Part shown: one piece after another, positions 1 through 64,000 of the stretch
Layout of the letters: every line of letters starts with the position of its first letter
How positions within the stretch are numbered: the first letter of the stretch is position 1
Source: Candidatus Microgenomates bacterium
GTDB taxonomy: Bacteria; Patescibacteriota; Microgenomatia; UBA8517; JACQJR01
NCBI GenBank assembly: GCA_016204995.1
Contig: JACQJR010000001.1
Location: 167,793-231,792 of the forward strand
Reading direction: 5' to 3'
DNA length: 64,000 nt
Notes under the pieces: generated by a model
Told to the model about the DNA's origin: nothing
Database searches by the model: none
The model's input: only the letters and a program-made list of their open reading frames with translations
Position numbers and translations under genes: made by a program

Positions 1-1296
1 AGTAGAAATAGCGTCGTTGTAATAACGCTGGGAGTCTCTGGCAACATCAAAATAAAGAATATCCCCCTTTTTAAGAGTAGGTAAATAAACCTTAAGTTGA
101 TTAAAAAACTCACGCGCCGGAAAACTCCGAGTTTGTAAAATATCATGCTGATAAATTACAGAATTATAAAGATTACCTACTCCAATTAATATTATTAATA
201 ATCTTACCACCTTACCGAAGATGCTATTTACTGACAAGGCAATAAATACGGCTCCTAGTATCCCAGTTAATGCTAAAAATGAATGGGCCATATACCTTTC
301 CACAGTACCGTAAGGAATCGTAGGATTAAAGGCGGAATAAATAATAATATTCGTCAAAAACCAAAGCGATAGAAATAGGAAAATTCGCCTCTGTTTTTTA
401 ATAAAAATTAATAAAAGAAAACCAATTATTAAAAGGATTACACCTAAAACAGCAAGAAAAGATCGATCTGGCGACTTAATGAAATTTGTCAACCAATCAG
501 GCATTATTAGATTGGCCATTGTAGATAAAGAACCATAGTACAAATCCCATTTTCCATTAATAAAAGCAAGAAGAAATTCTTTCATTTGAGGAGTTCTATT
601 AACCGAAGCTGTAGCAACGAAATTTTCAAAAATATAAAAGAATGGAACTAGCCTGATTACTGAAAATAAAATTGATGATGGGCGCCTGTTGAAAGTTAAA
701 AATATTAATTCAAAAATTACTACTATGGAAAAAAGATAATGGGTTCTATTAATAGCAAATTCTGTTGCCAGAAAAAAAGAAAGTAAAGCAAAAAGATAAT
801 AACGAAATTTGTTTTCTTTGTAAAATTTCCAATAAGCGAAAAATAATAAACCAATGGTGATAAAGCTAATACTGGTAGTAGCACTATTGGCCATCCTCCA
901 GGTTCCATCAGAAGAAATATAGCCGGCCGCGAAAATAAAACCAGCTACTCTACCACCGGATTTTCCCAAAATAATAGAGAAAGTTTTGTAAACTACAATA
1001 GTAGATATCAGGTATAAAACTAGTAGTAAAGCAAAATATGGTACCGTGTTAGTTCCAAAAAAGTAATGGATAGGAATAAAAGGCGTGGGTGTATATTTAG
1101 TGATTCCTATTCCTATTGGACCAGGACCAAAAAATCCAGCTGGCTGGTCAATATGTTCTAATTTAAAAAACAAAGCATTGTCATCTTGCCAAGGGTACAT
1201 CCATAGCATCTGTCCGTAAGAAATAAGAACTATAATAATAATGAAAACCAAAAAATGCCCGTTAATTAGTGATAGTAATTTTTTATAAATTAACAT
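1..1296 (-). CDS. Polytopic membrane protein, N-terminal part (runs off window start); paralog of the YfhO-like/GT-C group C proteins at 34391..36832 and 38253..40751
   Basis: Manual translation of the minus strand from ATG (complement 1296..1294) gives an uninterrupted ORF to position 1. It begins MLIYKKLLSLINGHFLVFIIIIVLISYGQMLWMYPWQDDNALFFKLEH. It is multi-TM, and the motif AAGYISSDGTWRMANSATT matches ASGYLGIESLTWNVAGGQI and VASGYIGVEALTWNMGAG in the two paralogs. It is absent from the ORF track because it has no in-window stop. The 14-nt overlap with the upstream gene suggests an operon. Confidence 0.5.
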   Translation of the reverse strand, partial: MLIYKKLLSLINGHFLVFIIIIVLISYGQMLWMYPWQDDNALFFKLEHIDQPAGFFGPGPIGIGITKYTPTPFIPIHYFFGTNTVPYFALLLVLYLISTIVVYKTFSIILGKSGGRVAGFIFAAGYISSDGTWRMANSATTSISFITIGLLFFAYWKFYKENKFRYYLFALLSFFLATEFAINRTHYLFSIVVIFELIFLTFNRRPSSILFSVIRLVPFFYIFENFVATASVNRTPQMKEFLLAFINGKWDLYYGSLSTMANLIMPDWLTNFIKSPDRSFLAVLGVILLIIGFLLLIFIKKQRRIFLFLSLWFLTNIIIYSAFNPTIPYGTVERYMAHSFLALTGILGAVFIALSVNSIFGKVVRLLIILIGVGNLYNSVIYQHDILQTRSFPAREFFNQLKVYLPTLKKGDILYFDVARDSQRYYNDAIST

Positions 1297-2371
1297 TATT
1301 AAAAACTGAATAAGGTAAGACAAAATGCCATTTATATCCTTTCTTTACACCTTCAACCCCCAACTTAAGAATTTTATCTAACTCCCCATATTGTTTGGTA
1401 AAAAAGTAATATGATTTTTCTTGGCTACCCCACTGCATTTTAAAATTATAAGGTCCTCCGCCTCGCGGCTTGGAGGATTCCCAGTTAAAAACTGCAAAGC
1501 TATTTTTTTTAGCCCAAAGGAGTAAATGGTTTATGAGCAAATATATCGCACCGTTTTTATATGATTCTTTAGAGCCGGAAATCATATATGTATCCACAAC
1601 CTCTTGATGATAAATTGTTAAACATCCTGCTTCAATTTTTTTACCATGCTTCACCAAAAAAAATTTTGCTCTATTTTTAGGAATAAAGTATTTTACAGCA
1701 CCTTGAAAAATTTCTTCTGGTAATGGCTCAAGATTGATGGATCTATGTCTTTCTTGGTGGATTTTATACCATTTTTTTATTTCCGCCTGATCTATTGATT
1801 CCTCCACAACTAATTTATCTAACAAGGCTTTTTTAAGCATTCTTTTCAAATTATTTCTAAAATGTGAATTAGTAAGTACCGGTTTATTCAAGTCAATAAA
1901 AAGCGTGTAGTTTTCTAGCTCCCAGGTTGGTTGAAAATATTTTCTATAAAGATTTTCATCCGGAATAAATGGAGAAGAAATAATTGTTACTAAAACGCAA
2001 TTTTTCCTTTGGGCGATATCTTCCACACCTTTTATTAATAGATTAAAAATTTCTTCTCTTTGACTTTGGTTATTTATCAACGCTCCTCCTAGTGGTCCTG
2101 GATAAGGAATAGAATTAATAATGTTGCCAAATTTAGAATTATATACATAGATTGGTAAAATACCGACAATCTTTTGGTTGTTTTTTACTAAAACATAGAT
2201 TGACTCATCAGTTTTAAAATCATTAATAGTATTTCTCCACTCTAGAGTTTGCTGGAAAAAAGCCCATGGACATTCATCCAAAAATTTCTCACACTCTTTT
2301 TCTAATTGAGCATTGCCCTTTAAAAGGTATTCTACTTTAAGTTCTTTAGAAATCACATTTTTACTTTTCAT
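1283..2371 (-). CDS. FemAB-like / GNAT-fold acyl(aminoacyl)transferase family protein (hypothetical)
   Basis: 362 aa, soluble. Its length and general composition resemble FemAB/BioF2-like acetyltransferase domain proteins often found in polysaccharide loci. No diagnostic motif was verified. Confidence 0.3.
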   Translation of the reverse strand: MKSKNVISKELKVEYLLKGNAQLEKECEKFLDECPWAFFQQTLEWRNTINDFKTDESIYVLVKNNQKIVGILPIYVYNSKFGNIINSIPYPGPLGGALINNQSQREEIFNLLIKGVEDIAQRKNCVLVTIISSPFIPDENLYRKYFQPTWELENYTLFIDLNKPVLTNSHFRNNLKRMLKKALLDKLVVEESIDQAEIKKWYKIHQERHRSINLEPLPEEIFQGAVKYFIPKNRAKFFLVKHGKKIEAGCLTIYHQEVVDTYMISGSKESYKNGAIYLLINHLLLWAKKNSFAVFNWESSKPRGGGPYNFKMQWGSQEKSYYFFTKQYGELDKILKLGVEGVKKGYKWHFVLPYSVFNNVNL

Positions 2372-2426
2372 AATTAAATTGTAGTAATAAACAATATTGT
2401 TAAGTATACTATATATGATTTTCTAA

Positions 2427-3224
2427 ATGGATTCTGTTGATTTTGCTATTATTCCTGCCGCCGGTAAAGGTTCTAGATGGGACCCCATCTCTTCTTTTGT
2501 CCCCAAGGAAATGCTCCCTTTGAATGGGACGCCTGTCATAGAATTGGTTATTCGTGAAGCAATTGAATCAAATGTCAAGAAAATAATTATAGTAATAAAT
2601 AAGGAAAAAGAAGTAATTAGAAACTTTATTAATTCTAGAAGCAACTTAAACAAATCAGCAGACTTTTATTTTGTTTATCAGGACAAACCGTTAGGAGTAA
2701 TAGATGCAGTCTACCGCGCCAGAAGTATATTAAAAGGAAAAAACTTTGCTTTACTTTTCCCTGATATGCCCTCTTATTACCAACAAATTCCACCATTGAA
2801 ACAAACTTTAGAAATTTTTAATGCTTTACCCACTGGGCATAGCGTATTGTCCTTTGCTAAATACCCCCAAAATAACATGCTTTTTTATGGAGAATTTTTA
2901 TTGAAAAAGAGAGAGAATCATTTATACGATGTCCTGCATTTATGCCCCCGCGCTAAAACTCCTACTGATATTCATCATCTAAATGACAATTTAAGAGGCG
3001 CTGGCCGTAATATCTTTTCCTTTGTTACTTTTCCTCTCATTAATCAAATTGCGGCTAAGCCATTTAAGGGAGAAATCAGTGATGCCAATCTATTGAATTT
3101 AATGTTTGAGAAAAAAATACCTATTATCGGCAAGGAGATAGATGGTTTTATCTTTGACGCGGGCACGCCAGAATTATTTGCTAAAGCTAACTGGTTTGCT
3201 ACTTTACAGAAGAAGAAATTATAA
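2427..3224 (+). CDS. Sugar-1-phosphate nucleotidylyltransferase, GalU-like (UTP--glucose-1-phosphate uridylyltransferase family)
   Basis: N-terminus AIIPAAGKGSRWDPISSFVPKEMLPL closely matches the GalU signature xIPxAGxGTRxLPxTKxxPKEMLPL. Confidence 0.55.
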   Translation: MDSVDFAIIPAAGKGSRWDPISSFVPKEMLPLNGTPVIELVIREAIESNVKKIIIVINKEKEVIRNFINSRSNLNKSADFYFVYQDKPLGVIDAVYRARSILKGKNFALLFPDMPSYYQQIPPLKQTLEIFNALPTGHSVLSFAKYPQNNMLFYGEFLLKKRENHLYDVLHLCPRAKTPTDIHHLNDNLRGAGRNIFSFVTFPLINQIAAKPFKGEISDANLLNLMFEKKIPIIGKEIDGFIFDAGTPELFAKANWFATLQKKKL

Positions 3225-3226
3225 TT

Positions 3227-4318
3227 TCACTTTTTGCCGGCCACGATATTGGCATAAGTTATGGTATCTTTCCCTGCTACCATTCTCCAATCAGGACAAG
3301 CGGCACATAATGAATTTAAGTTAAAATTACCGGTTAAATGCGCCTCTCTGATGCTATTTAAAAGAGCTGAATTCCACAAATCTTTCAACGAACCATCTTG
3401 AGGGTAATACCCGATATCAGCTTCATCTCTATCCCAAGCATGGGGACAATAAACAAACTTTAAAGATCCAGCTGTGCCACCCGTTAAACTAAAGCGAGTG
3501 AAAGGAAAAATACAAGGATAACGGTTTAATCCGTTAACTTTTCTAACTACCCCTTCTTGATCTTTCACAATCTCATCTTCACTCAAAACTTCGTTAAAAT
3601 TAGGAGTTAGACCAGCTGTTGAATTTAAGGGCCGAAACGAAACTTTATCAACTCCTAGTTTTTTTCCCAACTCCACAAAATCCTGCTGTTCATCTTGAGA
3701 TTGTTGTCTAACAATCATGGTGATCATAAATTCAGTATTTATTTGTTGATTTTCAGACAACTTATTTCTTGCCTCAACTGCTTTAGCAATGTTATCCGTC
3801 ACTGCCTTAAAGTAATTAATATGATGATATCTTTCAGGACGGACAACTCCATAAGTTTCTGCTGTAGCTGCATCCAAACTGATATTGATTAATTTAACAC
3901 CTGCCCGGCACAAGTCAGCAACTAATTTTTCCTTAAGCAGAATACCATTGGTGGTCAATCCTACATTAAAACCAAGTTCGCCAGCAGCATAAGTCAATAG
4001 CCCCTTAGCTTGCGGATGCAGAAGCGGCTCTCCATCCGCTGATATTTGTAAAGATGGCTTGGGGTCCCAAGTCTCGGCAATTTCCGTAAAAGCTTTCTTT
4101 AATAATTGCGGATTTGTGTAAAGCGGTTCCACTTCTTCGTGGTGGGCAATTTTTTCTTCACGGCGAAGTTGCTGACCAGGGTAACCACAATGTAGTTCGC
4201 ACCACAGATTACATTTTTTTGATAAATCTACTAATACCAAACTGGGAGGCAAATTTTGCCAGCTCTCAACTTCTTGTTGTGTTGGTGGTTGATTATAATT
4301 TCTCCTTAATATTTCCAT
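3227..4318 (-). CDS. Radical SAM-like enzyme with C-terminal Cys-rich (SPASM/twitch-like) region; non-canonical CX3CX3C cluster motif
   Basis: CNLWCELHC near the N-terminus. DGEPLLHP matches the GGE SAM-binding motif. TTNGILL matches the MoaA-like ribose motif. C-terminal cysteines sit in CPHAW...CAACPDW. Confidence 0.5.
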   Translation of the reverse strand: MEILRRNYNQPPTQQEVESWQNLPPSLVLVDLSKKCNLWCELHCGYPGQQLRREEKIAHHEEVEPLYTNPQLLKKAFTEIAETWDPKPSLQISADGEPLLHPQAKGLLTYAAGELGFNVGLTTNGILLKEKLVADLCRAGVKLINISLDAATAETYGVVRPERYHHINYFKAVTDNIAKAVEARNKLSENQQINTEFMITMIVRQQSQDEQQDFVELGKKLGVDKVSFRPLNSTAGLTPNFNEVLSEDEIVKDQEGVVRKVNGLNRYPCIFPFTRFSLTGGTAGSLKFVYCPHAWDRDEADIGYYPQDGSLKDLWNSALLNSIREAHLTGNFNLNSLCAACPDWRMVAGKDTITYANIVAGKK

Positions 4319-4360
4319 TTTTAACCGTAAAAATTATTTTAGTTTAGTCTATTAACATTG

Positions 4361-5413
4361 TCAATTTCTGAATGATAAGAAACCTGTTTTTTGATTATAT
4401 TTTAGTTTAATTTTCTGACTATTTTTCTTAAGAGATTTTTGGGCTGCTTCAAGTAGTATTACTAGATTAACTGCATCTTGCAAAGTAATGATTGGCATTT
4501 TCCTGCTAGTAGTCTTTATTAAAAATTCTTCAAAAACACTTTTTAATGGTTCTTTGTTAGGAATATGAGGAATCGTAATATCCCCATAACGCAAAGTAAA
4601 AAAATGTTTTAACAAACCGTCATCATGATTATTTTTTTCTATTCCCCTATCAAAAAGTTTTACTTTACCATCGCTTTGAGTATCATCAAATGATACCATT
4701 TTTTTATCTCCTACTAAAACAAAGGTTCTAGTTTTAATTGGATCTGCCCAACTAACTCTTAAGTTAAAAAGGGTGTTGTCGGCAAATTCTAAAGTTAAAA
4801 ATGCTACATCGTCAATTTTGGGTGTTAAAAAGGCCCGGCCGGCAGCAGTGATACCGGTAGGCTGTTTGTTTAATAAATGGGTAACCGTATAAATAAAATG
4901 AGTTGATAAATCCCACAGCGCCGAGACATCATTTCTGATTGGACCTAATGCAGTATAATCGCCATAGCCATAATGAATTTTACCAAGAGTATTTTTCATT
5001 ATTAATTCTTTAATCTTTTGGATAGCAGGATTAAAAATAAATGTATGATCAACCATTAAAATACTTCCGTTTTTATTGGCTATCTCTGCTAAATAAATAG
5101 CATCCCTGGCTGAAGAAGTAAGAGGTTTTTCCACTAACACATCTTTGCCTGACTGAAGTATTCTTTTAGCAATATCAAAGTGGTTGGCCGCCGGAACTGC
5201 CACGATTATCCCATCGGTACTTTGATCCTTTAGCAAATCACTTAAATTGGTAGTGGTTTTAACATAAGGATAAAATCGCTGAATTATTTTAAGTTTTTCA
5301 ATAGATAAATCGCAACACCAAACTAAATTTGCACCTTCATACTCGTGTACAATCCTGGCAAAATTTGGCCCCCAATGCCCCAATCCTACAATAGCTATAT
5401 TTTTAGTTTTCAT
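4361..5413 (-). CDS. Gfo/Idh/MocA family NAD(P)-dependent oxidoreductase (WbpB-like sugar 3-dehydrogenase candidate)
   Basis: N-terminal Rossmann motif IAIVGLGHWGPNFARIV and EKPL motif. Paralog of 13446..14465. Confidence 0.7.
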   Translation of the reverse strand: MKTKNIAIVGLGHWGPNFARIVHEYEGANLVWCCDLSIEKLKIIQRFYPYVKTTTNLSDLLKDQSTDGIIVAVPAANHFDIAKRILQSGKDVLVEKPLTSSARDAIYLAEIANKNGSILMVDHTFIFNPAIQKIKELIMKNTLGKIHYGYGDYTALGPIRNDVSALWDLSTHFIYTVTHLLNKQPTGITAAGRAFLTPKIDDVAFLTLEFADNTLFNLRVSWADPIKTRTFVLVGDKKMVSFDDTQSDGKVKLFDRGIEKNNHDDGLLKHFFTLRYGDITIPHIPNKEPLKSVFEEFLIKTTSRKMPIITLQDAVNLVILLEAAQKSLKKNSQKIKLKYNQKTGFLSFRN

Positions 5414-6104
5414 TGAAAGTAATTTTTATCCAGAACGTAAAAAGCTCTTTTAGATATTTTAAGTAACGCACTGGATTACCATACTTTGATCTACCCGCCG
5501 ATCTTTTATAAAATTTGGCTTTAACTTGAGCAATATTATATCCTCTGCGATAAAGGTTAACAAGTAGTTCTGCCGGCATAAAAGTATCTCTGGCAGCAAT
5601 TTTGACATTTTTTAATATTTCCCTTTTATAGGCTTGCACAAAGTGAAAATCTTCAATGGGAGTTCTAAAAAATAACTTTACCAGTAGAAAGCTGGTCATT
5701 GATGTTAATTTTCTAAAATTAGAATTAGCTGATCTGTCTTGACGGACAAAAACTATTACATCCGCGGTTTTAAATTGTTCTCCTGCTCTTTTTAAATCAT
5801 CAAGATTAAAAGCTTGATCGGCAGAATTAGTCAAAATCCATTCGTATCTGGCTTTTTTAAATCCATCCCAAATTGCCCGACCAACCCCTAAATTTTCTTT
5901 ATGAGTTATGCCTTTAACTTTTTTATATTTTTTAATTATTCCTTGGAGAATTTTGGCTGTATTATCTGTAGACCCATCATCAATCACGATAATTTCATAC
6001 TTTTTAGTAAATTTTCTTAGTTTTTGGTTATAAATTTGGATACTATCTTTAATAGCCGCTTCCTCATTAAAAGCCGGCACAATTAAAGAAAGGGAATTTA
6101 GCAT
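5403..6104 (-). CDS. GT2 family glycosyltransferase, Dpm1-like (polyprenyl-phosphate sugar synthase candidate)
   Basis: LIVPAFNEE...IIVIDDGSTDNT...ENLGVGRA motifs of GT-A/GT2. Confidence 0.75.
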   Translation of the reverse strand: MLNSLSLIVPAFNEEAAIKDSIQIYNQKLRKFTKKYEIIVIDDGSTDNTAKILQGIIKKYKKVKGITHKENLGVGRAIWDGFKKARYEWILTNSADQAFNLDDLKRAGEQFKTADVIVFVRQDRSANSNFRKLTSMTSFLLVKLFFRTPIEDFHFVQAYKREILKNVKIAARDTFMPAELLVNLYRRGYNIAQVKAKFYKRSAGRSKYGNPVRYLKYLKELFTFWIKITFNEN

Positions 6105-6124
6105 GACGTAATCTTAACATAAAA

Positions 6125-6153
6125 TTGAGATTTTCATAGATACACGTTATACT
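6125..6153 (+). promoter_or_regulatory. Putative sigma70-like promoter (-35 TTGAGA, 17-nt spacer, -10 TATACT) ending 5 nt before the ATG at 6159; implies a leaderless transcript
   Basis: Hexamers read directly from the sequence. No Shine-Dalgarno between the -10 box and the ATG. Confidence 0.35.
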
Positions 6154-6158
6154 AGGTT

Positions 6159-7727
6159 ATGGAAAATCTTAAAAATAACGAGCAAATAGTCTTACAAACC
6201 GAACGGCAAGATGCCAAATTAAGATTTCAATTAAATGAACATAACGCTGAAGAGTATTTAGAGAGCACAGCTTTGGTAAAAGATAAACCCTGGAGCGAGG
6301 AAGACGTAGAGCAGACTAAAAGATTTTTGTTGGCTTGTGCTCCTTTTGCTCATCCTAAAGTTTTTCCCAGCTATTGGGAACATTTAATTATCGCCTCCCT
6401 TTACGGCAAGGAATTAGCCAGAAGAACTAAAAACTCTGATTTTGATCCCTATGAAGCCCAAACATTAATGCTATTACATGATTTAGGCAGGTTAGTTGCG
6501 CCACACCGCTATTTAAGAAATGATGTAATAGAATACTCATTATTAAAACATGCCGGAGAAAGAGCAGATTTACTTAAAACATCTTTCATTTTACCAGAAT
6601 TAATTGGAGTGAAAGTTCCCGGTATCCCAGAAACTCAAAAACCATTTACTAAACTTGCAGATATGACTCTTGCTCAAAGAATTATTGACGTAGCAGATAA
6701 TTTAAGTAAAAGGACTGCCACGGGACAATTATGGACGATTAACGATCTACTAGATTATTCTGCCAAGATGGTAGCGAATTATTCGGCGGAGGGGAAAATT
6801 TGGGCCTCGGAAAGAACCGGCTTAAAAGCTATCGCCGATCCTCCTGCAGGAAAAGGCAAACTAAGATTTGCTGCTCACCTAGTCATAGAAGAAGTAGCAT
6901 GGTTAAAACAAGCTTATGGGATAGATTTTGATAAATTAAGAGATAAAATAACACAAGAATGGAACAATCGGGAGAATCAAGAATTTCTACTTGCTCTTAA
7001 AGATGCCCAGGAAACTTTAGATCAAAATGTAGACCGATTACTGGGTAAGCCTAATATTACTACTGTTGTTTTTGACGTAGGAGATGTGTTATTTCAAGGA
7101 AAAAAGAGTGAAGTATTAGATGATGAACTAATTAGAAGAATATCAGCTTTTTTCAGTTGTTCACCAGAAAATACATTAACAGCCTTTAGAACTTTACATG
7201 TTAAAGGCATGACCGGCCAAATTTCTGAAAGAGAGTATTTGGAACATTTTTGGAAAATTGCCGGAAAAACTCCGCCAGATGGTATAAAAGAATTACGCGT
7301 TCCATTTTTACATCCTGATGTTTACCAACCAAACAGAGAAATGCAAGACATCGTTAAGAACCTATCTCAAAATCCAAACCTTACAATATTCCTTTTCTCC
7401 AATGTTGTATCTGTCTTAACTCCTGTAGTTATTGCGTGCCTAAAAGAATTTTACCCAGAAATATCAGAAAGTAATTATTTATTTTCTAATCGGATAGGCG
7501 TAGCTAAAGGCGTTGACGATAAAGCCGCTTTCCAGTTAGTTTTGGAAATAATTCACCCAGATGATCCGCAGAAAATTTTATTTATTGATGATAATGAAAA
7601 ATATACCACTGCCGCTAGATCGCTTTATAATATTCGCGGCTTCACCTTTCGCGAAAATCCTTATAGGGATCAAACAGCAGATAAAAGATTTAAGCAAGAA
7701 CTCCAAAAAGCAGAGTTAATATCATAA
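6159..7727 (+). CDS. HD-domain phosphohydrolase fused to a C-terminal HAD-like hydrolase domain
   Basis: H...LLHDLGR...D(VADNL) HD motifs in the N-terminal half. C-terminal half has VVFDVGDVL (variant motif I), FLFSNV (S/T), VAKG (K) and FIDDNEKY (DD), consistent with the HAD fold. Confidence 0.45.
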   Translation: MENLKNNEQIVLQTERQDAKLRFQLNEHNAEEYLESTALVKDKPWSEEDVEQTKRFLLACAPFAHPKVFPSYWEHLIIASLYGKELARRTKNSDFDPYEAQTLMLLHDLGRLVAPHRYLRNDVIEYSLLKHAGERADLLKTSFILPELIGVKVPGIPETQKPFTKLADMTLAQRIIDVADNLSKRTATGQLWTINDLLDYSAKMVANYSAEGKIWASERTGLKAIADPPAGKGKLRFAAHLVIEEVAWLKQAYGIDFDKLRDKITQEWNNRENQEFLLALKDAQETLDQNVDRLLGKPNITTVVFDVGDVLFQGKKSEVLDDELIRRISAFFSCSPENTLTAFRTLHVKGMTGQISEREYLEHFWKIAGKTPPDGIKELRVPFLHPDVYQPNREMQDIVKNLSQNPNLTIFLFSNVVSVLTPVVIACLKEFYPEISESNYLFSNRIGVAKGVDDKAAFQLVLEIIHPDDPQKILFIDDNEKYTTAARSLYNIRGFTFRENPYRDQTADKRFKQELQKAELIS

Positions 7728-8866
7728 GTTATTTTTACCTTCCACCATAGTTTAGCCATTTGGACAAGAGTTCGGGGAATCACCATTGGCCGGACTAGCT
7801 CACCCTTAGAGCTACCACCACGGCGTTTATGCCAATGGATGGGTACTTCGGCAAATCTGGCTTTGAGTTTTAAGCATTTATAAGTCATCTCCGGCAAGAA
7901 ATTAGCACTTTTATCCTCCGACTCTATTTTAATTGATTGAACGAGTTGCCTGCGCCAAATTGATACTGTAGAAATTTCGCGGAATTTAATATCAAATAAA
8001 ATTCTGGATAAAAAATGAAATCCCCAGGAGAATATTTTTCGCATTATAGTCTCATTTAATTTTATCCTATAACCAAAAGCACCATCATAACCCCTGACTG
8101 CTTCCAGAAAGTCAGGTAATTCAGTAAAATTAAACTGGCCGTCGGCCGGTGCTAAAAAAATCAGGCGCTTTTTGGCACTGTTAAAACAAGTCCTCATCGC
8201 CCCCGTAAATCCTCTATTTTGTTTGTGATGAACAGCGCGAATGCGTTTATTATTTTTGGTCAATTTATTAATAATTTTATCTGTGCCATCTGTAGAACCA
8301 TCATTAACTAACACAATTTCATAATCCATTTTCATCTTTTGTAAAACAAATTTAGCACTTATGGCTACCTTCTCCAATGTCGCCACTTCATTGAAAGCAG
8401 GGATGACTACCGAAATTGACTCTTTTTCTATCCTTTTTAGAAATTTTTTACTTGAACCTACTACTTTGACAGGAATACCAGCAACAATAGAATAAGGAGA
8501 AATATTAGTAAATTGGGGAACTACTGCGCCGGCTGCCACCACACTATGATGACCAATTTTTGCTCCCATTAAAATTACAGCATTTGAGCCAATAAAACAG
8601 AATTCGCCGATTTCTACTGGCGCTTTCTCTATCTCACTAAACCTTCTTTCGGAAATAGCCCTTTTAACAGTAGTGTGGGTCGTAATTTTGACTCCGGAAG
8701 AGATATCTGTTCCCCGACCTATTTTGAGAGGAGCATAAAGCGCATCAATCAAACAAAATGCCCCAATCCAAACTCGCTCGCCAATTTCCGGCTGGCCTAA
8801 AACCCAGGCGTGTTTATTGTATTTATTTTTGGACAGTCCATGACTTGCAAAATCAAAGACACTCAT
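7670..8866 (-). CDS. Bifunctional protein: N-terminal left-handed beta-helix (hexapeptide) sugar N-acetyltransferase fused to C-terminal GT2 (Dpm1-like) glycosyltransferase
   Basis: Hexapeptide-repeat region IGEFCFIGSNAVILMGAKIGHHSVVAAGAVV...IVAGIPVKVV. This is followed by ISVVIPAFNE...IVLVNDGSTDGT...QNRGFTGA GT2 motifs. Confidence 0.6.
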   Translation of the reverse strand: MSVFDFASHGLSKNKYNKHAWVLGQPEIGERVWIGAFCLIDALYAPLKIGRGTDISSGVKITTHTTVKRAISERRFSEIEKAPVEIGEFCFIGSNAVILMGAKIGHHSVVAAGAVVPQFTNISPYSIVAGIPVKVVGSSKKFLKRIEKESISVVIPAFNEVATLEKVAISAKFVLQKMKMDYEIVLVNDGSTDGTDKIINKLTKNNKRIRAVHHKQNRGFTGAMRTCFNSAKKRLIFLAPADGQFNFTELPDFLEAVRGYDGAFGYRIKLNETIMRKIFSWGFHFLSRILFDIKFREISTVSIWRRQLVQSIKIESEDKSANFLPEMTYKCLKLKARFAEVPIHWHKRRGGSSKGELVRPMVIPRTLVQMAKLWWKVKITYDINSAFWSSCLNLLSAV

Positions 8867-8867
8867 A

Positions 8868-9845
8868 TTACCAACCCAAAGTTCCTTTGATAGATTTTAA
8901 AATTTGCCTGGCTGGCAATCTTTCTCCTGCTACTGTTTCTATTTCTTTAATTCTCAAAATGCTGTCTTTGGTTAAAACATCCACACCCAAATCATTAATA
9001 GCCACAATTCTGCCACAGATTCTACCGGCATAATTTAATGGTGATTTAACTAATTCTGCCTTTTGGATAATGATTTTTTTATCTTCATAAGTAGTGAAAG
9101 CACCAGGATAAGGATCAGATAAAGCGCGAATTAAATTATAAATTTTTAGAGTTGGTAAATTCCAATCTATTCTGCCGTCATCGGGAATTCTAGCACAAGT
9201 ATAGGTAGCCAGTTTTTCATTTTGCTTTTTTCGCCGCGGTGTCCCATTTAACAGTTTAGACAAGTTGCGTATTAAAACTTTAATGGAGGCTGTTTTTGTT
9301 TTCCTATAAACATCAATCGCCGTATCATTAATACCAATCGGTACTTTAATTTGATCAACTAGGTCACCTGAATCCATTCCTTCTGCTAAATAAAATAAAC
9401 TTACTCCAGTTGATTTCTCGCCATTAATGACTACCCAATTTACCGGCGCAAATCCACGATATTTAGGTAAATATGATTCATGTACTGCCACGGATTTATA
9501 TTTAGGAATTTCATAAATTTCCCGAGGAATAATAGTTCGCCAACCCATCACTACTATTAAATCTGGTCTAACTTCTTTTAATAAATTTTTGTCTTCTTCA
9601 GACCTAACAAACTTAGTAATTTTAATGGGAATATGATTTTGATCAGCTAGTGTTTTAATATCATCACAATATTTCTCACGTTCATGGGGATCTTCCGGCA
9701 TACAGAAAATATAGGAAATATTAATGCCCTTGCGAAGAAGTTCTTGCAGACATTCTAAACCCCGATCCCTTCCACCAATAAATACTAATTTTTTATTCTT
9801 TAGATTATTAACTTTTGACATGTTGTAAAATTTGTTTGATAACAT
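8868..9845 (-). CDS. Sugar N-formyltransferase (formyl transferase family, Fmt/ArnA-N-like)
   Basis: HESYLPKYRGFAPVNWVVINGEKSTGVSLFYLAEGMDSGDLV matches the formyltransferase catalytic core HxSLLPxxRG...D. Placed in a sugar-amine context beside a DegT aminotransferase. Confidence 0.65.
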   Translation of the reverse strand: MLSNKFYNMSKVNNLKNKKLVFIGGRDRGLECLQELLRKGINISYIFCMPEDPHEREKYCDDIKTLADQNHIPIKITKFVRSEEDKNLLKEVRPDLIVVMGWRTIIPREIYEIPKYKSVAVHESYLPKYRGFAPVNWVVINGEKSTGVSLFYLAEGMDSGDLVDQIKVPIGINDTAIDVYRKTKTASIKVLIRNLSKLLNGTPRRKKQNEKLATYTCARIPDDGRIDWNLPTLKIYNLIRALSDPYPGAFTTYEDKKIIIQKAELVKSPLNYAGRICGRIVAINDLGVDVLTKDSILRIKEIETVAGERLPARQILKSIKGTLGW

Positions 9846-10938
9846 AATCTTGTTCTAACTTAGTCATCTGAAAATAAAGAGGCAGAATCATGGTCTCTTT
9901 GGTAGCTTTCTCTGTAACCGGTAGGAAGATTTTACCCATAGTTTTAGTGTAAGCTGGTTCCAAATGGGCGGCCATGATACCAAGTCTGGTAGAAATACCA
10001 TCATCAAGCAATCTTTGCATTAATTCGTTTCTGGTTATTTTTTTATTAGGAACGAGTCTCACCATATAAGATTGCCAATTAGTAACATAATTTTCTGGCA
10101 CATATGGGGGGATAATAATATCAGAATTATTAAAAGCCTTATTATAACGCTCTGCTAGACTGGCTCTCCTGACCAGAATCTTGGGAAGTTTTGCCATTTG
10201 AGCTACCCCGACTGCGGCTTGCAGATCAGACATTCTGAAATTATAACCAATTACCGGATAACTCTCTTGGATGATCTTATTTGATTTGTGTCTGGCTACG
10301 TCAGAAATTGACATACCTTGATGCCTTAAAATTCTTAACTTTTCCGCCCAAGTTTTATTGTTAGTTAAAATCATACCACCTTCGCCGGTAGTAATAGTTT
10401 TTCTGGGATGAAAACTTAAACAGGCCAGGTCGCCAAAACTGCCAATTTTTCTACCTTTATAGACGCTGCCTAAAGCACAGGCGGCATCTTCCACTACATG
10501 CAGTTTATATTTTTTGGCAATTTTTAAAATTTTATCCATATCAGCTGGCAGACCGATTTGATCAACCGGAATAATGGCGCGGGTTTTTTTGGTAATTAAT
10601 CTTTCAATTTGAGTCGGATCTATGTTATAAGTTCGCGGATCAATATCGGCAAAAATGGGAGTCGCGCCAACATGTACTGCCACATTGCTAGTCGCAATAA
10701 AAGAAAAAGACGGAACTATCACTTCATCAGCGGGGTCTATTCCTAAAAGATGCAGACTAAGAAAAAGGGCGGTGGTAGCTGAAGTAGTAGCAACCGCATA
10801 TTTGGCCCCGGTATATTCACAAATCAAATTTTCAAATTCTGCCACTTTGGGACCTTGAGTCACCCAGCCAGACTGAAGGACCTTGGCCACAAGTCTTTCC
10901 TCCGACTTGTCAAAAACTGGTTTAGTGATGGGAATCAT
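9808..10938 (-). CDS. DegT/DnrJ/EryC1/StrS family PLP-dependent sugar aminotransferase
   Basis: MIPITKPVF...GWVTQGPKVAEFE...ATTSATTAL. Start chosen at the internal ATG (complement 10938), which gives an ATGA overlap with the upstream gene. The ORF-track start was 10980. Confidence 0.8.
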   Translation of the reverse strand: MIPITKPVFDKSEERLVAKVLQSGWVTQGPKVAEFENLICEYTGAKYAVATTSATTALFLSLHLLGIDPADEVIVPSFSFIATSNVAVHVGATPIFADIDPRTYNIDPTQIERLITKKTRAIIPVDQIGLPADMDKILKIAKKYKLHVVEDAACALGSVYKGRKIGSFGDLACLSFHPRKTITTGEGGMILTNNKTWAEKLRILRHQGMSISDVARHKSNKIIQESYPVIGYNFRMSDLQAAVGVAQMAKLPKILVRRASLAERYNKAFNNSDIIIPPYVPENYVTNWQSYMVRLVPNKKITRNELMQRLLDDGISTRLGIMAAHLEPAYTKTMGKIFLPVTEKATKETMILPLYFQMTKLEQDYVIKQILQHVKS

Positions 10939-11915
10939 CTCTGCGCAGCAGCTTTTTGGGATTTTGCTTCCTTCCTCCACTTAATTAATCTTCTCAATCC
11001 CTCGCTTAAAGATATCTGGGCCTTAAACCCTAAATCTTTCTTAGCTCGCCGAGTATCAGCCTTCCTTCTTTCCACATTGGTAAATTTCCGAGGAGCTTCG
11101 TGAACAATAGCTAATGGCGATTTGGTTAATTGAAGCACTTTTTTAGCCAAAGTATTCAGGCTTGTCTCCCTTCCGGATCCCACATTATAGAAACCTTCAT
11201 TAATTTTGCTTTTTAGAGCACAAATAGTAGCGTAAGCAATATCTTCCACGTAGATAAAATCAAGCGATTGTTTGCCATCACCAAAGATTACGGGTGACAG
11301 TCCTTGATCTATCCGATCCAACCACCTTATTAAAACCTCGGTGTAAACGCCAAAAATATCCATTCTGGCGCCATAGGCATTAAACGGTCTCAAACAGACA
11401 TAATTTAAGCCGTACATGGCTCGGAAAGCTCTAGCCATTTGCTCGTTAGCGATTTTAGCTGCTCCATAAAGAGTTTCGTTGTTGTAAGGGTGATTCTCAT
11501 CCATCGGTACGTATGAAGGATTACCATAGACTGAAGCCGAAGAATTAAAAACTAATTTCTTTACCTTATGTTTGGCGCATGCTTCCAGCACATTAAAAGT
11601 TCCGTCCACTAAAATTTCATTACATAAACGAGGGTCTTCTGCGCATTGCGTAATCCTTATTACTGCTTCATGAATGACATAATCTGCGCCGCGAACTGCC
11701 CTATCAACTGTTTTAGGATCCCTAATATCTCCAGTAATTATTTTTACTTTTTTACTTTTTAAAGCTTCTTGTAAATTTTCTCTTGTCCCTCTGGTAAAAT
11801 TATCCAATACTGTAATTTTGCCAACTTGGTTCTTATAACTTTTAAGTATATAGTCAATTACCCAAGAACCAATAAAGCCTGCTCCGCCAGTAACAACGAA
11901 ATTAAGTTTTGCCAT
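10935..11915 (-). CDS. NAD-dependent epimerase/dehydratase (SDR family; UDP-sugar 4-epimerase/4,6-dehydratase-like)
   Basis: VTGGAGFIGSWV Rossmann motif. YGAAK catalytic YxxxK. Confidence 0.75.
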   Translation of the reverse strand: MAKLNFVVTGGAGFIGSWVIDYILKSYKNQVGKITVLDNFTRGTRENLQEALKSKKVKIITGDIRDPKTVDRAVRGADYVIHEAVIRITQCAEDPRLCNEILVDGTFNVLEACAKHKVKKLVFNSSASVYGNPSYVPMDENHPYNNETLYGAAKIANEQMARAFRAMYGLNYVCLRPFNAYGARMDIFGVYTEVLIRWLDRIDQGLSPVIFGDGKQSLDFIYVEDIAYATICALKSKINEGFYNVGSGRETSLNTLAKKVLQLTKSPLAIVHEAPRKFTNVERRKADTRRAKKDLGFKAQISLSEGLRRLIKWRKEAKSQKAAAQR

Positions 11916-13020
11916 TCTTAAAAAACTCCTTAATTTTTCTGCATATATACATTACTTCTTTTTTAGTTAATTCTGGAAACATGGGGAGTGATAAAATCTC
12001 ATTAGCATATTTTTCCGTAAGGGGAAAATCACCATTGGTGTATTTTAAACCCTCCATGGACTTTTGTAAATGCACGGGGATAGGATAATGCATCCCGGCA
12101 AAAATATTATTTTGATGCAAAAAGTTTAGTAATTCATCCCGCCTCTCTGTTCTAATAACATATAGGTGGTGATTAAGAATTCGCATTTTGTCAGAAAGAG
12201 GCGGCAAAAATAAAGGTAAACCGGTTAATAAATCATGATATAATTTAGCAATTCTTCTTCTTTGGGCATTCCAACGCTCCAGTTTTTTTAACTTAACATT
12301 TAGATAGGCCGCATGGACTGTATCAAGCCGACTATTATAACCAATAAGGTCGTGTTTATATTTAGCTGCCTGACCCACATTTCTTATTATGCGAACATTA
12401 TTAGCCAAAAGGTCATTATTAGTAACTATGGCCCCGCCATCCCCAGCCGCTCCCAAATTTTTACCGGGATAAAAGGAAAAAGCTGCTATGTCACCAAAAG
12501 AACCACACTTTTTGCCAGCCAGCGAAGACCCATGCGCCTGACAAGCGTCTTCTAGAATATATAATTTATGTTTTTTTGCAATTTTTAAAATTGCCTTCAT
12601 CGAGGCAGGAGTACCGTAAAGATGAACTGGAATAATAACTTTAGTTTTGCGTGTAATTGCTTTTTCAATTAATTTAGGATCTATCTGATAAGTATCAGAA
12701 TCACAGTCAACCAAGACCGGCTTTGCCCCTAAATAAATAATTGGCAAAACTGTGGCAATGAAAGTGTTAGCAACCGTAATAACTTCGTCCCCTGGTGCCG
12801 TACCAAGAGCCCGCAATGACAGAAGTAAGGCATCTGTACCTGAAGCCACTCCGATACAATGTTTAACTCCGCAATATTTAGCAAAATTTTTCTCAAAATC
12901 AGCCACTTCCTCGCCCAAAATAAAATTTCCTTTAGCCAATATTTTATTAACCGCGGAAGGAATATCCTTTTTCAAAGTTTTATATTGTCTTTGTAAATCA
13001 ACTAATTGAATTGCCTTCAT
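11902..13020 (-). CDS. DegT/DnrJ/EryC1/StrS family sugar aminotransferase (WbpE-like candidate)
   Basis: Typical DegT N-terminus and PLP-fold motifs (GVASGTDALLLSL). Confidence 0.8.
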   Translation of the reverse strand: MKAIQLVDLQRQYKTLKKDIPSAVNKILAKGNFILGEEVADFEKNFAKYCGVKHCIGVASGTDALLLSLRALGTAPGDEVITVANTFIATVLPIIYLGAKPVLVDCDSDTYQIDPKLIEKAITRKTKVIIPVHLYGTPASMKAILKIAKKHKLYILEDACQAHGSSLAGKKCGSFGDIAAFSFYPGKNLGAAGDGGAIVTNNDLLANNVRIIRNVGQAAKYKHDLIGYNSRLDTVHAAYLNVKLKKLERWNAQRRRIAKLYHDLLTGLPLFLPPLSDKMRILNHHLYVIRTERRDELLNFLHQNNIFAGMHYPIPVHLQKSMEGLKYTNGDFPLTEKYANEILSLPMFPELTKKEVMYICRKIKEFFKNGKT

Positions 13021-13021
13021 A

Positions 13022-13459
13022 TCATTTTCTTAAAACCCTGCCGGGATTACCTATTACCACGGCTCCATCTGGAACGTGACGAATTACCACGGCTCCAGCG
13101 CCAATTATAGAATTTTTACCAATCCTCACCGGCAAAATTGTCACATTTGATCCAATTCTAACATTATCTTCAATGAAAGTATTTTTCATTACCCAATTTT
13201 TTGTATTCGGTGAATCATATAAATCATTAATAAACATAACCCCATGGGCTATAAAAACATTGTCACCAACAGTTACGCCTTCGCAAATAAAACTATGACT
13301 GCTAACTCGGGAATTTTTTCCGATCGTCACATTTTTTTGTATTTCCACAAAGGGACCCACAAAAACATTATCACCCAAAACACAACCGTATAGATTCACT
13401 AAATCTGGATAGGGTATTTTAACATCTTTACCCAGCTTAACAGTCTTATCTACGGGCAT
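13022..13459 (-). CDS. Hexapeptide-repeat sugar N-acetyltransferase (WbpD/PglD-like)
   Basis: Left-handed beta-helix repeats VGDNVFIAHGV..IGSNVTILPVRIGKNSIIGAGAVV. Start set at the internal ATG (MPVDK) to remove a 59-nt overlap. The ORF-track start was 13504. Confidence 0.7.
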   Translation of the reverse strand: MPVDKTVKLGKDVKIPYPDLVNLYGCVLGDNVFVGPFVEIQKNVTIGKNSRVSSHSFICEGVTVGDNVFIAHGVMFINDLYDSPNTKNWVMKNTFIEDNVRIGSNVTILPVRIGKNSIIGAGAVVIRHVPDGAVVIGNPGRVLRK

Positions 13460-14465
13460 GATCAAAAACCACCTTTCTGCCAGTCCGGGCCGACTTAGTA
13501 GCACTTTCTAGAATTTCCACAATTTGCGCCCCGAATGTACCGCTACTTTTTGGTTCTTTCCGTGTTTCAATGGCATTTAAAAAATCTTGGACTAGTAGAG
13601 AAAGAGGCTCTACCACATTAACTTTAGGCAACCAGACATCTCCTGTTCTATAGCCTATTTTGGCATCCTCCAATTCTCTTAATTTTTTAGGAATGATTAC
13701 TCCTTTATCATAAATCCGTACTTTTTCTGTAGGCTCAATATCGTCATAAACAATCATTTTTTTAGTACCAACGATTAGCATCCGACGTATTTTAGCCGGA
13801 GATAGCCAACTGATATGAACAGATGCAGAAATATTTTTGAGATATTCAGCAAAGACATAAGCCACATCTTCATGCTGTCCAAAATGGACTCTTCCATGTG
13901 CATAAACACTTTTAGGATGAGCGCCTAATAAATAATTGATTATGGAAAAATCATGCGTAGCTAAATCAAAAATTACATTAGAATCTTTTTGGAAAAGACC
14001 CAAGTTTACTCTGACTGAATCAATATATAAAATATCACCTAGCTCTTTGCCATCAATTATCTCCTTAATCCTAGTTACTGCATCGTTAAAAAGAAAGGTA
14101 TGATCAACCATTAAAATACGTTTATGTTTTCTAGCTACTTTAACTAACTGCCAAGCATGGGAGCAGTCTAAAGTCATGGGTTTTTCAATTAAAACATCCT
14201 TGCCGTGTTCTGCGGCTTTTTTGGCTAGAGGAAAATGAGTGATTGTAGGGGTTGCTAAAACAATACCATGAATAGTGGAATCTTTAACAACCTGATCAAA
14301 ATCTGTTGTTACTTCAATAGAAGGATATCTTTTTTTAACGGCCTTTAATTTATTTTGGTCCTTATCACAACAATAAACTACCTCGCATCCCGAATTGTCA
14401 AAAAGATTACGCAGTAAATTAGGACCCCAATATCCATAACCCACCAAAGCAACGCGCTTATCCAT
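13446..14465 (-). CDS. Gfo/Idh/MocA family oxidoreductase (WbpB-like)
   Basis: VALVGYGYWGPNLLRNL Rossmann N-terminus and EKPM motif. Adjacent to aminotransferase and acetyltransferase genes, as in UDP-2,3-diacetamido sugar pathways. Confidence 0.7.
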   Translation of the reverse strand: MDKRVALVGYGYWGPNLLRNLFDNSGCEVVYCCDKDQNKLKAVKKRYPSIEVTTDFDQVVKDSTIHGIVLATPTITHFPLAKKAAEHGKDVLIEKPMTLDCSHAWQLVKVARKHKRILMVDHTFLFNDAVTRIKEIIDGKELGDILYIDSVRVNLGLFQKDSNVIFDLATHDFSIINYLLGAHPKSVYAHGRVHFGQHEDVAYVFAEYLKNISASVHISWLSPAKIRRMLIVGTKKMIVYDDIEPTEKVRIYDKGVIIPKKLRELEDAKIGYRTGDVWLPKVNVVEPLSLLVQDFLNAIETRKEPKSSGTFGAQIVEILESATKSARTGRKVVFDHARR

Positions 14466-14534
14466 AATTTACCTTTTTTAACAGCCTAGTTTACTTTAAA
14501 CTAAAATTATATTCAACCATGAAAAAATTTACAG

Positions 14535-14885
14535 TCACTTCTTTAAAAAGTAAATTATTAATCCAACAACTAAAAATCCATATACATAATTACCTAATAA
14601 TTCCGCGCTTTCATATTCCCCTAAAAAAATTAGCAATAGAGATATAAACAATAGTAAAAATATCGCCAATAAGATTATTTTTATACTTAGCTTAAAGATA
14701 ATCATAAAAGATGCCATAATCATAAATAGAATTAATTCTTTTTTAATATAGAGATTAAAATAGGGAAGAGTTGGTAAAAGATAAAATAAACCCAATAAAA
14801 AAACAAAACCAATAACTTGATGGCGATTAGTAATAATTTTTTTAAAAAAATATTGTTCCAATTTAACTAACTTATATTTTTTCAT
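14535..14885 (-). CDS. Small hydrophobic membrane protein (hypothetical)
   Basis: Three predicted TM segments. Start set at the internal ATG (MKKYKL), which gives a 4-nt overlap with the upstream giant gene. Confidence 0.3.
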   Translation of the reverse strand: MKKYKLVKLEQYFFKKIITNRHQVIGFVFLLGLFYLLPTLPYFNLYIKKELILFMIMASFMIIFKLSIKIILLAIFLLLFISLLLIFLGEYESAELLGNYVYGFLVVGLIIYFLKK

Positions 14886-17800
14886 TGGCGTTTTCTTCTT
14901 TTTAACAAATATATAAAAATTCCCAAAAATGATATACAAAACACTGCTATACTGATTAAAGCCCCCACATAAAAAGCCTTTTGAGGGAAATATTCTATCA
15001 CAAACTTACCAGTGCCTAAACTATCCACCTTCCATCCATTGGCATAACCATCAACTATAAAATGATTTGAAATAATTTTGTTACTTTTAGAAAACAAACC
15101 TTTTATTAAACCAAAAGGATTATTTTGTCCCTCATCTGAATTACTTATCTCTCTTAATCTCCATAATTTATCAAATCGCTCATTAAAAATTAATATAAAA
15201 GGCGTCGCTGATCTTTGTAATTGTAATTCATATCTAGTAGGGTTTTTCTTATCATAATCGACAGATGGCGCTTTAATGGAAAATTTCTTATCACTTTCAT
15301 TATTTAATACTACAAATGGAGAAAATATCTCTTCTGCAGTCACATTATCAATTTGAGGTTTTTCCTTATTCTCATTGCAAACATAAATATTGAGATATTT
15401 TGAATTAATAGAAGGATAGTAAATGTAAGTAAATGGCTGATAGTTTAGTATCGGATAAATACCTAATTCTCGCTGCCCTTTTATGAAATACTGTAATTGA
15501 GGATCTTCTTTATTATCCTCCCTTACAAAAAGTTTAAGTGCCTGATCCTTACGGGAAGCACTAATTCTGACTTTATAAAAAAGACTGCTATCAAATCTTT
15601 CAATGCTTCCATAGTAACAAGATATGGTTCCACTCGGGGACTGCTCTAATTTATAACCGTGGGACTTAAAGATATTTGGCAAATTATCAAATCTAACAAC
15701 TAAGGTAAATGCACCGATCAGACCAGGAGGCGATTCCATATGGATTATATCCTCACTCTTTTTAATTATCTTGAGTGGCCACTCTTTATTTTCTTGGGTT
15801 AATGTTGCCGTTTTGGGATAAATCCGCTGGCCATCGGTATCAAAAGGTAAAAAATGAGTACTAATAAATAAGCCGTCTGAATTTTTTTCTGTTAGATTAA
15901 CATGAAATACTTTTTCATTTCGCCATTTATTTTCGTCATTTAATATTGGTGTATAAAAAGTCTTAATTCTATAAATTTGCCAAAGCACATCGGTTAAACC
16001 TTGAATAACATTTTCGCCAAAAGTGCCAGATCTAGCTTTGTCTAACTCTATGCGAAGATTTATCTCAATTGGGTTAAGGATTTGTATAATCATGCGCGCT
16101 TTCTCAAAATCCTCTTTGGGATCAGAGGTTGATGACAAAAGCTGATGAGTAATTACTAAATAATCATTCATCATTTTTAATGATCCTATCAAATATTTCT
16201 CTCGCTCACGAAAATCCAACATATTTTTTACTTCGCCTGCTCTCCGTAAAGTTGCTCCTAAATAAACATTGATTTTTTCTTTGTCATTAGTGGCTAGAAG
16301 CAATTCCTTTTTTTCTCTGATTTTTTTTAATAAATAAAGAGGGGAATTAGGTAGAACCCTCACTTTGGGTAAATCTGCATTTGTTTCTATATTTTCTATC
16401 AGACAAGACTCACATTGATAATATGTGAGTTCTGCAGAGAATAAATCTCTGGGGATATTATTTGATTTAGATTCTTTTTGGGGAACTAAAAAAATATTAC
16501 TATTAGAAGCAAATGATCTATAAAGAAAAGGGTAATTTTGGGGAATAGCCACCAATGACGATATAGCATAAATCTTTTTATTAAACTCTGAATCAATTTT
16601 ATAAATGGTCCATTCCCCGAAAATTTTTGCTTTCTTGATATGAATCAATGAGCTTAAAATATTTTCAAATTTTTGAGGCGATTTTAAACTGAATAAATGG
16701 TCATCTGCTAAAATATCATTTCTCACTAAGAAAAAATTTATTCCTAGTCTTGATGATAAATTTAATATCTTTTCTTCTTTATCGCCTTGCTCTATAGACA
16801 AGTAAAGCTCCTGTAACCAATTTCTCTCTTCCGGACTTAAACTGGCATCGTTTGCCAGAGTATTTTTAAAAGTTAACATTGACGGCAAGGTAGATAAACT
16901 CCAATATCCCCAACTATAGCTATCTACTTTCCAACCTTCGTCCAGTGATGGTAATAATAAAATCCTCCCATTGGTATAATTATTATCTGCCCAATTTTTA
17001 AAATCCTGGACATAATCGGGAATGTGTACCTTAGTTGTAGCGGACTTTTGCCAATACAAAACTTGAGGAGAAAAAAGCGGTTTATAATACCATAGCCACC
17101 CCCCGATAATAATGATGGTTAAAAATAAAGTAGAAATAGATTTTAAGCCGTCATTCTTAATGAAACTTACTATTTTAATTGAACAAATAGACAAGGTAAA
17201 GCCAATTAGGACGCTCATGCTTAAAAAGAATGTTGATCCGAATTTATAAAAAGGGGTTCTAAATATAACAAACCCCGGTACCTTATCATATAAAAAATCG
17301 TATATGAAACCCAACGGAGGATGAGTTCCGGCCATAAAAATTAAGACGACAACAATTAATAAGACAAAAAAAGAAATTAATCTTCTCTGTATAGTTGTTT
17401 TTACTAATAGTAAAGATGAAAATGCCAATACAGGAAAAAGAAAGCTAACAGCAATTAATGTTTGATCTTTAAAATAGGCCTCCGCATACGGATGATTGAG
17501 ATTAATATTGTATTGATCAGTATACCAATCTGGTATACCTTGTAGTCTAAACATATTAATGAATGAAGAAGACTGGCTGATATAATTAAGCCAAGATTTA
17601 TTAGGGACAGTAATACTTTCATTAAAAAAATTTGATAGATCGCCATAAAATAATTTAACTAAATATGGAAGAATGGCATAACTATTTATCAATATGTAGC
17701 CTACTAGGGTTAGAACTAAGAAGGTTAACAATTTATAAACCTGCTCAAACTTACGTGTTAAAAATCCCCAGATGGTGGTGTACAGCAAAAGCACTAACAC

Positions 17801-18421
17801 CATGACTATTAAACCACCATATAATGGCAAACCCCAAATACTGCCGCCGTTAAAAACAAAAAATATAATAGCGGATAGAATGGCTGCTAACAGAATCTCC
17901 ATCTTTCTTGTCAATACTCTCAAGGAAATAGCTAAAAAAATCAGCGTAGCAGATAATAATCCATATTTGGCCCGTTCTAGCATAAAAATTGATTGGAAAA
18001 CATAAAAATTAAAAGTTATGAAAACTGGAAAAATAAAAACAAAAACTTTGCCAAAATTATCTTTGACAGAAAAAGCAAAAACTAATGCTGAAGAGAAAAG
18101 TATTGCCAGCCAGAAAAAGATGAGCAGATAATTACCAGCCGCCTGGTTGCCAGCCAGAATAGTTAAAATATAATCTATAACGTGCAGAGTAATACTGCCA
18201 AAGTTAACTGCATTATCTTGACCAAAATTAAGATGATCATCCCAAGCATAAAAACGACTATTTAAAAATTGTTTTGCATCAAGTGCCAAACCGGAATCAT
18301 GACCAGCTAAAACAAATCCCTCTGGCAGCCAGGACTTAGTTAAAAACCAAAAACCAATTAGGGCAAAGATTAGATAAACTGTGCATAAAGATAAAAATTT
18401 ATTCTTTTTAATTAATCTCAT
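14882..18421 (-). CDS. Giant (1179 aa) polytopic membrane protein, GT-C-like (YfhO/AftD-like architecture) with large extracytoplasmic domain and C-terminal TM anchor
   Basis: About 12 N-terminal TM helices. The first loop, AGHDSGLALDAKQFLNSRFYAWDDHLNFGQD, is acidic-rich. A roughly 650-aa soluble region follows. A terminal TM helix is followed by KRRKRQ. Confidence 0.5.
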   Translation of the reverse strand: MRLIKKNKFLSLCTVYLIFALIGFWFLTKSWLPEGFVLAGHDSGLALDAKQFLNSRFYAWDDHLNFGQDNAVNFGSITLHVIDYILTILAGNQAAGNYLLIFFWLAILFSSALVFAFSVKDNFGKVFVFIFPVFITFNFYVFQSIFMLERAKYGLLSATLIFLAISLRVLTRKMEILLAAILSAIIFFVFNGGSIWGLPLYGGLIVMVLVLLLYTTIWGFLTRKFEQVYKLLTFLVLTLVGYILINSYAILPYLVKLFYGDLSNFFNESITVPNKSWLNYISQSSSFINMFRLQGIPDWYTDQYNINLNHPYAEAYFKDQTLIAVSFLFPVLAFSSLLLVKTTIQRRLISFFVLLIVVVLIFMAGTHPPLGFIYDFLYDKVPGFVIFRTPFYKFGSTFFLSMSVLIGFTLSICSIKIVSFIKNDGLKSISTLFLTIIIIGGWLWYYKPLFSPQVLYWQKSATTKVHIPDYVQDFKNWADNNYTNGRILLLPSLDEGWKVDSYSWGYWSLSTLPSMLTFKNTLANDASLSPEERNWLQELYLSIEQGDKEEKILNLSSRLGINFFLVRNDILADDHLFSLKSPQKFENILSSLIHIKKAKIFGEWTIYKIDSEFNKKIYAISSLVAIPQNYPFLYRSFASNSNIFLVPQKESKSNNIPRDLFSAELTYYQCESCLIENIETNADLPKVRVLPNSPLYLLKKIREKKELLLATNDKEKINVYLGATLRRAGEVKNMLDFREREKYLIGSLKMMNDYLVITHQLLSSTSDPKEDFEKARMIIQILNPIEINLRIELDKARSGTFGENVIQGLTDVLWQIYRIKTFYTPILNDENKWRNEKVFHVNLTEKNSDGLFISTHFLPFDTDGQRIYPKTATLTQENKEWPLKIIKKSEDIIHMESPPGLIGAFTLVVRFDNLPNIFKSHGYKLEQSPSGTISCYYGSIERFDSSLFYKVRISASRKDQALKLFVREDNKEDPQLQYFIKGQRELGIYPILNYQPFTYIYYPSINSKYLNIYVCNENKEKPQIDNVTAEEIFSPFVVLNNESDKKFSIKAPSVDYDKKNPTRYELQLQRSATPFILIFNERFDKLWRLREISNSDEGQNNPFGLIKGLFSKSNKIISNHFIVDGYANGWKVDSLGTGKFVIEYFPQKAFYVGALISIAVFCISFLGIFIYLLKRRKRQ

Positions 18422-19458
18422 AGTGATTTTTCTTTATAACTTTTCAAATTGCCTAAGAAAGTATAAAAATGATACCCAAGGGGGACATTTTTGGAGATAA
18501 TCGGGAAAAATATTCTATCATCAATGGTGCGAATTTTACTTTGAATAAAGTACCTTTTGCGTAAAGTCGCGCTAATATTAATTAAATTCCAGAGTATGGC
18601 TTTTTTAATCGCCCAAGCAATACTAAATTTCCGTCGCAATAAATACATGACTAAAACTATCTCACATAAAAATAAGTGCCAAAGAAAAATTTTAAATAAA
18701 TTTATCGCCCCTAAATTTTTTAGGTAGGAATTAATCCTATTCTTGAATGAGTGATATTGAACGAAAGAATTATCTAGTTTACTACTAGTGGCACCGATTT
18801 TATGATAAATTTTAGAGGAAGGGACAAAAGCAATTTTATATCCGGCCATCCAAACCCGATGGCATAAATCAGTTTCTTCAAAATAGGCAAAATATCGGCT
18901 GTCAAAGATTTCTTTATCCACCTTCACTTTTTCTAACACTTCTCTTTTAAAAATCATCGCTGCGCCTTTGGCTGAATAAATATCAATCTGCCGATCGTAT
19001 ATCTTTGAATCTTTTTTGGCAAAACCATAATGATAAAGAAAACCACTGCTCGTTAAGAATGAACCAACTGCATCAAGTCTTTCTTTATCATCCATAAAAA
19101 ATATTTTACTTTGCACTCCTCCTATGCTTAGATCTGAATTTAGAACCCTTAATAAATTGATTAGGAAGTTATCAGTAACATAAGTATCATTGTTAAGAAA
19201 AAGAATATATTCACCCTTTACAACTCTATAACCAATATTGTTGGCTTCAGCAAAACCTAGATTTTTTTTATTGATAATAATAATGGTTTTAGGGAAGTTT
19301 TTCTTAACATATTCTACCGAACCATCCATAGAGGCATTGTCAACTAAAATTACTTCTATCTTTTTATACTGTTGTTTAAAAAGGGACGGCAAACATTTTT
19401 CTAAGTGAGCCTTTCCATTCCAATTAACAATAATGATAGATACTAGTTTTTTATTCAT
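18418..19458 (-). CDS. GT2 family glycosyltransferase (WbbL/rhamnosyltransferase-like)
   Basis: VSIIIVNWNG...VILVDNASMDGS...LGFAEANN. Confidence 0.75.
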   Translation of the reverse strand: MNKKLVSIIIVNWNGKAHLEKCLPSLFKQQYKKIEVILVDNASMDGSVEYVKKNFPKTIIIINKKNLGFAEANNIGYRVVKGEYILFLNNDTYVTDNFLINLLRVLNSDLSIGGVQSKIFFMDDKERLDAVGSFLTSSGFLYHYGFAKKDSKIYDRQIDIYSAKGAAMIFKREVLEKVKVDKEIFDSRYFAYFEETDLCHRVWMAGYKIAFVPSSKIYHKIGATSSKLDNSFVQYHSFKNRINSYLKNLGAINLFKIFLWHLFLCEIVLVMYLLRRKFSIAWAIKKAILWNLINISATLRKRYFIQSKIRTIDDRIFFPIISKNVPLGYHFYTFLGNLKSYKEKSL

Positions 19459-19463
19459 TGTGC

Positions 19464-21664
19464 TTATGGTCCAAGAAATTCTATATCATCTAGATAAAAT
19501 GTACCGCTGTTTTTTGTACCAATCATATTAAAGGACAGTATAGCAAAGCGGGCATCGGGCGGAGCTTTGGCAGTAACTGATATTTTATACCATTTAGATT
19601 GACCGAAAACTCTAGGTGATAAAGCTATCACCTCTCCTGGTAAATTAATATTGGCATCTTCCTTGTTAAAGAAATCTATCCGTAAAAACCCATCGCGTTC
19701 TACCTCATTTAAAAATCCCACTGGTTTTAACCAACCAGTTAAAGTATAAACCTCTGATGGCGTAACAGAAATTTTTGGACTCATTAGTCTAGGACCGCGA
19801 TAATAAATATTTTCTAAATCATACTCTAAAGAGCCTTTTCCACTATGTCCTTCCTTTAAACTAAAAGAAATATTAATTTTACTTTTATTACCTAATTCCT
19901 CTAAACGCCAAAAATCTTTTTCTTGTTCTTTATCAAAAGAAAATCTTTTAATTAAGTTATTAGCCGTTGGCAAAGAAGTAGGCAAGGCAGAAAAATACAA
20001 GCCAGACATGTCACACATACTATCTCTAGTAAAACTTTTTAATAAGTTTGCCCGACTAAAATATTCCCTCATTGCTAAAGTAACATAATAATTTTGGTAA
20101 AGAGGTTGGGGAATAATAAAAAAATTATTTTCAAACATATAAGTAAAACGTGATAAAATCCCAGTATTAATAAAAAAATAATCAAACTTTCGCTCTTGTA
20201 GTTCTGTTAAAAAGAAATCTGTATCAGGCCTCACTTCCGTAACTTGATAAGATTTTTTGGGTAAGGCAATGGGAGAAACTTGGGCTATTTTTTTATCAGC
20301 TGAAATATTTTCGTTAATCCATTTAACGCTAAATTCATCAGGGCTTACCCCACCGCAAGACCAACTACTAACAACAGAAGTTGTGATTGGGTGATAAAGA
20401 ACCAACCCTGATATGACAAAAAATATCATCATGACATTAACCCTCTTTTTAATTATTTTTCCCAAATTATCCTTAAGATTTAACAAAAAAATAGCCGCGA
20501 ATATTGATAAAAATGGCACCAGTGGTAAATTCAACCTTTCATAAACCGCTGGTATATAAAAAGAGTTATAGATAAAGGTAAATAGAGGAATAATTAGTAA
20601 AAATAAAGTTTTTTTAAGATGACGAAATAAAGATAAAAAAATCCCCCCAATTGATACTAAAGCTAAACCTGGCCCTAAAACTCGAAAGATTAAAAATGAT
20701 GAATGAAATTCTTTAAATCCAGTAGGAATAAGAGTTGATAAACTAGGAATACTAGACTTACCGCCTGAAGAAATATAAGATAGGATAGACGTCATAAAAG
20801 CCGTTATAGAAGTCCCATACCATAAAAACTGAGCTCCAGCTTCTTCTTGCAGAATATGACGACTATCGGCACTAAAGAATAAGTATGGCACACCAATAAA
20901 TATTCCCACGGGAATGGCGAGAAGTCCCAAAGAAAATTTTGATAGTCTTTTTGATAATTTATCTTTATCTAAAAAAATAACAAATGGATAAGCAAGAAAA
21001 GCCAAAGGAAAATATTTTATAGTAGAGGACAAACCAATCAAAAAACCACTAGCCAAATACCATTTCAGGCGGCTAGTAGTTACAGCTTTAACCATAAAGA
21101 GTAATGATAAAAGGATGAGAAAGATAAATGAAACATCGGTGGTAATATAATGAGAATCCCTGACATGCAAAGGGTTTAAGGCGAAAATTAAAGCTGATAA
21201 AAAACCGATTTTTGGATTAAATAATTTTTTAGCGATTAGATAAACGATCAAAACGCTTATTGTGCCAATTATGGCTGTCAATGCTCTACCCTCTAAGAAA
21301 GATAAGGAATTGATATCACTAGTTACATATTCAATAAAATCTATGGCTTTGTTATTGAATGATGTAGGCGGAGGTTGAGAAATTTTTAAATTGGTTAAAA
21401 TTATCCCGATAATCCAAAAGGGAATGTAAACTAAAGATTGTAAATAAAAAATCCAAGAACCATATTTATAAGCATGCGGCTCAAAATCTCCATTTGTAAT
21501 AATGTTATAAAAAAGGGCTTTCGCATGTTTTATAATATAAGCCTCATCTGTATGGGCAATATTAGGAACTAGACCGATAAAGCGAACCAGTAGGGCAACA
21601 GCAAGAATGATAAATAAAAGCTTATTATTTTTTAAAGCACGCCGAATTCCCCTCATTAGCATTA
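19464..21664 (-). CDS. GT-C glycosyltransferase, PMT/ArnT-like (group A) with C-terminal CBM-like beta-sandwich domain
   Basis: The loop-1 motif AHTDEAY carries the conserved Asp-Glu. NPLHVRDSHY follows. About 12 TM helices. C-terminal GFLRIDFF...W.K...APP...F...YLDDIEFL is shared with 24921..27164 and 32236..34386. Start placed at MLMRG (complement 21664). The ORF-track start was 21803. Confidence 0.6.
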
Positions 21665-21711
21665 GGCGTATTATACTAGATTTTAATCGTGTATAATATC
21701 TAACATAAATT

Positions 21712-22779
21712 ATGCCAATAACAAAAACTAGTTTAGTTTCCTGTGTAAAAGTAAAAGTTGGAAAAGATCCTAAATTAGTTTTTAAGGCTGTTGCCCAAGC
21801 CATGAAGCTTGCGCATTGGGAAAAATATGTTAAGGGGCGTAATATTGTTTTAAAAGTGAATGTGGTGTGGGATAAACTTTACCCTAGTTGTACTACTACT
21901 CCCATGGTAATAGAAGGAGTCATAAAAACATTGCTCCAGAAGTTTCCCAATGCTAAAATCACCATTGTTGACACCGATACTCCTGGAATCATGCATGCCC
22001 ATTACTCCTTTAGGAATTTAGGTATTAATTACATGGCTAAAAAGTACGGCATCAAGACTGTCAATCTTACCAATACCAGCTTCCGCACCGTCAACCTTAA
22101 CGGCGAAAAACTTAAAAAATTTAAAGTAAGTAAAGTTCTACTTGATGCAGATACAATTATTACCATTCCCGTGATGAAGACCCATTCTATCTCAACAGTA
22201 TCATTGAGTCTTAAAAATCAATGGGGATGTATTCATGATTTAAGACATAACTTTCATCTCTATTTAGCCAAAGCCATCGGGGACGTAAATAATTTTTATA
22301 AAAAGAAGGTTTCGTTTGTAGTTATGGACGGATTATTTGGCATGGAAGGGAAGGGCCCAAAGAATGGAAAACCAGTTAAGGTAGGATTTATTTTTGCTTC
22401 ACCTGACCGCGTAGCTCTTGATACTCTGGTTGCCCAATCCATGGGGTTTGACCCCCAAAAGGTTGATCATATAACTCATTGCCAAAACTTAAAAATTGGC
22501 ACTATGAACTATAAAATCGTTGGGTCAAAACCACCCAAGATGAAATTTGCCAGTCCCCATGATTTTCAGTTAACCTTTTGGGTAGAAATGTTTTTGAGAA
22601 AACTTGGGCCATTTTATGAAAAATTATTTTTCCAAACGAATATTCTTTACCCTTTACGCCTGGCAGCCAGAGTATACAATGACATTTGGTACTATTTTAT
22701 TGGAAGTAAAAACAAGGACAGGATGATGAAAACAGATTTTGGTCAGATGTGGCAAGAATACTTAAATAATGCTTCTTGA
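21712..22779 (+). CDS. DUF362-like domain protein (hypothetical)
   Basis: [21 protein letters not shown] resembles the conserved DUF362 core. Confidence 0.35.
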
Positions 22780-22804
22780 CTAAAATTAGTAAATTGACTA
22801 CATT
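22776..22804 (+). promoter_or_regulatory. Putative promoter (-35 TTGACT, 17-nt spacer, -10 TACATT) upstream of the ATG at 22818
   Basis: Read from the sequence. The -10 box is weak. Confidence 0.3.
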
Positions 22805-22817
22805 ACAAGTAATTAAA

Positions 22818-23951
22818 ATGCCAAAAAACGGTGAGCTAAAAAAACACCCCGCCACAAAATATGCACTCATCACTGGATGCTCTGGGCTGGTTGGCTCGGG
22901 AGCTGTCCGTTTCTTCTGTGAGCGAGACTTTCAAATAATCGGCATAGATAATAATTTTAGAGAGTACTTTTTCGGTAAAGATGCTAGTACGGATTGGATG
23001 AGAAGACAACTTGAGGAAAAATATCCCAAACAGTTCCAACATTTTTCTATTGATATTCGCGATTACCTAACTCTTGAGCAAATTTTTAAAAGATTTAATT
23101 TTGAATTAGTAATTCATACTGCTGCTCAACCCTCTCATGACTGGGCGGCTCGCGAACCTTTAACAGATTTTTCCATTAACGCCGTCGGCACCTCCAACAT
23201 GCTTGAGTTAACTAGATTATATGCTCCTAATTCTGTTTTCATCTTCACCTCTACTAATAAGGTATACGGGGATTTACCCAATGAACTTCCTCTTATTGAA
23301 CTAGAAAAACGTTGGGAAATTAAGCCTACGCATAGATACTCTCGCGGCATTGATGAAACAATGGATATAGATAATAGTGTTCATAGCCTTTTTGGTGCCT
23401 CAAAAGTGGCAGCCGATGTGCTTGTCCAGGAATACGGAAAATATTTTGGCTTGAAGACGGGGGTGTTTAGAGGCGGTTGCCTCACAGGTCCAGCCCACTC
23501 CGGCACTATGCTCCATGGCTTTTTAGCCTATCTTGTTAAAGCAATCGCCAAGGGAATTCCCTACACCATCTTTGGATACAAGGGAAAGCAAGTTAGGGAT
23601 AACATCCACTCCTCCGACCTTATCAATGCCTTTTATCATTTTTACCAAAATCCCCGTCCTGGTGAAGTCTATAATATGGGTGGATCTCGCCACTCCAATG
23701 TTTCTATGCTGGAGGCAATCGCGAAAATCGAAAAATTACTTAAGAAAAAAGGCAATATAAAATATTCTGATGATAATAGAACTGGAGATCATATTTGGTA
23801 TATTTCAGACGTTTCAAAGTTCAAAACTCACTATCCTAATTGGAATTACAAATATGATGGAGACCAAATATTAGAAGAACTATGTAAATCTATGGTGGAT
23901 AAAAGCTATTCTGTCAAAAAAGAAGAAGCCTTTGTAATTAACGAAAGGTAA
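22818..23951 (+). CDS. NAD-dependent sugar epimerase (SDR family; CDP-paratose/tyvelose 2-epimerase-like)
   Basis: [12 protein letters not shown] Rossmann motif. YGASK. Start at MPKNGE. The ORF-track start was 22776. Confidence 0.6.
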
Positions 23952-23958
23952 AATAAAC

Positions 23959-23982
23959 TACTCCGTAGTAAACTACGGAGTA
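23959..23982 (+). terminator. Perfect 10-bp stem / 4-nt loop hairpin (TACTCCGTAG-TAAA-CTACGGAGTA) 8 nt after the stop codon; candidate intrinsic terminator lacking a strong U-tract
   Basis: Inverted repeat read directly from the sequence. Confidence 0.35.
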
Positions 23983-24060
23983 TCCCTTAGGAAAAGTTTG
24001 ATCACTGCTTCGCTAACCCCCGCAGCAGAGCTGCGAGGTATTCGCTAAGTTTGACTAAAT

Positions 24061-24089
24061 TTGCATTTCTATTAAAAACGGTCTATAAT
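24061..24089 (+). promoter_or_regulatory. Putative sigma70-like promoter (-35 TTGCAT, 17-nt spacer, -10 TATAAT) 9 nt upstream of the ATG at 24099
   Basis: Consensus -10 box. No Shine-Dalgarno. Confidence 0.4.
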
Positions 24090-24098
24090 TTTTTTACT

Positions 24099-24860
24099 AT
24101 GCAAGAAAATTTGAAAGGTGGCGAAAATTCCCGTATAGAGGACTTGCCGGTACCAGAATTTAATCTCACAGATGAACAAAAGTTGATATTAACCGGCGTA
24201 GCTGACTGGGTCAGTAATTTTTTTAAAAACGCCGAAGAAAATAACCGTGTGGTTATGGGAGGACACGGTTTTGACCATAATCAGCGTACTGCAGGGATAG
24301 CAGCCGTAATCGCCACACGCGAAGGCTATTCTCCCTTTCTACCAGCGTTGACGAGTTTGATATTTGATATTGGCAGAACCAGTACTGATCCTCGAGCGCA
24401 TAACTTTCGCCATGGAGAATTAAGCCGTGAGATGGCACACGATTTTATTATAGGATTACCTTTAGCGGATGAAGAGAAAACCTTAGTATTAAATGCGATT
24501 GAAGATCACCCCAAACTTAATGATCAGATAGTAGGAGAAAGAAGAAACTGGCTACAAATGATTTTGCAAGATGCCGATAGATTAGATACACTTGGACCGA
24601 TTGGGATAGCAAGAGCCAGCTCCAATCGCTGGAGACTACCACTATTTTCCGATCAAATTGCCATAGGAACCCCTGAAGATACCATAACTACAAGTTTCCA
24701 GGATTATGCTTATCGCGTCCCCGTATGGATTGAGTCTATGTGGACAAAAACCGGTTTAGAGATTACACAAGCTAGAATGCCATATATGCAAGCTGCAATA
24801 GCTGAAATAAGAAAAGAAGCTCAATATATGCATGATGCTTTCGGCAAACTCTTTGAATAA
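24099..24860 (+). CDS. HD-domain superfamily protein (variant: FDIGR in place of the HDLGR motif)
   Basis: GFDHNQRTAGIA (His), LIFDIGRTS and QDADRLDTLG (Asp) match the HD-domain layout. Paralog of 6159..7727 and 53336..54709. Start chosen at the ATG that follows the promoter; the ORF-track start was 24051. Confidence 0.45.
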   Translation: MQENLKGGENSRIEDLPVPEFNLTDEQKLILTGVADWVSNFFKNAEENNRVVMGGHGFDHNQRTAGIAAVIATREGYSPFLPALTSLIFDIGRTSTDPRAHNFRHGELSREMAHDFIIGLPLADEEKTLVLNAIEDHPKLNDQIVGERRNWLQMILQDADRLDTLGPIGIARASSNRWRLPLFSDQIAIGTPEDTITTSFQDYAYRVPVWIESMWTKTGLEITQARMPYMQAAIAEIRKEAQYMHDAFGKLFE

Positions 24861-24884
24861 TTCTCTCCTTCTCTACATCTCTAA

Positions 24885-24913
24885 TTGATGCAAATAATCG
24901 GATAAGTTATACT
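24885..24913 (+). promoter_or_regulatory. Putative promoter (-35 TTGATG, 17-nt spacer, -10 TATACT) ending 7 nt before the GTG start at 24921
   Basis: Read from the sequence. Confidence 0.3.
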
Positions 24914-24920
24914 GCCTGTT

Positions 24921-27164
24921 GTGAGGAGAAAAATTAGATACTTTGCCGACCAAATTTTTAAAAAGAAAAAGGCAATAACATTAATCTTTATCTTAGGGCT
25001 AAGCCTTAGGCTTCTAGGTACCTATCCCGGTTATCCCCTCACCCATCCTGATGAATCAACTATCCAAACTGCCTCTATTGAAATTGCTTTTAAGGGCAAT
25101 TTCTTAACCAAGGCTTATTATTACGGACAGTTGTTACCGCTTATTTATGCCTTTAGTTACCTTTTTTACCTTCCTCTAGCAGCTATTTTCTTTTTACCTA
25201 ATCTTATTACCACTCGGGGTCTAAATCATTTCGGAGAAGAATTTTATAAATTTCTTACCCAAGGTTTCCCTCTACACCAACAAACATTTTGGAGTGTTAA
25301 TTATTGGGCAAGGTACGATAGCGCCATTATTAGCTCTTTAACTATTATTGTTGCCTACTTATTGGGAAAAAAATTATTTAATAAACATATTGGTTTAACA
25401 GTTGCCTTTTTAATTGCTATTAATTACCGACATGTTTTAAGCAGTAGATTAATTTTAGCTGATGCACCGGCAGCCTTTTTTGCGATACTGGCCGTTCTTT
25501 TATTTACTAGGCTTTTACAAAAAACATCTTTAAAAAACTATCTTCTAGCTGGTGTGGGTTTGGGTTTATCCTTATCTGTAAAATATTTTATTTATGTCAT
25601 TCCGGCTTTTTTATTATGCCATCTTTCCTCTTCCTTAAAAACAAAAGGGAATGTGTTAATAAGATTGGTAAAAGTTATTACAAATTATAAATTATTTTTA
25701 TCAGTTCTTACGGCAGTAATTTTACTATTAATTATTAATCCCTATTTTTTATTTGCCCAAAAAGAAGCCGCTTATTATTGGATAGCCAATTCTGCCAGAT
25801 ATGGCTTAAGATTTTCTCTAGAGACACTGCAAAATAATAATTTTTCCTTCTACTCTCTTTACTATTTATTTTATTACGGCTTAAGTCCAATCATTAGTAT
25901 TCTTACTATCTTAGGCTTTATCTGGAGCTTTATTCGTTATCCTAAGGCAGCATTGATTATCTCTATTGTTATCATTCCCTATCTTTATACTTTTTTAGTA
26001 ATTTCTGGAACAGGCATTGTCAGAAACTATGCTGCCATTATTCCGCTTCTATTATTTTTCCCTGCTGTAATTATTGCTGACTTAATTTTATTTTTGCACC
26101 GAATTAAATTTTCTACCATCATTATCACCTTATTAATCTTAACTATCGGCTACCAATCATTAAAATATAGTCTAACTAGCGGATATTATTTGACTCAAGA
26201 GCAAAATATGATTTCTCTTTACAAGTGGATGGATAAAAATTTACCAGAGGATAGCAAAATTATTGGTTCAAGTGGCATCTTCTATCCTGCTGGTCGTAAT
26301 TTTGAGGGAATTAAATTAGATGTCAATTTAAATAACCTAATGAGTATGGAAGAGTTGCAAGAGCAACCAACTCCCTGGCTTATTTTTAGTTCTATCCCTC
26401 AAGATGTGACAGAAAACTTTCTATTGAATAATGAAATTGCCAGAAAATCTTTTATCAGCAATTTCTTGCCTTCATATCTTACTAATAATACTTATAACAC
26501 TCTAGTCTTTAAGGAGCTAGCAGATTTTAGGGTAGCAGAATTTGCCAAACCTTTAACTCAAGATCCCCCATTTATGGTAATTAAAATCCCGCAGTTTGAC
26601 CAAGCTAAAAAAGAGACAACAGTAGCCAGATTTAAATTTACTAACTCTCAACAATTAAATAATTGGTCTTATAATTTCTATCCTACTGATACTTATCAAT
26701 ATACATATGAAAATGGCGTTGTTAATTTCACCCAAAAAACTCCTCAATGTAATACTTTACTTACCCAACTATCTTCAGATAAAACTTATATTATCCCAAA
26801 CCAATGGTATAGCCTCAAAGCTTTAGCCAAACGACAAGCTAATAGTATTTACCAAAGAGCCAGGAATGGATTTTTTAGATTAGATTTTTATGACGGAAAT
26901 GACAATTTAATTAAAACCTATGTCACTCATCCACTTAATTCTAATGTAGGCTGGCAGAAACTATCGGCTGCCGGAATTGCACCGCCGTATGCTACTTATG
27001 CCAAAATTACCTTTCAGATTGATGCCTGTTTTGAGGAAGAAAGCTATAGCTTTAATAACATCACTCTTTTTACTACTAAACAAATACCTAGTATTGACAC
27101 AACCACCTATCATTTCTATATGCAACCCGCGCCTAGTAGTTTTTACTGGTTACCCCAACTTTAA
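24921..27164 (+). CDS. GT-C glycosyltransferase, PMT/ArnT-like (group A) with C-terminal CBM-like domain
   Basis: Loop-1 motif THPDEST. AINYRHVLSSRL. Multi-TM. C-terminal FFRLDFYDGND...GWQKL...APPYATYAKITFQ. GTG start. Confidence 0.6.
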   Translation: MRRKIRYFADQIFKKKKAITLIFILGLSLRLLGTYPGYPLTHPDESTIQTASIEIAFKGNFLTKAYYYGQLLPLIYAFSYLFYLPLAAIFFLPNLITTRGLNHFGEEFYKFLTQGFPLHQQTFWSVNYWARYDSAIISSLTIIVAYLLGKKLFNKHIGLTVAFLIAINYRHVLSSRLILADAPAAFFAILAVLLFTRLLQKTSLKNYLLAGVGLGLSLSVKYFIYVIPAFLLCHLSSSLKTKGNVLIRLVKVITNYKLFLSVLTAVILLLIINPYFLFAQKEAAYYWIANSARYGLRFSLETLQNNNFSFYSLYYLFYYGLSPIISILTILGFIWSFIRYPKAALIISIVIIPYLYTFLVISGTGIVRNYAAIIPLLLFFPAVIIADLILFLHRIKFSTIIITLLILTIGYQSLKYSLTSGYYLTQEQNMISLYKWMDKNLPEDSKIIGSSGIFYPAGRNFEGIKLDVNLNNLMSMEELQEQPTPWLIFSSIPQDVTENFLLNNEIARKSFISNFLPSYLTNNTYNTLVFKELADFRVAEFAKPLTQDPPFMVIKIPQFDQAKKETTVARFKFTNSQQLNNWSYNFYPTDTYQYTYENGVVNFTQKTPQCNTLLTQLSSDKTYIIPNQWYSLKALAKRQANSIYQRARNGFFRLDFYDGNDNLIKTYVTHPLNSNVGWQKLSAAGIAPPYATYAKITFQIDACFEEESYSFNNITLFTTKQIPSIDTTTYHFYMQPAPSSFYWLPQL

Positions 27165-27885
27165 GAGGAAAACCAAAATATTTATACCTCAGGGATTTCA
27201 TAAAAACTTTAAAATAGCCTGGTCCCACTTTTAAGACTTTAAAATTGCTTATTCCCATTCCTTTGGTTCTTTCAATCCAGCTAACTGGAACTTCCTTAAT
27301 ATTATAGCCAAGTAAAATGGCGTAAATCCCAATTTCCGCATTGATGGAAAATCCCGGGCTTTCCAGGTAAGGCTTTAAATCATCAATAATTTGCTTTCTA
27401 TAAAATTTAAAATTATTAGTTACATCCCACTGTCTCATTCCCAAGATGGCTTTAGCTAAGATATGAAAAGATCTATTGGCAATTTTCTTAGGCCAAGCAT
27501 ATCCTTCCAATCTTCCTCCTTTAATAAATCTGGCACCCACTACCCCGTCTGCTTTCTCTCCAGCTTTGACTAATTTTTTAATATCAATAGTATTTTTAGT
27601 GAAATCGCAATCAAGTAGTAAAACATGCGTTGCTTGATCTGAAATTGCTTTTAATCCTTCTCTGATGGCATTTCCTACGCCGCCATTTCTTTTTCTATGC
27701 ACCACAGTCAGTTTTGGATATTTTTTTTTCAGTTTATCCAGAATTTTGCCAGTACTATCTGTACTACAATCATCAACTACTACAACTTGCATCAGATTTT
27801 TTCCTAAATTACCAAACAGAAGTCGTGCCATGTTTTTTATATTTCCCTCTTCATTATGCGCTGGAATGACTACTGAAATTTTCAT
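27133..27885 (-). CDS. GT2 family glycosyltransferase, Dpm1-like
   Basis: ISVVIPAHNEE...VVVVDDCSTDST...NGGVGNA. Confidence 0.75.
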   Translation of the reverse strand: MKISVVIPAHNEEGNIKNMARLLFGNLGKNLMQVVVVDDCSTDSTGKILDKLKKKYPKLTVVHRKRNGGVGNAIREGLKAISDQATHVLLLDCDFTKNTIDIKKLVKAGEKADGVVGARFIKGGRLEGYAWPKKIANRSFHILAKAILGMRQWDVTNNFKFYRKQIIDDLKPYLESPGFSINAEIGIYAILLGYNIKEVPVSWIERTKGMGISNFKVLKVGPGYFKVFMKSLRYKYFGFPLKVGVTSKNY

Positions 27886-29513
27886 AGGTTAAGATCTATT
27901 TTTTTAAGTTCTTTTGATGAAAAGTCATAAAATAAAGCATTGACTTGATTTTTTGTGAGATGATAATCTTTAATGGTCTGGCGCAATTTATGTTCATCAC
28001 TAAAAAATCCAAAACCTAAACTAGCTATTTCTTTATAACCTTCCGTATTTAAATTCCATAAAAATTTATCTTTTATTAATTGACTAGGTATTTTACCAGT
28101 TTGGTAATACCAAATCATTAAGGTATAACCCATACCTTGTTGAAAGGGGACATGATTACCTACTAGGTAAAAATCATGATTACCTGTTATATAAAATATA
28201 TTCTTATTATTATCAAAGGTTGGTTTTAGACGAGATAATTGCGATAATAAACTTCTTCTTTCCTGACTAACAGCGATCAAATCCATTAATGATTTATTTA
28301 AATACTTTAGATGAACCACTAAAAATAGTCCTACCAGGAAAATTGCGACCATACCCAATCTCCATCTATTTAAATATTTGTTTAAGGAAAAAACTGTTAA
28401 TCCCAATATTATTCCCGAAGGTAAGTTGGACAGATAATAATACCTTGATTCAAGATAGGCAAAACTTTTACTTAGTAAAACATAAGGCAGAAAACTTAAT
28501 ACGAAAAATGCTACCCAAAAGATAGCATGCTTTTTGATAGTTATAGATTCTTTTCTAACGGCTAAATAGAAAATAAACAGGATGATTAAGGTTAGAGCAA
28601 CAGCAAATAAATCTATCACTACTGTTTGAACAATAATATTAAAATGCTCCGAAGGAAAAAGGGGATAATAAATATTAGTAAAAAATTTCGCAAAATTTAT
28701 CAATAATTCTTGAGGAATAAAAGTCAGAGATAAGGAAGTTAATGGATAGAAAAAAAATCTCGTGATAATTGTAGGGATATTATTAGTGGTGGAAGAAGAG
28801 ATAAACAATTCTGATGAGCGATCAACCGACAAAAACCAGGTTAGTCTTGTTATAGCGATGGAAAAAAATATAAATAAAAATGGCCAAAATTTTTTAAAGA
28901 AATCTCTCCATGATAATCTGTTGTAGAGTAAGGCACCTAGAGGCATTAATAGAAATAGAAATATTCCTATCTCCTTGAAGAAGAGTGAAATATAAAGAGT
29001 TAATAAAGAAACATACAGCCACTTAATCTTTAAGTTAGATAAATAGTTAAAATAAAGTATTAGTGACGACAAAATTAAAGTTACTGCTACCAGGGTACCT
29101 AAGGAAGTACCAAACCAGGAAACAGCACTATGAGAAACGCTAGAGATGGTAAAAAATAAAGTTCCTATAGAAGCAAATAAACTATTTTTAATAATCCATT
29201 TTCTAACTAAATAAAAAACCAATAAAGAATTAGCTGTATGGAAAAATATGCTGTACAAGGCTATAGCGCTAGTATTAAAAGATAACTTTCCAAAAAAAAT
29301 ATAGCTTAGGAGTATAGAAGCAAATCTATCTTGGGCGACTAAAAGTTTAGCGGGAGTTAAGTTATCAAAAATTTCCGTAAAATTTTTTAATATGATATTA
29401 TTACCAATATTCTGCCATTCATCTTGTTGATAAAAAACTTGTGTAAGGCCGCTATAAACCAAAATAGTAATTAATGATAAGAAAATAAATGGGGGTAAGA
29501 AGGCCTTACTCAT
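27882..29513 (-). CDS. Polytopic membrane protein with C-terminal soluble domain (hypothetical; possible GT-C/polymerase-like)
   Basis: About 12 hydrophobic helices followed by a roughly 150-aa hydrophilic tail. Confidence 0.35.
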   Translation of the reverse strand: MSKAFLPPFIFLSLITILVYSGLTQVFYQQDEWQNIGNNIILKNFTEIFDNLTPAKLLVAQDRFASILLSYIFFGKLSFNTSAIALYSIFFHTANSLLVFYLVRKWIIKNSLFASIGTLFFTISSVSHSAVSWFGTSLGTLVAVTLILSSLILYFNYLSNLKIKWLYVSLLTLYISLFFKEIGIFLFLLMPLGALLYNRLSWRDFFKKFWPFLFIFFSIAITRLTWFLSVDRSSELFISSSTTNNIPTIITRFFFYPLTSLSLTFIPQELLINFAKFFTNIYYPLFPSEHFNIIVQTVVIDLFAVALTLIILFIFYLAVRKESITIKKHAIFWVAFFVLSFLPYVLLSKSFAYLESRYYYLSNLPSGIILGLTVFSLNKYLNRWRLGMVAIFLVGLFLVVHLKYLNKSLMDLIAVSQERRSLLSQLSRLKPTFDNNKNIFYITGNHDFYLVGNHVPFQQGMGYTLMIWYYQTGKIPSQLIKDKFLWNLNTEGYKEIASLGFGFFSDEHKLRQTIKDYHLTKNQVNALFYDFSSKELKKIDLNL

Positions 29514-29583
29514 AACTTAATTATGATAAATTGTAGCAGAATATTCACAACAGACAAACTTTATGTTAGGATAGAGAACATTA

Positions 29584-30846
29584 GTGTATCCTATGAAAAA
29601 ATTAAATAAAAGACCTAATAACTTCCGCCCTAAAAATAAATCATTCTATTCTACAAGTCTAAAGTCCTTATACAAGGCTCATATTACCGAAGGCGAATCT
29701 GTTTTAGAATTTAGCTATGGAATAGAAAATGTGCTGGATGATCTTAATCTTAAAAAAAATCACGCAAGAATAGATATAAGTCGTAAAGTAAAGCCACTAA
29801 AAACGAGAACTAAATTTGACCGAATTATTATACATAATCTTGTAGAGTATGTCTTTGATGTTCAGTTAATCATTGAACGGGCTAGAAGACATATTAAGTC
29901 TGATGGTTTACTTATTCTCTCATCCATCAATCCCCTATGGAAAACATCATTTAAACCTGAAATAAGGAAAAATTGGCAACATACTATATCTCTAAAACAT
30001 CTAATCAGCATAGTTAAGCTAGCAGGATTCCAGATTGAAAAATCAGGTTATCTTATGCCTAAGCTATCCAAATTAGGCGCAATCCAATATCTAGTAGCAA
30101 AACCGCTAACTGCTATGAAAAAAGATCCATCAGTCAGCATCGTCATACCCTGTTACAACGAAGAAGATAATGTTGTAGAAACAGTAAAACAAGCTCCTAA
30201 ACTTGGTAGATTTACAGAAATTATAGTGGTAGATGATGCTTCTAAAGATAAAACTAAGGAAGTAGCAGAATCCTTGAGGAAAAAGTATAAAAATCTCAAA
30301 GTTGTTTCTCGCAAATTAAATGGCGGTAAGGGGCCCGCAGTTAAATCTGGTATTGATGCCGCCAAAGGAGATATCTTGATTATCTGGGATGCGGATAGAA
30401 CTGTACCAGCCAGTGAACTGTATCGTTTTTACGATGCATTAGCGTTGGGTTTGGGACAATTCTCCAATGGCACCCGCATGATCTATAGAATGGAAGGTGA
30501 GGCTATGAGACCATTGCATGTTTTAGGCAATACAGTCTTTGGCTGGCTTTTTAGCTGGATCTTTAGCAATGGCATTAGTGATACACTTTGTGGTACCAAA
30601 GCTTTATTTATGAAAGATGCTAGAAAAATAGAAATGGGCAAGGAAAGATGGGGAGATTTTGATTTATTATTTGGAGCAGCCAGACTTGGTTTAAAAATAG
30701 CCGAGGTGCCTATTCACTATAAATCCCGTGTAGCTGGAGAATCAAAAATGCGAACCTTCAATTATGGCTTTAAGGTAGGTAAAATGGCATTATCAGGTAT
30801 GATTGAATTTAAAATAAAGCCTATTCTAAAAACACTAGTTAGCTGA
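29584..30846 (+). CDS. Fusion: degenerate class I SAM-methyltransferase-like N-terminal domain plus C-terminal GT2 (Dpm1-like) glycosyltransferase
   Basis: N-terminal VLEFSYG (degenerate GxGxG) and FDRIIIHNLVEYV...IKSDGLLIL (MTase post-II motifs). C-terminal VSIVIPCYNEE...IIVVDDASKDKT...IWDAD. Confidence 0.55.
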   Translation: MYPMKKLNKRPNNFRPKNKSFYSTSLKSLYKAHITEGESVLEFSYGIENVLDDLNLKKNHARIDISRKVKPLKTRTKFDRIIIHNLVEYVFDVQLIIERARRHIKSDGLLILSSINPLWKTSFKPEIRKNWQHTISLKHLISIVKLAGFQIEKSGYLMPKLSKLGAIQYLVAKPLTAMKKDPSVSIVIPCYNEEDNVVETVKQAPKLGRFTEIIVVDDASKDKTKEVAESLRKKYKNLKVVSRKLNGGKGPAVKSGIDAAKGDILIIWDADRTVPASELYRFYDALALGLGQFSNGTRMIYRMEGEAMRPLHVLGNTVFGWLFSWIFSNGISDTLCGTKALFMKDARKIEMGKERWGDFDLLFGAARLGLKIAEVPIHYKSRVAGESKMRTFNYGFKVGKMALSGMIEFKIKPILKTLVS

Positions 30847-30987
30847 TAGTTATCTTCAAAACAATTCTGCTTTTTGCTAATGAAGCTCCACGGCTAAATT
30901 CTTAATTACCTTCTTTGGCTGATAAAATTAACTGAAATAGGGGATTGACATTATCTTCCATAAAATATTTAATGATATACATTAATA

Positions 30988-32199
30988 ATGGAAAGATCTA
31001 CCTTCACAGATGCTAAATCTAAACTTGAATACCATCCTCAAACTGTTGAACGCCTATTAAACAACGAACCCGTTATACCAATAAGTATGGAAGTAGATTT
31101 ATCATACTTTTGCGGTGATCAATGTACGTTTTGCCACTTTTCCTACACCCACCAGAAACCCGTTAGAACCGATGCTCTTCTCCCTATCTTAGAGAAAGTT
31201 TTCATGCCCCCCAAGCTGGCCGATGAAGTATTGAGAAAAATGAACGAAGCCGGAGTTAAATCAATTGTTTTTTCTGGAGGGGGAGAACCTACTGATAGCC
31301 CTTTCGCTTTGGAAATTTTTAAAATGGCTAAATCTTACAATCTGGAGTTAGGGATGTACACTAGGGGATTTAACCTAAAAGGTGAACTAGGAGAATTTGT
31401 GGCTAATAACTTTGAATGGGTGGTGGTCTCGCTAGATGTGACTAATCCGGAAGAGCATAAACTTATCAAAGGCACTAATGGGAAAATATTTTTGGAAAAG
31501 TTGGAAAACATCCATAACTTTTTGAAAATACCTAATCGGCATGCCAATATTAGTGTTAGCGCCATGGTGGATACCGGCCACCTAGAAAATGTACCGCCAT
31601 ATCCGGAACAGCAAGATTTATTTGGAACAGATGCCACCCAAGTTACTAAATTAGAACGGGATATGCTTTGGTTATTGGGGTTAGGCGCTGATGAGGTACA
31701 GATTAGACCAATTATAGATACCGGATCATATAAAGAGCAAAGAGAATCTCACCAAATGAAGGGGATGGCTTTTATGACTGATAAACAAATCTGGCAGGAA
31801 CATTATAGTTGGATTCCTAAAGTAGTATCAATTCTGGAAAGATATAATAGTCTAGCTGGCCTAAATACGTCAATAGATAAATTTCATCAAGTCTATGAAG
31901 GGGAAAGTGGAGAGGAGACATGTTATGGTATGGTAATATCAGCTGGTTTGGTTGCCAGTGATGGAAAAGTCTACAAATGCGTCAACACACGATCTATTCC
32001 GGAAAAAATTATTGGCGATTTAAAAACCCAATCCATGGAAGAGATTTTTCTTTCCGAATCTTTAGATCGCTCCATTGATAGTTTTTGCAGGGTCGGATGT
32101 CGAGGATGTAAAGTCAATGAAGTTTTTAATAGACTATCTCATTCCGAAACAGTATTCTTATCACCACGACAAGGTGTCAAACATCCCAATTTTATTTAG
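30988..32199 (+). CDS. Radical SAM enzyme with C-terminal auxiliary-cluster (SPASM/twitch-like) cysteines
   Basis: Canonical CGDQCTFC (CX3CXFC). FSGGGEPT GGE motif. C-terminal C-x18-C...CRVGCRGC. Confidence 0.65.
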   Translation: MERSTFTDAKSKLEYHPQTVERLLNNEPVIPISMEVDLSYFCGDQCTFCHFSYTHQKPVRTDALLPILEKVFMPPKLADEVLRKMNEAGVKSIVFSGGGEPTDSPFALEIFKMAKSYNLELGMYTRGFNLKGELGEFVANNFEWVVVSLDVTNPEEHKLIKGTNGKIFLEKLENIHNFLKIPNRHANISVSAMVDTGHLENVPPYPEQQDLFGTDATQVTKLERDMLWLLGLGADEVQIRPIIDTGSYKEQRESHQMKGMAFMTDKQIWQEHYSWIPKVVSILERYNSLAGLNTSIDKFHQVYEGESGEETCYGMVISAGLVASDGKVYKCVNTRSIPEKIIGDLKTQSMEEIFLSESLDRSIDSFCRVGCRGCKVNEVFNRLSHSETVFLSPRQGVKHPNFI

Positions 32200-32235
32200 T
32201 AAAAACGTTTAATTTACTATGACTTAAAAAAGTTT

Positions 32236-34386
32236 ATGAAAAATGTCACGCGGGCTAAACTTTTACTCTTAATATTAATCTTAGCTTTTTTATTAAGAAC
32301 CATCGGTATTACCCCAAATTTCCAACAGCATCCTGATGAACCTGGAGTAATCGAACCCGCAAGCAAAATTGCAATAAATACAATTTTCCATCATAATCCA
32401 GACCCCAATGTAGAACCTCAACCATTTAAATACTCCTCCTCTATTTTCTATATGCACGCTTTAATTAGAAGCATTATTCTCATGAGCAGCTACTCCATTT
32501 ACAAAACTACCGGCTTTACCTTTAACATCCCAAAACAAAATTTCGGCGAACCAAGTTTTGAACAGTTTATAGCAGATTTAGGCCCCTACTTTTTGAGTGA
32601 TATTTTATTATGGGCGCACAGATTCCCCAGTGTAATATTTGGAACGCTTACTGTCCTTTTCGTTTATAAGACTGCTTTACTTTTATTTAAAAAAGGGGGT
32701 CTTGCCTTACTTTCCGCATTAGCACTTGCTATCATGCCCCAGCACGTCCGCGACTCGCATTGGGCAACAGTCGGTATTATTCAGACTTTCTTCTTTACCC
32801 TAGCTTTTTATCTAAGTGCAAGAGCATGGAAATTACCAGACACCAAAAATTGGATTATGGCCAGCGTTATCGCTGGTTTTGCAGTGTCTATTAAATACTT
32901 CCCCTTGCCCTTACTACCTCTCTTTTTTTTTCTCTTTTTGGCACGTACTAAAATTACACCTAGTTTTCTGATTATTATCTTTTTGTCAATCTTTGTTGGT
33001 TATTTTTTGGGCATGCCCTATATTTTTGCCCATATTCAAGAAATGATTAATGCTTTCAAATCTCAAGTTGCTTTTTATTCTCCTGAAAAAGTAGGAGGTG
33101 AACAATCATTTTTTGCGCACATTTTGCCTTTATATTTGCACGGATACCACTTCAATTTTTTTTACAAAATAGCCGTGGGGCCATTACTTTCGTTAGTTGG
33201 GTTAATTGGAACATTTTATGGGATTAAAAAGTGGGGATTGGAAGCTGTTTCGCTACTAATTATCCCCGTCATCAACCTGCTATTCATAACTTTTTATTTA
33301 GAAGCAGTTTACGAAACGCTTGATATTCCCGCTCTACCTTTTTTCGCTATATTTATCGGAATAGGAGCTTGGGCCATCTTACAAAAAGCTCAAAATAACA
33401 AAATCATATTGGCGGTGATATTAAGTATTATATTTTTGCCTGCATTTTTAGATTCTGCCCAAGCCTCATTAGCATGCACAAAAACTATTACTGAATTTGA
33501 GGCCCATGATTGGATAGCTGAAAATATTCCAGAAGGAATTACTTTAGCATTTCAACCGAATATGCGCCTCCCTTCTAAAAATTTTAAATTTGTCCGCTCT
33601 GAACCAAAAGAGAAGTTTTTACTTGCCGAAATTCAAGAAAGTGGCGCAGAATATGTTGCCTTGCATTCAGGATACACCGATCGTTATTCCCAATGGCTCG
33701 ATGATAAACTTTTTCTATCGCAGTATGTCAAAAATAATGAATTTACACATCTTGTTCTGCAGGAATATGAGCAAAATACAAGGCTGCTAAAATCATTCGT
33801 TAAACCCACCATGTGCGTAAATAGCCGTATATATATTTATAAGATTCCCCCTCTTCTTAATCCAGCTAAAAATATAATTCAACAGTTTAACTTTAGTGAC
33901 CAAAACTATTTCTCTGGTTGGAAATTAGGTCATCTAAAAGTTCCCTCGGGAACAAGGATTGAACTATTATCAACATCAAATGGTACTAAATTAAAGTATC
34001 AATATGACTCTGATATCTTTTCCCAGCAGTTGGGAAAAGGGACTTTACCTCCTGCTTTTTACGGCACCCCATTTCGCTCTCCCTTTATTAATATAAATAG
34101 TGAAAAAAAATATTCTGCAACTATGTTAGTTAAAAAGATATACAGATCTTTAAGTCAACTCCCCAATGGATTTCTAAGATTAGACTTTTATCAAAGCAAC
34201 AAAGAAGAACCTATTTTAACTAGAATTTCGCCTAGGCTTACGCCAGAAAACAATGAATGGCAAAAATTGCTTATTACTTCCTATGCACCTAATAATGCCA
34301 AATTTGCTACTATCTCTTTTCAAACATCAGTGGCTTCAGAACCTTCAGAATATTTGATAGATAAAGCCACTCTGATGGGAGATTAG
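32236..34386 (+). CDS. GT-C glycosyltransferase, PMT/ArnT-like (group A) with C-terminal CBM-like domain
   Basis: Loop-1 motif QHPDEPG. MPQHVRDSHW. Multi-TM. C-terminal GFLRLDFYQSNKEEP...EWQKL...APNNAKFATISFQ. Confidence 0.6.
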   Translation: MKNVTRAKLLLLILILAFLLRTIGITPNFQQHPDEPGVIEPASKIAINTIFHHNPDPNVEPQPFKYSSSIFYMHALIRSIILMSSYSIYKTTGFTFNIPKQNFGEPSFEQFIADLGPYFLSDILLWAHRFPSVIFGTLTVLFVYKTALLLFKKGGLALLSALALAIMPQHVRDSHWATVGIIQTFFFTLAFYLSARAWKLPDTKNWIMASVIAGFAVSIKYFPLPLLPLFFFLFLARTKITPSFLIIIFLSIFVGYFLGMPYIFAHIQEMINAFKSQVAFYSPEKVGGEQSFFAHILPLYLHGYHFNFFYKIAVGPLLSLVGLIGTFYGIKKWGLEAVSLLIIPVINLLFITFYLEAVYETLDIPALPFFAIFIGIGAWAILQKAQNNKIILAVILSIIFLPAFLDSAQASLACTKTITEFEAHDWIAENIPEGITLAFQPNMRLPSKNFKFVRSEPKEKFLLAEIQESGAEYVALHSGYTDRYSQWLDDKLFLSQYVKNNEFTHLVLQEYEQNTRLLKSFVKPTMCVNSRIYIYKIPPLLNPAKNIIQQFNFSDQNYFSGWKLGHLKVPSGTRIELLSTSNGTKLKYQYDSDIFSQQLGKGTLPPAFYGTPFRSPFININSEKKYSATMLVKKIYRSLSQLPNGFLRLDFYQSNKEEPILTRISPRLTPENNEWQKLLITSYAPNNAKFATISFQTSVASEPSEYLIDKATLMGD

Positions 34387-34390
34387 AAAA

Positions 34391-36832
34391 TTATTCAGCG
34401 TTTAAGAGGCTTTTATCTTTATTAAATTCTTTGAGTGAAGGATGCCATGCTTCTATTTTACTAATTTTTAGATTGCTGGGGAAATCAGCTACATTAATTT
34501 TAATAGATTTAATTCGCCTACCTGTTTTTGGCAGCTGAATTGTATATTCATTAAAGCTACTCAAACCTTTTATATAAATTTTCTGCTCCTGCCCAGCTGG
34601 GTAACCCCCATCCCCATCCACTCTCCAATTTATTTCTACGGGAATTTTTTCCTTTAAAATTTGTTTGTAAAAACGCAGCATTGTTTCCCAATTAGGAAAA
34701 TATGCTGCCGGGTTATTCCTAACAAGGAAGTAATTTTCTAAATCTTTCTTCTCCAAAGGTTTATCAAAAATTTCAATCTCATCTACAGCCGGCGTCCAAC
34801 CGCCTCTTGTCTTTTTAATAATTAGACGAATGTATTTTGCTTCCTTTCCACCTACTTCTGTGGTAAAAAACTGTCCTGTTGTCAATCTGGGTGCATTAGT
34901 TACATGCTCAACAGTGATAAATTCTTTACCATCCTGGGAAATAGAAATTTCATATTCTGATGGCGCTCGGAACTCCCACGGTGCAGTCCGAGAAGAAGCC
35001 CAAACAATCTTGTAGACCTTTGTGAGATCTCCAAGATCTATGGTAACCTTGGTCCCTTCCGACTCCCACTGCGAAGGAATCCAAGTAGTTACATTTTTAC
35101 CATCAATTACATTATTTATATTGTGCTCATCACTCATAGAGGAAACATCAGCTGTAATCATTTTTGCTCTTTTAGCCTCTTGATTAAAGAATAGATCAAA
35201 GTATTGATCAAGCGACATACTCCCTCCTTGTAGGAACAATTTTGGGGCTATTTCTTTGGTTAAATCAACTCGCATCCATGCCTTGATAAAAACCGGGGTG
35301 GAGGCGGGAATATCCAAATCAGTTAGTTCAATTTCTTTGCCATCTAAATTGCTGCCTAAATTGACTTTTTGTCCAGCCGATAAAATCTTACGAGCTTCCG
35401 GCGTCTCTTCCAAAATATCTCCTCGTTTATAGTCAAAAGCATAAATATCATTAGGCCCTAAATTATTATGTTGGAGTAATCTCACGGCTTCTAGTGGATC
35501 TGTTGCTAAATGAAAATCATCAAATCGCTTACTATAAAATCCTGCTAGAAAATGAGCGCTGCCCGCATCGCTGCCGGAAACATAAGGTCCGGGCGGGTAA
35601 GGACGCGTAAGTGTGGTCAATAAAACTGAATCCCTATCAATATGCGGAGCTTTAGTGGTAATAGTCTCATAAAAATACTTTAAATGACTAGAATGAGATT
35701 CCCATCTATTGTTAATTACATAATTTGAGAAGTAAATATGAAACAATAAAATAATAAAAAAGACTAGTAACTGCAGTTTCTTTCTAAGAATACTTAAAAT
35801 AATTGCAAGGTACCCTGAAACAAATGGAAGCAAGACTATATAAAATCTGTGCGAAGAGGGCCAAATAGTGGGGATTTGACCGACAAAGGAAATAACTAAC
35901 ATAATCACCGCTAAAGATAAAAATATTATCAAAGAAAAAAAGAATGCTATCCAAAAAAGTTTTTTCTTTTCACGCCAAAGATGTAATAAAGGTAGAATTA
36001 AAACGAGTAAGGCCAGAAATCCAAAAATCGTCTCAATACTCTCCGGCAATTTACTAAAAATCAATAACAGGTCTGAAGGGAACAAAACGTTCCCCAGATT
36101 TTTTACAAAAACATCTAACATTTCCCAGCTAATATTAAGATGAGTAATTTTGCCAAAGATAAGTTTGAAGCTTTGAAAAAAAATTATGACAGGCAAAATA
36201 AATAAAATTACCATAGGCAAAAAAGGGCGCCACGATATTCTTTTACCAGTTTGGTAAGTTTGAGATAAAATTAAAAGCGGAATCCAAATCAAAAGTAGAA
36301 AAGAACGAAATTGAAAAAAATAGAGGGAAAATAAAAGTGAGGCTGCGAAAAAGATTAAATTAAATTTGCTTCTATGCTTTAAATAATTAATCAGCAAAAT
36401 TAGGGTTAAAAGAGACGATATAAGAAAAACTAAGTGAATTTGTCCTCCAGCCACATTCCACGTTAAAGATTCAATGCCCAAATAACCACTTGCCGCAATA
36501 GCAGCAGCATACACTGAAATTTCTTTCCTTTTTGTGTACAGAATCCGCATAAATAAATAAAACAATACTAGAAATAATAAGAAAAGAATAAACGAGGCAA
36601 GGTAATAAAAAAATGGATTGTAACCAAAAAAGAAATACTCTATAGTTACCAATGGTCGCAGAAATAAATAAGCTACAAACCCGGGATACAAAAAAATACT
36701 ATGTGGATCACTGGGGAATTGGACTCCATAAAGCAAAGAAAAATCCTCATAAGAAAAATAATATTTAAGGATTTGAGAAATGCTTAAAAAAGCAATGACA
36801 ATAATCAAAAAAATCTTCTTAATCATTTGCAA
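34391..36832 (-). CDS. YfhO-like/GT-C polytopic membrane protein (group C) with C-terminal discoidin (F5/8 type C)-like carbohydrate-binding domain
   Basis: N-terminal TM plus YFSYEDFSLLYG acidic loop. About 13 TM helices. C-terminal NVIDGKNVTTWIPSQW...YKIVWASSR...EISISQDGKEF...TRGGWTPAVDEIEIF resembles a discoidin/F5/8-C domain. Confidence 0.5.
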   Translation of the reverse strand: MQMIKKIFLIIVIAFLSISQILKYYFSYEDFSLLYGVQFPSDPHSIFLYPGFVAYLFLRPLVTIEYFFFGYNPFFYYLASFILFLLFLVLFYLFMRILYTKRKEISVYAAAIAASGYLGIESLTWNVAGGQIHLVFLISSLLTLILLINYLKHRSKFNLIFFAASLLFSLYFFQFRSFLLLIWIPLLILSQTYQTGKRISWRPFLPMVILFILPVIIFFQSFKLIFGKITHLNISWEMLDVFVKNLGNVLFPSDLLLIFSKLPESIETIFGFLALLVLILPLLHLWREKKKLFWIAFFFSLIIFLSLAVIMLVISFVGQIPTIWPSSHRFYIVLLPFVSGYLAIILSILRKKLQLLVFFIILLFHIYFSNYVINNRWESHSSHLKYFYETITTKAPHIDRDSVLLTTLTRPYPPGPYVSGSDAGSAHFLAGFYSKRFDDFHLATDPLEAVRLLQHNNLGPNDIYAFDYKRGDILEETPEARKILSAGQKVNLGSNLDGKEIELTDLDIPASTPVFIKAWMRVDLTKEIAPKLFLQGGSMSLDQYFDLFFNQEAKRAKMITADVSSMSDEHNINNVIDGKNVTTWIPSQWESEGTKVTIDLGDLTKVYKIVWASSRTAPWEFRAPSEYEISISQDGKEFITVEHVTNAPRLTTGQFFTTEVGGKEAKYIRLIIKKTRGGWTPAVDEIEIFDKPLEKKDLENYFLVRNNPAAYFPNWETMLRFYKQILKEKIPVEINWRVDGDGGYPAGQEQKIYIKGLSSFNEYTIQLPKTGRRIKSIKINVADFPSNLKISKIEAWHPSLKEFNKDKSLLNAE

Positions 36833-38256
36833 TAGATAAGTTGATATTTTGGCGGTTCTTGATCTAAATATGACCTCATCTGCCTAGTGAATCCCTCATA
36901 ATGATATGGTTTAAATAACAATGCATGCTCACGCTCTATTAAGATTTCAGTATCACAAGGGACGCTTAAACTACCATAGTAAGGATACAACAAAGTTGGG
37001 TTGACAAGGTAGAATTTTCCCCCTGAAATAGTCGGAGGGTCGGTAGTATTATCATCAACTACCTCTTTTTTAGTATAAATATCTTCAAGCGTGTATTTAC
37101 TATTTTTAGTTTTTAAATAATTTTCCGCCTCTTCTCTAAATGCTGTAGGATAAATTAAATGTTTAAAAGTATTAAAACGGGGCCACCAGTTTACTAAAAC
37201 AATAAAAATGAAAGCGCTGAATCCCAATGCATAAAATAAGCGAGATTGACAAACTTTTCTAAATAAACTATCCAAAGCTATTATCCCATATATTAAAAGG
37301 AGTAGATAGAATGGACGGATTGTACGACCATATAAAACAGTTTTTGCTGCTATATGGGAAAATATTTCTAGGATTAAAAAAATCAGAATCAAATAAATTA
37401 TCCATGGAAAAAATTTCTTTTTTTCTTTAAGAAAAATTATTAGAGGGGCAAAAGCAATAATTAATAAACCCAGTATCCCATCGTATGATCGAACATATTC
37501 AGTTAAAAACGGTAAGACCGGTATAAAATCTCCTTGTGTTACAATACCCGATAAATGTTGTGCCTCATCAAAGTAAGATGGTGTTGCGCCGATAGCCATT
37601 GATATTAATTGAGCAGAAATAACAACTAGTGCAAAGCCACCGACAAAAAAAACCGATTTTTTTAATTTAAATCTTTTGTTGTAAATAAAAAGTAAAAATG
37701 GTATTGGAATAAGATAATAAAAATTACTCGGATAAATAAGAAAAGATACAGCACTAATTATTCCAAAATTTAAGGCTGATTTTCTTTTAATAAAAACATA
37801 TAAAGCTAAGAGTAAAGTTGCCAAACTAGCGTCATAAGGCAACATATGTCGTATATAGAAAATGGAAGAGATGGAAAAAATTAATACTATAGTAGCCAGG
37901 ATAGCCGTACTTTGGTTGACTATCCTTTGGAGAATCAAATAAACAAATATGGGAATTAAGGAATTAAAAACTAGGTTCAGCATTGTCCCGTATGGGACAT
38001 TCGGCTTCTGCACTTCAAGCCAAATTGGAATGGAATATAAAATTCCAAAACCGGGTTTGGCATTAATCCCAAAGACGCCTTGAAAATAAAGTGTTGGATT
38101 TTTTTCTTTCTCGCTTTGTTTCAAAGTATTAATTAGGCGCTTATAAAAAATTTCATCTCCAAAAAAATATTGCCCGTTGGGGTTAAATAAAGATAATCTC
38201 GTAAGCAGAATTAAAAACAGCAACAATATAAATAATTTGGGAGTTTTAAATCTCAT
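36823..38256 (-). CDS. Polytopic membrane protein (hypothetical, GT-C-like)
   Basis: N-terminal TM helix followed by about 11 further helices. Confidence 0.35.
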   Translation of the reverse strand: MRFKTPKLFILLLFLILLTRLSLFNPNGQYFFGDEIFYKRLINTLKQSEKEKNPTLYFQGVFGINAKPGFGILYSIPIWLEVQKPNVPYGTMLNLVFNSLIPIFVYLILQRIVNQSTAILATIVLIFSISSIFYIRHMLPYDASLATLLLALYVFIKRKSALNFGIISAVSFLIYPSNFYYLIPIPFLLFIYNKRFKLKKSVFFVGGFALVVISAQLISMAIGATPSYFDEAQHLSGIVTQGDFIPVLPFLTEYVRSYDGILGLLIIAFAPLIIFLKEKKKFFPWIIYLILIFLILEIFSHIAAKTVLYGRTIRPFYLLLLIYGIIALDSLFRKVCQSRLFYALGFSAFIFIVLVNWWPRFNTFKHLIYPTAFREEAENYLKTKNSKYTLEDIYTKKEVVDDNTTDPPTISGGKFYLVNPTLLYPYYGSLSVPCDTEILIEREHALLFKPYHYEGFTRQMRSYLDQEPPKYQLIYCK

Positions 38257-40751
38257 TTATCTAGATCTCCTAGTTTAGGGTAAAAAAGTGACGCTTTTCT
38301 AATATTTATTTTTGCCGGGAAATTTAATACTTGAATCTTTAATGACTTTACTTCTTTGCCAATATATATCGGTAAAATCGTATGAATATTTTGTATTCTA
38401 TTTATCTCAACTGGAATAATTTTTGATCGCCCCACCGGATAATCGGTGTTTTCATCAACTCTCCAAGAAATTTCTAAATTAATAAAGTTTTTTAGTATTT
38501 CTTTCAAATAATGCCGGGCTATTTCTTTACTAAAAAAATAGTCTTGAGGATTCTGTTTAACTAAAAAGTATTCATTAAAATTTATATCTTTATCATTGCT
38601 ATCAAAAAATTCTACTTCGTCAATCGCCGGAGTCAATCCTCCTCTGGTTTTATTAATAGTAATTTTAACAAATCTAGCTACTTGTTCTGGGATTTCGTCA
38701 ATAAAAAATTCGCCTGTCTTTATGATAGGAGCAGACTTGACAGTTTTTACTTCATGAAAGTCAAATCCATCTTTTGATAACTCAATTTTATAATCCGAGG
38801 GCAATCTTGCATACCAACTGGCAGTACGGGAGGAGGACCAAACAATACGATTAATATTTCTCTCCCTTTCTAAATCTAGCAATATAGATAATCCACCTTG
38901 ATGCCAGTTTTTGGGGATCCAAGTGGTACTATAATCTCCGTCAATTATATTAGAAACTTCATGTTCAAAACTTAAAGATTCTTCTTTTGTAGTAACGCTT
39001 ATATTTTTTGATAAAACATTTTCTTTAAAGAGTAATTTAAAGTATTTTTCTAGATCTTTAGATAATATCTGATTAGATTTATTTAAATAATTATTACTTG
39101 GAAAATCGGGATAGACCTTAAATTGCATATTAAGATACAAGGGGGCTGAGGTCGGCAAAGAAAGGTTATTAAAACTTATTACCCTATTGTATAAATCCCA
39201 ACCAAGATTTATTTGCCTACCATTTTTTAAAATTTCTCTAGTCTGCTCTGTTACATTAAGTAATTCTCTTCTCCTATAATGTAGGGCATACAGATGGTCT
39301 TCTGAAACCTTCAGTTTATTAAGAGTTTCTACTGCTTCAGCCGGAGACAAAACTAATTTAAAATTATCTGTCCTTTTTCCATAAAATCCAGCTGGCATCG
39401 CCAAAGCATTGGCATCTCTGGCAGAAACCAAAATACTGACCGGTGTTGGTTCCCCTTGGGTGATTAATAAAACATCATTATTATTCATCTCGGGAACATA
39501 CTCGCGTAGTGTTTGATAAAAATATTGCAAGTGGCTAATTGGATTCTCCCACCTATCCTTTATGACTTGATTGGACAAAATTGCATGGCTGATAATCCAA
39601 AATCCCAGGAAGAATAGGGTTAAAAACCTACTTCTTCTCTGCAGAATAACCAAAATTGTGCCTAAAAATCCAGCCAAGAAAGGAAAAATAACTATGTAAA
39701 ATCTATGACTAGAATACCACACGGCCGGAGAAACAATCACCAAACTAATCGCTAGCTGAAGAATAAATAGATTAATAATAATCGTTGACCCAAAGAAAAA
39801 TAATAATGACCGTTCTTTAATTTTTTTTATAAAGCAGGTTATTATTGTCGCAAGAATAAAAGATAATCCTACAATGCCGGCAAATACCTCAATAACAGTT
39901 AAATTAAATTTTTGATTCGTTGCTATATAGTTTAATAATTCCGCTGGGAAAAATATATTGCCCATATTTCTGGTATAAACTTCCATAAATTGCCCGATAT
40001 CAAAGTTAACATGGGCTCCTCTACTAGAATTAAACCCTAAGCTTTCTTTATAAAAGAAAAATCCTAATATAAAAATAAAGAACAGAAGAAATAAAAAAGA
40101 CTTTGGCAATTTTTTAATACTGTTAATTGTAAGTATTAGTAATGGTATCCAAACAAATAAAAGGAAGGAACGAAATTGAAAAAAATAAATAGCTGTAAGA
40201 GCGCTTACGATAAATCCCAATAAGTAAACAAGTTTAAATTGATTGAAATATGTAGATTTATTTTTCTTAAGATAGGAAGTTATAAAAATAAAAGATAACA
40301 AGCAGAGTATTAAAAAAACTGTATTGTTGGGGCCAGCGCCCATATTCCAAGTCAGAGCTTCAACACCAATGTACCCGCTAGCTACAATTAGCGATGAAAA
40401 AAGAGCCAAACTTTGGTTCCTAGATAATAATGATTTTACAAAAAAATAAAAAACAAGTATAAAAAGGAGAAATAAAATGAACGAGATTATATAATATCCT
40501 TTTGCTTCATAGCCGAAGAGCTGAAATAAGGGAGTAAAAAAGGGTTGTAAAAAATGATAGCCCGAAGCATCTGTAGCTGCCAGAATGCTATCTTTATCAG
40601 TGGGAAATTGTAGAGCATAGAATAAGAAAAAATCGTCATAGAAAAAATAATAATTTATAATTCGACCTACGCTTAGAATACAAAGAAAAAAAATACCAAG
40701 TAGGGAGAAAAAATCAATTTTTGATAGTTTGAAGATATTTCCCCATTTCAT
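38253..40751 (-). CDS. YfhO-like/GT-C polytopic membrane protein (group C) with C-terminal discoidin-like domain
   Basis: YYFFYDDFFLFYALQFP loop. VASGYIGVEALTWN. C-terminal SNIIDGDYSTTWIPKNW...IVWSSSRTASW...TRGGLTPAIDEVEFF. Confidence 0.5.
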   Translation of the reverse strand: MKWGNIFKLSKIDFFSLLGIFFLCILSVGRIINYYFFYDDFFLFYALQFPTDKDSILAATDASGYHFLQPFFTPLFQLFGYEAKGYYIISFILFLLFILVFYFFVKSLLSRNQSLALFSSLIVASGYIGVEALTWNMGAGPNNTVFLILCLLSFIFITSYLKKNKSTYFNQFKLVYLLGFIVSALTAIYFFQFRSFLLFVWIPLLILTINSIKKLPKSFLFLLFFIFILGFFFYKESLGFNSSRGAHVNFDIGQFMEVYTRNMGNIFFPAELLNYIATNQKFNLTVIEVFAGIVGLSFILATIITCFIKKIKERSLLFFFGSTIIINLFILQLAISLVIVSPAVWYSSHRFYIVIFPFLAGFLGTILVILQRRSRFLTLFFLGFWIISHAILSNQVIKDRWENPISHLQYFYQTLREYVPEMNNNDVLLITQGEPTPVSILVSARDANALAMPAGFYGKRTDNFKLVLSPAEAVETLNKLKVSEDHLYALHYRRRELLNVTEQTREILKNGRQINLGWDLYNRVISFNNLSLPTSAPLYLNMQFKVYPDFPSNNYLNKSNQILSKDLEKYFKLLFKENVLSKNISVTTKEESLSFEHEVSNIIDGDYSTTWIPKNWHQGGLSILLDLERERNINRIVWSSSRTASWYARLPSDYKIELSKDGFDFHEVKTVKSAPIIKTGEFFIDEIPEQVARFVKITINKTRGGLTPAIDEVEFFDSNDKDINFNEYFLVKQNPQDYFFSKEIARHYLKEILKNFINLEISWRVDENTDYPVGRSKIIPVEINRIQNIHTILPIYIGKEVKSLKIQVLNFPAKINIRKASLFYPKLGDLDK

Positions 40752-41380
40752 ACTTTATCGTTATATATAATGGCGCAGTTGTAAGAAAGAAAATATCTTA
40801 AGAAATGCAATTTATCAAATAGTTTTTCTAAAAAAATTATGGCTTTAAATATAGGAACATTTATGAAGGGCACAAAATGACTCTCAAAATTTATAAAATT
40901 GGTGTCGGAGAAATATTTTAATATTAAACCCTTGAACTTACTTTGCGGCAAGTGTTCATGCCCACCAATTTTAGTCATATGAATATAAAATAAAGGATTA
41001 TAACGATTGCCCTCAATTAAAATGATTATAGCCTTAGGAGCAGAAACCCTTTTAATTTCTTTTAAAACCCTCTCTGGATTATTAACATGATGAAGCACAT
41101 CTTTTAAGAAAATACCCGTAAATTGGCTGGACTTAAAAGGCAATTTTTCAGCATCACCTTTTAAGAACTTTAAATTTTCTACCCTATGACTGTTTTTTTT
41201 CCAATTAGGATGAATAGTAATATCTAAACCAACTACATTAGAGGCATATCTAGCAATTTCTTTGGCATCCTCACCATCACCACAACCAATATCCAGAACC
41301 ATTTTACCATCGAATTCCGCCAGCCCACCTATCCTTTGATAAAAATCTTTTTTAAAAAGTTTAAGTGTAGACATGGCCAA
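40748..41380 (-). CDS. Class I SAM-dependent methyltransferase
   Basis: VLDIGCGDGEDA motif I, acidic motif II (GLDI) and LKDVLHHV. Confidence 0.75.
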   Translation of the reverse strand: MAMSTLKLFKKDFYQRIGGLAEFDGKMVLDIGCGDGEDAKEIARYASNVVGLDITIHPNWKKNSHRVENLKFLKGDAEKLPFKSSQFTGIFLKDVLHHVNNPERVLKEIKRVSAPKAIIILIEGNRYNPLFYIHMTKIGGHEHLPQSKFKGLILKYFSDTNFINFESHFVPFINVPIFKAIIFLEKLFDKLHFLRYFLSYNCAIIYNDKV

Positions 41381-41458
41381 GATTATTATATACCCACTCC
41401 AACTTCCGTACTAATCATATGGGTATATACGAATACCTTAAAGATTATAATAAGATGA

Positions 41459-43619
<2,161 letters not shown>

Positions 43620-43634
43620 TTAATTAGAATAAAG

Positions 43635-44474
43635 TCAATGCTTCTTGGAATATAAAATTGACGCTATTAATCCCAATAATGCTCCAGTCATCTCCACACT
43701 CCTCATTAATAAAAGTCCAAAGGCTAATACCGGATGACTAATTAATTTACGCCACTTCCTAAAAAAGACTGGTCTAAATAACAAATTACCTTGGCTGCTA
43801 ATCATTTCCGGATGTCTTTGTAAATAACTTAAGGCATGAGAAGCATAATAGAATTTCTTTTTAGCAGAGCGAGTTATGGAAAATCTTCCTTCATTATGCA
43901 AGATAAAACTTTTAATACGAGAAATTTTTACTCCATCTTTTTTCATTCTTAAAGGTAAATCCCAATCTTCCGGTCCGGTAATTGATAAATCATAGCCACC
44001 AGATTTTCGAAAAATATTTGTCCTAAAAAAACGTGCTGCCTCAATATCTGACTCTCCCAAGTAAAATTCTCGTTCATAAACTTTAACTTTAGTCCAGAAA
44101 CCTTCACCAAAGGACTTTTCAGGAATTACCAAAGCCCCTATCAAGGGGGACTTCTCTAGTTTATTTACGCATTGTTCCACTACCAGCTTAGTTAATCTCA
44201 TATCCGAATCAAGTATTAAAATATATTTACCACTAGCCTGCTTTACACCAAAATTTCTTTGGGCCGACCTCTCTGGACCTTTGTTGTAGACTTTTCTGGT
44301 GTATTCTCTAGCAATTTCGGTAGTTCTATCTGTTGATTTATTATCAACTAAAATTATTTCTATTTTTGGATAGGTCTGTTTTCTAATACTTTCTAAAAGA
44401 GCACTTAAAGTCGTAGCAGAATTTCGGGTGGTAATTATGACAGAAACCAAAGGAAGCTTTTTCAATTTTAACAT
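43635..44474 (-). CDS. GT2 family glycosyltransferase
   Basis: VSVIITTRNS...IILVDNKSTDRT...ILILDSD. Confidence 0.75.
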   Translation of the reverse strand: MLKLKKLPLVSVIITTRNSATTLSALLESIRKQTYPKIEIILVDNKSTDRTTEIAREYTRKVYNKGPERSAQRNFGVKQASGKYILILDSDMRLTKLVVEQCVNKLEKSPLIGALVIPEKSFGEGFWTKVKVYEREFYLGESDIEAARFFRTNIFRKSGGYDLSITGPEDWDLPLRMKKDGVKISRIKSFILHNEGRFSITRSAKKKFYYASHALSYLQRHPEMISSQGNLLFRPVFFRKWRKLISHPVLAFGLLLMRSVEMTGALLGLIASILYSKKH

Positions 44475-44518
44475 TTAGTTTTGATATGATATACTCATTA
44501 GACTGCAATTTGCAACCA

Positions 44519-45463
44519 ATGGCAAAGAGACAAAGCTTCTCCTTCGTTATCCCTGCCAAAAATGAAGAAGAGTCAGTTACTATTCTTTATAAAGAAATAA
44601 TTACATCATTAAGAGGGCTGTATAATCCTTTCGAAATTATTTTCGTGGATGATGGATCAACGGATCAAACTTTTACCAAACTTGTACAAATTAGAAAATT
44701 TGATAAAAGGGTAAAAATAATTCAATTACGTGGTAACTTTGGTAAATCCATAGCACTTCAGGTAGGTTTTGACCATGCTAAAGGAAATCTTATCTTTACC
44801 ATGGATGCAGACTTACAAGATAATCCCGCTGATATAAAATTATTTTTAGATAAAATAGGTCAAGATTATGATTTGGTATCAGGTTGGAAAAAGAAAAGAT
44901 TGGATCCTAATTTAAGTAAGGTAATACCATCTCGGATTATTAATTTCTTAACTAGATTTTTAACCCATGTTCAACTCCATGATATTAACTGTGGCTTTAA
45001 GGCTTACAAGAAGGAGGCTATTCAAAGTATAAATTTATATGGAGAGCTATATAGGTTTATACCAATACTGGCTGCTAAACAAAACTTTAGAGTTGGTGAA
45101 GTTGTCGTTTCCCATAGACAAAGAAAATATGGCAAAACCAAGTTTGGTTGGGAAAGAGGCATTAAAGGAATCTTAGATTTAGTCACTATTGTCTTTTTAA
45201 CTGGTTACGTCCAAAGACCAAGCCATTTCTTTGGCGGGTTAGGATTAGGATCATTTTTTGTAGGTTTTGTCATCGGTGCTTATATACTTTGGTTAAGAAT
45301 TACTACCGGTAGTATCCAGTATAGACATCCATTACTATTCTTGGGGATGTTACTGATGATTATCGGAGTACAGTTGATTTCTACCGGTTTACTTGCCGAA
45401 ACTATTGTTTACACAAAGAGTAAATTAGATTATACTTCTAAGATCAAGAAGATACTATTTTAA
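44519..45463 (+). CDS. GtrB/ArnC/Dpm1-like polyprenyl-phosphate glycosyltransferase (GT2 with C-terminal TM helices)
   Basis: FSFVIPAKNEE...IIFVDDGSTDQT...MDADLQD plus two C-terminal TM helices. Start at MAKRQS. The ORF-track start was 44486. Confidence 0.75.
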   Translation: MAKRQSFSFVIPAKNEEESVTILYKEIITSLRGLYNPFEIIFVDDGSTDQTFTKLVQIRKFDKRVKIIQLRGNFGKSIALQVGFDHAKGNLIFTMDADLQDNPADIKLFLDKIGQDYDLVSGWKKKRLDPNLSKVIPSRIINFLTRFLTHVQLHDINCGFKAYKKEAIQSINLYGELYRFIPILAAKQNFRVGEVVVSHRQRKYGKTKFGWERGIKGILDLVTIVFLTGYVQRPSHFFGGLGLGSFFVGFVIGAYILWLRITTGSIQYRHPLLFLGMLLMIIGVQLISTGLLAETIVYTKSKLDYTSKIKKILF

Positions 45464-45471
45464 GATAATAT

Positions 45472-46482
45472 ATGGCTAGAAAAAAGAAGGCTTTAATTAC
45501 CGGAATTACCGGCCAAGATGGATCTTATTTGGCTGAATTCCTTTTATCTCGGGGGTATGAAGTTTCCGGCATCATTAGAAAAACTAGTAACCATAAACAT
45601 CTCAATCTCAGTCATATCCAACAGCAAGTTAATTTACTTTATGGAGATTTATTAGACCCACCTTCGTTGGCCTCTATTATTAAAAAAGTTAATCCCGATG
45701 AGGTTTACAATTTAGCTTCCCAATCTTCCCCTTCTGAATCATTTAAGCAACCAATGCATACAGCTGAAATCACCGGCATTGGCGCTCACCGAGTCCTAGA
45801 GGCAGTTAGACATATCACGCCTCATGCCAGATTCTATCAGGCTTCAAGCAGTGAAATGTTTGGTTGGGTCAAGGAAATCCCCCAAAATGAAAACACCCCT
45901 TTTAACCCGGCCAATCCCTATGCCGCAGCCAAGCTATACGCCCATTCAATTGCCAGAATTTATCGCGCCAGCTACAATATATTCGTCGCTTGTGGCATTC
46001 TCTTTAACCATGAATCACCCCGCCGGGGTATGGACTTTGTTACTCAAAAAGTTACTTATGCTGCTGCTTGTGCTAAATTAGCCATTAAAAATTCAGATTA
46101 TTTAAACGAAGAAGGCGAACCAATAGTCAAAAATTCCAAGGTATCTCTGGGAAACTTAGATGCTAAACGAGATTGGGGCTTTACTGGCGATTATGTAGAA
46201 TCAATGTGGTTAATGTTGCAATATTCAAAGCCTGATGATTTTGTTATTGCTACAGGAGAAACACATACAGTTCGCGAACTTTGCAAAGAAGCTTTTTCCT
46301 ATGTTGGCTTAAACTGGAAGAATTTTGTGAAGGTTGATAAACGTTTTATCAGACCGACAGAAACTGGTCCTCTGATTGGAGATTATAGCAAGGCAAAAAA
46401 GATTCTAGGTTGGCAACCAAAAGTAAATTTTAAAAAATTAATATCTATGATGGTAGACGCTCACCTTGAAGCGTTAAAGTAA
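45472..46482 (+). CDS. gmd: GDP-mannose 4,6-dehydratase
   Basis: ALITGITGQDGSYLAEFLL. YAAAK. FNHESPRRG are hallmark Gmd motifs. Confidence 0.85.
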   Translation: MARKKKALITGITGQDGSYLAEFLLSRGYEVSGIIRKTSNHKHLNLSHIQQQVNLLYGDLLDPPSLASIIKKVNPDEVYNLASQSSPSESFKQPMHTAEITGIGAHRVLEAVRHITPHARFYQASSSEMFGWVKEIPQNENTPFNPANPYAAAKLYAHSIARIYRASYNIFVACGILFNHESPRRGMDFVTQKVTYAAACAKLAIKNSDYLNEEGEPIVKNSKVSLGNLDAKRDWGFTGDYVESMWLMLQYSKPDDFVIATGETHTVRELCKEAFSYVGLNWKNFVKVDKRFIRPTETGPLIGDYSKAKKILGWQPKVNFKKLISMMVDAHLEALK

Positions 46483-46504
46483 AAGTAGAACCTACTAATT
46501 AAAT

Positions 46505-47263
46505 ATGTCTTCATTTAAGAATGAGAATAATTCTTCGCTATCTATATTCTTTCCTTGTTATAACGACCAATACAGTATTAAAAAATTAGTAGAAGATGCT
46601 TTTAAAACCGCCAAATCCATAACTTCAGATTGTGAAGTTATCGTCATTGATGATGGGTCAAAGGATAATAGTAAAACAGTTTTAAAAAATTTAGCCAAAA
46701 AATATAAAAATCTTAACTTAATATTTCATGAGAAAAATATGGGCTATGGCGCCGCCTTAAAGAGTGGTTTTAAATCTGCTACTAAAAATTTAATTTTCTA
46801 TACTGATGGGGATGGACAATACGATGTCAAAGAATTACCTATTTTGCTAAGTTTAATGACTGATGATGTAGATTTTATTAATGGATTTAAGATGTCCAGA
46901 AATGATCCTAGCATCAGAATCGTAATTGGTAACATTTATAGCTTTCTTACTCGTTGGTTATTTTGGATTCCAGTCTATGATGTTGATTGTGATTTTAGAT
47001 TAATACGGAGAAAATTACTACAAAGTTTAGATTTAAAAAGTAACAGCGGTTCAATTTGCATTGAATTAGTTAAGAAAGCCCAGTTAAAGGGCGCTAAATT
47101 TCGCCAGGTATCAATACACCATTACGAGAGAAGATGGGGACAATCACAATTTTTTCAGCTTGAGAGACTATTGTCAACTTTTAGAGAATTAATTTTCCTC
47201 TGGATTAAATTAATTATTATTGATAAATTAATTAAAAGGCATTCTTCTTATGGAAATTGCTGA
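46505..47263 (+). CDS. GT2 family glycosyltransferase, Dpm1-like
   Basis: LSIFFPCYND...VIVIDDGSKDNS...YTDGDGQ. Confidence 0.7.
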   Translation: MSSFKNENNSSLSIFFPCYNDQYSIKKLVEDAFKTAKSITSDCEVIVIDDGSKDNSKTVLKNLAKKYKNLNLIFHEKNMGYGAALKSGFKSATKNLIFYTDGDGQYDVKELPILLSLMTDDVDFINGFKMSRNDPSIRIVIGNIYSFLTRWLFWIPVYDVDCDFRLIRRKLLQSLDLKSNSGSICIELVKKAQLKGAKFRQVSIHHYERRWGQSQFFQLERLLSTFRELIFLWIKLIIIDKLIKRHSSYGNC

Positions 47264-48002
47264 ATATGAAAATATCTACAAAAATGAGTCATCTCATTTT
47301 TTATATACCTCACGGCACAAAATTATTATCAACTTAGTTAGAAAATATTTCAGAAAAAGCCATGCCTTGAAAATACTAGATGCTGGATGTGGTACGGGGT
47401 TATTTGCTAAAAAACTAGCTAAATTTGGAGATGTAACTGGAATAGATATTAGTTCCCGAGCATTAAAATTTGCCCAAAAAAGAGGTATTAAAACCAAAAA
47501 GGCCTCTGTCATTAAATTACCTTTTAAAGAAAATTATTTTAACTTGTTAGTTTCCATTGATGTTCTTTATCATCGGGCTGTAGAAGATGATGTAAAAGCT
47601 TTGAAAGAATTCTTTCGGGTTTTAAAACCCAATGGATTATTAATTATCCGCCTGCCAGCTAATAAATGGATTAAGACTATTCATGATCAACATGTTCATA
47701 CCCGCCAAAGATATGACAAAGTTGAGCTAAGAAATAAACTAATTAAAGTAGGTTTTGCTATTGAGAAATTATATTTTGTGGATGGTCTATTATTACCTAT
47801 CTCTTTACTGCAAAGTTTGTGGCAGAAAGTTGTTCCCGCCAAGACAACAGAATCTGCCGTTAAACCACTGCCAAAACTGATCAATAACATGCTCGCTTAT
47901 TTACTATCGCAAGATGTGGAATGGCCATTTGGTATCGGATTAATAGCAGTTGGCAGAAAACCATTAAGACACAAAATAACCCCGAGTAAAAAGACCAGTT
48001 AG
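47250..48002 (+). CDS. Class I SAM-dependent methyltransferase
   Basis: ILDAGCGTGLFA motif I. IDIS. VLYH...LKPNGLLII. Confidence 0.75.
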   Translation: MEIAEYENIYKNESSHFLYTSRHKIIINLVRKYFRKSHALKILDAGCGTGLFAKKLAKFGDVTGIDISSRALKFAQKRGIKTKKASVIKLPFKENYFNLLVSIDVLYHRAVEDDVKALKEFFRVLKPNGLLIIRLPANKWIKTIHDQHVHTRQRYDKVELRNKLIKVGFAIEKLYFVDGLLLPISLLQSLWQKVVPAKTTESAVKPLPKLINNMLAYLLSQDVEWPFGIGLIAVGRKPLRHKITPSKKTS

Positions 48003-49106
48003 TAAAAATCCTAAAATTAAATAAATAACTCCAGTAATAAATATTACGTGTTTTCTATCCTTTATTAATAGAGCCAAGCCTAAAAAGCCCGGGAAAAGAT
48101 GAAGTATATATCGCGGAGTACCGGCTAAAACTCCGGTAAACGAAATTAAAGCAAGTAATACCAACATAAAAACACCGTAAGATAGTCTCACTTTTTTCAA
48201 AACAAAAATTGATAAAGCTATATATAAAATCGTTGTCGCTAATTCTAATATTGCTATCCAATAAACAAGTAGATGTTTGTCAACATAAATTAGTATTTTT
48301 ATATACCTAAAAATTGTCTGGGCTGGCATGATAAACCTTTGTTGGTGCCAGGCGATCATTGACTTTTGAAAAAGGAGAAAGTCACCAAAGAATATCTGTA
48401 AATACATCATATAGATAATTATTCCCAGTCCTGTCAAAGATAGAGCAATGAAGCCAGTTTTTAAAAATTTCATCATGGATTTTTTTGAAATAAAAAATTT
48501 TTTCTTTTTAAAAAGCGCCTCGTTTTGTAAATACCATTCCACTGCTAAAGCTGGTAGCAAAGCAAGTCCAGATAAACGAGTCAAAACGGTTAAGCCGCCA
48601 AAAACTCCTGCCAAATGCCAACGGCCACGTCTGGCAAAATAGAAACTTGAAGTAGATAATAACAAAAATAATGAATCTGGATAAACTGCCTGATAAAAAA
48701 ACGCCAGAGGAAAAAAAGATAACAATATCAGGGCAAAATTTGCCAATCTTTCTGGATAATCAATCCTAATTATTTTATAAACCACCCATAAGCCTAAATA
48801 AAAGGAAACTAATGATATTAATATCCCAGCATAGAGAGAAGGAATTTTGAAAATTATATTTAACAAATAAACTAGTAAAGGGTAAAGAGGAAAAAAGGCA
48901 AAATTAAAATTTTGATAACCATTAGTCACAATATCTAAAAAATGCCTACCATCAAAATTAGCCCAAATCCAAACCCAATAGGGAGCTAGGTTATCAACTT
49001 GTTTACCCAGATAACCTTCCTGTAAATGTATTGATGAAGAAGCAATAAAAGCTAGCAGCAGAAAAAATACTCTTGATTGTAACATTAATTTTAGGAACGG
49101 ATTCAT
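47964..49106 (-). CDS. Polytopic membrane protein, GT-C-like (PIG-V/DUF2029-like mannosyltransferase fold candidate)
   Basis: N-terminal TM plus WANFDGRHFLDI loop. About 10 TM helices. Confidence 0.35.
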   Translation of the reverse strand: MNPFLKLMLQSRVFFLLLAFIASSSIHLQEGYLGKQVDNLAPYWVWIWANFDGRHFLDIVTNGYQNFNFAFFPLYPLLVYLLNIIFKIPSLYAGILISLVSFYLGLWVVYKIIRIDYPERLANFALILLSFFPLAFFYQAVYPDSLFLLLSTSSFYFARRGRWHLAGVFGGLTVLTRLSGLALLPALAVEWYLQNEALFKKKKFFISKKSMMKFLKTGFIALSLTGLGIIIYMMYLQIFFGDFLLFQKSMIAWHQQRFIMPAQTIFRYIKILIYVDKHLLVYWIAILELATTILYIALSIFVLKKVRLSYGVFMLVLLALISFTGVLAGTPRYILHLFPGFLGLALLIKDRKHVIFITGVIYLILGFLLTGLFTRGYFVS

Positions 49107-51172
49107 TGTGATAATCCAAAAACTTTTACTTTAGTAATCTTTAGAATACATGAATCAGGATTTTGAGTATCTAGAAATAAAAATTTTCCACTTCTAGCGG
49201 GGAGCAAAAAGACAAAAGTGTTTTTATCGCTCTTTAACCATTGTGTAGGTATTTGAGGATAATCAATAGTTTCTGGTTCTTGTCTCCAATTAATCCCATC
49301 ATTAGACACACGAATATAACCACCCACTTGGTGATTATCACAGTTTTTATCAAGATGCTTAATTTCCAATCTAGTTAGGAATATTTCTTGTTTAAGTTCT
49401 ATTTTAATTATATTATCTTTAATACCAAGGTTATTAACCATATATTCCCGTTCTTTTTCAAAACCAGGCTTAGTATGGGCTAGGTCATTTTTCCAGATTT
49501 TTAGTAAAGATACCCCATCAACTTTTATCTCATGAACCGGAGTCAAAAACATATCGTAGTAAGCAAAACCATACCAAGACTTAGGCGGCCAATCATGGGC
49601 TATCTCCATCACATATTCACCTTGCCTTTGTGGTCCACTCGGATAGGAATTAGAAAAATATATATCCGGCCTTAACTTAGAACGAGGCACGTTGGTCATA
49701 ACGTTAATTGGCAGCCCTAATTTGGCATCTGCCGGCGCATTTTGATTTAACCATTCTACTCCTTGTAAGTAGACATTGCCGTAGCTATTACCCCAAGAAG
49801 GAATATTTCTTTCTTGGGCACCGGATAAACCACCTATTAATTGATTAAAATAAACATTTTCATTAGGATGAATTTCTATTAATTCTCTGCCTATAAAAAT
49901 AAATGATAGAACTACAACTAATATAGCTGATGCAGACAAAAATTTATTTTTGATGTGCAATATTCCAAAAATACTTATCCCACATATAATTGCCAGTACA
50001 GGCAAGAATTCCATAATTTGTCTAACTCCTCCGTAAATATTTGCCCCAGGCAAAGACACTCGTGCTAAAGGCACCCATAACCAAAGTAAAGTTAACAAGG
50101 CTATATCACTTTTCCTTTTAATTAATAAATAAAGGGAAAACAATAAACCGATACCACTCATAATTAAAATTGGTAAGGGAGTAGTATAAATTATCCATTT
50201 GATAGGATAAGTATTAAAACCGAACAATATATACTTTTCCATACTGGTCGGTGTACCCAAACCAATACCTTGATAGTAATTAATTACTTCTCCTAACCTT
50301 CCCCAGTCAGACCATAAAAATGGCCAAAAAGCCAAGAAGATACCTATAACAATTACTGGAAACAAGAATAAGGATAAAATTATTCTTAAATTCAATGTGA
50401 TTTTTTTGGTTAGCAAACCAAAAACAAACCAGGGCCCTACTATAAGTGGTAAAAATAAAGCGTTAAATTTTGTTCCCAAAGCAAAACCGACAAGCACAGC
50501 TGATAAAACGATTAACTTGAAATTTTTAAGTTTAGCGCCAAAAAAGAAACTAATAATAGATAACCCAAAAAAAGAAGCCTCGGTTGGGTCTTTAATATTA
50601 AAATGACTTTCAGCAAAAAATAAAGGATAAAGAGCAAGAGATAAAGAGGCAGTTACTGATGGCCATAAACCAAAGTTATAATAAACAAAAATTCCTACCC
50701 CTAGAACTAATAAAGAGGCTATTACTATCTCAAATAAATGATATGATTCAATATCATCTGTGACGCCCAACTTTTGATAAAAAATATAGTTAAAGAAGGC
50801 AGAAAAAATATCACTAGTAGGCGGATGGCCTCCATCAAATCCGTTAACAAATAAAGAAAAGTTAAAAACATCAGACTGATAATAACTGCGACGAAAAGAA
50901 GGATCAGTAGGATTAGTATTTTTAATGCTATTTTTATAAAGCGGCGATTCCCCGGCCCTGTCTATAAAATCAGAGGTTCCTCGCAACTCTGGATATGAAG
51001 GCAAATCTAAAAAATCCCTCTTACCAGTTAAAAAATAATGTAAATATGCCTGTCCTCTTTGAAAATGTAACGATTCATCCCAATCAATACCATAATCGGA
51101 TAACGTTATAATTCCAATTATTAAAAATAAAATTGGTACGACGAAAATCGCAATCTTCTTAAAAAGTTGCAT
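49103..51172 (-). CDS. GT-C glycosyltransferase (group B; PMT/ArnT/COG1807-like) with C-terminal periplasmic domain
   Basis: The loop-1 motif DYGIDWDESLHFQRGQ carries the conserved DE. AESHFNIKDP. Multi-TM. Paralog of 51174..53162 and 58913..60937. Confidence 0.55.
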   Translation of the reverse strand: MQLFKKIAIFVVPILFLIIGIITLSDYGIDWDESLHFQRGQAYLHYFLTGKRDFLDLPSYPELRGTSDFIDRAGESPLYKNSIKNTNPTDPSFRRSYYQSDVFNFSLFVNGFDGGHPPTSDIFSAFFNYIFYQKLGVTDDIESYHLFEIVIASLLVLGVGIFVYYNFGLWPSVTASLSLALYPLFFAESHFNIKDPTEASFFGLSIISFFFGAKLKNFKLIVLSAVLVGFALGTKFNALFLPLIVGPWFVFGLLTKKITLNLRIILSLFLFPVIVIGIFLAFWPFLWSDWGRLGEVINYYQGIGLGTPTSMEKYILFGFNTYPIKWIIYTTPLPILIMSGIGLLFSLYLLIKRKSDIALLTLLWLWVPLARVSLPGANIYGGVRQIMEFLPVLAIICGISIFGILHIKNKFLSASAILVVVLSFIFIGRELIEIHPNENVYFNQLIGGLSGAQERNIPSWGNSYGNVYLQGVEWLNQNAPADAKLGLPINVMTNVPRSKLRPDIYFSNSYPSGPQRQGEYVMEIAHDWPPKSWYGFAYYDMFLTPVHEIKVDGVSLLKIWKNDLAHTKPGFEKEREYMVNNLGIKDNIIKIELKQEIFLTRLEIKHLDKNCDNHQVGGYIRVSNDGINWRQEPETIDYPQIPTQWLKSDKNTFVFLLPARSGKFLFLDTQNPDSCILKITKVKVFGLSQ

Positions 51173-51173
51173 G

Positions 51174-53162
51174 TTACTGTAAAATATAAATCTCTATTTG
51201 GGAATTATTTGAAAAACAAGAATTATTTTCCGAGGTAATAACTTTAATAAAGCGCAATTCTTTGCCAGATAAATAGAAGTTAACACTATTTTTACCTAAG
51301 TCGTATTGATAGATAACTTGTTCTGTACCTAAAGGCTCAACCTCTCTATACCATGATTGACCATCAAGCGAAGTCTCCACATAACCATTTTTGAGACATC
51401 TTGTTATGTCCTGACGATTTAAAACAATCCTGGTTGCTTCCACATTTTTCTTAGCGTCAATCGTTAAAATATTATTTTTCCAGTTTGATCTGATATCTTT
51501 ATCTAAGACTTCATTCCTTCTCATATGGGGTTTGGTATGTTCAAAATCATTTTTCCAGACCTTAGCCAGAGCAATATTGTCTATTTTAACTTCATAGACC
51601 GGATCTAAAAATCTCTCCAGATAATCCCACACCGAAGGATATTGCCTGGCCGCTCCTTGATAAGTTAATTCCATTAAATACTCTCCACCCCTATTGATGC
51701 CTGTCCAATTAGTGCCGGAAAAATCAATATCCGGCCTTAATTGAATTAAAGGCACATTTTGACCTGTCCCCTGGACTAAGGCAAGACGGGCATTTGGGGG
51801 AGCATTTTTATTAATCCATTGGATGGCTTGCCAATAAGCATTACCATAGGAATTTCCGGCTGAAGGGATACCCGCTTGATAAGCACCCTTTAACCCACCA
51901 ACTAAAAAATTAAAATAAACATTTTCGTTAGGATGAATCTTAGTTAAAACTACTAGTTGTGGAATAAAAGCTAATAAAATGATAACTGATATCCAAAAAT
52001 TCAACTTTTTATTTAATAGCTTCCTTATAAACTCCGCTCCTAAACCAGCTAAAAGTGCCATCGCTGGCAAAAATTCCATAATTTGCCTAACGCCACCGTA
52101 AATTACGGTATTTGGCAGACTAACGCGAAAAATAGGTATACCTAACCATAATAACCATAACCAGTTAGTTTTTTCCCTACCGGGCTTGGATATGGCATAT
52201 ATTAAACCCACACCGCTTAGCAACAAAACCCATGGGGGTGTAGTTACTATAATCCAAAAGATGGGGTACAAATTAAATCCTCCAATACGGTATTCGGCCG
52301 GTTGGTAATTGAAACCTAAAGCAATATCTTGGTAGTAATTTAATACTTTACTAATATGATCCCACGTATCTTGCCAAAGAAATGGCCAAGTAATAAAAGG
52401 AATCGCAATTACTATAAAGGGAGATATCACTAGCATCCTCTTGTAACGTAGAGGAATTTTCTTAATGGAATTCAAAATAATCTTCGGTCCCCTTTTAATT
52501 AATTGAAAGTATCTTAAGAATAGATAAGGGATAACGATAAATGGTAAAAAGATAATATTTAATTTTGTCCCCAACGCTAAACCTGCGCCTATACTGGCTA
52601 TTATCAACCATTTCCAATTACCTTTTTCCAAAGATTTCCAGAAAGCGAAAATAGTTAAGGCGAAAAAAGCTGTTTCTGGTGGATCTTTGATATTAAAATG
52701 ACTTTCGGCAAAAAATAAAGGATAAGTAGTAATTACCAAACTGGCTATGATACTGGCAAAAATTCCATGAGTAAGGTAGGCAAAAATTGCCACAATTAAA
52801 ATTACCAAGGTTGAAATAAATAAGTTATATAAATGATAAGCTTGGATATCCCCTGCTAATCCCAATTTTTGATAAAAAATAAAATTAGAAATTGCTGCCA
52901 ACAGATCACTAGTAACTGGATGTCCCCCATCCCAATCGTAAAGGGCTTTAACATCATAACCATTGAAAAAACTTGGCTTTTGAGAAATCGATCGGCCCTT
53001 TTGCTCAATTTGACCAGTTAAGAAGTAGTAAAGATAACCCTGACCTCTTTGAAAATGAATTGGCTCATCCCAATTAATACCATAGTCATTTAAGGTTAAA
53101 ATACCTGCTATTAAAAAAATTACAGGCACTAAAAAAACAAGAATTTTCTGCTTTAGAGTCAT
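51174..53162 (-). CDS. GT-C glycosyltransferase (group B) with C-terminal periplasmic domain
   Basis: DYGINWDEPIHFQRGQ. FAESHFNIKDP. Contains the 112-nt tract identical to 59569..59680. Confidence 0.55.
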   Translation of the reverse strand: MTLKQKILVFLVPVIFLIAGILTLNDYGINWDEPIHFQRGQGYLYYFLTGQIEQKGRSISQKPSFFNGYDVKALYDWDGGHPVTSDLLAAISNFIFYQKLGLAGDIQAYHLYNLFISTLVILIVAIFAYLTHGIFASIIASLVITTYPLFFAESHFNIKDPPETAFFALTIFAFWKSLEKGNWKWLIIASIGAGLALGTKLNIIFLPFIVIPYLFLRYFQLIKRGPKIILNSIKKIPLRYKRMLVISPFIVIAIPFITWPFLWQDTWDHISKVLNYYQDIALGFNYQPAEYRIGGFNLYPIFWIIVTTPPWVLLLSGVGLIYAISKPGREKTNWLWLLWLGIPIFRVSLPNTVIYGGVRQIMEFLPAMALLAGLGAEFIRKLLNKKLNFWISVIILLAFIPQLVVLTKIHPNENVYFNFLVGGLKGAYQAGIPSAGNSYGNAYWQAIQWINKNAPPNARLALVQGTGQNVPLIQLRPDIDFSGTNWTGINRGGEYLMELTYQGAARQYPSVWDYLERFLDPVYEVKIDNIALAKVWKNDFEHTKPHMRRNEVLDKDIRSNWKNNILTIDAKKNVEATRIVLNRQDITRCLKNGYVETSLDGQSWYREVEPLGTEQVIYQYDLGKNSVNFYLSGKELRFIKVITSENNSCFSNNSQIEIYILQ
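51827..51938. repeat. 112-nt tract 100% identical to 59569..59680 (dispersed repeat inside two otherwise diverged GT-C paralogs)
   Basis: Aligned by eye. Both tracts encode IHPNENVYFNFLVGGLKGAYQAGIPSAGNSYGNAYWQ. Confidence 0.8.
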
Positions 53163-53265
53163 GTATTATAAAGCGGTTTCAAAACCTTTCTACAAGCTGC
53201 CGCTAGGCCTCAAAGCAAAGCCGATGGCTGAAGTTTTGAAACAGCTTCTATGTATTCTATCATCT
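53161..53265. repeat. Intergenic palindromic element: 11-nt direct repeats (ATGTATTaTAA / TATGTATTcTA) flanking imperfect inverted repeats GCGGTTTCAAAAC ... GTTTTGAAACAGC; MITE-like or operator-like
   Basis: Read directly from the sequence. Local GC is higher than the surrounding sequence. Confidence 0.3.
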
Positions 53266-53299
53266 AGAGTGTTTTTAAAGAAGAAATTACTACAAAAAT

Positions 53300-53328
53300 T
53301 TGCATATAAAAGGTAGTTTTGCTAGAAT
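53300..53328 (+). promoter_or_regulatory. Putative promoter (-35 TTGCAT, 17-nt spacer, -10 TAGAAT) ending 7 nt before the ATG at 53336
   Basis: Read from the sequence. No Shine-Dalgarno. Confidence 0.35.
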
Positions 53329-53335
53329 TCTCAAT

Positions 53336-54709
53336 ATGTCACTCAATCCTGAAATAGTAAAAAAGGCTATTCAGCCACCAGTTAATTTATTAAAAAGAGT
53401 GGACTTTTTTAATTTATCATTCACCAAACTTATTACTAGAAAGCCAGAAAAAACCTCAGAAGAGTTGGATCAAGCTTTCTATAGTTTAAGCAGATGGCTT
53501 AATAATCAAGAAAATTCTAACTATGCTGCCATTTTAGTTAGAGAAACAGTAGAATTTTTACAGAATAACGAACAGGACATACTTTCTGAAAGTCACAATA
53601 TTATCCATGACGCTGAAGCTATCACTTGTCTATTAGACGATAAAGGACGAGAAATTGAAATAGATAATGCCACTATTTTTATTGCCACCGCCGTTACATT
53701 GTTACATGATCTGGGCCGAACAACTGAAAAGATAGTTATTGATCAGCCACTTGAAAATCAAACACAACTCCACCATGATCAATTAAGCTATAGAGCAGCC
53801 AGAAAAATATTAAAGGAAATTAGTAAAGATTCAGAGTTACCAGAGGATATAAAATCAGCCTTAGAATTATTAATTTTTCATGGACTCCGTCATAGTGGAG
53901 AGTTAAATCAAAAACCTTATATTGGCTTGTCTTATGATCTTGACCGTCGACAACTAACCGGTTCCACTACTGTAGTTCGCGATATCCCCTTTTTTGGTGG
54001 TTGGCAAAATATTAGTTTATCAACCGATGAGATAAAAAACTGGCCTGCTGGCTACCTTTATCCTCACACCTTTTTTCTTCAACAAAGATTTGCTAGTAAT
54101 ATTTTTAGAGATGAACCGTTAAAGGAAAAACATCAACTTGACGAGGTTTATAACAAACTAGCCGTTGAAGGATCAACTATAGTACTTTTAGCCTGTGGAG
54201 ATAATCAAGATGCCAAAGAATTGGCTTTTGACGTTGATTTAGGATTAGTTGATATTCCAGAGACCAGCATAACTGATAAAGGTGGTAGGCGTTGGTGGCC
54301 TAAAAGAAGACTTCCTGCAGGCACTTTAGCTAAATCGGCAGAGGAAGCAAGAAATATTGAAGAACTAATAAATAGCAAACCATTGTCTAAGATAGACTTT
54401 GAATATATTATGGAAAGTTATCTGGAAGCTTATACCACATTTATAGATGAAAATCACCTGTATCAAATAAAAGAAAGCATTAGAGAATTTGACCAAGATG
54501 ATAGGATAAAATGGGCAAGGGTGCTTTTCTACTCTCATCGTAAAAACCAAGAAAGATATGCGCACAGAATTAAAATTTTTTGGCAAGAGAAGAATAGGGG
54601 AAGCTTCTTAGGAAAGATAGCTGAACCCTTCATTGATGTGCTAGCGGCAAAACATCATCAACGCGAGAATTTGGAGAAAGTGTTCAAATCCTATTGGTCA
54701 AACATTTAA
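53336..54709 (+). CDS. HD-domain phosphohydrolase (paralog of the 6159..7727 N-terminal domain)
   Basis: IIHDAEA. LLHDLGR. FHGLRH. YDLDRR. The ORF-track start at 53300 is a TTG; the ATG at 53336 is preferred. Confidence 0.5.
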   Translation: MSLNPEIVKKAIQPPVNLLKRVDFFNLSFTKLITRKPEKTSEELDQAFYSLSRWLNNQENSNYAAILVRETVEFLQNNEQDILSESHNIIHDAEAITCLLDDKGREIEIDNATIFIATAVTLLHDLGRTTEKIVIDQPLENQTQLHHDQLSYRAARKILKEISKDSELPEDIKSALELLIFHGLRHSGELNQKPYIGLSYDLDRRQLTGSTTVVRDIPFFGGWQNISLSTDEIKNWPAGYLYPHTFFLQQRFASNIFRDEPLKEKHQLDEVYNKLAVEGSTIVLLACGDNQDAKELAFDVDLGLVDIPETSITDKGGRRWWPKRRLPAGTLAKSAEEARNIEELINSKPLSKIDFEYIMESYLEAYTTFIDENHLYQIKESIREFDQDDRIKWARVLFYSHRKNQERYAHRIKIFWQEKNRGSFLGKIAEPFIDVLAAKHHQRENLEKVFKSYWSNI

Positions 54710-54715
54710 AATAAT

Positions 54716-55288
54716 TTACAGCTTTTCTTTTATCGACTCGAAAACCTCACGAGAATAAGTGTCAGCAGTCGCCGGGTTAGAAGGATCTAGAAGAGTATTA
54801 GCTATCACCGTTAAACGAGTATCATCTTCCAATGTTTCATAGGTATGAAAAATAAATTGCGGCATCCAAATACCATCACCCCTCTCTAAAATAAAATCTC
54901 TTTTATCTCCTTTTAAATCCTCTAAAATTAACCTTGCCCTGCCATTATTAAACGTAATAATTTCTTTGCGGATACGATGAAATTCTAAGGCTCCAATTGT
55001 ACCTAATATTAAACCAGCTACCTCATAACTTCTAAAACCACGAATGTCGTAGCCAATTCTTTCCACTTCTGATTCCTCATAGTTAAACAAATCTTTTATT
55101 AGCGCCGATATTTCAGCAAAATTATAAGCAAAGAGAACTGATAGTCTGACTTCTGATTTAGTAATAAATGGGCCAAAATTTTCAATTGGTTTATTGTTAG
55201 TTACATAAGAAGATAATATTCTAACTTCCGCTACAGAAGTGAATTGCTCTGGCCTTTCGTTTGGATTGAATATTAATCTTTCTACCAT
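54716..55288 (-). CDS. Cupin-fold sugar 3,4-ketoisomerase-like protein (FdtA/QdtA/WxcM C-terminal-domain-like)
   Basis: RGFRSYEV...NGRARLILEDLKGDKRDFILERGDGIWMPQFIFHTYETLEDDTRLTVIANTLLD aligns with FdtA RGFHAHK...NGSCRVILDDG...GLYVGPAVWHEM...VLASDYYD. Confidence 0.45.
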   Translation of the reverse strand: MVERLIFNPNERPEQFTSVAEVRILSSYVTNNKPIENFGPFITKSEVRLSVLFAYNFAEISALIKDLFNYEESEVERIGYDIRGFRSYEVAGLILGTIGALEFHRIRKEIITFNNGRARLILEDLKGDKRDFILERGDGIWMPQFIFHTYETLEDDTRLTVIANTLLDPSNPATADTYSREVFESIKEKL

Positions 55289-55297
55289 AATTTAAAT

Positions 55298-57769
55298 CTA
55301 GCCTTTAGGAAAGGCTTTAACTAAATTAGCTACCTTTTCAACTTCTTCGTCAGTAATAACGGCATCTAAAGGTAGAGTCACTACCCGAGAAGCTATATAT
55401 TCTGTCACTGGAAGTTTGGCATGATTATATTTGGCAAAAGCTGGTTCTTTATTAAGGGCTAGAAAATGGAAAGAGCAACCAACGCCATTTTCTTTCATAT
55501 ATTCAAAAAACTCATCACGCTTCTTTTCTACTAATATCGGATAAAGATGAGTCCCTTTATTATTAAATCCTAATAATTCATTATAAAGAGCTACTACTTC
55601 CTTTCGTCTTTGCTCAAATTGATCAAGGCGAGCCAGCTGCACCCTACCTAAGGCTGAATTAATATCAGTGGTATTAAATTTATAACCAGGAAATTCCACT
55701 TCATAGACCCATTTTGATTTAAGTTGATACCTTTTCCAGGCATCACGCGACAGACCATGCAACCGGGCCTTCCTTAACCAATCGGCCACTTTCTCATCAT
55801 TGGTAGTAATCATCCCGCCCTCACCCGTAGTCATATTTTTGGTAGCGTAAAAAGAGTAACAACGGGTAAAAGAATTAGTATTGTCGCCATTTTTAGGAAT
55901 CAAATGAGCACTATCTTCAATAATTGGCAGATCTGTTTCTATTATTGCCCGATTCCCCCCATAGTGGACTGGCATTACTGCTTTCGTTTTTTGGGTGATA
56001 ACTTTTTCCAATGATTTTTGATCCATACAAAAATTTTCTTTGTTAATATCAGCAAAAACTGGTGTGGCTCCAGCATGAACAATTACAGAAACTGTCGCAG
56101 GGAAAGTAAAGGCCGGTACAATCACCTCATCTCCTGTCTTAATACCTAAAGCCTTGAGGGAAAGAAAAAGAGCTGCCGTACAACTATTAACTGCGATGGC
56201 ATATTTTGCCCCAACGTAACTTGCAAATTCCTCTTCAAACTTAACTGTTTCTTCTCCCATCGTCAACCAACCACTTTGTAAAATTTGTGCCACCGCATTT
56301 ACCTCCATCCGCTTAATATTGGTACGAGAGAAAGGAATTACACCATTACTGGAATTATGATTTGTTAAATTGGGAACAAACTTATTTAAAGTCATTAGAG
56401 CTAATTCTATATTATTACTCTCTACTGCCTTTCTTAAATCAGCTAAATCATAAAGATCAATATTGGCCGCATGCTGACTAACCCGAAAAATTCTACCATG
56501 ACCAGTTTTCTCTAGATATTCATCTTCTGCGATTAATTGTTCAGTAATTTTTTCACCCGGCCGTCGCCCTATGTATTTAACTTGAATCTCTTCTCCAGGA
56601 ACAAATCCAGCTAGTTGAATCATAAATTTGGCCAAGTCATCGATTCTAAATTGCTCACCCATGTCTAGCACAAAAATCTCTCCACCGCGACCGATGACGC
56701 TGGTATGAAGCACTAATTGCACTGCTTCTGGGATAGTCATCATAAACCTGGTCATTCTAGTATCAGTTACCGTAACAGGACCGCCACTGGCAATCTGTTT
56801 TCTAAAGATTGGCATAACACTACCATGACTATCCATCACATTACCAAATCTGACAGCGCAATATTTAGTCCTACCTAGATCATTAAGACTGGCTAAAATA
56901 TGTTCTCCCACGAGCTTTGTCGTTCCCATCACACTTTGAGGGCTGGCCGCCTTGTCAGTAGAAATATAAACAAACTTTTCCACTCCTTCTTCGTAAGCCA
57001 CTTTGGCTAGATTTTCCGTACCAAAAACATTATTGCGAATTGCCTCCAAGGGATGGCTTTCCATTAAAGGTACGTGTTTAAAAGCGGCGGCATGGAAAAT
57101 GACATCAGGCCTGTTCTTCCTTATTACATCCTGTACTTTTCTTCTATCCTGCATGTTACCAACCATGCATTCAAAATTTCCTTCCGATGCTAGTTCTGCT
57201 AACTCAAACCCTAACTCAAATAAACCATTTTCCCACCAATCAAAAGCGATTAATTTTTTAGGAGAAAATTGAATAAGCTGACGACAAATTTCTGAGCCGA
57301 TTGAGCCAGCTGCTCCTACTACTATCAGAGTTTTATCTTTGAACTCACTCTCAAAAATTGGTTGTTCTTTTTTGACAATAGCCTTACCGAATAAATCTTC
57401 TATTTTTAGTTCACGGAATTGTTCCAGTTTTACCTTTCCTTGAACCATCTCTAGGGTACGAGGAACAATTTTAAAAAATACTCTCGCCCCTCGGCACGCT
57501 TCTAAAATTTTTCTGATGGTACTTCCTTCAGCGGAGGGAATCGCTATTAAAATTCCGTCTACAGAATATTTTTTAATCAATAGTAGTAATTCATCAATTT
57601 TACCTAAAATTTTAACGCCTTTGATGTCTTTGCCGATTTTGGTTTTATCATCATCAATAAAACCAACAACTTGATATTGTTTTTTAAAATGAAGACGTAG
57701 CTCGTTTAATAATTCTTCTCCGGCTACACCAGCTCCAACTATTAATACTTTTTGAGAATTTTTATTCAT
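55298..57769 (-). CDS. Bifunctional fusion: PglF/CapD/WbpM-like UDP-sugar 4,6-dehydratase (soluble, two Rossmann domains) plus C-terminal DegT-family aminotransferase (PglE-like)
   Basis: N-terminal LIVGAGVAGEEL...GFIDDD linker domain and LIVVGAAGSIGSEI...HAAAFKHVPLME...STDKAASPQSVMGTTK catalytic SDR domain. C-terminal ILQSGWLTMGEETVKFEEEF...AVNSCTAALFLSL DegT domain. The ORF is continuous. Confidence 0.7.
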   Translation of the reverse strand: MNKNSQKVLIVGAGVAGEELLNELRLHFKKQYQVVGFIDDDKTKIGKDIKGVKILGKIDELLLLIKKYSVDGILIAIPSAEGSTIRKILEACRGARVFFKIVPRTLEMVQGKVKLEQFRELKIEDLFGKAIVKKEQPIFESEFKDKTLIVVGAAGSIGSEICRQLIQFSPKKLIAFDWWENGLFELGFELAELASEGNFECMVGNMQDRRKVQDVIRKNRPDVIFHAAAFKHVPLMESHPLEAIRNNVFGTENLAKVAYEEGVEKFVYISTDKAASPQSVMGTTKLVGEHILASLNDLGRTKYCAVRFGNVMDSHGSVMPIFRKQIASGGPVTVTDTRMTRFMMTIPEAVQLVLHTSVIGRGGEIFVLDMGEQFRIDDLAKFMIQLAGFVPGEEIQVKYIGRRPGEKITEQLIAEDEYLEKTGHGRIFRVSQHAANIDLYDLADLRKAVESNNIELALMTLNKFVPNLTNHNSSNGVIPFSRTNIKRMEVNAVAQILQSGWLTMGEETVKFEEEFASYVGAKYAIAVNSCTAALFLSLKALGIKTGDEVIVPAFTFPATVSVIVHAGATPVFADINKENFCMDQKSLEKVITQKTKAVMPVHYGGNRAIIETDLPIIEDSAHLIPKNGDNTNSFTRCYSFYATKNMTTGEGGMITTNDEKVADWLRKARLHGLSRDAWKRYQLKSKWVYEVEFPGYKFNTTDINSALGRVQLARLDQFEQRRKEVVALYNELLGFNNKGTHLYPILVEKKRDEFFEYMKENGVGCSFHFLALNKEPAFAKYNHAKLPVTEYIASRVVTLPLDAVITDEEVEKVANLVKAFPKG

Positions 57770-58910
57770 GTATTATTTGCAAAAAACTTCTAACCGATTT
57801 TTCAATACTAAAAAGTTCGGCAACTTTTTTAGTATTTCTAGTAAAACTTACTCTTTGTGATTTTTTACTCGGCAAGGTAGCTAATATTTGAGCTAACTGT
57901 TCTACGCTTTCTGATTTGAAATTTAAACCAATATGATATTTCTGAACCAAGTATTTTAGATCTGGCAAGCTGGCAACAATTAGTGGGGTACCATTTTTCA
58001 TGCTTTCGGAAAAAACCAAAGGAATACTATCACTTCTGGAGGGAATTATCAACCAATCTGACATTGCTAAAACCTGGGCAATTTTAGTTTTATCATTAAC
58101 GTTACCATAAAATTTAATAAAATTAAAAATACCTTCTGTTTGGGCTTTTTCTTTAAGACCCTTCAAAAGAGAACCATCTCCTAACATGTGAATTTCAAAT
58201 TTATTAATCTGGTCCTTAATCTTGATTAGAGCATCCAAAAAAATATCTGGTCCTTTAACCAATTCCATTCTACCAATAAATGATAAAGTTATTTTGTTTT
58301 TATTCTTAGTAATTGAAGTAGCTGGTTTACTAACAAACTGACTGGCTGATGGCAAAAATAAGCATTTTTTACCTGAAATAATCCTTACTTTATTAGCTAA
58401 ATCAATACCATCAGCCAATAAATAATCTGCTTCTCTAAGAGTTTGCTTAATTAAATATCCAACAATCGGAAACCTAGCGTAAACATAAACATCTGACCCC
58501 AATACCCAAATAGCATAAGGAATGCCAAACTTTTTTTTAACAAAGTAAGCAAATAATCCGGCAGGAAAAGCCCACATTGCCAAATTAATGTTAGGCTTTG
58601 TTTCTTCCATAATTTGGTTGGTTCTTTGTAAACCCTTAATAAAAAATAAAATTAGGTCATAAATCATAAAGGGATGCCAAATTTTTAATTGACCTAATTT
58701 TTTATTTACTCCCCAACCAAACCAATAAACAGGCACCTTTTGAATTTTCAATTTACTATCTCTCTTGCCAGGACAAACTACAAAAACATTTTGTTTTTCT
58801 TTAATTAACTCACCAGCAAAATCGTGGACGAATATGCCTGCATTTTGCCTATCGGTGGAGGAAGAGGGGTAGTTATGAGAAATAATACCTATTTTTAATT
58901 GCTGCTTCAT
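57762..58910 (-). CDS. GT4-like (GT-B) glycosyltransferase
   Basis: LSFIGRMELVKG...MLGDGS...LIIPSRSDSIPLVFSESMKNGTPLI (EX7E-like). Start at MKQQLK with an ATGA overlap. The ORF-track start was 58961. Confidence 0.65.
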   Translation of the reverse strand: MKQQLKIGIISHNYPSSSTDRQNAGIFVHDFAGELIKEKQNVFVVCPGKRDSKLKIQKVPVYWFGWGVNKKLGQLKIWHPFMIYDLILFFIKGLQRTNQIMEETKPNINLAMWAFPAGLFAYFVKKKFGIPYAIWVLGSDVYVYARFPIVGYLIKQTLREADYLLADGIDLANKVRIISGKKCLFLPSASQFVSKPATSITKNKNKITLSFIGRMELVKGPDIFLDALIKIKDQINKFEIHMLGDGSLLKGLKEKAQTEGIFNFIKFYGNVNDKTKIAQVLAMSDWLIIPSRSDSIPLVFSESMKNGTPLIVASLPDLKYLVQKYHIGLNFKSESVEQLAQILATLPSKKSQRVSFTRNTKKVAELFSIEKSVRSFLQIIHE

Positions 58911-58912
58911 TA

Positions 58913-60937
58913 TCAATCTTTTAGAATAGATAATTCTATAGCAGGATCGTGTAGAAGACAAGATTGGGCGTCTTTGGCTATAATTTTTATATATTTAGCA
59001 GGTCTGGCTGAAAAATAATAATAAATAGTATTGTCCTTTTTTGTAAGTTCACTTACTTGCTCTGTTGGAATAGGCTCTATTTCTTGACTAAATTTAATAC
59101 CATCAACTGAAGTCCAAATGTCACCATTATTTCCTTGGCAACCAATACCAATATATCCTAAAGTTAATCTCGTTAACAAAACTGGTTTTTCTAACTTAAA
59201 AATAATTTCACTATCAATTATTTTTTGACTAATTAGACCCTTGTACAACACTTCAGGTTTTCGATATTCCAGTTTGGTATGTTCTAAATCATTTTTCCAT
59301 ACCCTGGCAATTGCCATATCATCAACTTTAACTTCATAAACCGGTTCAAGTAATGTGTCTACATAATCCCAAGCATAAGGGAATAGTTTTAAAATTTTAG
59401 CAGGCGTAAGTTCTATTAAATATTCTCCCTCCCTATTAATACCAGTCCAATAACTATTTGAAAAATCTAAATCTGTTCTTAATTCGCTAGTTGCGATATT
59501 AAGACTTGTTCCCTGTATTAAAGCAATTCTAGAGTTCTGTTCAGCGTGCTTATTGAGCCATTGGATAACTTGCCAATAAGCATTACCATAGGAATTTCCG
59601 GCTGAAGGGATACCCGCTTGATAAGCACCCTTTAACCCACCAACTAAAAAATTAAAATAAACATTTTCGTTAGGATGAATTTTATAAAGAGGATATATAC
59701 TAATTAATAATAAACTTGCCACGAATAGACAATTTATTAAGATAGAATATCTAGGCAAAAATTTAATAAAATGATGACGCAACCAATCCGCACCTACCCC
59801 ACTTATTAGAGCCATAGCGGGGATATATTCCATAATTTGCCTAACCCCCCCATAAATAGAAGTATTAGGAAAGCTAACCCGACCTACTGTAACAATAAAA
59901 ATCAAAAACCATAACACAAAAACATAATTATTTTTATACCAATTATTTCTCCAATTAATTAATCCTGCTAGAAAACAAATTAGAATTAAAGGTGGTGTCG
60001 TGTACAAAATCCAACGGGCAGCATAAAAATTCCAAGCCGTGAGAGGATTAAAATCGAATGAAGATTCTGTACCTAATTCCTTGTAATAGCTAAAAACTAA
60101 AACTAAATTCCCAAAAATATCTTGCCAAAGAAAAGGCCAAATAGCTATCAAAATAGTTAGCATAATAAGAGGAAAGATTAATAATATTAAAAGTACATTT
60201 TTTTGAAAAAGGAAACTGACAAATTTCTTTTTTTCTTTAATTAGAAGCAATAACGCCCAAGGCGTAACAATAAATGGCGAAAATAAAATATTAAATTTTA
60301 CACTAAAAGCTAAACCAGCAGCGATAGCTGCAAACAAGATGTATTTAATTTTTTGTTTGTTAAAGATTTTCCATAATAGATAAAGTGTTAATACAAAAAA
60401 GAATGATTGAGCAGGATCCTTAATATTAAAATGACTCTCGGACCAAAAAAGCGGATAGCTACCCATAAAAATAGCTGAAAATATCCCGGGCCCTAAACCA
60501 AAAGTTTCTATAGCGAATAAAAAAACTAATCCCACTAAAAGGCTGCTAATAAAAATATTAAAAAGGTGATAACTAGCTATATCACCCGCTATTCCTAGTT
60601 TTTGATAGAAAATATAATTAAATAAGGCTGATAAAATATCATTTAGGGGAGGATGACCTTTGTCATCAACAAACCATGTTTGTGCACCATATGCATCATG
60701 CTGATAATAGCTTCTAGAGTGGTAATTTGGATCAGATCGGGCTTTGTCTAGTTGGTAAGGAGGTAAACCTTCATAAGTTGCTTTACCAGTTAAAAATAAT
60801 CTTAAATAACCTTGGCCTCTTAGAAAGTGCTCGGGTTCATCCCAAGACAAACCATAATGGCTATTAGTCAAAATGCCGTCAATTAAAAAAATTAGCGCAA
60901 CTAGTAGAGATAAAAAGAGATTTTTCTTCAGATGCAA
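58913..60937 (-). CDS. GT-C glycosyltransferase (group B) with C-terminal periplasmic domain
   Basis: HYGLSWDEPEHFLRGQ. WSESHFNIKDP. Contains the 112-nt tract identical to 51827..51938. Confidence 0.55.
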   Translation of the reverse strand: MHLKKNLFLSLLVALIFLIDGILTNSHYGLSWDEPEHFLRGQGYLRLFLTGKATYEGLPPYQLDKARSDPNYHSRSYYQHDAYGAQTWFVDDKGHPPLNDILSALFNYIFYQKLGIAGDIASYHLFNIFISSLLVGLVFLFAIETFGLGPGIFSAIFMGSYPLFWSESHFNIKDPAQSFFFVLTLYLLWKIFNKQKIKYILFAAIAAGLAFSVKFNILFSPFIVTPWALLLLIKEKKKFVSFLFQKNVLLILLIFPLIMLTILIAIWPFLWQDIFGNLVLVFSYYKELGTESSFDFNPLTAWNFYAARWILYTTPPLILICFLAGLINWRNNWYKNNYVFVLWFLIFIVTVGRVSFPNTSIYGGVRQIMEYIPAMALISGVGADWLRHHFIKFLPRYSILINCLFVASLLLISIYPLYKIHPNENVYFNFLVGGLKGAYQAGIPSAGNSYGNAYWQVIQWLNKHAEQNSRIALIQGTSLNIATSELRTDLDFSNSYWTGINREGEYLIELTPAKILKLFPYAWDYVDTLLEPVYEVKVDDMAIARVWKNDLEHTKLEYRKPEVLYKGLISQKIIDSEIIFKLEKPVLLTRLTLGYIGIGCQGNNGDIWTSVDGIKFSQEIEPIPTEQVSELTKKDNTIYYYFSARPAKYIKIIAKDAQSCLLHDPAIELSILKD
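59569..59680. repeat. Second copy of the 112-nt identical tract (see 51827..51938)
   Basis: Aligned by eye. Confidence 0.8.
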
Positions 60938-60945
60938 TAATTATA

Positions 60946-61551
60946 CTACTCAATTTGGGCAAGTTTGGTTTTAACGGAGTCTAGATAGTTGATATATTCG
61001 CTAAGGGAACCTTTTTGATCATCTGATAGTTGAGTAATTAAATAATTCAACAATATCTTTTGTTTATCAATCGACATCATAAATTTAGTTTTTAAAATCG
61101 ACATATTTACAGATTTTAGGTCTGCTGCTTTTTGAGTAAAACTTAATGCTTCTTCTACTTTACTTTTACCAAAATCAAGGGTTTTTTTGGCATTTTGATA
61201 ATCATTTTTCATCAATAATTTCTCTGCCTCTAATAATCTCTTTTCTGAAAGAGTAATATTGTATTCTGCTTTATTATAGTTTCCGAAAATAAACCATCCC
61301 CTTAATGACTCCTTAAAGAATTTTAAAAAATACAAGGAATCACTAGCGGTTTTACCAGCCGATAAGGGCCAAAAAAGTTGATAAGAATCAACGGGTGTAG
61401 GAACGGGAGTAGGCGAGGGGGTTAATAAAACAGTTTTAGTAGCCATTACATTAGAGGAAGCTAATAGTAAAAGTAAAATGACCCAAAAATTAATTAAAAA
61501 ACTTCTCATCTCCCTAAACCTAGTATAGGTATAAGCCATCCGTCCTGTCAA
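60946..61551 (-). CDS. Membrane-anchored/secreted hypothetical protein with Pro/Thr-rich linker
   Basis: N-terminal hydrophobic segment FLINFWVILLLLLASS, then TPSPTPVPTPV linker. Remainder predicted helical. Confidence 0.3.
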   Translation of the reverse strand: MTGRMAYTYTRFREMRSFLINFWVILLLLLASSNVMATKTVLLTPSPTPVPTPVDSYQLFWPLSAGKTASDSLYFLKFFKESLRGWFIFGNYNKAEYNITLSEKRLLEAEKLLMKNDYQNAKKTLDFGKSKVEEALSFTQKAADLKSVNMSILKTKFMMSIDKQKILLNYLITQLSDDQKGSLSEYINYLDSVKTKLAQIE

Positions 61552-61578
61552 TAGGAAACTATATTCTCCTTCAGATAT

Positions 61579-62790
61579 TTGGTATCATTTAAACATTACA
61601 TGTGGCCATTTTTTACTTTAAAGCTGCAAAAGCAAAAATTAGCAGATAGTATAAACAAAGTTTTATCTCAAGCTGATTTAAGGAAAAAGATTAGAAAATT
61701 TTCTATAATCTTAGTCACTCCTATTTTTAGTATCTTTTTTACTTTATTAATCATGGAAGGGTTTATCAGGGCATTTTTACACCCTAGCGAAGCTCCTGAT
61801 ATTTATTTCAATAATAATCTAGGTAATCTTTTTGTTCCTAATCAAACTGGCTACTACATTAAAGGTAAAAACTCCGAAATTATAGCTAAATTTAACATTA
61901 ATAAACAAGGATGGAATTCGCCTTATGATTATATAGAAACTAAATCACCAACTATTAAACGCTTCGCTTTCATCGGTGACTCATTTATAGAATCTCTACA
62001 AGTTAATTATGATAAATCATACCCATATTTACTTAATGAAAAGTTAAAAAATAAAAATGTTGATGTTTATACTTTTGGCCATTCCGGTGCCAACCTAATT
62101 CATTATTCCCATATGATGGACTTTGTAGGAAATAAATACCAACCGGATTTGGTTTTTGTCAATATTGTTAGTAATGATTTCAAAGAAAGTCTTAGTGGCT
62201 ACAACCGAATAGACAATTGGTCTCTTATCTATAATAATAAAGGTTTTAGTCAAAAGTCACCCAGGGAGGTTAGTAATTTAGCGATTAAACGCTTAGCTAG
62301 AAAATCCGCCTTAGTCAGATATCTAACTATTAATCTTGATTTAATCAATACCTCTCCTTTTCTGAATAAAATTTTTTATGCAGAAACTAGACAAAATAAA
62401 TTAGATAAAAATATGGAAGAGTTATTTGATGGTAATCAGTTTTTGGAATCTATGGTTGAATATATACTTCAACAATTTTTGACTATCAGTAAAGATAATA
62501 AATTTAAGCTTGTATTAGTTTTAGATACGGATAGGCAAGCTATTTATGGTAATCAAGATCTATATAAAACTGAAAACTATAGATACAGATCGGCTGTTAA
62601 AACTGCTGCTAAAAAATTCAATATTAATGTTATAGATTTAACCGAAATTTTCCAAAAAGACTGGCAGGTTAATCACAAGAGATTTGATTGGTCCATTGAT
62701 GACCATTGGAATGAATATGGGCATGAATTAGTAGTAAATACTATTAATAATTGGTTAAATTCTTTTAATAAAAACTATAAACTTTTTTAA
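61579..62790 (+). CDS. SGNH/GDSL-family hydrolase with N-terminal TM anchor (possible glycan O-acetylesterase/acyltransferase module)
   Basis: FAFIGDSFIE (GDS block I). FGHSGAN (block II Gly). DDHWNEYGHELV (DxxH block V). The likely true start is the ATG at 61600; the ORF-track TTG is at 61579. Confidence 0.6.
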   Translation: MVSFKHYMWPFFTLKLQKQKLADSINKVLSQADLRKKIRKFSIILVTPIFSIFFTLLIMEGFIRAFLHPSEAPDIYFNNNLGNLFVPNQTGYYIKGKNSEIIAKFNINKQGWNSPYDYIETKSPTIKRFAFIGDSFIESLQVNYDKSYPYLLNEKLKNKNVDVYTFGHSGANLIHYSHMMDFVGNKYQPDLVFVNIVSNDFKESLSGYNRIDNWSLIYNNKGFSQKSPREVSNLAIKRLARKSALVRYLTINLDLINTSPFLNKIFYAETRQNKLDKNMEELFDGNQFLESMVEYILQQFLTISKDNKFKLVLVLDTDRQAIYGNQDLYKTENYRYRSAVKTAAKKFNINVIDLTEIFQKDWQVNHKRFDWSIDDHWNEYGHELVVNTINNWLNSFNKNYKLF

Positions 62791-63883
62791 CTAATTGCAA
62801 ACTTTGCTGGCGAGATTTATTCCAATCAAAATTTTTACTCCACCTTAATGCACCTTGTTGTAACTTTTGATATTCTTTTTGATTAGCTAATAAATCAACT
62901 ATATTACTGGCTAAATTTTCTGGAGAATTTTGACTACACAAAATTCCACTTACACCTTCCTCAATTGAATCAATTATTCCTTGCGATTTGTAGGCTACCA
63001 CGGGTGTCCCTACACTATTGGCTTCAATATTAACCAAACCCCATCCTTCATGTACTGATGGATTAACTAAAATATGACTTCTTGACAGAAGTGTAAATTT
63101 TTTGGCTTGTGTCACATATCCCCAAAATTTAATCTTTTTGGATAAATTTAATTTATTAACTAATCTTTTTAATTGATTAAAATATTTGGCCGTCTCTGGT
63201 TTCCCAATTACCCAAAATTGCCAAGTAGGTGGTAATAAAGAAAAACATTTAATAGCATCCTCTATACCCTTATCTTTTGATAATATTCCCAGATAAACAA
63301 CTGTTTTAACTTTTAACTTTGTACTTTTAACTTTTAACTTAGTAGTTATTACTCCATGTGGTATTACTGCAATATTTTTTGGGGGTATTCCCATTTTAAT
63401 AACATCGGCTTTTGCTGATTCTGAACCAGTCATAAATGGAGTTTTTTTATAGATTAAAAAAATAAAAGGTTCAACCCAATAACCCAATAACCCAATAACC
63501 CAATTTAAGGGTCGCGGCAAAGGATTTAAAAACCAAACTTTTCTAGCGGTTTCTTGAATTACTGCTAATTTTGGTTTTCTAACATATAGTGGAGTAAAAA
63601 ATGGCAAGCCATGAAATTGATCAACAATGAAATCAAAATTACTTTTATTTTTCAGATAATAATAAAATCCTGCTATTTGAACGCCTAAATATTGATAACC
63701 TCCGCGAATAATTTTTACACCTCCTATATATTCTTCTGGTTGAGAATTAGGAAAGCGTGAAGAAAAAAGCATCACTTGATACCCCGCCTTAATCCACCCT
63801 TTCATATGCTGATGCATTACCTGCTCTGCTCCACCAGCCAAAGGATGTTTTGGATCTCTCCAGGAAAAAACTAAAATGTTCAT
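62765..63883 (-). CDS. GT4 family (GT-B) glycosyltransferase
   Basis: HEGWGLVNIEANSVGTPVV EX7E motif. Contains an internal 8-nt x4 repeat and a 21-nt tandem repeat. Confidence 0.7.
   Translation of the reverse strand: MNILVFSWRDPKHPLAGGAEQVMHQHMKGWIKAGYQVMLFSSRFPNSQPEEYIGGVKIIRGGYQYLGVQIAGFYYYLKNKSNFDFIVDQFHGLPFFTPLYVRKPKLAVIQETARKVWFLNPLPRPLNWVIGLLGYWVEPFIFLIYKKTPFMTGSESAKADVIKMGIPPKNIAVIPHGVITTKLKVKSTKLKVKTVVYLGILSKDKGIEDAIKCFSLLPPTWQFWVIGKPETAKYFNQLKRLVNKLNLSKKIKFWGYVTQAKKFTLLSRSHILVNPSVHEGWGLVNIEANSVGTPVVAYKSQGIIDSIEEGVSGILCSQNSPENLASNIVDLLANQKEYQKLQQGALRWSKNFDWNKSRQQSLQLVKKVYSFY
63303..63344. repeat. 21-nt tandem direct repeat x2 (GTTTTAACTTTTAACTTTGTA / CTTTTAACTTTTAACTTAGTA) inside the GT4 coding region, in frame (KLKVKST/KLKVKTV)
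   Basis: 19/21 identity between the two copies. Confidence 0.7.
63473..63504. repeat. Octanucleotide simple-sequence repeat (AACCCAAT)x4 inside the GT4 coding region
   Basis: Four perfect tandem copies read from the sequence. On the coding strand they encode NWVIGLLGYWV. Confidence 0.8.
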
Positions 63884-64000
63884 ATCATTTAAGGATGAAA
63901 AATTTTAAGCTATAAATGTTCTTACCCTTAAAAGGGTTAGAGGATAAAGCTTAACTGCCCTTGTAAACCATTTAGAAGCTTCTTTTATATTACGCTCCAT

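What the first reader, a model, noticed from the sequence alone, without database searches (positions are those of the whole stretch)
24051..24860. Three dispersed HD-domain paralogs; one has FD replacing the catalytic HD dyad
6159..7727 (N-terminal domain), 24099..24860 and 53336..54709 share the (L/I)(L/F)(H/F)D(L/I)GR core and flanking His/Asp positions. The 24099 copy reads LIFDIGR. Loss of the metal-binding His suggests a non-catalytic or altered-metal paralog. Three HD proteins scattered through a glycosylation island and co-transcribed with GT genes hints at a conserved but unassigned role, such as nucleotide release or recycling, or signalling.
Basis: partly seen in the sequence, partly recalled or inferred. 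Interest (0 to 1): 0.5.

Follow-up and report, generated by a model that had tools for sequence, protein, structure and literature searches.

The report
HD-fold enzyme lacking its signature histidine
A small protein in a sugar-coat gene island of an uncultured ultra-small bacterium belongs to a metal-dependent phosphate-cleaving enzyme family. It has lost one of that family's hallmark metal-binding histidines and kept every other active-site residue, so it is most likely a re-tooled enzyme, not a dead one.

Summary
The core observation holds. Window 24099..24860 (+) encodes a 253-aa all-helical protein of a Candidatus Microgenomates bacterium, annotated as hypothetical. It is a clear but divergent relative of the YpgQ/YedJ/2PQ7 group of HD-domain phosphohydrolases. 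Its F89 (codon 24363..24365) sits exactly where those proteins have the His of the HD dyad.

This is a clade trait, not an accident. In about 127 outgroup representatives the His is invariant. In the roughly 60-member in-group it is F/Y/M/I/A/V in 45, and the state changed at least three times. H56, D59, R63, D90, G92, R93, H105 and H137 stay invariant in the non-His members, and the DADRLD motif and R172 nearly so.

The residues kept are those of HD "site 2" (motifs II, III and IV), where the solved relative 2PQ7 binds a metal. The residues lost belong to "site 1".

In-group genes lie in glycan-biosynthesis clusters in 10 of 11 loci. A true-HD outgroup member does not.

"Three paralogs" is overstated. 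A and C are only remote relatives. B is linked only through the Pfam HD model.

I read A as a metal-site-remodelled phosphohydrolase serving glycan synthesis. Its substrate is unknown. It is a new variant of a known kind, of moderate interest.

The parts
24099..24860 (+). Gene A: 253-aa divergent YpgQ/YedJ-like HD-fold protein (NCBI HY404_00980, annotated 'hypothetical protein'). The mechanical ORF starts at TTG 24051.
   Evidence: 100% identical to P0001. (profile E 2e-20 to solved HD hydrolases). (AF2 pLDDT 93.6). (Foldseek top hits 2pjq, 3dto, 5dqv).
24258..24278 (+). Motif I region GGHGFDH (residues 54-60). H56 matches YpgQ H25. H60 matches YpgQ H29, a site-1 metal ligand that is Lys in one sub-clade.
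   Evidence: YpgQ ligand list from PMC8177086.
24357..24377 (+). Motif II LIFDIGR (residues 87-93). F89 (ttt, 24363..24365) replaces the His of the HD dyad. D90, G92 and R93 are invariant.
   Evidence: sequence..
24411..24413 (+). H105, the motif III His and a predicted site-2 ligand. It is invariant in the in-group and 95% conserved in the outgroup.
   Evidence: Site-2 definition from PMC3727216.
24507..24509 (+). H137, the motif IV His and a predicted site-2 ligand. It lies within the in-group-specific EDHPKLN motif. K139 tracks loss of the motif II His.
24570..24587 (+). Motif V DADRLD (residues 158-163). D160 matches YpgQ D124, a site-1 ligand.
24612..24614 (+). R172, matching YpgQ R136 (a ribose contact). 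It is conserved in 98% of non-His members.
   Evidence: PMC8177086.
24060..24089 (+). Promoter-like TTTGCA-18-TATAAT, 9 nt upstream of ATG 24099. This is a consensus match only.
   Evidence: Three sites were found and 3.3 are expected by chance, so it is weak evidence.
23959..23982 (.). 10-bp-stem hairpin in the 147-bp gap between the SDR gene and gene A.
22776..23951 (+). Upstream neighbour: an NAD-dependent epimerase/dehydratase (SDR). Its ortholog (68% identity) lies two genes upstream of the A-type gene in L001.
24921..27164 (+). Downstream neighbour: a PMT-type GT-C glycosyltransferase, 60 bp after gene A on the same strand.
14882..19458 (-). AftD-like GT-C (14882..18421) and GT2 (18418..19458). 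Homologs of this pair sit directly downstream of A-type genes in L004 and L005, and nearby in L006 and L091.
6159..7727 (+). Gene B: 522 aa, an N-terminal HD domain (LLHDLGR at 6471..6491) fused to a HAD-like C-terminal half. It belongs to a separate family from A.
53336..54709 (+). Gene C: 457 aa from a very rare family. Its HD-like motifs are SESH..H, LLHDLGR (53699..53719), LHHD and DxDRRQ. It is a remote relative of A's family.

Best explanation
Gene A encodes a soluble HD-fold protein descended from the YpgQ/YedJ/2PQ7-like phosphohydrolases. These carry the extended H..HD..H..H..D motif.

Shown:
- In a clade that appears restricted to Microgenomates-type ultra-small bacteria, the His of the HD dyad has become dispensable. 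It has been replaced several times by hydrophobic residues (F in this genome). This His is a ligand of metal site 1, which is formed by motifs I, II and V.
- In one sub-clade the motif I His is also replaced, by Lys.
- The Asp of the dyad (D90) and the two extra His (H105, H137) are invariant. Together they form site 2 (motifs II, III and IV). So are H56, D59, R63 and R93, and the DADRLD motif and R172 are nearly so.
- The clade sits in glycan-biosynthesis clusters, next to SDR epimerase/dehydratases, UDP-glucose dehydrogenase, GT2 and AftD-like GT-C genes.

Inferred:
- The protein is still a metal-dependent hydrolase, with its chemistry centred on the site-2 metal.
- Site 1 is either weakened (H60, D90, D160 plus water) or, in the Lys sub-clade, functionally replaced by a lysine.
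- It acts on a phosphorylated intermediate or by-product of glycan synthesis (a nucleotide, nucleotide-sugar or sugar-phosphate), not as a housekeeping (d)NTP pyrophosphohydrolase.
For: Homology and fold:
- Profile E 2e-20 to 7e-15 against 2qgs, 2pq7, 3dto, 3djb, 5dqv, 3b57, 2pjq and 3gw7.
- Single sequence against YpgQ, E 7.5e-6.
- AF2 pLDDT 93.6. Foldseek top 14 hits are all from this group.

F89 sits at the His of HD.

Conservation:
- All 127 outgroup sequences have H60 and H89.
- In the in-group (60 sequences), position 89 is non-His in 45.
- H56, D59, R63, D90, G92, R93, H105, G106 and H137 are 100% conserved in the non-His set. D158, D160 and R172 are 96-98%.

Repeated change: at least 3 H/non-H changes in 100 of 100 bootstrap NJ trees, mode 6.

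Metal-site logic:
- Site 1 = motifs I, II, V and site 2 = motifs II, III, IV. A metal is seen at site 2 in 2PQ7 (PMC3727216).
- The extended motif is diagnostic of a two-metal site (PMC8177086).
- In OxsA the His of HD can be replaced by water as a ligand.
- New in-group residues flank the site: E135, D136 and K139 beside H137, plus R99 and R148.

Context:
- 10 of 11 in-group loci, at 38-60% identity to A, are glycan clusters.
- The true-HD outgroup member P0042 sits with NUDIX, acetyltransferase and PolX genes.
Against: - No biochemical data exist for any in-group member.
- I could not read coordinates of the model. The geometry of D90/H105/H137, and the positions of F89 and K139, are therefore inferred from motif logic and the solved relative, not measured.
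- YpgQ itself uses only site 1 (Mn bound by H29, H58, D59, D124). By analogy with the one characterised relative, loss of H58 would be expected to be inactivating.
- The substrate is unknown. Neighbouring gene types vary between loci (SDR, Ugd, GT2, GT4, DegT), so no single pathway step is implied.
- The NJ trees are poorly resolved at depth, so the number of independent losses is uncertain.
Confidence: 0.5

Rival explanations
1. Non-catalytic pseudoenzyme. The HD fold survives as a nucleotide- or nucleotide-sugar-binding regulator or scaffold for neighbouring glycan enzymes. This would resemble the inactive hydrolase domain of RelA.
For: A canonical metal ligand is lost, and two are lost in the K60/M89 sub-clade. 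Pfam's HD model falls below its cutoff. R172, the equivalent of the ribose-contacting R136 of YpgQ, is kept. The operon-like placement beside enzymes would suit a partner or regulator.
Against: Pseudoenzymes usually show general decay of catalytic residues. Here H56, D59, D90, H105, H137, D158, D160 and R93 are 96-100% conserved across lineages only 38-60% identical, and new charged residues have been fixed around them. A complete site-2 ligand set remains.
Confidence: 0.2
2. Functionally unchanged housekeeping enzyme. It is still a YpgQ-like (d)NTP pyrophosphohydrolase using site 1, with water or a neighbouring residue filling in for the missing His. The glycan-cluster location would then be incidental.
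For: Three of the four YpgQ ligands remain in A: H60, D90 and D160. In OxsA the same His can be swapped for water. R172 is kept.
Against: The sub-clade with K60 plus M/I89 keeps only two site-1 ligands, yet it is equally conserved elsewhere. The outgroup's basic residue at 135 is replaced by Glu-Asp, and the outgroup residue at the position of YpgQ H158 is replaced by Gln/Asp, which suggests a changed substrate pocket. The glycan-cluster context recurs in 10 of 11 diverged loci but not in the true-HD relative P0042.
Confidence: 0.22
3. Artefact. The FD would be a misalignment, a sequencing error, or a sign of a decaying pseudogene.
For: Pfam HD scores only 19 bits, below its cutoff.
Against: Three independent alignments place F89 at the His column. 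His to Phe needs two nucleotide changes. F is shared by more than 20 homologs from independent assemblies. The ORF is intact and the model confident.
Confidence: 0.02

Closest known systems
Bacillus subtilis YpgQ (PDB 5DQV/5DQW), a Mn-dependent (d)NTP pyrophosphohydrolase
   Same: Same fold (Foldseek TM 0.81 normalised to the target). Detectable sequence homology (E 7.5e-6). Shared GH..H..R, xD, DADRLD..G and R136-equivalent motifs.
   Different: YpgQ binds one Mn through H29, H58, D59 and D124. A has F at the H58 position. A also has two extra invariant His (H105, H137) that did not align with His in YpgQ. Identity is only 18-20%. YpgQ is a housekeeping-type gene, whereas A's clade sits in glycan clusters.
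PDB 2PQ7, a predicted HD hydrolase from an uncultured Thermotogales bacterium (structural genomics, function unknown)
   Same: It is among the best profile hits (E 6e-20). It shares HDxxR, the motif III His ('DHAESG' against 'HGELS') and the motif IV His. A metal is observed at site 2 (PMC3727216).
   Different: It keeps the full HD dyad. It lacks the in-group signature residues (FLP, DPR, EDHPKLN).
E. coli YedJ (PDB 3GW7; NCBIfam NF007515 / PRK10119 phosphohydrolase)
   Same: Homologous (profile E 7e-15). It is the only NCBIfam model touched by A (E 4e-4).
   Different: A scores 20 bits against an equivalog cutoff of 286, so it is not a YedJ ortholog. YedJ keeps HD.
OxsA (HD-domain oxetanocin phosphohydrolase)
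   Same: It is a precedent that the His of the HD dyad can leave the metal and be replaced by water while the enzyme stays active, and that the number of bound metals can change (PMC8177086).
   Different: In OxsA the His is present and only moves. OxsA is a different subfamily with no site-2 His pair.
Inactive (pseudo-)hydrolase HD domain of RelA (from my own knowledge, not tested here)
   Same: It is an HD-fold domain that has lost canonical catalytic residues and serves a non-catalytic role.
   Different: In A's clade all the other active-site residues are under strong conservation. That is not the pattern of a decayed domain.

Membership tests
HD-domain superfamily (Pfam PF01966) | All-alpha HD fold superposable on solved HD proteins | tested here: met
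   AF2 pLDDT 93.6. The top 14 Foldseek PDB hits are YpgQ/YedJ-type HD hydrolases, E 1e-6 to 2e-4, TM 0.72-0.82 normalised to the target.
HD-domain superfamily (Pfam PF01966) | Score at or above the Pfam gathering cutoff (22 bits) | tested here: not met
   A scores 19 bits and C 17.2 bits. B scores 28.7 bits and passes. In-group homologs that keep His do pass, for example the L089 protein at 40.7 bits.
HD-domain superfamily (Pfam PF01966) | H...HD...D metal-ligand motif complete | tested here: not met
   H60, D90 and D160 are present. The His of the dyad is F89.
YpgQ/YedJ-type HD phosphohydrolases (solved: 5DQV, 3GW7, 2QGS, 2PQ7, 3DTO, 3DJB, 3B57, 2PJQ) | Significant full-length sequence homology to members | tested here: met
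   Profile E 2e-20 to 7e-15 over about 200 residues. Of 1.84 billion representatives, 5071 match at E<=1e-3, and A's clade forms the top-scoring block.
YpgQ/YedJ-type HD phosphohydrolases | NCBIfam NF007515 equivalog cutoff (286 bits) | tested here: not met
   20 bits, E 3.9e-4.
YpgQ/YedJ-type HD phosphohydrolases | Mn-dependent (d)NTP pyrophosphohydrolase activity | not testable with these tools
   Needs an enzyme assay. Only YpgQ itself has been characterised (PMC8177086).
Two-metal HD proteins (extended H..HD..H..H..D motif) | All six motif residues conserved | tested here: not met
   A has five of six (H60, D90, H105, H137, D160) and lacks H89. The K60/M89 sub-clade has four of six. Nearly all of the 127 outgroup sequences have all six (H60, H89, D160 100%; D90, H137 98%; H105 95%).
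Two-metal HD proteins (extended H..HD..H..H..D motif) | Site-2 ligands (motif II Asp, motif III His, motif IV His) present | tested here: met
   D90, H105 and H137 are 100% conserved in the in-group. The site-2 definition, and its occupancy in 2PQ7, come from PMC3727216. The geometry in the model could not be measured.
HD-fold pseudoenzymes (RelA-like inactive hydrolase domains) | General decay of catalytic and metal-binding residues under relaxed constraint | tested here: not met
   Only position 89 varies (plus position 60 in one sub-clade). The other active-site positions are 96-100% conserved.

The most novel reading that the evidence does not exclude
A's clade is a previously unrecognised type of HD-fold enzyme. 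Catalysis has moved entirely to metal site 2 (D90, H105, H137). Site 1 has been filled by a hydrophobic residue and, in one lineage, by a lysine standing in for the metal. The clade performs a dedicated, so far unassigned step in the surface-glycan pathways of ultra-small (CPR) bacteria, for example hydrolysis of a nucleotide-sugar or a phosphorylated sugar intermediate.
Probability: 0.3. Interest if true: 0.6.

Novelty: new variant of a known kind. Interest (0 to 1): 0.45.

Why it matters
The HD dyad gives this very large enzyme superfamily its name, and its His is treated as an essential metal ligand. Here a natural clade has discarded that His repeatedly while freezing the rest of the active site. 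That offers a ready-made test of whether site 2 alone can support HD-fold chemistry.

The clade is currently invisible to annotation. Pfam scores it below cutoff and NCBI calls it 'hypothetical protein'.

It also marks an unassigned soluble component that recurs in the large glycosylation islands of CPR bacteria, whose surface glycans are thought to matter for their episymbiotic lifestyle. The practical gain is modest until a substrate is found.

Tried and rejected
- The genome-contig scan with the family alignment was saturated by the ubiquitous DADRLD motif. It returned only distant relatives (at most 35% identity) from Flavobacteria, Bacilli, Thaumarchaeota and others. It says nothing about the in-group beyond showing that the wider family is broad.
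- The metagenome scan with the single protein found nothing. A second scan with a truncated in-group alignment gave only 4 loci.
- The AF2 model of C (4 sequences) was too poor (pLDDT 62), and its Foldseek search was meaningless.
- The afdb50 fold library was unavailable.
- Model coordinates are not exposed. I could not measure the D90/H105/H137 geometry or locate F89 and K139.
- Literature searches for HD pseudoenzymes, for HD proteins in nucleotide-sugar pathways and for YedJ gave nothing usable. The YedJ search hit an author's name.
- Rejected: misalignment, sequencing error or pseudogene (see rivals).
- Rejected: 'three close paralogs from local duplication'.
- Considered and dropped: a MIOX/PhnZ-like diiron oxygenase role (A lacks a site-1 His), and a polyprenyl-phosphate phosphatase role (A is soluble; no transmembrane segment is apparent in the all-helical globular model). 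Neither could be tested.

Full report
**What is at the coordinates.**
The window comes from a Candidatus Microgenomates (CPR/Patescibacteria) bacterium. The product of 24099..24860 (+) is 100% identical to NCBI HY404_00980, a 'hypothetical protein' on a 609,565-bp contig. The mechanical ORF begins at TTG 24051. The NCBI model and the N-termini of homologs fit ATG 24099 instead.

B is 6159..7727 (+, 522 aa). C is 53336..54709 (+, 457 aa; the mechanical start is 53300).

**Is the motif real?**
- A reads LIFDIGR (24357..24377; F89 = ttt at 24363..24365).
- B and C both read LLHDLGR.
- About 0.002 matches are expected by chance in the window's ORFs.
- Each motif lies within a Pfam HD match: B 28.7 bits (above the 22-bit cutoff), A 19 bits and C 17.2 bits (both below it).

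**Is F89 homologous to the His of HD?** Yes, on four lines of evidence.
1. A profile of 42 homologs hits the solved YpgQ/YedJ-type HD hydrolases (2QGS, 2PQ7, 3DTO, 3DJB, 5DQV, 3B57, 2PJQ, 3GW7) at E 2e-20 to 7e-15. It pairs 'alifDiGR' with their 'LLHD'.
2. The single sequence hits YpgQ at E 7.5e-6 with the same register.
3. In the family alignment, His-bearing members occupy that column.
4. The AF2 model is confident (pLDDT 93.6), and its best Foldseek PDB matches are the same proteins (TM 0.72-0.82 normalised to the target).

YpgQ's Mn ligands are H29, H58, D59 and D124, with H25 and R136 nearby (PMC8177086). After allowing for the 6-residue tag offset seen, they map as follows:

| Residue in A | YpgQ equivalent |
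|---|---|
| H56 | H25 |
| H60 | H29 |
| F89 | H58 |
| D90 | D59 |
| D160 | D124 |
| R172 | R136 |

**The variant is a clade property.**
- A search of 1.84 billion representatives with the family profile found 5071 relatives. There is a sharp score drop after a small top block.
- I aligned all retrieved sequences to the profile.
- All 127 outgroup sequences have His at positions 60 and 89. Nearly all (95% or more at each position) also have H56, R63, D90, H105, H137, D158, D160, D163 and R172. Together these include the extended H..HD..H..H..D motif.
- In the in-group (60 sequences, 38-77% identical to A), position 89 is F, Y, M, I, A or V in 45 and His in 15.
- In those 45, H56, D59, R63, D90, G92, R93, H105, G106 and H137 are 100% conserved. 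D158, D160 and R172 are 96-98%.
- A nested sub-clade also has Lys at position 60, always together with M or I at 89.
- NJ trees built without the scored columns need at least 3 H/non-H changes in 100 of 100 bootstrap replicates (mode 6). The Lys state needs 1-2 changes. Deep resolution is poor, so the exact count is uncertain.
- The simplest reading is that this one His became dispensable in the clade and was lost repeatedly.
- Residues fixed specifically in the in-group include FLP (80-82), D97, R99, E135-D136 and P138 beside H137, N141, R148 and W215.
- K or R at 139 accompanies the non-His state. Most members that keep His, and the outgroup, have F there. A few His-bearing members (P0019, L089) already have K139.

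**What this implies for mechanism.**
- HD domains have two metal sites. Site 1 is formed by motifs I, II and V. [quoted passage not shown]
- A metal has been observed at site 2 in several structures, including 2PQ7 (PMC3727216). 2PQ7 is one of the closest solved relatives of A and shares the extra His residues.
- The six-residue extended motif is considered diagnostic of a two-metal site (PMC8177086).
- In A's clade the losses hit only site-1 ligands: H89, and sometimes H60.
- The complete site-2 set (D90, H105, H137) is invariant.
- In OxsA the His of the dyad can be replaced by water as a ligand, so losing it need not abolish metal binding.
- I therefore infer a still-functional metal hydrolase centred on site 2, with site 1 weakened or, in the Lys sub-clade, replaced.
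- This step is inference. I could not read model coordinates, and no in-group member has been assayed.

**Genomic context.**
The window itself is one large glycosylation island. By my count from Pfam scans of the ORFs up to 58961 it holds:
- ten GT2 genes
- two GT4 genes
- six GT-C genes (PMT, PMT_2 or AftD-like)
- six SDR genes
- three stand-alone DegT aminotransferases, plus one fused to an SDR
- a formyltransferase
- hexapeptide acyltransferases
- methyltransferases
- radical-SAM proteins
- an NTP-transferase

Adjacency here alone therefore means little. In other genomes, however, in-group genes again lie in glycan clusters:

| Locus | Neighbours of the A-type gene |
|---|---|
| L001 | After two SDRs, one a 68% ortholog of window 22776..23951 |
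| L003, L006, L093 | Before UDP-glucose dehydrogenase plus an SDR |
| L004, L005 | Before GT2 plus an AftD-like GT-C, homologs of window 18418..19458 and 14882..18421 |
| L008 | After a GT4 |
| L089 | With DegT, a methyltransferase-GT2 fusion and methyltransferases; this member keeps His |
| L091 | With an AftD-like GT-C and a GT4 |

Only L090, a 3.5-kb contig, shows no such neighbour. A true-HD outgroup relative (P0042, about 30% identity) sits with NUDIX, acetyltransferase and PolX genes instead. The glycan association thus belongs to the in-group as a whole, and at least one example shows it together with a retained His.

**The 'three paralogs' claim.**
- BLASTP finds nothing among A, B and C beyond the motif.
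- Profile-profile comparison links A's family to C's at 71% probability (E 3.8e-5). It aligns LIFDIGR with LLHDLGR, HGELS with HHDQLS, and DADRLD with DxDRRQ.
- It does not link B to either.
- B is an HD plus HAD-like fusion with 19 homologs. Its own dyad His is also not fixed: N, E or G in 4 of 19.
- B homologs sit beside NTP-transferase, DegT, formyltransferase and the same hexapeptide-GT2 fusion as in the window.
- In L093 a B-type N-terminal half lies 2.3 kb from an A-type gene.
- C has only three homologs among 5.8 billion proteins. One lies between GT4 and PIG-L genes, near STT3. Its fold could not be confirmed.
- So there are three separate HD-like families, each tied to glycan clusters, not three recent paralogs.

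**Transcription.**
A shares its strand with the upstream SDR and the downstream PMT-type GT-C. It is separated from the SDR by 147 bp holding a hairpin (23959..23982) and a promoter-like TTTGCA-18-TATAAT (24060..24089). The gap to the GT-C is 60 bp. The promoter scan is no better than chance expectation (3 found, 3.3 expected), so co-transcription remains open.

**Verdict.**
- A is a new variant of a known kind: a YpgQ/YedJ/2PQ7-like HD-fold protein from a glycan-cluster-associated clade. That clade has repeatedly dropped the signature His and kept site 2 intact.
- Most likely it is a remodelled metal phosphohydrolase acting on a phosphorylated nucleotide or sugar species (confidence about 0.5).
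- Rivals: a ligand-binding pseudoenzyme (about 0.2), and an unchanged site-1 NTPase (about 0.2).
- Interest is moderate at 0.45. It would rise if site-2-only catalysis or a defined glycan-pathway step were demonstrated.

Noticed in passing
window 6159..7727 (gene B) and its homologs P0193-P0210: B's own HD dyad is not fixed either. The His is N in P0194 and P0199, E in P0207 and G in P0210. Motif I 'WEH' also varies (WRD, WEY). The HAD-like C-terminal half carries FD[VI]G[DN]VL instead of the canonical DxDx[TV].
   Followed up: partly
L093:216-4150: An A-type gene (P0038) is followed by UDP-glucose dehydrogenase and an SDR. Next comes a convergent 288-aa gene (P0211) that is a stand-alone B-type N-terminal half, 36% identical to window B residues 1-288. 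So A-type and B-type genes are near neighbours in another genome.
   Followed up: partly
window 7670..8866 (-), overlapping B's 3' end by 58 bp (7670..7727): A hexapeptide-acyltransferase + GT2 fusion recurs next to B homologs in L094 and L095, together with two DegT aminotransferases. L094 also has a formyltransferase. This suggests a conserved amino-sugar acylation and transfer module.
   Followed up: partly
window 53336..54709 (gene C): This family is extremely rare: only 3 homologs (39-43% identity) among 5.8 billion proteins. It has many invariant residues (SESH..H, LLHDxGR, LHHD, DxDRRQ, WWPK). AF2 could not fold it with confidence.
   Followed up: partly
window 24513..24515 (K139 of gene A): Positions 139 and 89 change together. 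Non-His members have K or R at 139 (DHP[KR]LN). Most members that keep His, and the outgroup, have F there. P0019 and L089 have both His89 and K139, which hints that K139 arose first.
   Followed up: partly
window 1..58961: Every region scanned is a glycan-biosynthesis island. By my count it holds ten GT2, two GT4, six GT-C (PMT/PMT_2/AftD-like) and six SDR genes, three stand-alone DegT genes plus one DegT fused to an SDR, a formyltransferase, two radical-SAM proteins (one with a SPASM domain), three GFO/IDH/MocA oxidoreductases, and two large F5/8 type C (discoidin) domain proteins at 34391..36832 and 38253..40751. ORFs beyond 58961 were not scanned.
   Followed up: partly
window 55298..57769 (-): An 823-aa fusion joins a Polysacc_synt_2 (PglF/CapD-like 4,6-dehydratase) domain to a DegT aminotransferase in one polypeptide.
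   Followed up: no
window 21712..22779 (+): A DUF362 protein (150 bits) overlaps the start of the SDR gene by 4 bp, directly upstream of the SDR and gene A. It was not seen next to A-type genes in the other loci.
   Followed up: no
L097:1-1980: The basal in-group member P0035 keeps His. It is followed by a fragment weakly resembling a dTDP-sugar 3,5-epimerase (PF00908, E 2e-4) and preceded by a weak methyltransferase match. This hints that the sugar-pathway link predates loss of the His.
   Followed up: partly

Follow-up and report, generated by a model that had tools for sequence, protein, structure and literature searches.

Start-proximal sigma-70-type promoters in a Microgenomates glycosylation island predict leaderless or nearly leaderless mRNAs

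In the 64-kb stretch of Microgenomates DNA analyzed here (the window), what appear to be genuine housekeeping promoters of the RpoD/sigma-70 type abut the start codons of operon-first genes, and the resulting mRNAs are probably leaderless or carry leaders of only 1-5 nt. The motifs are enriched at these positions, restricted to first genes and conserved in orthologues, and from them we infer the transcription start sites (TSSs), the mode of ribosome recruitment and, with these, the leaderless step. The sample consisted of this one glycosylation island and of syntenic islands in relatives, about 100 kb in all for the latter.

Distances are given as d, the number of nucleotides that separate the last base of the -10 hexamer from the start codon. 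Four gene starts, at 6159, 24099, 24921 and 53336, are preceded by a TTGnnn-17-TAnnnT promoter and lack a Shine-Dalgarno (SD) motif (Table 1). The spacer is 17 nt at every site, the -10 hexamers all have A at position 2 and T at position 6, the position weight matrix (PWM) scores range from 10.3 to 12.6 bits, and three of the start codons are ATG and one is GTG. The initial annotation had listed five starts with this geometry and with the -10 hexamer ending 5-9 nt before the start codon. All hexamers it quoted were found at their positions and the geometry was confirmed at the four sites above, but the promoter before 22818, although good, lies further away and would give its transcript about 6-7 nt of leader. 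The -35 element of this promoter shares bases with the stop codon of the preceding gene. The TATACA box before 30988, proposed as a possible sixth case, was unconvincing since the final T is missing; a better candidate pair at this gene (TTGACA-17-TTTAAT, 30945-30973, d=14) combines a perfect -35 with a -10 that is itself poor, as it lacks A at position 2. Five starts with a -10 box only, at 2371(-), 2427, 6104(-), 21662(-) and 29513(-), were absent from the earlier list.

Table 1. Promoters and start codons in the window, and orthologous starts in related contigs (L numbers). d, nucleotides between -10 hexamer and start codon.
Feature	Coordinates	Strand	-35, spacer, -10	Sequence to start	Start	d (nt)	PWM (bits)	Remark
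HD-like hydrolase gene (24099-24860)	24061..24101	+	TTGCAT 24061-24066, 17 nt, TATAAT 24084-24089	TTTTTTACT	ATG	9	10.9	
HD+HAD-like gene (6159-7727)	6125..6161	+	TTGAGA 6125-6130, 17 nt, TATACT 6148-6153	AGGTT	ATG	5	12.6	
PMT-family glycosyltransferase gene (24921-27164)	24885..24923	+	TTGATG 24885-24890, 17 nt, TATACT 24908-24913	GCCTGTT	GTG	7	11.8	
457-aa HD-motif protein gene (53336-54709)	53300..53338	+	TTGCAT 53300-53305, 17 nt, TAGAAT 53323-53328	TCTCAAT	ATG	7	10.3	
Promoter before 22818	22776..22820	+	TTGACT-17-TACATT (22776-22804)		ATG	13	12.3	Short-leader class
Weak/ambiguous case before 30988	30945..30990	+	TATACA 30976-30981		ATG	6		Without near-invariant final T
Divergent pair 2371(-)/2427(+)	2369..2429	both	-10 only: TACAAT 2378-2383 (minus); TATGAT 2414-2419			6; 7		55-bp spacer; good -35 absent
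Divergent partner of 6159, start at 6104	6102..6116	-	-10 only: TAAGAT 6111-6116		ATG	6		
PMT-family gene, start at 21662	21660..21675	-	-10 only: TATAAT 21670-21675		ATG	7		
Start at 29513		-	-10 only: TATCAT			9		
Contrast case, fcl-like gene	43590..43638	-	TTGACT-17-TATATT			17		Predicted leader, about 10-11 nt, includes AAGGA
Contrast case	4316..4364	-	TTGACA-17-TAAAAT			17	14.7	Best promoter of the window; SD absent
24099 orthologue, L088			TTTACA-17-TACGAT			6		
24099 orthologue, L003			TTGACA-17-TATGAT			10		
24099 orthologue, L089			TTGACA-17-TATAAT			12		
24099 orthologue, L090			TTGACA-17-TAAACT			12		
6159 orthologue, L094			TTGTAT-17-TATAAT			7		
6159 orthologue, L093			TTAACA-17-TATAAT			5		
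24921 orthologue, L088			TTGATA-17-TACACT	TCTTTTT	GTG	7		Spacer, d and GTG identical; N-termini align
53336 orthologues, L091 and L092 (42-43% identity)			TTGTAA-17-TATAAT (each)			6		

Bacterial RNA polymerase usually initiates at a purine about 7 nt past the -10 hexamer. Across 49 bacteria, TSSs were in general centred 7 bp past the -10 and biased towards purines (PMC12641261). When the -10 hexamer ends 5-8 nt before ATG or GTG, the purine of the start codon would consequently be the first base transcribed, and 6159, 24921 and 53336 fit such a TSS. At 24099 (d=9) transcription is predicted to begin either at the A at 24096, for a leader of about 3 nt, or at the first base of the ATG. Messages of this kind would be unable to carry an SD sequence, and a ribosome with initiator tRNA would instead bind the 5'-terminal start codon directly. 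The promoters resemble the canonical sigma-70 form TTGACA-17-TATAAT in their hexamers, in the 17-nt spacer and in the expected TSS about 7 nt past the -10; with TTGACA-like -35 elements, spacers within the usual 16-18 nt, TATAAT-like -10 elements and conservation in orthologues they are putative targets of the primary sigma factor. No sigma factor gene was found in the window. Among the observations that count against the main explanation are the cases with a -10 box but no -35 element, and the GTG start of 24921, since in E. coli GTG serves poorly as a leaderless start codon.

Enrichment was determined for pairs of at least 10 bits with d=5-9. Such pairs were present at 4 of the 23 operon-first genes in the window, as compared to 0.07 expected from dinucleotide shuffles of the upstream regions (0 of 2000 shuffles reached four), and at none of the 25 internal genes. 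When -10 boxes alone were counted (at least 4.5 bits, d=5-9) the first genes showed 8 of 23 vs. 1.86 expected (p about 5e-4). Other ATG and GTG triplets in the window carried such a pair in 10 of 2758 cases (0.36%), which gives a probability of about 1e-6 for four or more of 23; the hexamers at the gene starts exceed chance within the window. Generic sigma-70-like pairs occurred at chance density between 20 and 34 kb (53 vs. 54.7 expected), and their positions are nonetheless nonrandom. In the window 17-35% of first genes were affected, and in the related contigs 20%, in both cases for glycosylation islands. In the window the d histogram has peaks at 5-11 and 14-22 with hardly anything further out, and the pooled values have their mode at d=7 (6-7 nt) and are densest at 6-9; they run continuously from 5 to about 22 nt and do not fall into two distinct classes. 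As this distribution is broad, with no sharp spike at 6-7 nt, many units probably have short leaders and are not leaderless. Leaderless placement may be one extreme of a lineage-wide habit, in which the start codon follows nearly every recognisable promoter at 5-22 nt and SD motifs are unenriched. Folding of the first 40 nt gave no difference between candidate leaderless genes and other genes (mean -2.1 vs. -2.6 kcal/mol), and scans for Rfam families and tRNAs had zero matches in the window.

The geometry was further supported by related Microgenomates contigs, the DNA of which was obtained via exact look-ups of homologues. Since the upstream DNA of the orthologues is too diverged for alignment, the comparison was anchored on the start codons. 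All nine orthologous starts (35-77% protein identity) keep the -35/-10 pair with a 17-18 nt spacer, d=5-12 and the same start codon, as compared to 0.12 expected for pairs of at least 8.5 bits in this range, and six of the nine have d=5-9. Spacer length and d are preserved where the flanking sequence is unalignable, and the orthologous promoters in L089 and L003 approach the full sigma-70 consensus. Among 25 further first genes of the related contigs, none of them orthologous, 5 also showed the d=5-9 geometry vs. 0.27 expected. Proteins of the window match exactly in 'Candidatus Microgenomates bacterium' HY404 and in GCA_964556865.1, and a Microgenomates group bacterium is the closest species representative. 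A 522-aa reading frame (L089, 3417-4985) suggested by its length as an orthologue of 6159 was unrelated by BLASTP and was dropped. A metagenome scan with a single-protein query returned zero matches, and one with an alignment query only returned HD proteins of unrelated bacteria (24-36% identical), useless for the Microgenomates lineage. The initial prediction had been that transcripts begin at or within 3 nt of the start codon, and its core idea is supported by the positional enrichment, the restriction to operon-first genes and the orthologous starts; it does not hold for 22818, and 30988 is an unconvincing case. At 24099 a leader of about 3 nt is as likely as none or, as in three of its orthologues with d=10-12 (leaders of 3-6 nt), more likely.

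SD-like pairing of -4.5 kcal/mol or lower was detected at 5 of 48 genes vs. 10.5% of random positions, using an assumed anti-SD sequence and not one from the organism's own genome, and by this measure use of SD-type ribosome binding sites by the leadered and internal genes was not seen. The duplex energies at the four sites were -1.8, -2.4, -1.0 and +0.2 kcal/mol, and the region as a whole looks SD-poor. The coexistence of SD-led and leaderless genes, previously proposed with the AAGGA of the fcl-like gene as an example, is therefore weak: this is the sole operon-first gene with pairing at that threshold, and its AAGGA may be a chance occurrence.

A low GC content and the string 'TTTGCAT' could point to a promoter of the Bacteroidota type, -33 TTTG / -7 TAnnTTTG. 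This was rejected, as the host belongs to Microgenomates and TAnnTTTG occurs in none of the four -10 regions. Likewise, AATTTGCAT, which 24099 and 53336 have in common around their -35 elements, was considered as a shared operator and discarded since its three occurrences vs. 2.7 expected are at chance level. The signature of leaderless transcription in bacteria is a Pribnow box 6-8 nt from the starts of first genes, and in group C of GeneMarkS-2 (Mycobacterium, Streptomyces, Corynebacterium, Deinococcus) TAnnnT is found before first genes and not before internal genes, affecting 25-50% of operons with leadered genes alongside (PMC6028130). The island resembles group C in the excess of -10 boxes near first-gene starts, in their absence before internal genes and in the lack of SD motifs. 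It differs in that the host is a low-GC member of the candidate phyla radiation (CPR; Microgenomates) and not a high-GC actinobacterium or a member of Deinococcus-Thermus, that the -10 has a clear TTGnnn -35 as its partner across 17 nt, and that the d distribution is broader. Moreover, other genes here have very short predicted leaders and unenriched SD motifs, whereas leadered and internal genes of group C use SD. The placement is also atypical for sigma-70 promoters, as nearly all are found no more than 22 nt before the start codon, while in most bacteria 5' UTRs of 20-49 nt are the commonest (PMC12641261). In the SD-poor Bacteroidota (group B) and Cyanobacteria, SD pairing before genes is likewise at background frequency, but leaders are of normal length and a non-SD motif precedes all genes. 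Archaeal group D shares the absence of both leader and SD but was dismissed, since its TATA box precedes the start codon by about 22-26 nt (PMC6028130), whereas the boxes here are 5-9 nt upstream with a bacterial -35, in a bacterial host.

Among the alternatives, it is a lesser but real possibility that the promoters are genuine and the transcripts not strictly leaderless, with the TSS 1-6 nt upstream of the start codon and the ultrashort leaders entering an SD-independent, bS1-assisted 30S pathway by way of an A/U-rich unstructured 5' end. The continuum of distances is in line with this, as are the purine at the canonical +7 of 24099, 3 nt before the ATG, and the larger d in orthologues of this gene. 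As SD motifs are unenriched even before internal genes, some non-SD mechanism must exist regardless, and the retention in CPR bacteria of bS1 with 3-4 domains (PMC9297842) was counted on the same side. The modal d of 6-7 nt speaks for the start codon, however, and so do several cases where the stretch between -10 and start codon is all-pyrimidine (as in the TCTTTTT-GTG of L088), for there the start-codon purine is the first initiating purine available. An operational definition of leaderless (leader of 5 nt or less) would cover most of the cases in either event.

The start-proximal promoters could also be secondary, with the bulk of expression coming from upstream promoters or operon read-through and yielding leadered or polycistronic mRNAs. 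The genes at 22818, 24099 and 24921 form a series on one strand, with gaps of 38, 147 and 60 nt, the hairpin at 23959-23982 lacks a U tract when read on the + strand, and a TTGAAA-16-TATCAT pair is located 72 nt upstream of 53336. Because 24099 and 24921 follow same-strand genes, leadered read-through transcripts may exist in addition, and such upstream initiation is compatible with the main explanation, the two not being mutually exclusive. As the principal source of expression it is nevertheless unlikely, since longer transcripts would show no SD or other recognisable ribosome-binding signal before these starts, and exact conservation of the -10-to-start distance is unexpected for a minor promoter.

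If the annotated start codons were wrong and initiation took place further downstream, the mRNAs would be ordinary leadered ones. Start codons in metagenome-assembled genomes are predictions, and the 24099 gene has an in-frame TTG 12 nt downstream. We consider this very unlikely, as the homologue alignments of all four genes begin at the same Met or Val and the chosen starts match independent gene calls in public assemblies (NCBI proteins of 253, 457 and 522 aa). The ATG at 24099 is backed by the 253-aa call and 37 homologues (MQENL aligns with MSERL), M1 of 6159 is invariant in 12 homologues, VRRKI of 24921 aligns with VKKKI with the GTG conserved, and 53336 is backed by 457-aa gene calls (MSLNPE aligns with MTDLEP); alternative in-frame starts within 100 nt of 6159 and 24921 were not found. 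Finally, that the hexamers are chance matches without promoter function is extremely improbable, for even though TAnnnT is common at 66% A+T, generic pairs occur at chance density regionally and most of the 132 pairs of at least 9 bits in the window are intragenic, neither the shuffles, the internal genes and the background triplets nor the diverged orthologues fit this reading.

CPR bacteria are almost all uncultured, and little is therefore known about how transcription and translation start in them. A literature search, to which the TSS dataset of Nanosynbacter lyticus was out of reach, found no description of leaderless mRNAs in Patescibacteria/CPR, Saccharibacteria, Microgenomates or Parcubacteria. 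Leaderless initiation is known elsewhere and apparently not yet described for Microgenomates; as the mechanism is well known from other phyla, this is an extension of existing knowledge and no new principle. More tentatively, there is a fair possibility that in Microgenomates, perhaps in CPR bacteria generally, most initiation proceeds without SD pairing, with promoters within about 20 nt of the starts, a fifth to a third of units truly leaderless, and internal genes coupled via 4-nt stop/start overlaps. If true, the group would join Actinobacteria and Deinococcus-Thermus as the third major lineage of bacteria in which leaderless initiation is pervasive. The conserved geometry itself predicts that primary 5' ends in metatranscriptomes fall on the start codon. 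Gene finders that assume SD motifs would be mis-tuned for these genomes and the calling of CPR gene starts could improve, while the near-consensus TTGACA-17-TATAAT native promoters could be built into genetic tools for those few relatives that can be cultivated. The finding would also link gene-expression signals to the reduced ribosomes of CPR bacteria, and might tie leaderless initiation to the loss of uL1/bL9/uL30 and a short bS1, together with their compact genomes.

Every hexamer quoted in the initial annotation was found at its position, and for four of the five gene starts at which a -10 element 5-9 nt upstream had been proposed (6159, 24099, 24921 and 53336) the distance also stood. 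The fifth, 22818, has a pair that scores well, yet it lies too far from the start, and the possible sixth case at 30988 is weak, its TATACA box being without the near-invariant final T; an alternative pair before this gene combines a perfect -35 with a weak -10 without A at position 2. Cases with a -10 element only had been overlooked (see table).

Promoter-like sites and other features of the window and of related Microgenomates contigs (L labels); d, number of nucleotides separating the -10 hexamer from the start codon
Start or position	Element	d	Remark
6159	TTGAGA-17-TATACT	5	then AGGTT, ATG
24099	TTGCAT-17-TATAAT	9	then TTTTTTACT, ATG
24921	TTGATG-17-TATACT	7	then GCCTGTT, GTG
53336	TTGCAT-17-TAGAAT	7	then TCTCAAT, ATG
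22818	TTGACT-17-TACATT	13	
30988	TTGACA-17-TTTAAT	14	alternative pair
2371 (-)	-10 only		
2427	-10 only		
6104 (-)	-10 only		
21662 (-)	-10 only		
29513 (-)	-10 only		
24099 orthologue, L088	TTTACA-17-TACGAT	6	
24099 orthologue, L003	TTGACA-17-TATGAT	10	
24099 orthologue, L089	TTGACA-17-TATAAT	12	
24099 orthologue, L090	TTGACA-17-TAAACT	12	
24921 orthologue, L088	TTGATA-17-TACACT	7	then TCTTTTT-GTG
53336 orthologue, L091	TTGTAA-17-TATAAT	6	
53336 orthologue, L092	TTGTAA-17-TATAAT	6	
6159 orthologue, L094	TTGTAT-17-TATAAT	7	
6159 orthologue, L093	TTAACA-17-TATAAT	5	
53236-53316	TTGAAA-16-TATCAT	72	ends 53263, before ATG 53336
53163-53170 (-)	TATAAT	2	before ATG 53162
44474-44486	TTGCAA-18-TATCAT	11	minus-strand gene of divergent pair
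23959-23982	TACTCCGTAG-TAAA-CTACGGAGTA		hairpin
18418-18421	4-nt overlap		internal gene
27882-27885	4-nt overlap		internal gene
38253-38256	4-nt overlap		internal gene
40748-40751	4-nt overlap		internal gene
49103-49106	4-nt overlap		internal gene
1-64000	glycosylation island		

Promoter-like pairs as such are not enriched, as a generic scanner counted 53 sigma-70-like pairs in 20-34 kb versus 54.7 in shuffles, and a position-weight scan of the window gave 132 pairs of at least 9 bits, the majority within genes. The non-random feature is their placement relative to gene starts. Of the 48 genes, 23 were classed as operon-first, having a divergent neighbour or a gap of 36 nt or more, and 25 as internal. 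Pairs of at least 10 bits at d = 5-9 preceded 4 first genes; dinucleotide shuffling of their 60 nt of upstream sequence gave an expectation of 0.07, and a count of 4 was reached in 0 of 2000 shuffles. The -10 boxes alone (at least 4.5 bits) showed the same preference (8/23 versus 1.86 expected, p ~5e-4), and at this distance neither pairs nor boxes were found before any of the 25 internal genes. In the first genes the -10 positions form clusters at d = 5-11 and 14-22 and are nearly absent farther upstream. The initial annotation had called for a genome-wide background frequency; for the window, a background was taken from the 2762 ATG/GTG triplets that its two strands contain: 14 carry such a pair, 4 of them gene starts, giving a background of 0.36% and a probability of ~1e-6 for at least 4 of 23. 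Chance matches are excluded by the shuffles, the internal genes, this background and the orthologues described below.

For three of the four proteins, related Microgenomates contigs supplied the DNA flanking homologues; the only orthologue of 24921 came from L088, which carries the closest homologue of 24099. A -35/-10 pair stands against the same start codon at d = 5-12 in all nine orthologous starts (0.12 expected), and at d = 5-9 in six. The proteins are 35-77% identical and the upstream DNA has diverged beyond alignment. Judged from this comparison the conserved part is the geometry, which is the signature of function. Spacer, distance and the unusual GTG start are identical in 24921 and its orthologue. 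The L093 promoter sits within the 3'-terminal part of the gene before it. For 25 non-orthologous first genes on the same contigs, pairs of at least 8.5 bits numbered 5, 4, 3, 0 and 1 at d = 5-9, 10-14, 15-19, 20-24 and 25-29, with ~0.27 expected per bin, and the modal d of the pooled 54 first genes is 7. The L089 orthologue of the 24099 gene (9842-10621) is interrupted by an in-frame TAA, which marks a pseudogene or else an error in the assembly; the gene call covers only the 206-aa C-terminal part.

Wrongly annotated starts are unlikely, since the N-termini align with those of homologues: M1 of the 6159 protein is invariant across 12 homologues, MQENL (24099) aligns with MSERL, MSLNPE (53336) with MTDLEP, and VRRKI (24921) with VKKKI, GTG being the start codon in both. 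The same starts are present in gene calls of independent public assemblies and in the NCBI annotation (253, 457 and 522 aa).

Across 49 bacteria the transcription start site (TSS) is centred 7 bp past the -10 element, preferably on a purine flanked by pyrimidines, and 5' UTR length usually peaks at 20-49 nt (PMC12641261). Because the start-codon A or G at 6159, 24921 and 53336 is base 6 to 8 after the -10 and follows a pyrimidine in all three, the 7-nt rule predicts that these mRNAs have the initiation codon at their very 5' end. At 24099 position 7 is held by a purine too, the A that precedes the ATG by three bases, and a 3-nt leader is as likely here as none. Neither arrangement would have room for a Shine-Dalgarno (SD) sequence, and because none fits we infer translation of these mRNAs by the leaderless route. 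Leadered transcripts may arise in addition, from promoters farther upstream or by read-through, which is compatible with leaderless initiation; 22818, 24099 and 24921 follow one another on the same strand, and 53336 has another promoter-like site upstream. This site is followed after 5 nt by a 15-codon GTG ORF (53269), and may be a tandem promoter or else serve a very small leaderless ORF. Ultrashort leaders rather than none are a live variant for the cases with d of at least 9. Two coexisting modes had been proposed, but the distances are not cleanly split in two and run continuously from 5 to ~22 nt, predicting leaders of 0 to ~16 nt.

SD-like pairing of -4.5 kcal/mol or stronger, scored with a canonical anti-SD that was assumed rather than taken from the host genome, was found for 5/48 window genes. 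This equals the rate at random positions (10.5%), and the region therefore looks SD-poor overall; the proposed SD mode beside the leaderless one comes down, among first genes, to the AAGGA of the fcl-like gene 43592. With the exception of part of the Parcubacteria, CPR lineages are reported to retain the anti-SD motif and to carry a short bS1 of 3-4 domains (PMC9297842). Many internal genes share exactly 4 nt with the gene before them, which suggests translational coupling where SD sites are lacking; the overlaps are taken from ORF coordinates and the ATGA-type junction is inferred.

The divergent pair at 44474-44486 is separated by just 11 bp, and the promoter-like site of its minus-strand gene lies within the first codons of the plus-strand gene. 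The perfect TATAAT at 53163-53170 is too near to serve ATG 53162, although the paralogue at 51172 has a similar N-terminus and so supports this start. The perfect 10-bp hairpin, 8 nt past the stop of gene 22818-23951, is terminator-like without a U tract on the plus strand, and a T-rich run is present on the opposite strand.

The window (G+C 30-39%, no hits in tRNA and Rfam scans) consists mostly of glycosyltransferase and sugar-nucleotide genes, and is one very large glycosylation island running on at least 10 kb past the window end (L085/L084 extensions). It contains multiple PMT/PMT_2 GT-C membrane glycosyltransferases, many GT2/GT4 enzymes, at least three F5/F8 type C (discoidin) proteins of 800 aa, radical SAM enzymes, gmd (45472) and the fcl-like gene, whose best match, GDP-L-fucose synthase, scores under the curated cut-off. 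In three of the four best leaderless candidates (6159-7727, 24099-24860 and 53336-54709) the product carries an HD-type 'LLHDxGR' motif; that of the first matches Pfam HD (1.7e-6) and weakly HAD, and comparison of the 53336 family with the 24099 family gives an hhalign probability of 37% (E=3.6e-4). These genes may form a co-regulated phosphohydrolase set in the glycan island.

Because window proteins match exactly those of a metagenome-assembled genome annotated as 'Candidatus Microgenomates bacterium' (HY404_00910/00980/01085) and of assembly GCA_964556865.1, and the nearest species representative for the 24099 gene is 'Microgenomates group bacterium Gr01-1014_5' (63% identity), the host belongs, by protein similarity, to the candidate phyla radiation (CPR/Patescibacteria). 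The -10-to-first-gene-start arrangement matches the group C gene starts of GeneMarkS-2, where a Pribnow box lies 6-8 nt before the starts of first genes in 25-50% of operons, a pattern characteristic of Actinobacteria and Deinococcus-Thermus (PMC6028130). Full-text literature searches turned up no paper on leaderless mRNAs in Patescibacteria, CPR, Saccharibacteria, Microgenomates or Parcubacteria; the sole CPR TSS dataset identified, from Nanosynbacter lyticus, lay outside the comparison. Taken from one 64-kb glycosylation island and ~100 kb of similar islands from relatives, our results concern a phenomenon well known in other bacteria; the novelty lies in the lineage and may extend to the accompanying general lack of SD use.

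Follow-up and report, generated by a model that had tools for sequence, protein, structure and literature searches.

To our knowledge, nearly all described examples of radical SAM chemistry on sugars come from antibiotic pathways (DesII, BtrN, AprD4 and BlsE), and we know of essentially no characterization of the envelopes of the uncultured groundwater bacteria considered here. Enzymes with a full SPASM domain carry a seven-cysteine motif, CX9-15GX4C ... CX2CX5CX3C ... C, that binds two auxiliary clusters. For DesII, descriptions mention one cluster only; the family reported here, by contrast, keeps four invariant auxiliary cysteines. Three-component extracytoplasmic glycosylation systems consist of a GtrB/ArnC-type GT2, a flippase and a GT-C (PMC11127046), and the radical SAM gene that we describe lies between genes of the kinds that form the two catalytic parts of such systems. 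The gene was analyzed within a 64-kb stretch of DNA (the window), which as a whole is a glycosylation island. We think it probable that the gene encodes a radical enzyme that tailors a sugar and so supplies a pathway of lipid-linked sugar donors for surface glycosylation.

The radical SAM gene and its family

The gene (30988..32199, + strand) starts with ATG and encodes a 403-aa protein. It belongs to an orphan family whose C-terminal domain is an abridged, twitch-like form of SPASM. The product is 100% identical to an NCBI entry that bears no title beyond 'radical SAM protein [Candidatus Microgenomates bacterium]' and occurs on contigs up to 609 kb.

Judged by its sequence, this is a genuine radical SAM gene, with a Pfam match beyond chance (Radical_SAM, E=4.2e-16, 60 bits vs a gathering score of 29.5). 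The CX3CX2C motif CGDQCTFC (C42/C46/C49; 31111..31134, + strand), set in F-C42-GDQ-C46-TF-C49-H, is the predicted ligand site of the SAM-cleaving [4Fe-4S] cluster, and its cysteines are invariant in 33/33 aligned family members and also in 60 wider representatives. The alignment likewise identifies a SAM-binding 'GGE' motif, SGGGEP (residues 96-101; 31273..31290, + strand), of which S96, G97-G99 and P101 are invariant across the family and E100 nearly so. The protein thus combines sequence and fold features of the radical SAM superfamily (PF04055): the CX3CX2C and GGE motifs, an above-threshold profile match and a partial TIM-barrel fold. The motifs claimed in an earlier, sequence-only reading of this DNA (CGDQCTFC, GGE and C-terminal cysteines) are all present in the product.

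The close family is small. Among 5.8 billion clustered proteins it comprises 15 clusters (46-100% identity), all from metagenomes or MAGs. Identity then drops to 21-30%, in proteins of about 350 aa. When 1.84 billion representatives were searched exhaustively with the family profile, 1,406 matched at E<=1e-10, of which 19 reached E<=1e-30; only three of the representatives recovered were close relatives (P0013, P0034 and the fragment P0035). A scan of GTDB genomes found one close locus, on P0013's contig. Clade A contains the window protein and P0002-P0006 (mutual identity 59-82%), clade B contains P0007 and P0009-P0012 (59-74%), and four singletons fall outside both.

The protein is not assigned to any curated family. 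No NCBIfam model reaches its cut-off, the best matches span only the generic core (residues ~30-208), and the 60 wider representatives likewise include none that reaches any NCBIfam cut-off. SFLD-style classification into a subgroup, as suggested in the sequence-only reading, therefore resolves only to the level of the SPASM/twitch group. We considered that the gene might be a diverged housekeeping or antiviral radical SAM gene (MoaA, QueE, a tungsten-cofactor maturase or viperin) present in the island by accident. The top NCBIfam matches by E-value would fit this origin, namely W_rSAM_matur (62.5 bits), prokaryotic viperin (NF038283, 39.8 bits) and archaeal MoaA (TIGR02668, 36 bits), but these scores are far under the cut-offs of 380, 180 and 325, respectively, and come from the generic core. 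The sequence-only reading had named assignment to a housekeeping family such as MoaA or QueE as the outcome that would speak against it. That outcome did not appear: with TIGR02666 at 23 bits (cut-off 284) and NF001199 at 32 bits (cut-off 231), the MoaA models reach 23-36 bits where 231-325 would be required, and the NCBIfam matches of the protein do not include QueE. In addition, the 64-kb window has no molybdopterin, queuosine or tungsten-enzyme genes, and the neighborhood of the gene is conserved across 10 relatives' loci (see below). We therefore regard an accidental housekeeping or antiviral copy as very improbable.

A protein substrate of the anSME type, which the sequence-only reading had also entertained, is not supported: no anSME model, including TIGR03942, is among the NCBIfam matches at E<=0.01, and none of the 48 scanned ORFs of the window has a sulfatase domain. 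The MoaA, QueE, viperin and anSME identities were discarded on score.

Auxiliary-cluster region and predicted fold

The auxiliary-cluster region (31921..32109, + strand) consists of a C312-X13-G-X4-C331 hairpin followed by C367-X3-C371-X2-C374. The family alignment (33 sequences, 15 close and 18 distant relatives) has seven invariant cysteines: the three of the SAM cluster and C312, C331, C367 and C371. C374, in contrast, occurs in the close clade only. The segment C312-X13-G326-X4-C331 matches the hairpin motif of SPASM and twitch domains, and the model has predicted strands at residues 320-322 and 327-329, flanked by C312 and C331. When the family profile is aligned to anSME, C331 falls on the cysteine of DGSVYPC, and C367 and C371 fall on the terminal CX3C of CX2CX5CX3C. 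The protein is without the CX2C half of this block and without the final cysteine, the block having shrunk to CX3C(X2C), and the complete CX2CX5CX3C motif is found in 0/128 wider representatives.

The term 'SPASM-type' used in the sequence-only reading was therefore overstated. The C-terminal auxiliary-cluster cysteines are there, but only four are invariant, and of the seven-cysteine SPASM motif only CX13GX4C and CX3C(X2C) are present. The Pfam SPASM match (PF13186; E=1.1e-4, 22.9 bits) is marginally over the cut-off of 21.5, and the match to TIGR04085 (SPASM domain), at 18 bits, is under the cut-off of 27. The arrangement expected of a twitch domain, a CX..GX4C hairpin plus two downstream cysteines, is what the sequence and the model, the two levels compared, would indicate. 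NF033640 (N_Twi_rSAM) is absent from the NCBIfam matches of the protein. Because just four auxiliary cysteines are invariant and the CX2C half is missing, the sequence predicts one fully cysteine-ligated auxiliary cluster of a twitch-like or abridged SPASM kind, and not a two-cluster SPASM enzyme.

The predicted model is confident (pLDDT 91.4), and by its fold the protein is a clear member of the SPASM/twitch group. The highest-scoring structural neighbor is BlsE (22.1), followed by SkfB (21.9), DesII (21.5, with the longest alignment at 307 residues), anSME (21.1), ChlB (20.8), SuiB (20.2), MoaA (18.6), viperin (18.5) and BtrN (18.0), all of them 14-19% identical to the target. Foldseek gives DesII as its top match (9e-14, TM ~0.5, 16-19% identity), and a search of the viral structure library yielded just generically named phage radical SAM proteins. 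A search of PDB sequences with the single protein returned nothing at E<=0.1. The family profile alone gave weak matches: BlsE was best (3.7e-11, 45.8 bits), DesII matched over the core only (E=1.2e-7) and BtrN was marginal (E=0.22). Two of the nearest structural neighbors act on nucleoside- or nucleotide-linked sugars.

As judged from the model, the fold gives no separation of sugar enzymes from peptide enzymes. Because their structural scores are equal, the enzyme could on this evidence be a peptide or protein maturase, either a SPASM enzyme of the RiPP type or an enzyme resembling anSME whose substrate is a secreted or glycosylated protein encoded in the island. Several other observations argue against this. 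The protein lacks the second auxiliary-cluster site that SPASM maturases have, and Pfam detects Radical_SAM and SPASM only, with the core starting at about residue 33 and no RRE or PqqD-like domain. Every peptide-maturase model in NCBIfam scores 16-37 bits vs cut-offs of 300-650 (PqqE, for example, 27.5 bits vs 381). The 48 scanned ORFs of the window are also without the sulfatase domain that might accompany an anSME-like enzyme. Furthermore, neither the window nor any of the 10 relatives' loci leaves space for a precursor gene next to the radical SAM gene, because the flanking intervals measure 12-141 bp or are overlaps (apart from 257 bp in L007). We consider a maturase improbable, and the sequence-only judgment that a glycan is a more plausible substrate than a RiPP holds up, given the glycosylation genes beside the radical SAM gene at 10/10 loci, the lack of space for a precursor and the missing RRE/PqqD-like domain.

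Gene neighborhoods in the window and in relatives

The upstream neighbor in the window (29584..30846, + strand) is a GT2 glycosyltransferase of the Dpm1/ArnC/AglJ type, similar to polyprenyl-phosphate sugar synthases (Pfam Glycos_transf_2, E=3e-27). Its best NCBIfam matches (AglJ, Dol-P-hexose transferase, PgfS, ArnC and PpgS) fall short of their cut-offs, and its N-terminus has a weak methyltransferase-like region with Pfam matches that are also below cut-offs. Downstream (32236..34386, + strand) is a membrane glycosyltransferase of the GT-C fold (PMT_2, E=5e-14, above the gathering score), the presumed user of a lipid-linked sugar. The three genes are co-oriented, with gaps of 141 bp (GT2 to radical SAM) and 36 bp (radical SAM to GT-C). 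These flanks are as the sequence-only reading described them, with the qualification that the methyltransferase-like part is weak. A polyprenyl-phosphate-type GT2 and a GT-C are thus encoded together, as is characteristic of a three-component module.

The intergenic gap upstream of the radical SAM gene (30847..30987, 141 bp) has no precursor-peptide gene. A search of the flanks found only ORFs of 23 aa and 26 aa in this gap, neither of them Cys/Ser-rich, which bears out the earlier statement that no precursor-like small ORF is nearby. Rfam identified no riboswitch or other RNA anywhere in the window, and a promoter and terminator scan gave no more matches than shuffled sequence would lead one to expect. 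As for a small flippase of the GtrA type, none is adjacent; a 134-aa ORF lacking any Pfam match is at 14535-14939, far from the radical SAM gene.

For comparison we sampled, besides the window's contig, 10 relatives' loci with flanks; these come from related metagenomic lineages and are not independent of each other. At all 10, a Dpm1/ArnC/AglJ-like small GT2 is within 0-3 genes of the radical SAM gene. Within clade A, the window and L020 have the order GT2, radical SAM, GT-C, and L009 and L051 have the order GT2, methyltransferase, GT-C, radical SAM. L009, L020 and L051 all have orthologues of the window genes beside the radical SAM gene (GT2 63-67% identical, GT-C 54-58%). Mutual identities within the clade are 63-71% for the GT2s and 54-59% for the GT-Cs, and the same three genes have therefore been kept together despite their permuted order.

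The organization in clade B differs. L005, L008 and L022 have the order GalU-like nucleotidyltransferase, radical SAM, RmlD-like reductase, and the reading frames of the radical SAM enzyme and the reductase share 4 bp in L005 and 1 bp in L008. In L005 and L008, a second type of small GT2 is divergent upstream; the short L022 contig ends before that point. The same second type of GT2 is divergently adjacent to the radical SAM gene in the singletons L004, L007 and L052, and in L007 the radical SAM gene is also followed by a fragment of an RmlD-like gene. At 0/10 relatives' loci would a precursor gene fit next to the radical SAM gene, the gaps being 12-81 bp or overlaps; the exception in length is a downstream gap of 257 bp in L007, which precedes the N-terminally truncated RmlD-like gene.

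The clade A loci have no adjoining RmlD-like reductase or dedicated nucleotidyltransferase. Across the 64 kb of the window, the best match to the L005 RmlD-like reductase is 25% identical over 144 residues, and the best matches to the GalU-like nucleotidyltransferase are 35-36% identical. Because identity is this low, we do not consider these matches to be orthologues of either gene.

More distant homologues are also found in glycan cassettes. These proteins are 24-30% identical to the target and have the same four auxiliary cysteines, and in two of the loci (L031 and L034) the order is GT, radical SAM, GT, SDR epimerase. Two unrelated phages (L010 and MW202801) have a homologue in the structural module beside glycosyltransferases. 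In MW202801, the homologue comes right after the capsid gene region, ahead of genes for a GT, a PhyH dioxygenase, a methyltransferase, a NodB-like protein and a second GT. These phage loci suggest that the same enzyme class may shape glycans of the phage particle. One cyanophage paper lists a generically annotated radical SAM gene.

The neighborhoods bear on another possibility, that the substrate is not the sugar but a membrane lipid, be it the carrier (such as the polyprenyl chain on which the GT2/GT-C pair would depend) or some other lipid. The pairing itself is consistent with a lipid substrate. However, the operons of nucleotidyltransferase, radical SAM and RmlD-like reductase indicate a soluble nucleotide sugar, and the distant homologues in phages and bacteria are beside Leloir-type glycosyltransferases and SDR epimerases and not lipid enzymes. 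In addition, GDGT-MAS scores clearly below the sugar and peptide enzymes. We find lipid modification unlikely, slightly more so than peptide maturation, and continue to favor a sugar as the substrate.

The window contains a second radical SAM gene (3227-4318, - strand), which is 27 kb from the target and whose product is 23% identical to it. Its neighbors encode a nucleotidyltransferase, a GFO/IDH/MocA oxidoreductase and a GT2, and L009 repeats this arrangement 6.5 kb from its own copy of the target gene. The sequence-only reading had called two radical SAM genes in one glycosylation island unusual. Both genes are present, but since the pair recurs in L009 it is a conserved feature of the lineage and not a one-off, and 'unusual' should be softened. 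The product of the second gene has the motif CNLWCELHC (CX3CX3C), a one-residue insertion relative to the CX3CX2C of three aligned homologues.

Proposed reaction and comparison with described systems

The motifs, the fold, membership of the superfamily, the conserved neighborhood and the lack of a precursor gene are observed; what kind of substrate the enzyme acts on, which reaction it performs and what the auxiliary cluster does are inferred. In our proposed mechanism, the enzyme is active and its N-terminal CX3CX2C cluster would cleave SAM to give a 5'-deoxyadenosyl radical, which would abstract a hydrogen from a sugar carbon. The single auxiliary [4Fe-4S] cluster predicted on C312/C331/C367/C371 would handle the extra electron in one of two ways. 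The cluster might accept the electron, with oxidation to a keto-sugar, as in the dehydrogenase activity of BtrN or DesII. Alternatively, a neighboring hydroxyl might be eliminated and the cluster might donate an electron, giving an AprD4-like radical dehydration. In the sister clade B, the translationally coupled RmlD-like NAD(P)H reductase could then reduce the product to an epimer or a deoxy sugar. Lastly, the Dpm1/ArnC-like GT2 would load the modified sugar onto polyprenyl phosphate, and the PMT_2 GT-C would transfer it outside the membrane.

The substrate would most likely be a UDP-hexose made by the GalU-like nucleotidyltransferase and, less likely, a polyprenyl-phosphate-linked sugar. 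The radical SAM gene of clade B occupies the slot of RmlB/RmlC in a rhamnose operon, and a UDP-hexose is therefore favored. If the enzyme does tailor a sugar, we judge a nucleotide sugar to be distinctly the better candidate of the two. The scheme of two enzymes, radical SAM and reductase, may be inapplicable to the window gene. Since clade A is without an adjoining reductase and nucleotidyltransferase, the reductive half is tentative for this gene, whose product may instead catalyze a redox-neutral reaction or act on a lipid-linked sugar.

We also considered a broader proposal that joins several of these elements. It holds that the enzyme is the first radical SAM enzyme of polyprenyl-phosphate GT2/GT-C surface glycosylation and makes a rare sugar (an epimer or deoxy sugar), perhaps on the lipid-linked sugar as an oxygen-independent counterpart of DprE1/DprE2, which epimerize by oxidation and reduction. 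It further holds that at least 1,400 clusters of four-cysteine, abridged-SPASM proteins form a general glycan-tailoring class that is also present in cassettes resembling phage virion-glycosylation loci. Taken with all of its parts, we consider this speculative and rather unlikely.

If our more limited proposal of a sugar-tailoring enzyme is true, radical SAM sugar chemistry would extend to the surface glycans of the primary cell envelope, and the gene would point to an unfamiliar surface sugar in these uncultured bacteria. The sister-clade operon would be a compact four-gene pathway composed of nucleotidyltransferase, radical SAM enzyme, RmlD-like reductase and divergent GT2. If the reaction turns out to be a routine oxidation, the finding would amount to a useful annotation only, although the gain over 'radical SAM protein' is clear. 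A literature search turned up nothing published about this family or about radical SAM enzymes within GT2/GT-C systems, and no paper mentioning both GT-C and GtrB that also mentions radical SAM; its incomplete coverage means that this is not proof of novelty.

Several described enzymes share features with the one reported here. BlsE, the cytosylglucuronate decarboxylase of the blasticidin S pathway (PDB 7VOB), is 18% identical, with a sequence alignment limited to core residues 76-218, and its NCBIfam model (TIGR04466) scores 23.3 bits vs a cut-off of 400. BlsE belongs to an antibiotic pathway, whereas the target is in a context of envelope glycosylation, with no adjoining UDP-glucuronate or uronic-acid genes. 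Similarly, DesII, the TDP-4-amino-4,6-dideoxy-D-glucose deaminase/dehydrogenase (PDB 8HZV/8HZY), is 16-19% identical (TM ~0.5) but is longer by 60-100 residues, and the genes adjoining the target are not a desosamine set. The twitch dehydrogenases BtrN and SpeY and the dehydratase-reductase pair AprD4-AprD3 act on free aminocyclitols or pseudodisaccharides and not on nucleotide- or lipid-linked sugars, and the sequence similarity of BtrN to the target is marginal (profile E=0.22). The anSME and SPASM maturases (SkfB, SuiB, CteB, PqqE) differ in that the target has no second auxiliary site, RRE domain, precursor gene or sulfatase gene. The three-component glycosylation systems include a flippase, whereas no GtrA-type flippase was identified adjoining the GT2/radical SAM/GT-C module of the window. 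We propose that the protein works like the radical SAM enzymes that tailor sugars in antibiotic pathways; as all equivalog tests failed, we do not assign it to any of them, and we regard its family as a rare and uncharacterized one in a new context.

Gene content of the island

The window in its entirety (1-64000) is a single glycosylation island. Its glycosyltransferases comprise eight of the GT2 type, nine of the GT-C type (PMT_2- or AftD-like) and three of the GT4 type, and the same 64 kb encodes three DegT aminotransferase domains, three methyltransferases, formyl- and acetyltransferases, and several SDR dehydratases/epimerases. No tRNA or other Rfam RNA was detected across positions 1-64000.

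The 4,6-dehydratase and aminotransferase steps are, as a rule, encoded by separate genes; in the window, a single ORF of 823 amino acids on the minus strand (55298-57769) combines the two, a PglF/CapD-type 4,6-dehydratase (Polysacc_synt_2, E=6e-105) and an aminotransferase of the DegT type (E=4e-97), in one fusion. The gene for a DUF362 protein (21712-22779, plus strand; E=7e-44) and the end of a GT-C gene overlap, and directly downstream of the DUF362 gene lies an SDR 4,6-dehydratase-like gene (22776-23951) that is atypically long, at 391 amino acids. Two minus-strand genes, at 34391-36832 and 38253-40751, encode proteins of 813 and 832 amino acids, respectively, each with a hydrophobic N-terminal half and, at the C-terminus, an F5/8 type C (discoidin) domain. 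They may represent GT-C-like transferases that carry a module for sugar binding. Genes resembling the two are found near the homologue of the radical SAM enzyme under study in five loci of its close relatives (L004, L007, L008, L009 and L051).

The other radical SAM gene

Besides the enzyme under study, the window encodes a further radical SAM protein of 363 amino acids (3227-4318, minus strand). Neighbouring genes encode a nucleotidyltransferase (2427-3224), a GFO/IDH/MocA oxidoreductase (4361-5413) and a GT2 (5403-6104). The same layout recurs in L009 at 13.9-17.2 kb. The cluster-binding motif of the window copy is CNLWCELHC, or CX3CX3C, whereas three aligned homologues (from L009, L012 and L013) have CX3CX2C, indicating a one-residue insertion within the motif. 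The protein may be impaired or may bind its cluster in an unusual way.

Labels and gene calls in related loci

One close relative, P0013, is 55% identical to the enzyme under study and is encoded on a 164-kb contig (L011, CAYMZD010000003.1) labelled 'uncultured Gammaproteobacteria bacterium'. The gene types in its neighbourhood (L004) are the same as those in the island, and the label or the binning of the contig may be wrong. In L007 (9275-10180), an RmlD-like ORF of only 215 amino acids matches RmlD positions 79-281 and is separated by a 257-bp gap from the radical SAM gene upstream; a frameshift or a gene-calling error in a reductase gene is the probable explanation.

Profile matches in long proteins and distant homologues in phages

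Five very long proteins (P0046, P0100, P0125, P0132 and P0164; 1,444-6,428 amino acids) contain an internal domain that matches the profile of the enzyme's family (E about 1e-22 to 1e-34). Distant homologues, with 22-28% identity to the enzyme and the same four auxiliary cysteines, lie inside phage structural modules with adjoining glycosyltransferases (L010, 8001-10416; L053, MW202801.1, 4977-9640). In MW202801, a cassette immediately after the capsid gene region encodes, in order, the radical SAM protein, a glycosyltransferase, a PhyH dioxygenase, a methyltransferase, a NodB-like protein and a second glycosyltransferase; its make-up resembles that of a cassette for virion glycosylation in which one step is a radical SAM reaction.

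Follow-up and report, generated by a model that had tools for sequence, protein, structure and literature searches.

A perfect octanucleotide array within a conserved Microgenomates glycosyltransferase gene is a candidate phase-variation switch

Can a glycosyltransferase gene conserved across a phylum be turned on and off by the slippage of a simple repeat written into its own codons? The locus that raises this question lies in a 64-kb stretch of Microgenomates DNA (hereafter, the window), in which a perfect octanucleotide array, (AACCCAAT)x4 on the plus strand and (ATTGGGTT)x4 on the sense strand, occupies positions 63473..63504 inside a minus-strand coding region at 62765..63883, the sole long open reading frame (ORF) at the site. 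An initial annotation of this DNA proposed that the array is a phase-variation switch of a GT4 glycosyltransferase, and its description of the locus proved exact in sequence and position: the 8-nt unit is not divisible by three, and translation of the minus-strand ORF returns the peptide NWVIGLLGYWV that it had assigned to the array. The array corresponds to gene nucleotides 380 to 411 (codons 127 to 137, encoding N127 to V137), sits at 34% of the ORF, and is scored by Tandem Repeats Finder at period 8, 4.0 copies, and 100% matches (score 64).

The gene has an ATG start and encodes a 372-residue protein in which both GT4 domains exceed their Pfam thresholds, Glycos_transf_1 (PF00534; 1.6e-32, 112.9 bits against a cut-off of 26.4) and, at the N terminus, Glyco_transf_4 (PF13439; 1.2e-09, 38.8 bits against a cut-off of 28.5), which bears out the family assignment made in the initial annotation. 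The final 26 nt at its 3' end overlap a convergent GDSL-hydrolase gene (61579..62790). An AlphaFold2 model (mean pLDDT, 91.7) has the two-Rossmann GT-B fold, and the C-terminal domain carries an E-x7-E motif, E279-GWGLVNI-E287 (63023..63049, minus strand), both glutamates of which are invariant in the family alignment. Two Rossmann domains and E-x7-E are also features of the wider GT4 family (MshA, BshA, WaaG, and sucrose-phosphate synthase), and Foldseek aligns the model to MshA (3c4q) at a TM score of 0.82 and to sucrose-phosphate synthase (6kih) at ~0.83, while sequence identity to every solved structure is only 13 to 20%. Together with the invariant alignment columns, the model places a helix at residues 126 to 144 of the N-terminal Rossmann domain (LNWVIGLLGYWVEPFIFLI; codons at 63452..63508, minus strand), and the array is predicted to encode the 11 residues that open it, among them the invariant G131 and G134. 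The motif of this hydrophobic helix, NWxxGxxGY..EP, is specific to the Microgenomates family. A second, imperfect repeat in the same gene (63304..63344, minus strand; 21 nt x2 at 95% matches, alternatively scored as 7 nt x5.3 at 86%) encodes TKLKVKS/TKLKVKT in the interdomain linker and adds no length relative to orthologues; because it is in frame, it is not a switch.

Several tests reject chance as the origin of the array. Dinucleotide shuffles matched it in 0 of 100 trials, even with three mismatches allowed. When synonymous codons were shuffled with all window proteins held fixed, just 1 of 1,000 shuffles reached a 32-nt repeat, and the analytic probability of the array's codon series given its peptide is 2.6e-4. 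It is, moreover, the only perfect repeat of its class in the window (unit of 2 to 9 nt, at least three copies, at least 14 nt), with no second such repeat among the ~48 window genes. Isolated copies of the 8-mer occur five times elsewhere in the window against 4.8 expected, a count that rejects a dispersed repeat family there. The array is a genuine microsatellite, and it is prone to slipped-strand mispairing.

Comparison with orthologues supports the same rejection of chance and also limits what the protein sequence can explain. The motif N-W-[IVL]-[VI]-G-x-[ILV]-G-[YF] is kept gap-free in 120 homologues at 60 to 69% identity, and the helix that the array peptide opens is gap-free in more than 140 family members. 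The length of the array region is ancestral, with no indel relative to ~220 orthologues; the array therefore arose by substitution and not by expansion, and tandem duplication is rejected as its origin. The family is a large one (more than 4,600 relatives at E<=1e-30, with 75 invariant columns), and its identity of 60 to 70% across Woesebacteria, Daviesbacteria, Blackburnbacteria, and Amesbacteria suggests that the gene is not freely dispensable. The initial annotation had named conservation of the peptide across distant orthologues as an observation that would speak against a switch. That conservation is real at the protein level, but it leaves the perfect periodicity of the DNA unaccounted for. 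Matches at a lag of 8 nt number 24 of 24 in the array and 3 to 15 of 24 in 77 other orthologues from GTDB, and three orthologues with near-identical peptides have just 9 to 13. The array peptide itself is carried by only 2 of 143 family proteins. Because the same or near-identical peptides are elsewhere encoded without the period, the peptide alone is insufficient, and we reject the array as a mere DNA image of a conserved peptide as the full explanation. Its perfection derives from neither chance nor protein constraint alone.

A rival possibility is that the array is incidental and nonadaptive. The T/G-rich, quasi-periodic codons of the helix (N-W-[IV]-[IV]-G-[LI]-[IL]-G-Y-[L]-[G]) would, in a few lineages, have become perfectly periodic at 8 nt through point substitutions or through templated copying from an adjacent unit during transient misalignment, with the resulting peptide within the tolerance of the helix; slippage would be rare, null alleles of an important gene would be purged, and nothing would be regulated. 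We regard this as a serious contender that falls somewhat short of even odds. The gap-free motif and the unchanged length fit it, as do the core-gene appearance of the GT4 gene, the restriction of the array to 2 of ~220 lineages, and the failure of low-power searches to find variants. Among orthologues, too, similarity at period 8 or 9 comes in degrees, with as many as 15 matches of 24, and W136 and V137 (TGG GTT) each lie one substitution from the consensus L-G (TTG GGT, as in L032), each change making the fourth unit match the third. Some seven directional changes, however, separate the array from the codons of its nearest relatives, and lag-8 matches are bimodally distributed, at 24 and 22 in the two lineages with the repeat against no more than 15 elsewhere. 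Selection should also act against a perfect mid-gene frameshift hotspot in a core gene by favoring synonymous interruptions, yet the tract is pure in both lineages.

The second of these lineages, L202, is an independent assembly (reads in run SRR22387948) whose GT4 protein, P0003, shares 67% amino acid identity with that of the window and has no relative above 70% identity in our protein search. The two genes are identical over a periodic stretch of 29 nt, longer than any other stretch of identity in the gene, within which all seven degenerate codons agree against 54% gene-wide; 46% of synonymous codons elsewhere in the gene differ. Given the peptide, the probability of the codon series in L202 is 4.5e-4. 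Nearly all flanking synonymous sites differ, the two proteins are not sisters in a neighbor-joining tree, they have no surplus of rare residues in common beyond the motif, and the gene neighbors of the GT4 gene differ, so we reject both recent transfer and recent common ancestry of the two array lineages. By these alignments, the same DNA repeat stands at the same codons in a second lineage, one that does not group with the first as its sister.

The genomic setting of the array broadens this picture. The GT4 gene lies within a large glycan-biosynthesis cluster, as the initial annotation had recognized, although not at its edge, where that annotation had placed it: assembly GCA_964556865.1 (L001), which is 100% identical to the window over 4,375 nt, also has four copies, and most likely derives from the same population, continues the cluster past the end of the window with a GT4 gene, a GT-C enzyme, a flippase, a GT2 gene, and a tetratricopeptide repeat (TPR) protein. 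Across 733 kb of related Microgenomates glycan loci, the perfect repeats of at least 3.5 copies comprise five 7-mers and two 8-mers, mostly inside glycosyltransferase genes; the heptamers sit in a GT2 gene, two further GT4 genes, and a GT-C gene, with one in a flippase leader. Among these perfect repeats no unit of 4 to 6 or 9 to 12 nt occurs and none is in frame, while synonymous shuffles of the same loci yield no more than 0.03 expected per 7- or 8-nt unit. Neutral slippage, by contrast, predicts in-frame 6- or 9-nt repeats at least as often as 7- or 8-nt repeats, which weighs against an incidental origin. Across the Microgenomates loci examined, tandem repeats most often have a period of 7. 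One other orthologue of the GT4 gene has a perfect 14-mer x4.5 situated 55 nt upstream of its start codon.

These loci also bear on the suggestion that the array is a coincidence of codon choice surfacing from the many windows scanned, or an artefact of assembly. A per-window probability of ~1e-3 under the synonymous-shuffle null does mean that isolated cases are expected when many windows are scanned. The same repeat at the same codons in the independent L202 assembly, at the peptide-conditional probability given above, is hard to reconcile with coincidence, and so are seven repeats of 7- or 8-nt units in related loci against ~0.03 expected; two assemblies agree on the window sequence, and the ORF is intact and aligns over its full length to the family, which speaks against an artefact. 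We find either explanation barely credible. At the other extreme, Microgenomates, which are ultrasmall bacteria, may possess a whole set of phase-variable envelope-glycan genes with ~4-copy coding repeats of 7 and 8 nt, the conserved GT4 gene among them. The purity of the repeats would be actively maintained or repeatedly regenerated at the DNA level within the codons of a conserved helix, and lineages that do not group as sisters would converge on the octamer. This generalization strikes us as doubtful.

In JGI metagenomes, (ATTGGGTT)x3 was found at no fewer than 120 loci. Among the matches listed, there is no orthologue of the GT4 gene, most are degenerate intergenic ATTRRGTT arrays from unrelated organisms, and related arrays mix ATTAGGTT and ATTGAGTT units, which have no G3 tracts. 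A cyanobacterial origin of these metagenome arrays was rejected, as the HIP1 octamer is not enriched.

The G3 tracts matter because the repeat might instead serve a constraint at the level of nucleic acid. On the sense strand, GGGTTATTGGGTTATTGGGTTATTGGG is a canonical G-quadruplex motif, (G3-N5)x3-G3, with four GGG tracts separated by TTATT loops, and such a structure might stall transcription or translation between the two domains or alter the stability of the mRNA, with slippage as a side effect. Neither strand of the window, whose GC content is 31 to 39%, has another (G3 N1-7)x3 G3 motif, and 0.055 such motifs are expected there; L202 retains all four GGG tracts plus the loops, and for the isolated array ViennaRNA, run with quadruplex energies, predicts a quadruplex of −5.2 kcal/mol. 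In a 100-nt context, however, the minimum-energy fold is an ordinary set of hairpins at −19.2 kcal/mol with no quadruplex. A quadruplex requires neither identical loops nor a perfect period, the motif is confined to 2 of ~220 lineages, and the related metagenome arrays among the matches listed mix units that have no G3 tracts. Taken together, we judge this explanation highly improbable.

We return, then, to the reading of the array as a simple-sequence-repeat contingency locus, a phase-variation switch that operates at a low rate, to which we assign a probability of roughly 0.4. In silico changes in unit number uphold the claim that gain or loss of one unit frameshifts the gene: five copies give a stop after 145 amino acids and three copies after 134, whereas two and six copies give products of 137 and 142 amino acids, and one or seven copies keep the frame with the helix altered in length by 8 amino acids. 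The 3- and 5-copy products have neither the C-terminal Rossmann domain nor E279-x7-E287, and the E-x7-E motif is missing from all products of 1- or 2-unit changes. The corresponding products in L202 are 142 to 153 amino acids long. Under the proposed mechanism, the microsatellite that forms the codons of this conserved structural helix would undergo slipped-strand mispairing at replication, a slip of one unit would cut the product to 134 or 145 residues with the catalytic C-terminal domain lost, and a second slip would restore the gene. No state but that of 4 units would preserve the reading frame together with the helix length of the ancestor, and the array would therefore make one step of envelope-glycan synthesis a hotspot of reversible loss of function. 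Such a switch would have to slip at a useful rate despite only four units, its purity would be kept through cycles of loss and regain or through selection for mutability, and OFF cells would be viable and at times favored.

The search for copy-number variants leaves this reading plausible, neither confirmed nor refuted. All three assemblies with the array are ON with an equal unit count. The comparison of copy number across populations that the initial annotation proposed thus returns a uniform four units and no variant, from lineages each sampled only once or twice. Of 13 products predicted for OFF or in-frame variants, none has an exact match among 15 billion proteins, and a flank-anchored scan of JGI metagenomes for length variants gave no matches; both searches have almost no power. 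Weighing the proposal as a whole, a GT4 gene in a glycan cluster, a non-triplet unit, the predicted frameshift, and the precedent of octanucleotide switches favor it, and the lack of a variant and the conserved peptide do not. At four units, the array sits toward the bottom of the range for hypermutability, a gene among the best conserved in its phylum is atypical of contingency genes, and the window holds no other such repeat. The tract also lies mid-gene in a conserved helix, whereas evolved switches typically lie near the 5' end; according to PMC3315296, repeats are enriched toward the N termini of proteins in species believed to tune them for phase variation. The array nonetheless stands as a credible candidate for an on/off mutational switch.

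If the tract slips, it would represent repeat-driven phase variation in an uncultured bacterium of the candidate phyla radiation, acting on a Microgenomates-wide glycosyltransferase, and the surface glycans of cells generally predicted to be symbionts would change in a stochastic manner, as they do in pathogens with small genomes; on stochastic surface-glycan switching in Microgenomates, the literature within reach of our search discusses only other mechanisms of diversification. If it never varies, the codons of a conserved helix would simply have fallen by coincidence into an unusually perfect period. Either way, an identical DNA repeat in two lineages that do not group as sisters and exclusively out-of-frame 7- to 8-nt repeats in related glycan genes must be explained, and they point to selection for mutability or to an unrecognized mutational process that homogenizes quasi-repeats.

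Among known systems, the short tandemly repeated repetitive (STRR) heptamer arrays of filamentous cyanobacteria are short units in small tandem arrays, scattered and mostly intergenic. The Microgenomates loci resemble them in having 7- to 8-nt units in small tandem arrays, with period 7 dominant, and differ in that the arrays of interest lie inside intact ORFs and that the metagenome octamer arrays are noncyanobacterial by the HIP1 test. The cryptic coding-region repeats described by Lin and Kussell (2011), which are tolerated or suppressed, likewise lie in mid-protein and encode structurally constrained segments. The array differs in exceeding the perfection expected from shuffled synonymous codons and in its presence in L202 as well; by the test of those authors (PMC3315296), it is purer than the codon-shuffled expectation. 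With simple-sequence-repeat contingency loci (the tetranucleotides of Haemophilus influenzae lic2A and oafA and the homopolymers in glycan genes of Campylobacter and Neisseria), the array shares a glycosyltransferase target and a surface-glycan cluster, and slipped-strand frameshifting, the mechanism there, is the mechanism proposed here. Those tracts are usually longer and vary between strains, whereas the array has four units, mid-ORF, in a conserved helix. PMC2651432 gives octanucleotide tracts of 1 to 6 units that vary among strains, or of 12 to 15 units upstream of genes, and, within ORFs, heptanucleotide tracts 8 to 14 units long. Another close precedent is losA of H. influenzae, a lipooligosaccharide biosynthetic gene containing tandem octanucleotides (Erwin et al. 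2006, via PMC6156194); PMC6156194 counts it among the genes that are phase variable through a change in repeat number, with unit number heterogeneous among isolates and a documented serum resistance phenotype. Although the heterogeneity of losA is documented and the GT4 gene is phylum-conserved instead of accessory and belongs to an uncultured Microgenomates bacterium, the two share an 8-nt, non-triplet unit repeated in tandem within a surface-glycan biosynthesis gene, the number of units setting the reading frame.

The octanucleotide array at window positions 63473-63504 comprises four copies of AACCCAAT with 0 mismatches, and Tandem Repeats Finder agrees with the sequence itself (period 8, 4.0 copies, 100% matches), bearing out the initial annotation's four perfect tandem 8-mers within 62765..63883. 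This minus-strand gene (372 aa; protein MBI4058821.1) is the sole long ORF spanning the array, which reads (ATTGGGTT)x4 on the sense strand (gene nt 380-411) and supplies the codons A-AT TGG GTT ATT GGG TTA TTG GGT TAT TGG GTT, encoding N127-V137 (NWVIGLLGYWV). No other perfect repeat with a unit of 2-9 nt, three or more copies, and a length of 14 nt or more occurs in the 64 kb, and homopolymer runs peak at T9 (two instances) and C7. Nor is the 8-mer a dispersed element, with 5 isolated copies elsewhere in the window versus 4.8 expected. The array pattern was absent from all dinucleotide shuffles of the window, even with three mismatches allowed. When all 48 window protein sequences were kept and synonymous codons were shuffled within genes, a 32-nt non-triplet repeat was reached in 1 of 1000 shuffles. 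Given the peptide and the codon usage of the window, the exact codon series has an analytic probability of 2.6e-4, since it depends on GGG and TTG, which make up 13% of Gly and 15% of Leu codons, respectively.

The same gene carries a second repeat at 63304-63344, which can be described as 21 nt x2 (95%) or as 7 nt x5.3 (86%). Its product, TKLKVKS/TKLKVKT, lies in the interdomain linker, without extra length relative to orthologues, several of which show a comparable peptide pattern, K-x-K-[VI]-K ... K-x-K-[VI]-K-T; one orthologous locus, L009, has a 7-nt x5.4 array (4543-4580) at the matching position in the gene.

Identification of the host gene as a GT4 glycosyltransferase is upheld by matches to Glycos_transf_1 (1.6e-32) and Glyco_transf_4 (1.2e-09) and by an AlphaFold2 model (mean pLDDT 91.7) of a two-Rossmann GT-B enzyme that is structurally most similar to MshA (TM 0.82), sucrose-phosphate synthase, BshA, and WaaG. 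The family is large, with 1869 relatives of the window protein at E<=1e-10 and 4604 relatives of the family member P0003 at E<=1e-30, and orthologue-bearing genomes are labelled Woesebacteria, Daviesbacteria, Blackburnbacteria, and Amesbacteria. The top 120 relatives are 60-69% identical to the window protein over their full length, save for one fusion protein, P0005, at 47%, and 75 columns are invariant among 40 representatives. Such tight conservation leads us to expect a core envelope function rather than a variable accessory transferase, and the gene looks indispensable. P0005 (629 aa) and P0139 (624 aa) are longer than other members by about 250 residues; in P0139, methyltransferase domains are fused to GT4, and at another locus, L205, the orthologue has a methyltransferase gene a few genes further downstream.

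The repeat region aligns gap-free across 120 homologues, in columns of N (116/120), W (94/120), [I/L/V], [V/I], G (119/120), x, [I/L/V], G (120/120), and [Y/F], followed in most by L and G and then by E-P. In the AlphaFold2 model, residues 126-144 form one N-terminal-domain helix, the first eleven residues of which come from the repeat. Conservation of the peptide for structural reasons, which the initial annotation had named as refuting a switch, thus holds for the protein, but the peptide does not explain the DNA period. That annotation's frameshift mechanics proved correct in silico: three copies bring a stop directly after ...GLLG (134 aa), five copies yield 145 aa, two yield 137 aa, and six yield 142 aa, and every out-of-frame product lacks the C-terminal domain bearing the invariant E279-x7-E287. 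One or seven copies keep the frame, with eight residues lost or gained, respectively. The repeat is real, does not stem from chance, and on slippage would truncate the enzyme. The array could operate as an ordinary simple-sequence-repeat contingency switch; phase variation is a reasonable mechanism, to which we assign a probability of roughly 0.4.

The host organism is uncultured and of low GC (29-39%), and the source record of MBI4058821.1 assigns the protein to a Candidatus Microgenomates bacterium. The GT4 gene lies in a large glycan cluster that includes four PMT_2-type GT-C paralogues (47964-53162 and 58913-60937), another GT4, a GT2, a methyltransferase, and a PglF-like dehydratase-DegT aminotransferase fusion (55298-57769). 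Placement of the gene at the edge of this island did not survive comparison with L001, a contig of GCA_964556865.1, in which a GT4, a Mannosyl_trans2-like GT-C enzyme, a flippase, a GT2, and a TPR protein follow beyond the window end; the "edge" is thus produced by the place where the window stops. The 823-aa fusion matches Polysacc_synt_2 (6e-105; PglF-like) and DegT/DnrJ/EryC1 aminotransferases (4e-97), and thus unites two successive steps of amino-sugar synthesis on one polypeptide. At the contig end of L001, near window 59626-59684, 59 nt (9200-9258) match window 51884-51942 at 98%; since the short-read contig stops at this match, it is probably a paralogue repeat that broke the assembly. 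The 3' ends of the GT4 gene and a convergent GDSL-hydrolase gene (61579-62790) share 26 nt, and the convergent layout recurs at locus L206.

We scored the 33-nt orthologous segments of 78 other loci for positions matching the base 8 nt downstream. The window scores 24/24, and the 77 other GTDB orthologues score 3-15; three additional orthologues, selected for having the closest peptides (NWVIGALGYFV, NWVIGITGYIL, and NWIVGFIGYWG), score 9-13. The sole exception is P0003, encoded in L202 (Logan assembly of SRR22387948), which is 67% identical to the window protein overall and has the identical peptide. Its DNA, AAC TGG GTT ATT GGG TTA TTG GGT TAT TGG GTG, differs from the window array in the first and last bases only and contains a perfect coding octamer repeat at 1533-1561. 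These 29 nt are the longest identical run between genes of 70% overall nucleotide identity (the next is 23 nt). All 7 degenerate codons in the stretch are identical, as against 54% of identical-residue codons gene-wide (P = 4.5e-4 for the seven codons given the peptide and L202's own codon usage), and at synonymous sites flanking the array the two genes differ almost everywhere. The peptide occurs in only these 2 of 143 family proteins, at an expected frequency of a few per million from column frequencies in the 120 homologues.

Close kinship of the two carriers is disfavoured. A neighbour-joining tree does not group them as sisters, and outside the motif they have only 2 rare residues in common, by which measure P0003 ranks 70th among the window protein's partners and the window protein 35th among those of P0003. 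The L202 GT4 gene is flanked by EamA upstream and UDP-glucose dehydrogenase downstream, and the window and other relatives have in common a flippase-GT2-TPR-GT4...DUF5667 order. The array has thus either originated twice or stayed perfect since a deep split; in both cases, the DNA itself is acted upon, beyond the protein. The array has exactly the ancestral length and must therefore have been built by substitutions, not expansion. About seven substitutions separate it from the codons of its nearest relatives; the rare W136-V137 (TGG GTT) each lie one substitution from the consensus L-G (TTG GGT, as in the orthologous locus L032), and each change renders unit 4 identical to unit 3. Almost as likely as phase variation is a non-adaptive attractor, in which templated misalignment would drive quasi-periodic T/G-rich helix codons to a perfect period while slippage mutants are purged. 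This would account for the conserved length, the rarity, and the setting in a core gene, but less readily for the persistence of an uninterrupted frameshift hotspot in the middle of the gene in both lineages.

A nucleic-acid G-quadruplex is a minor contender as the reason for the array. The sense-strand GGG-TTATT-GGG-TTATT-GGG-TTATT-GGG is the sole canonical quadruplex motif in the window, versus 0.055 expected, and it is kept in L202, but a perfect period is unnecessary for a quadruplex. A weak quadruplex is predicted for the isolated array (-5.2 kcal/mol), whereas the minimum-energy fold of its 100-nt context consists of ordinary hairpins (-19.2 kcal/mol).

Perfect open-frame repeats (3.5 or more copies, 21 nt or longer) were surveyed in 733 kb of non-redundant Microgenomates DNA, namely the window and 85 loci around GT4 orthologues. 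Five heptamers and two octamers were found, counts that are small and come from loci all centred on a glycan gene, so that they carry no reading of glycan versus other genes; no units of 4, 5, 6, or 9-12 nt were found. Synonymous shuffles predict 0.03 heptamers, 0 octamers, 0.05 hexamers, and 0.02 nonamers. The heptamers are (CCTATAC)4.7 within a GT2 gene (L019, 5439-5471); (AAATTGG)3.7 and (AAAGTTC)3.9 in interdomain linkers of other GT4s (L025, 218-243; L052, 7505-7531); (AATTTTC)4.6 within a GT-C Mannosyl_trans2-like gene (L203, 1903-1934); and (AATTTTC)3.6 in the 5' leader of a flippase gene (L017, 1610-1634). All ORFs hosting them are intact. With Tandem Repeats Finder (3 or more copies, 85% matches or higher), the commonest period in the surveyed loci is 7 (17/29 arrays). 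The presence of frameshifting units and absence of in-frame ones is contrary to neutral slippage with purifying selection in coding DNA, and out-of-frame repeats unaccompanied by in-frame ones are likewise awkward for the attractor. The pattern is consistent with selection of the contingency type or with a mutational process whose step is 7-8 nt.

In Candidatus Woesebacteria GW2011_GWB1_39_10 (L027, 3883-3945), the intergenic spacer ~55 nt ahead of the GT4 orthologue's start codon is taken up by a perfect 14-mer x4.5 (ATCTTAGATCATGA); this is the classic site for promoter-spacing phase variation. L203/L204, from Hainich groundwater, represent the closest relative (the P0002 lineage) and encode, directly upstream of GT4 (4595-4987), a 130-aa protein of the bAvd/23S_rRNA_IVP family, which takes in the accessory protein of diversity-generating retroelements. 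Perfect (ATTGGGTT)n arrays of 3-12 copies were also found in at least 120 JGI metagenome contigs (GC 19-70%), for which HIP1 content rules out a cyanobacterial source. Among the matches listed, most lie in short-ORF or intergenic DNA, inside degenerate ATTRRGTT arrays, with several at contig ends and several long contigs bearing multiple arrays; none lies within an orthologue of the GT4 gene.

Copy-number variants were sought directly. The window products with 1, 2, 3, 5, 6, or 7 units, from a lineage sampled on two contigs, had no exact match in 15 billion proteins, nor did three possible C-terminal fragments and four L202 variants. JGI metagenomes gave zero matches to a flank-anchored pattern in which the unit number could range from 2 to 5. 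These searches could scarcely succeed, because the 90% cluster of the window protein holds one member on two contigs and that of P0003 one member on one contig. The GCA_964556865.1 assembly also has four units and is 100% identical to the window over the 4375 nt in common, so the two almost certainly represent one population. The only case with three assemblies, the heptamer of L203, L204, and L046, has the same copy number in 3/3, which, with 2 SNPs in 6 kb, represent one population.

We regard the GT4 array as a candidate contingency locus, in an organism that is unusual and a gene that is unusually conserved; in the literature searched, phase variation is seldom mentioned together with the candidate phyla radiation. 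What makes the array noteworthy is chiefly that the DNA repeat is convergent, or long preserved, and that nearby glycan genes hold a family of 7-8 nt repeats. Of named systems, losA of H. influenzae comes closest; according to a paper citing the losA work (PMC6156194), it has tandem octanucleotides and is phase variable by repeat-number change; octanucleotide repeats in this species range from 1 to 6 units and differ among strains (PMC2651432). An in-frame 9-nt repeat in a surface protein has also been described (PMC6851277). According to PMC3315296, mid-protein repeats are generally suppressed in coding sequences, and in species believed to adjust repeats for phase variation these are enriched near N-termini. 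Unlike such contingency loci, the GT4 array is short, lies mid-gene within a conserved helix, and belongs to a seemingly indispensable gene.
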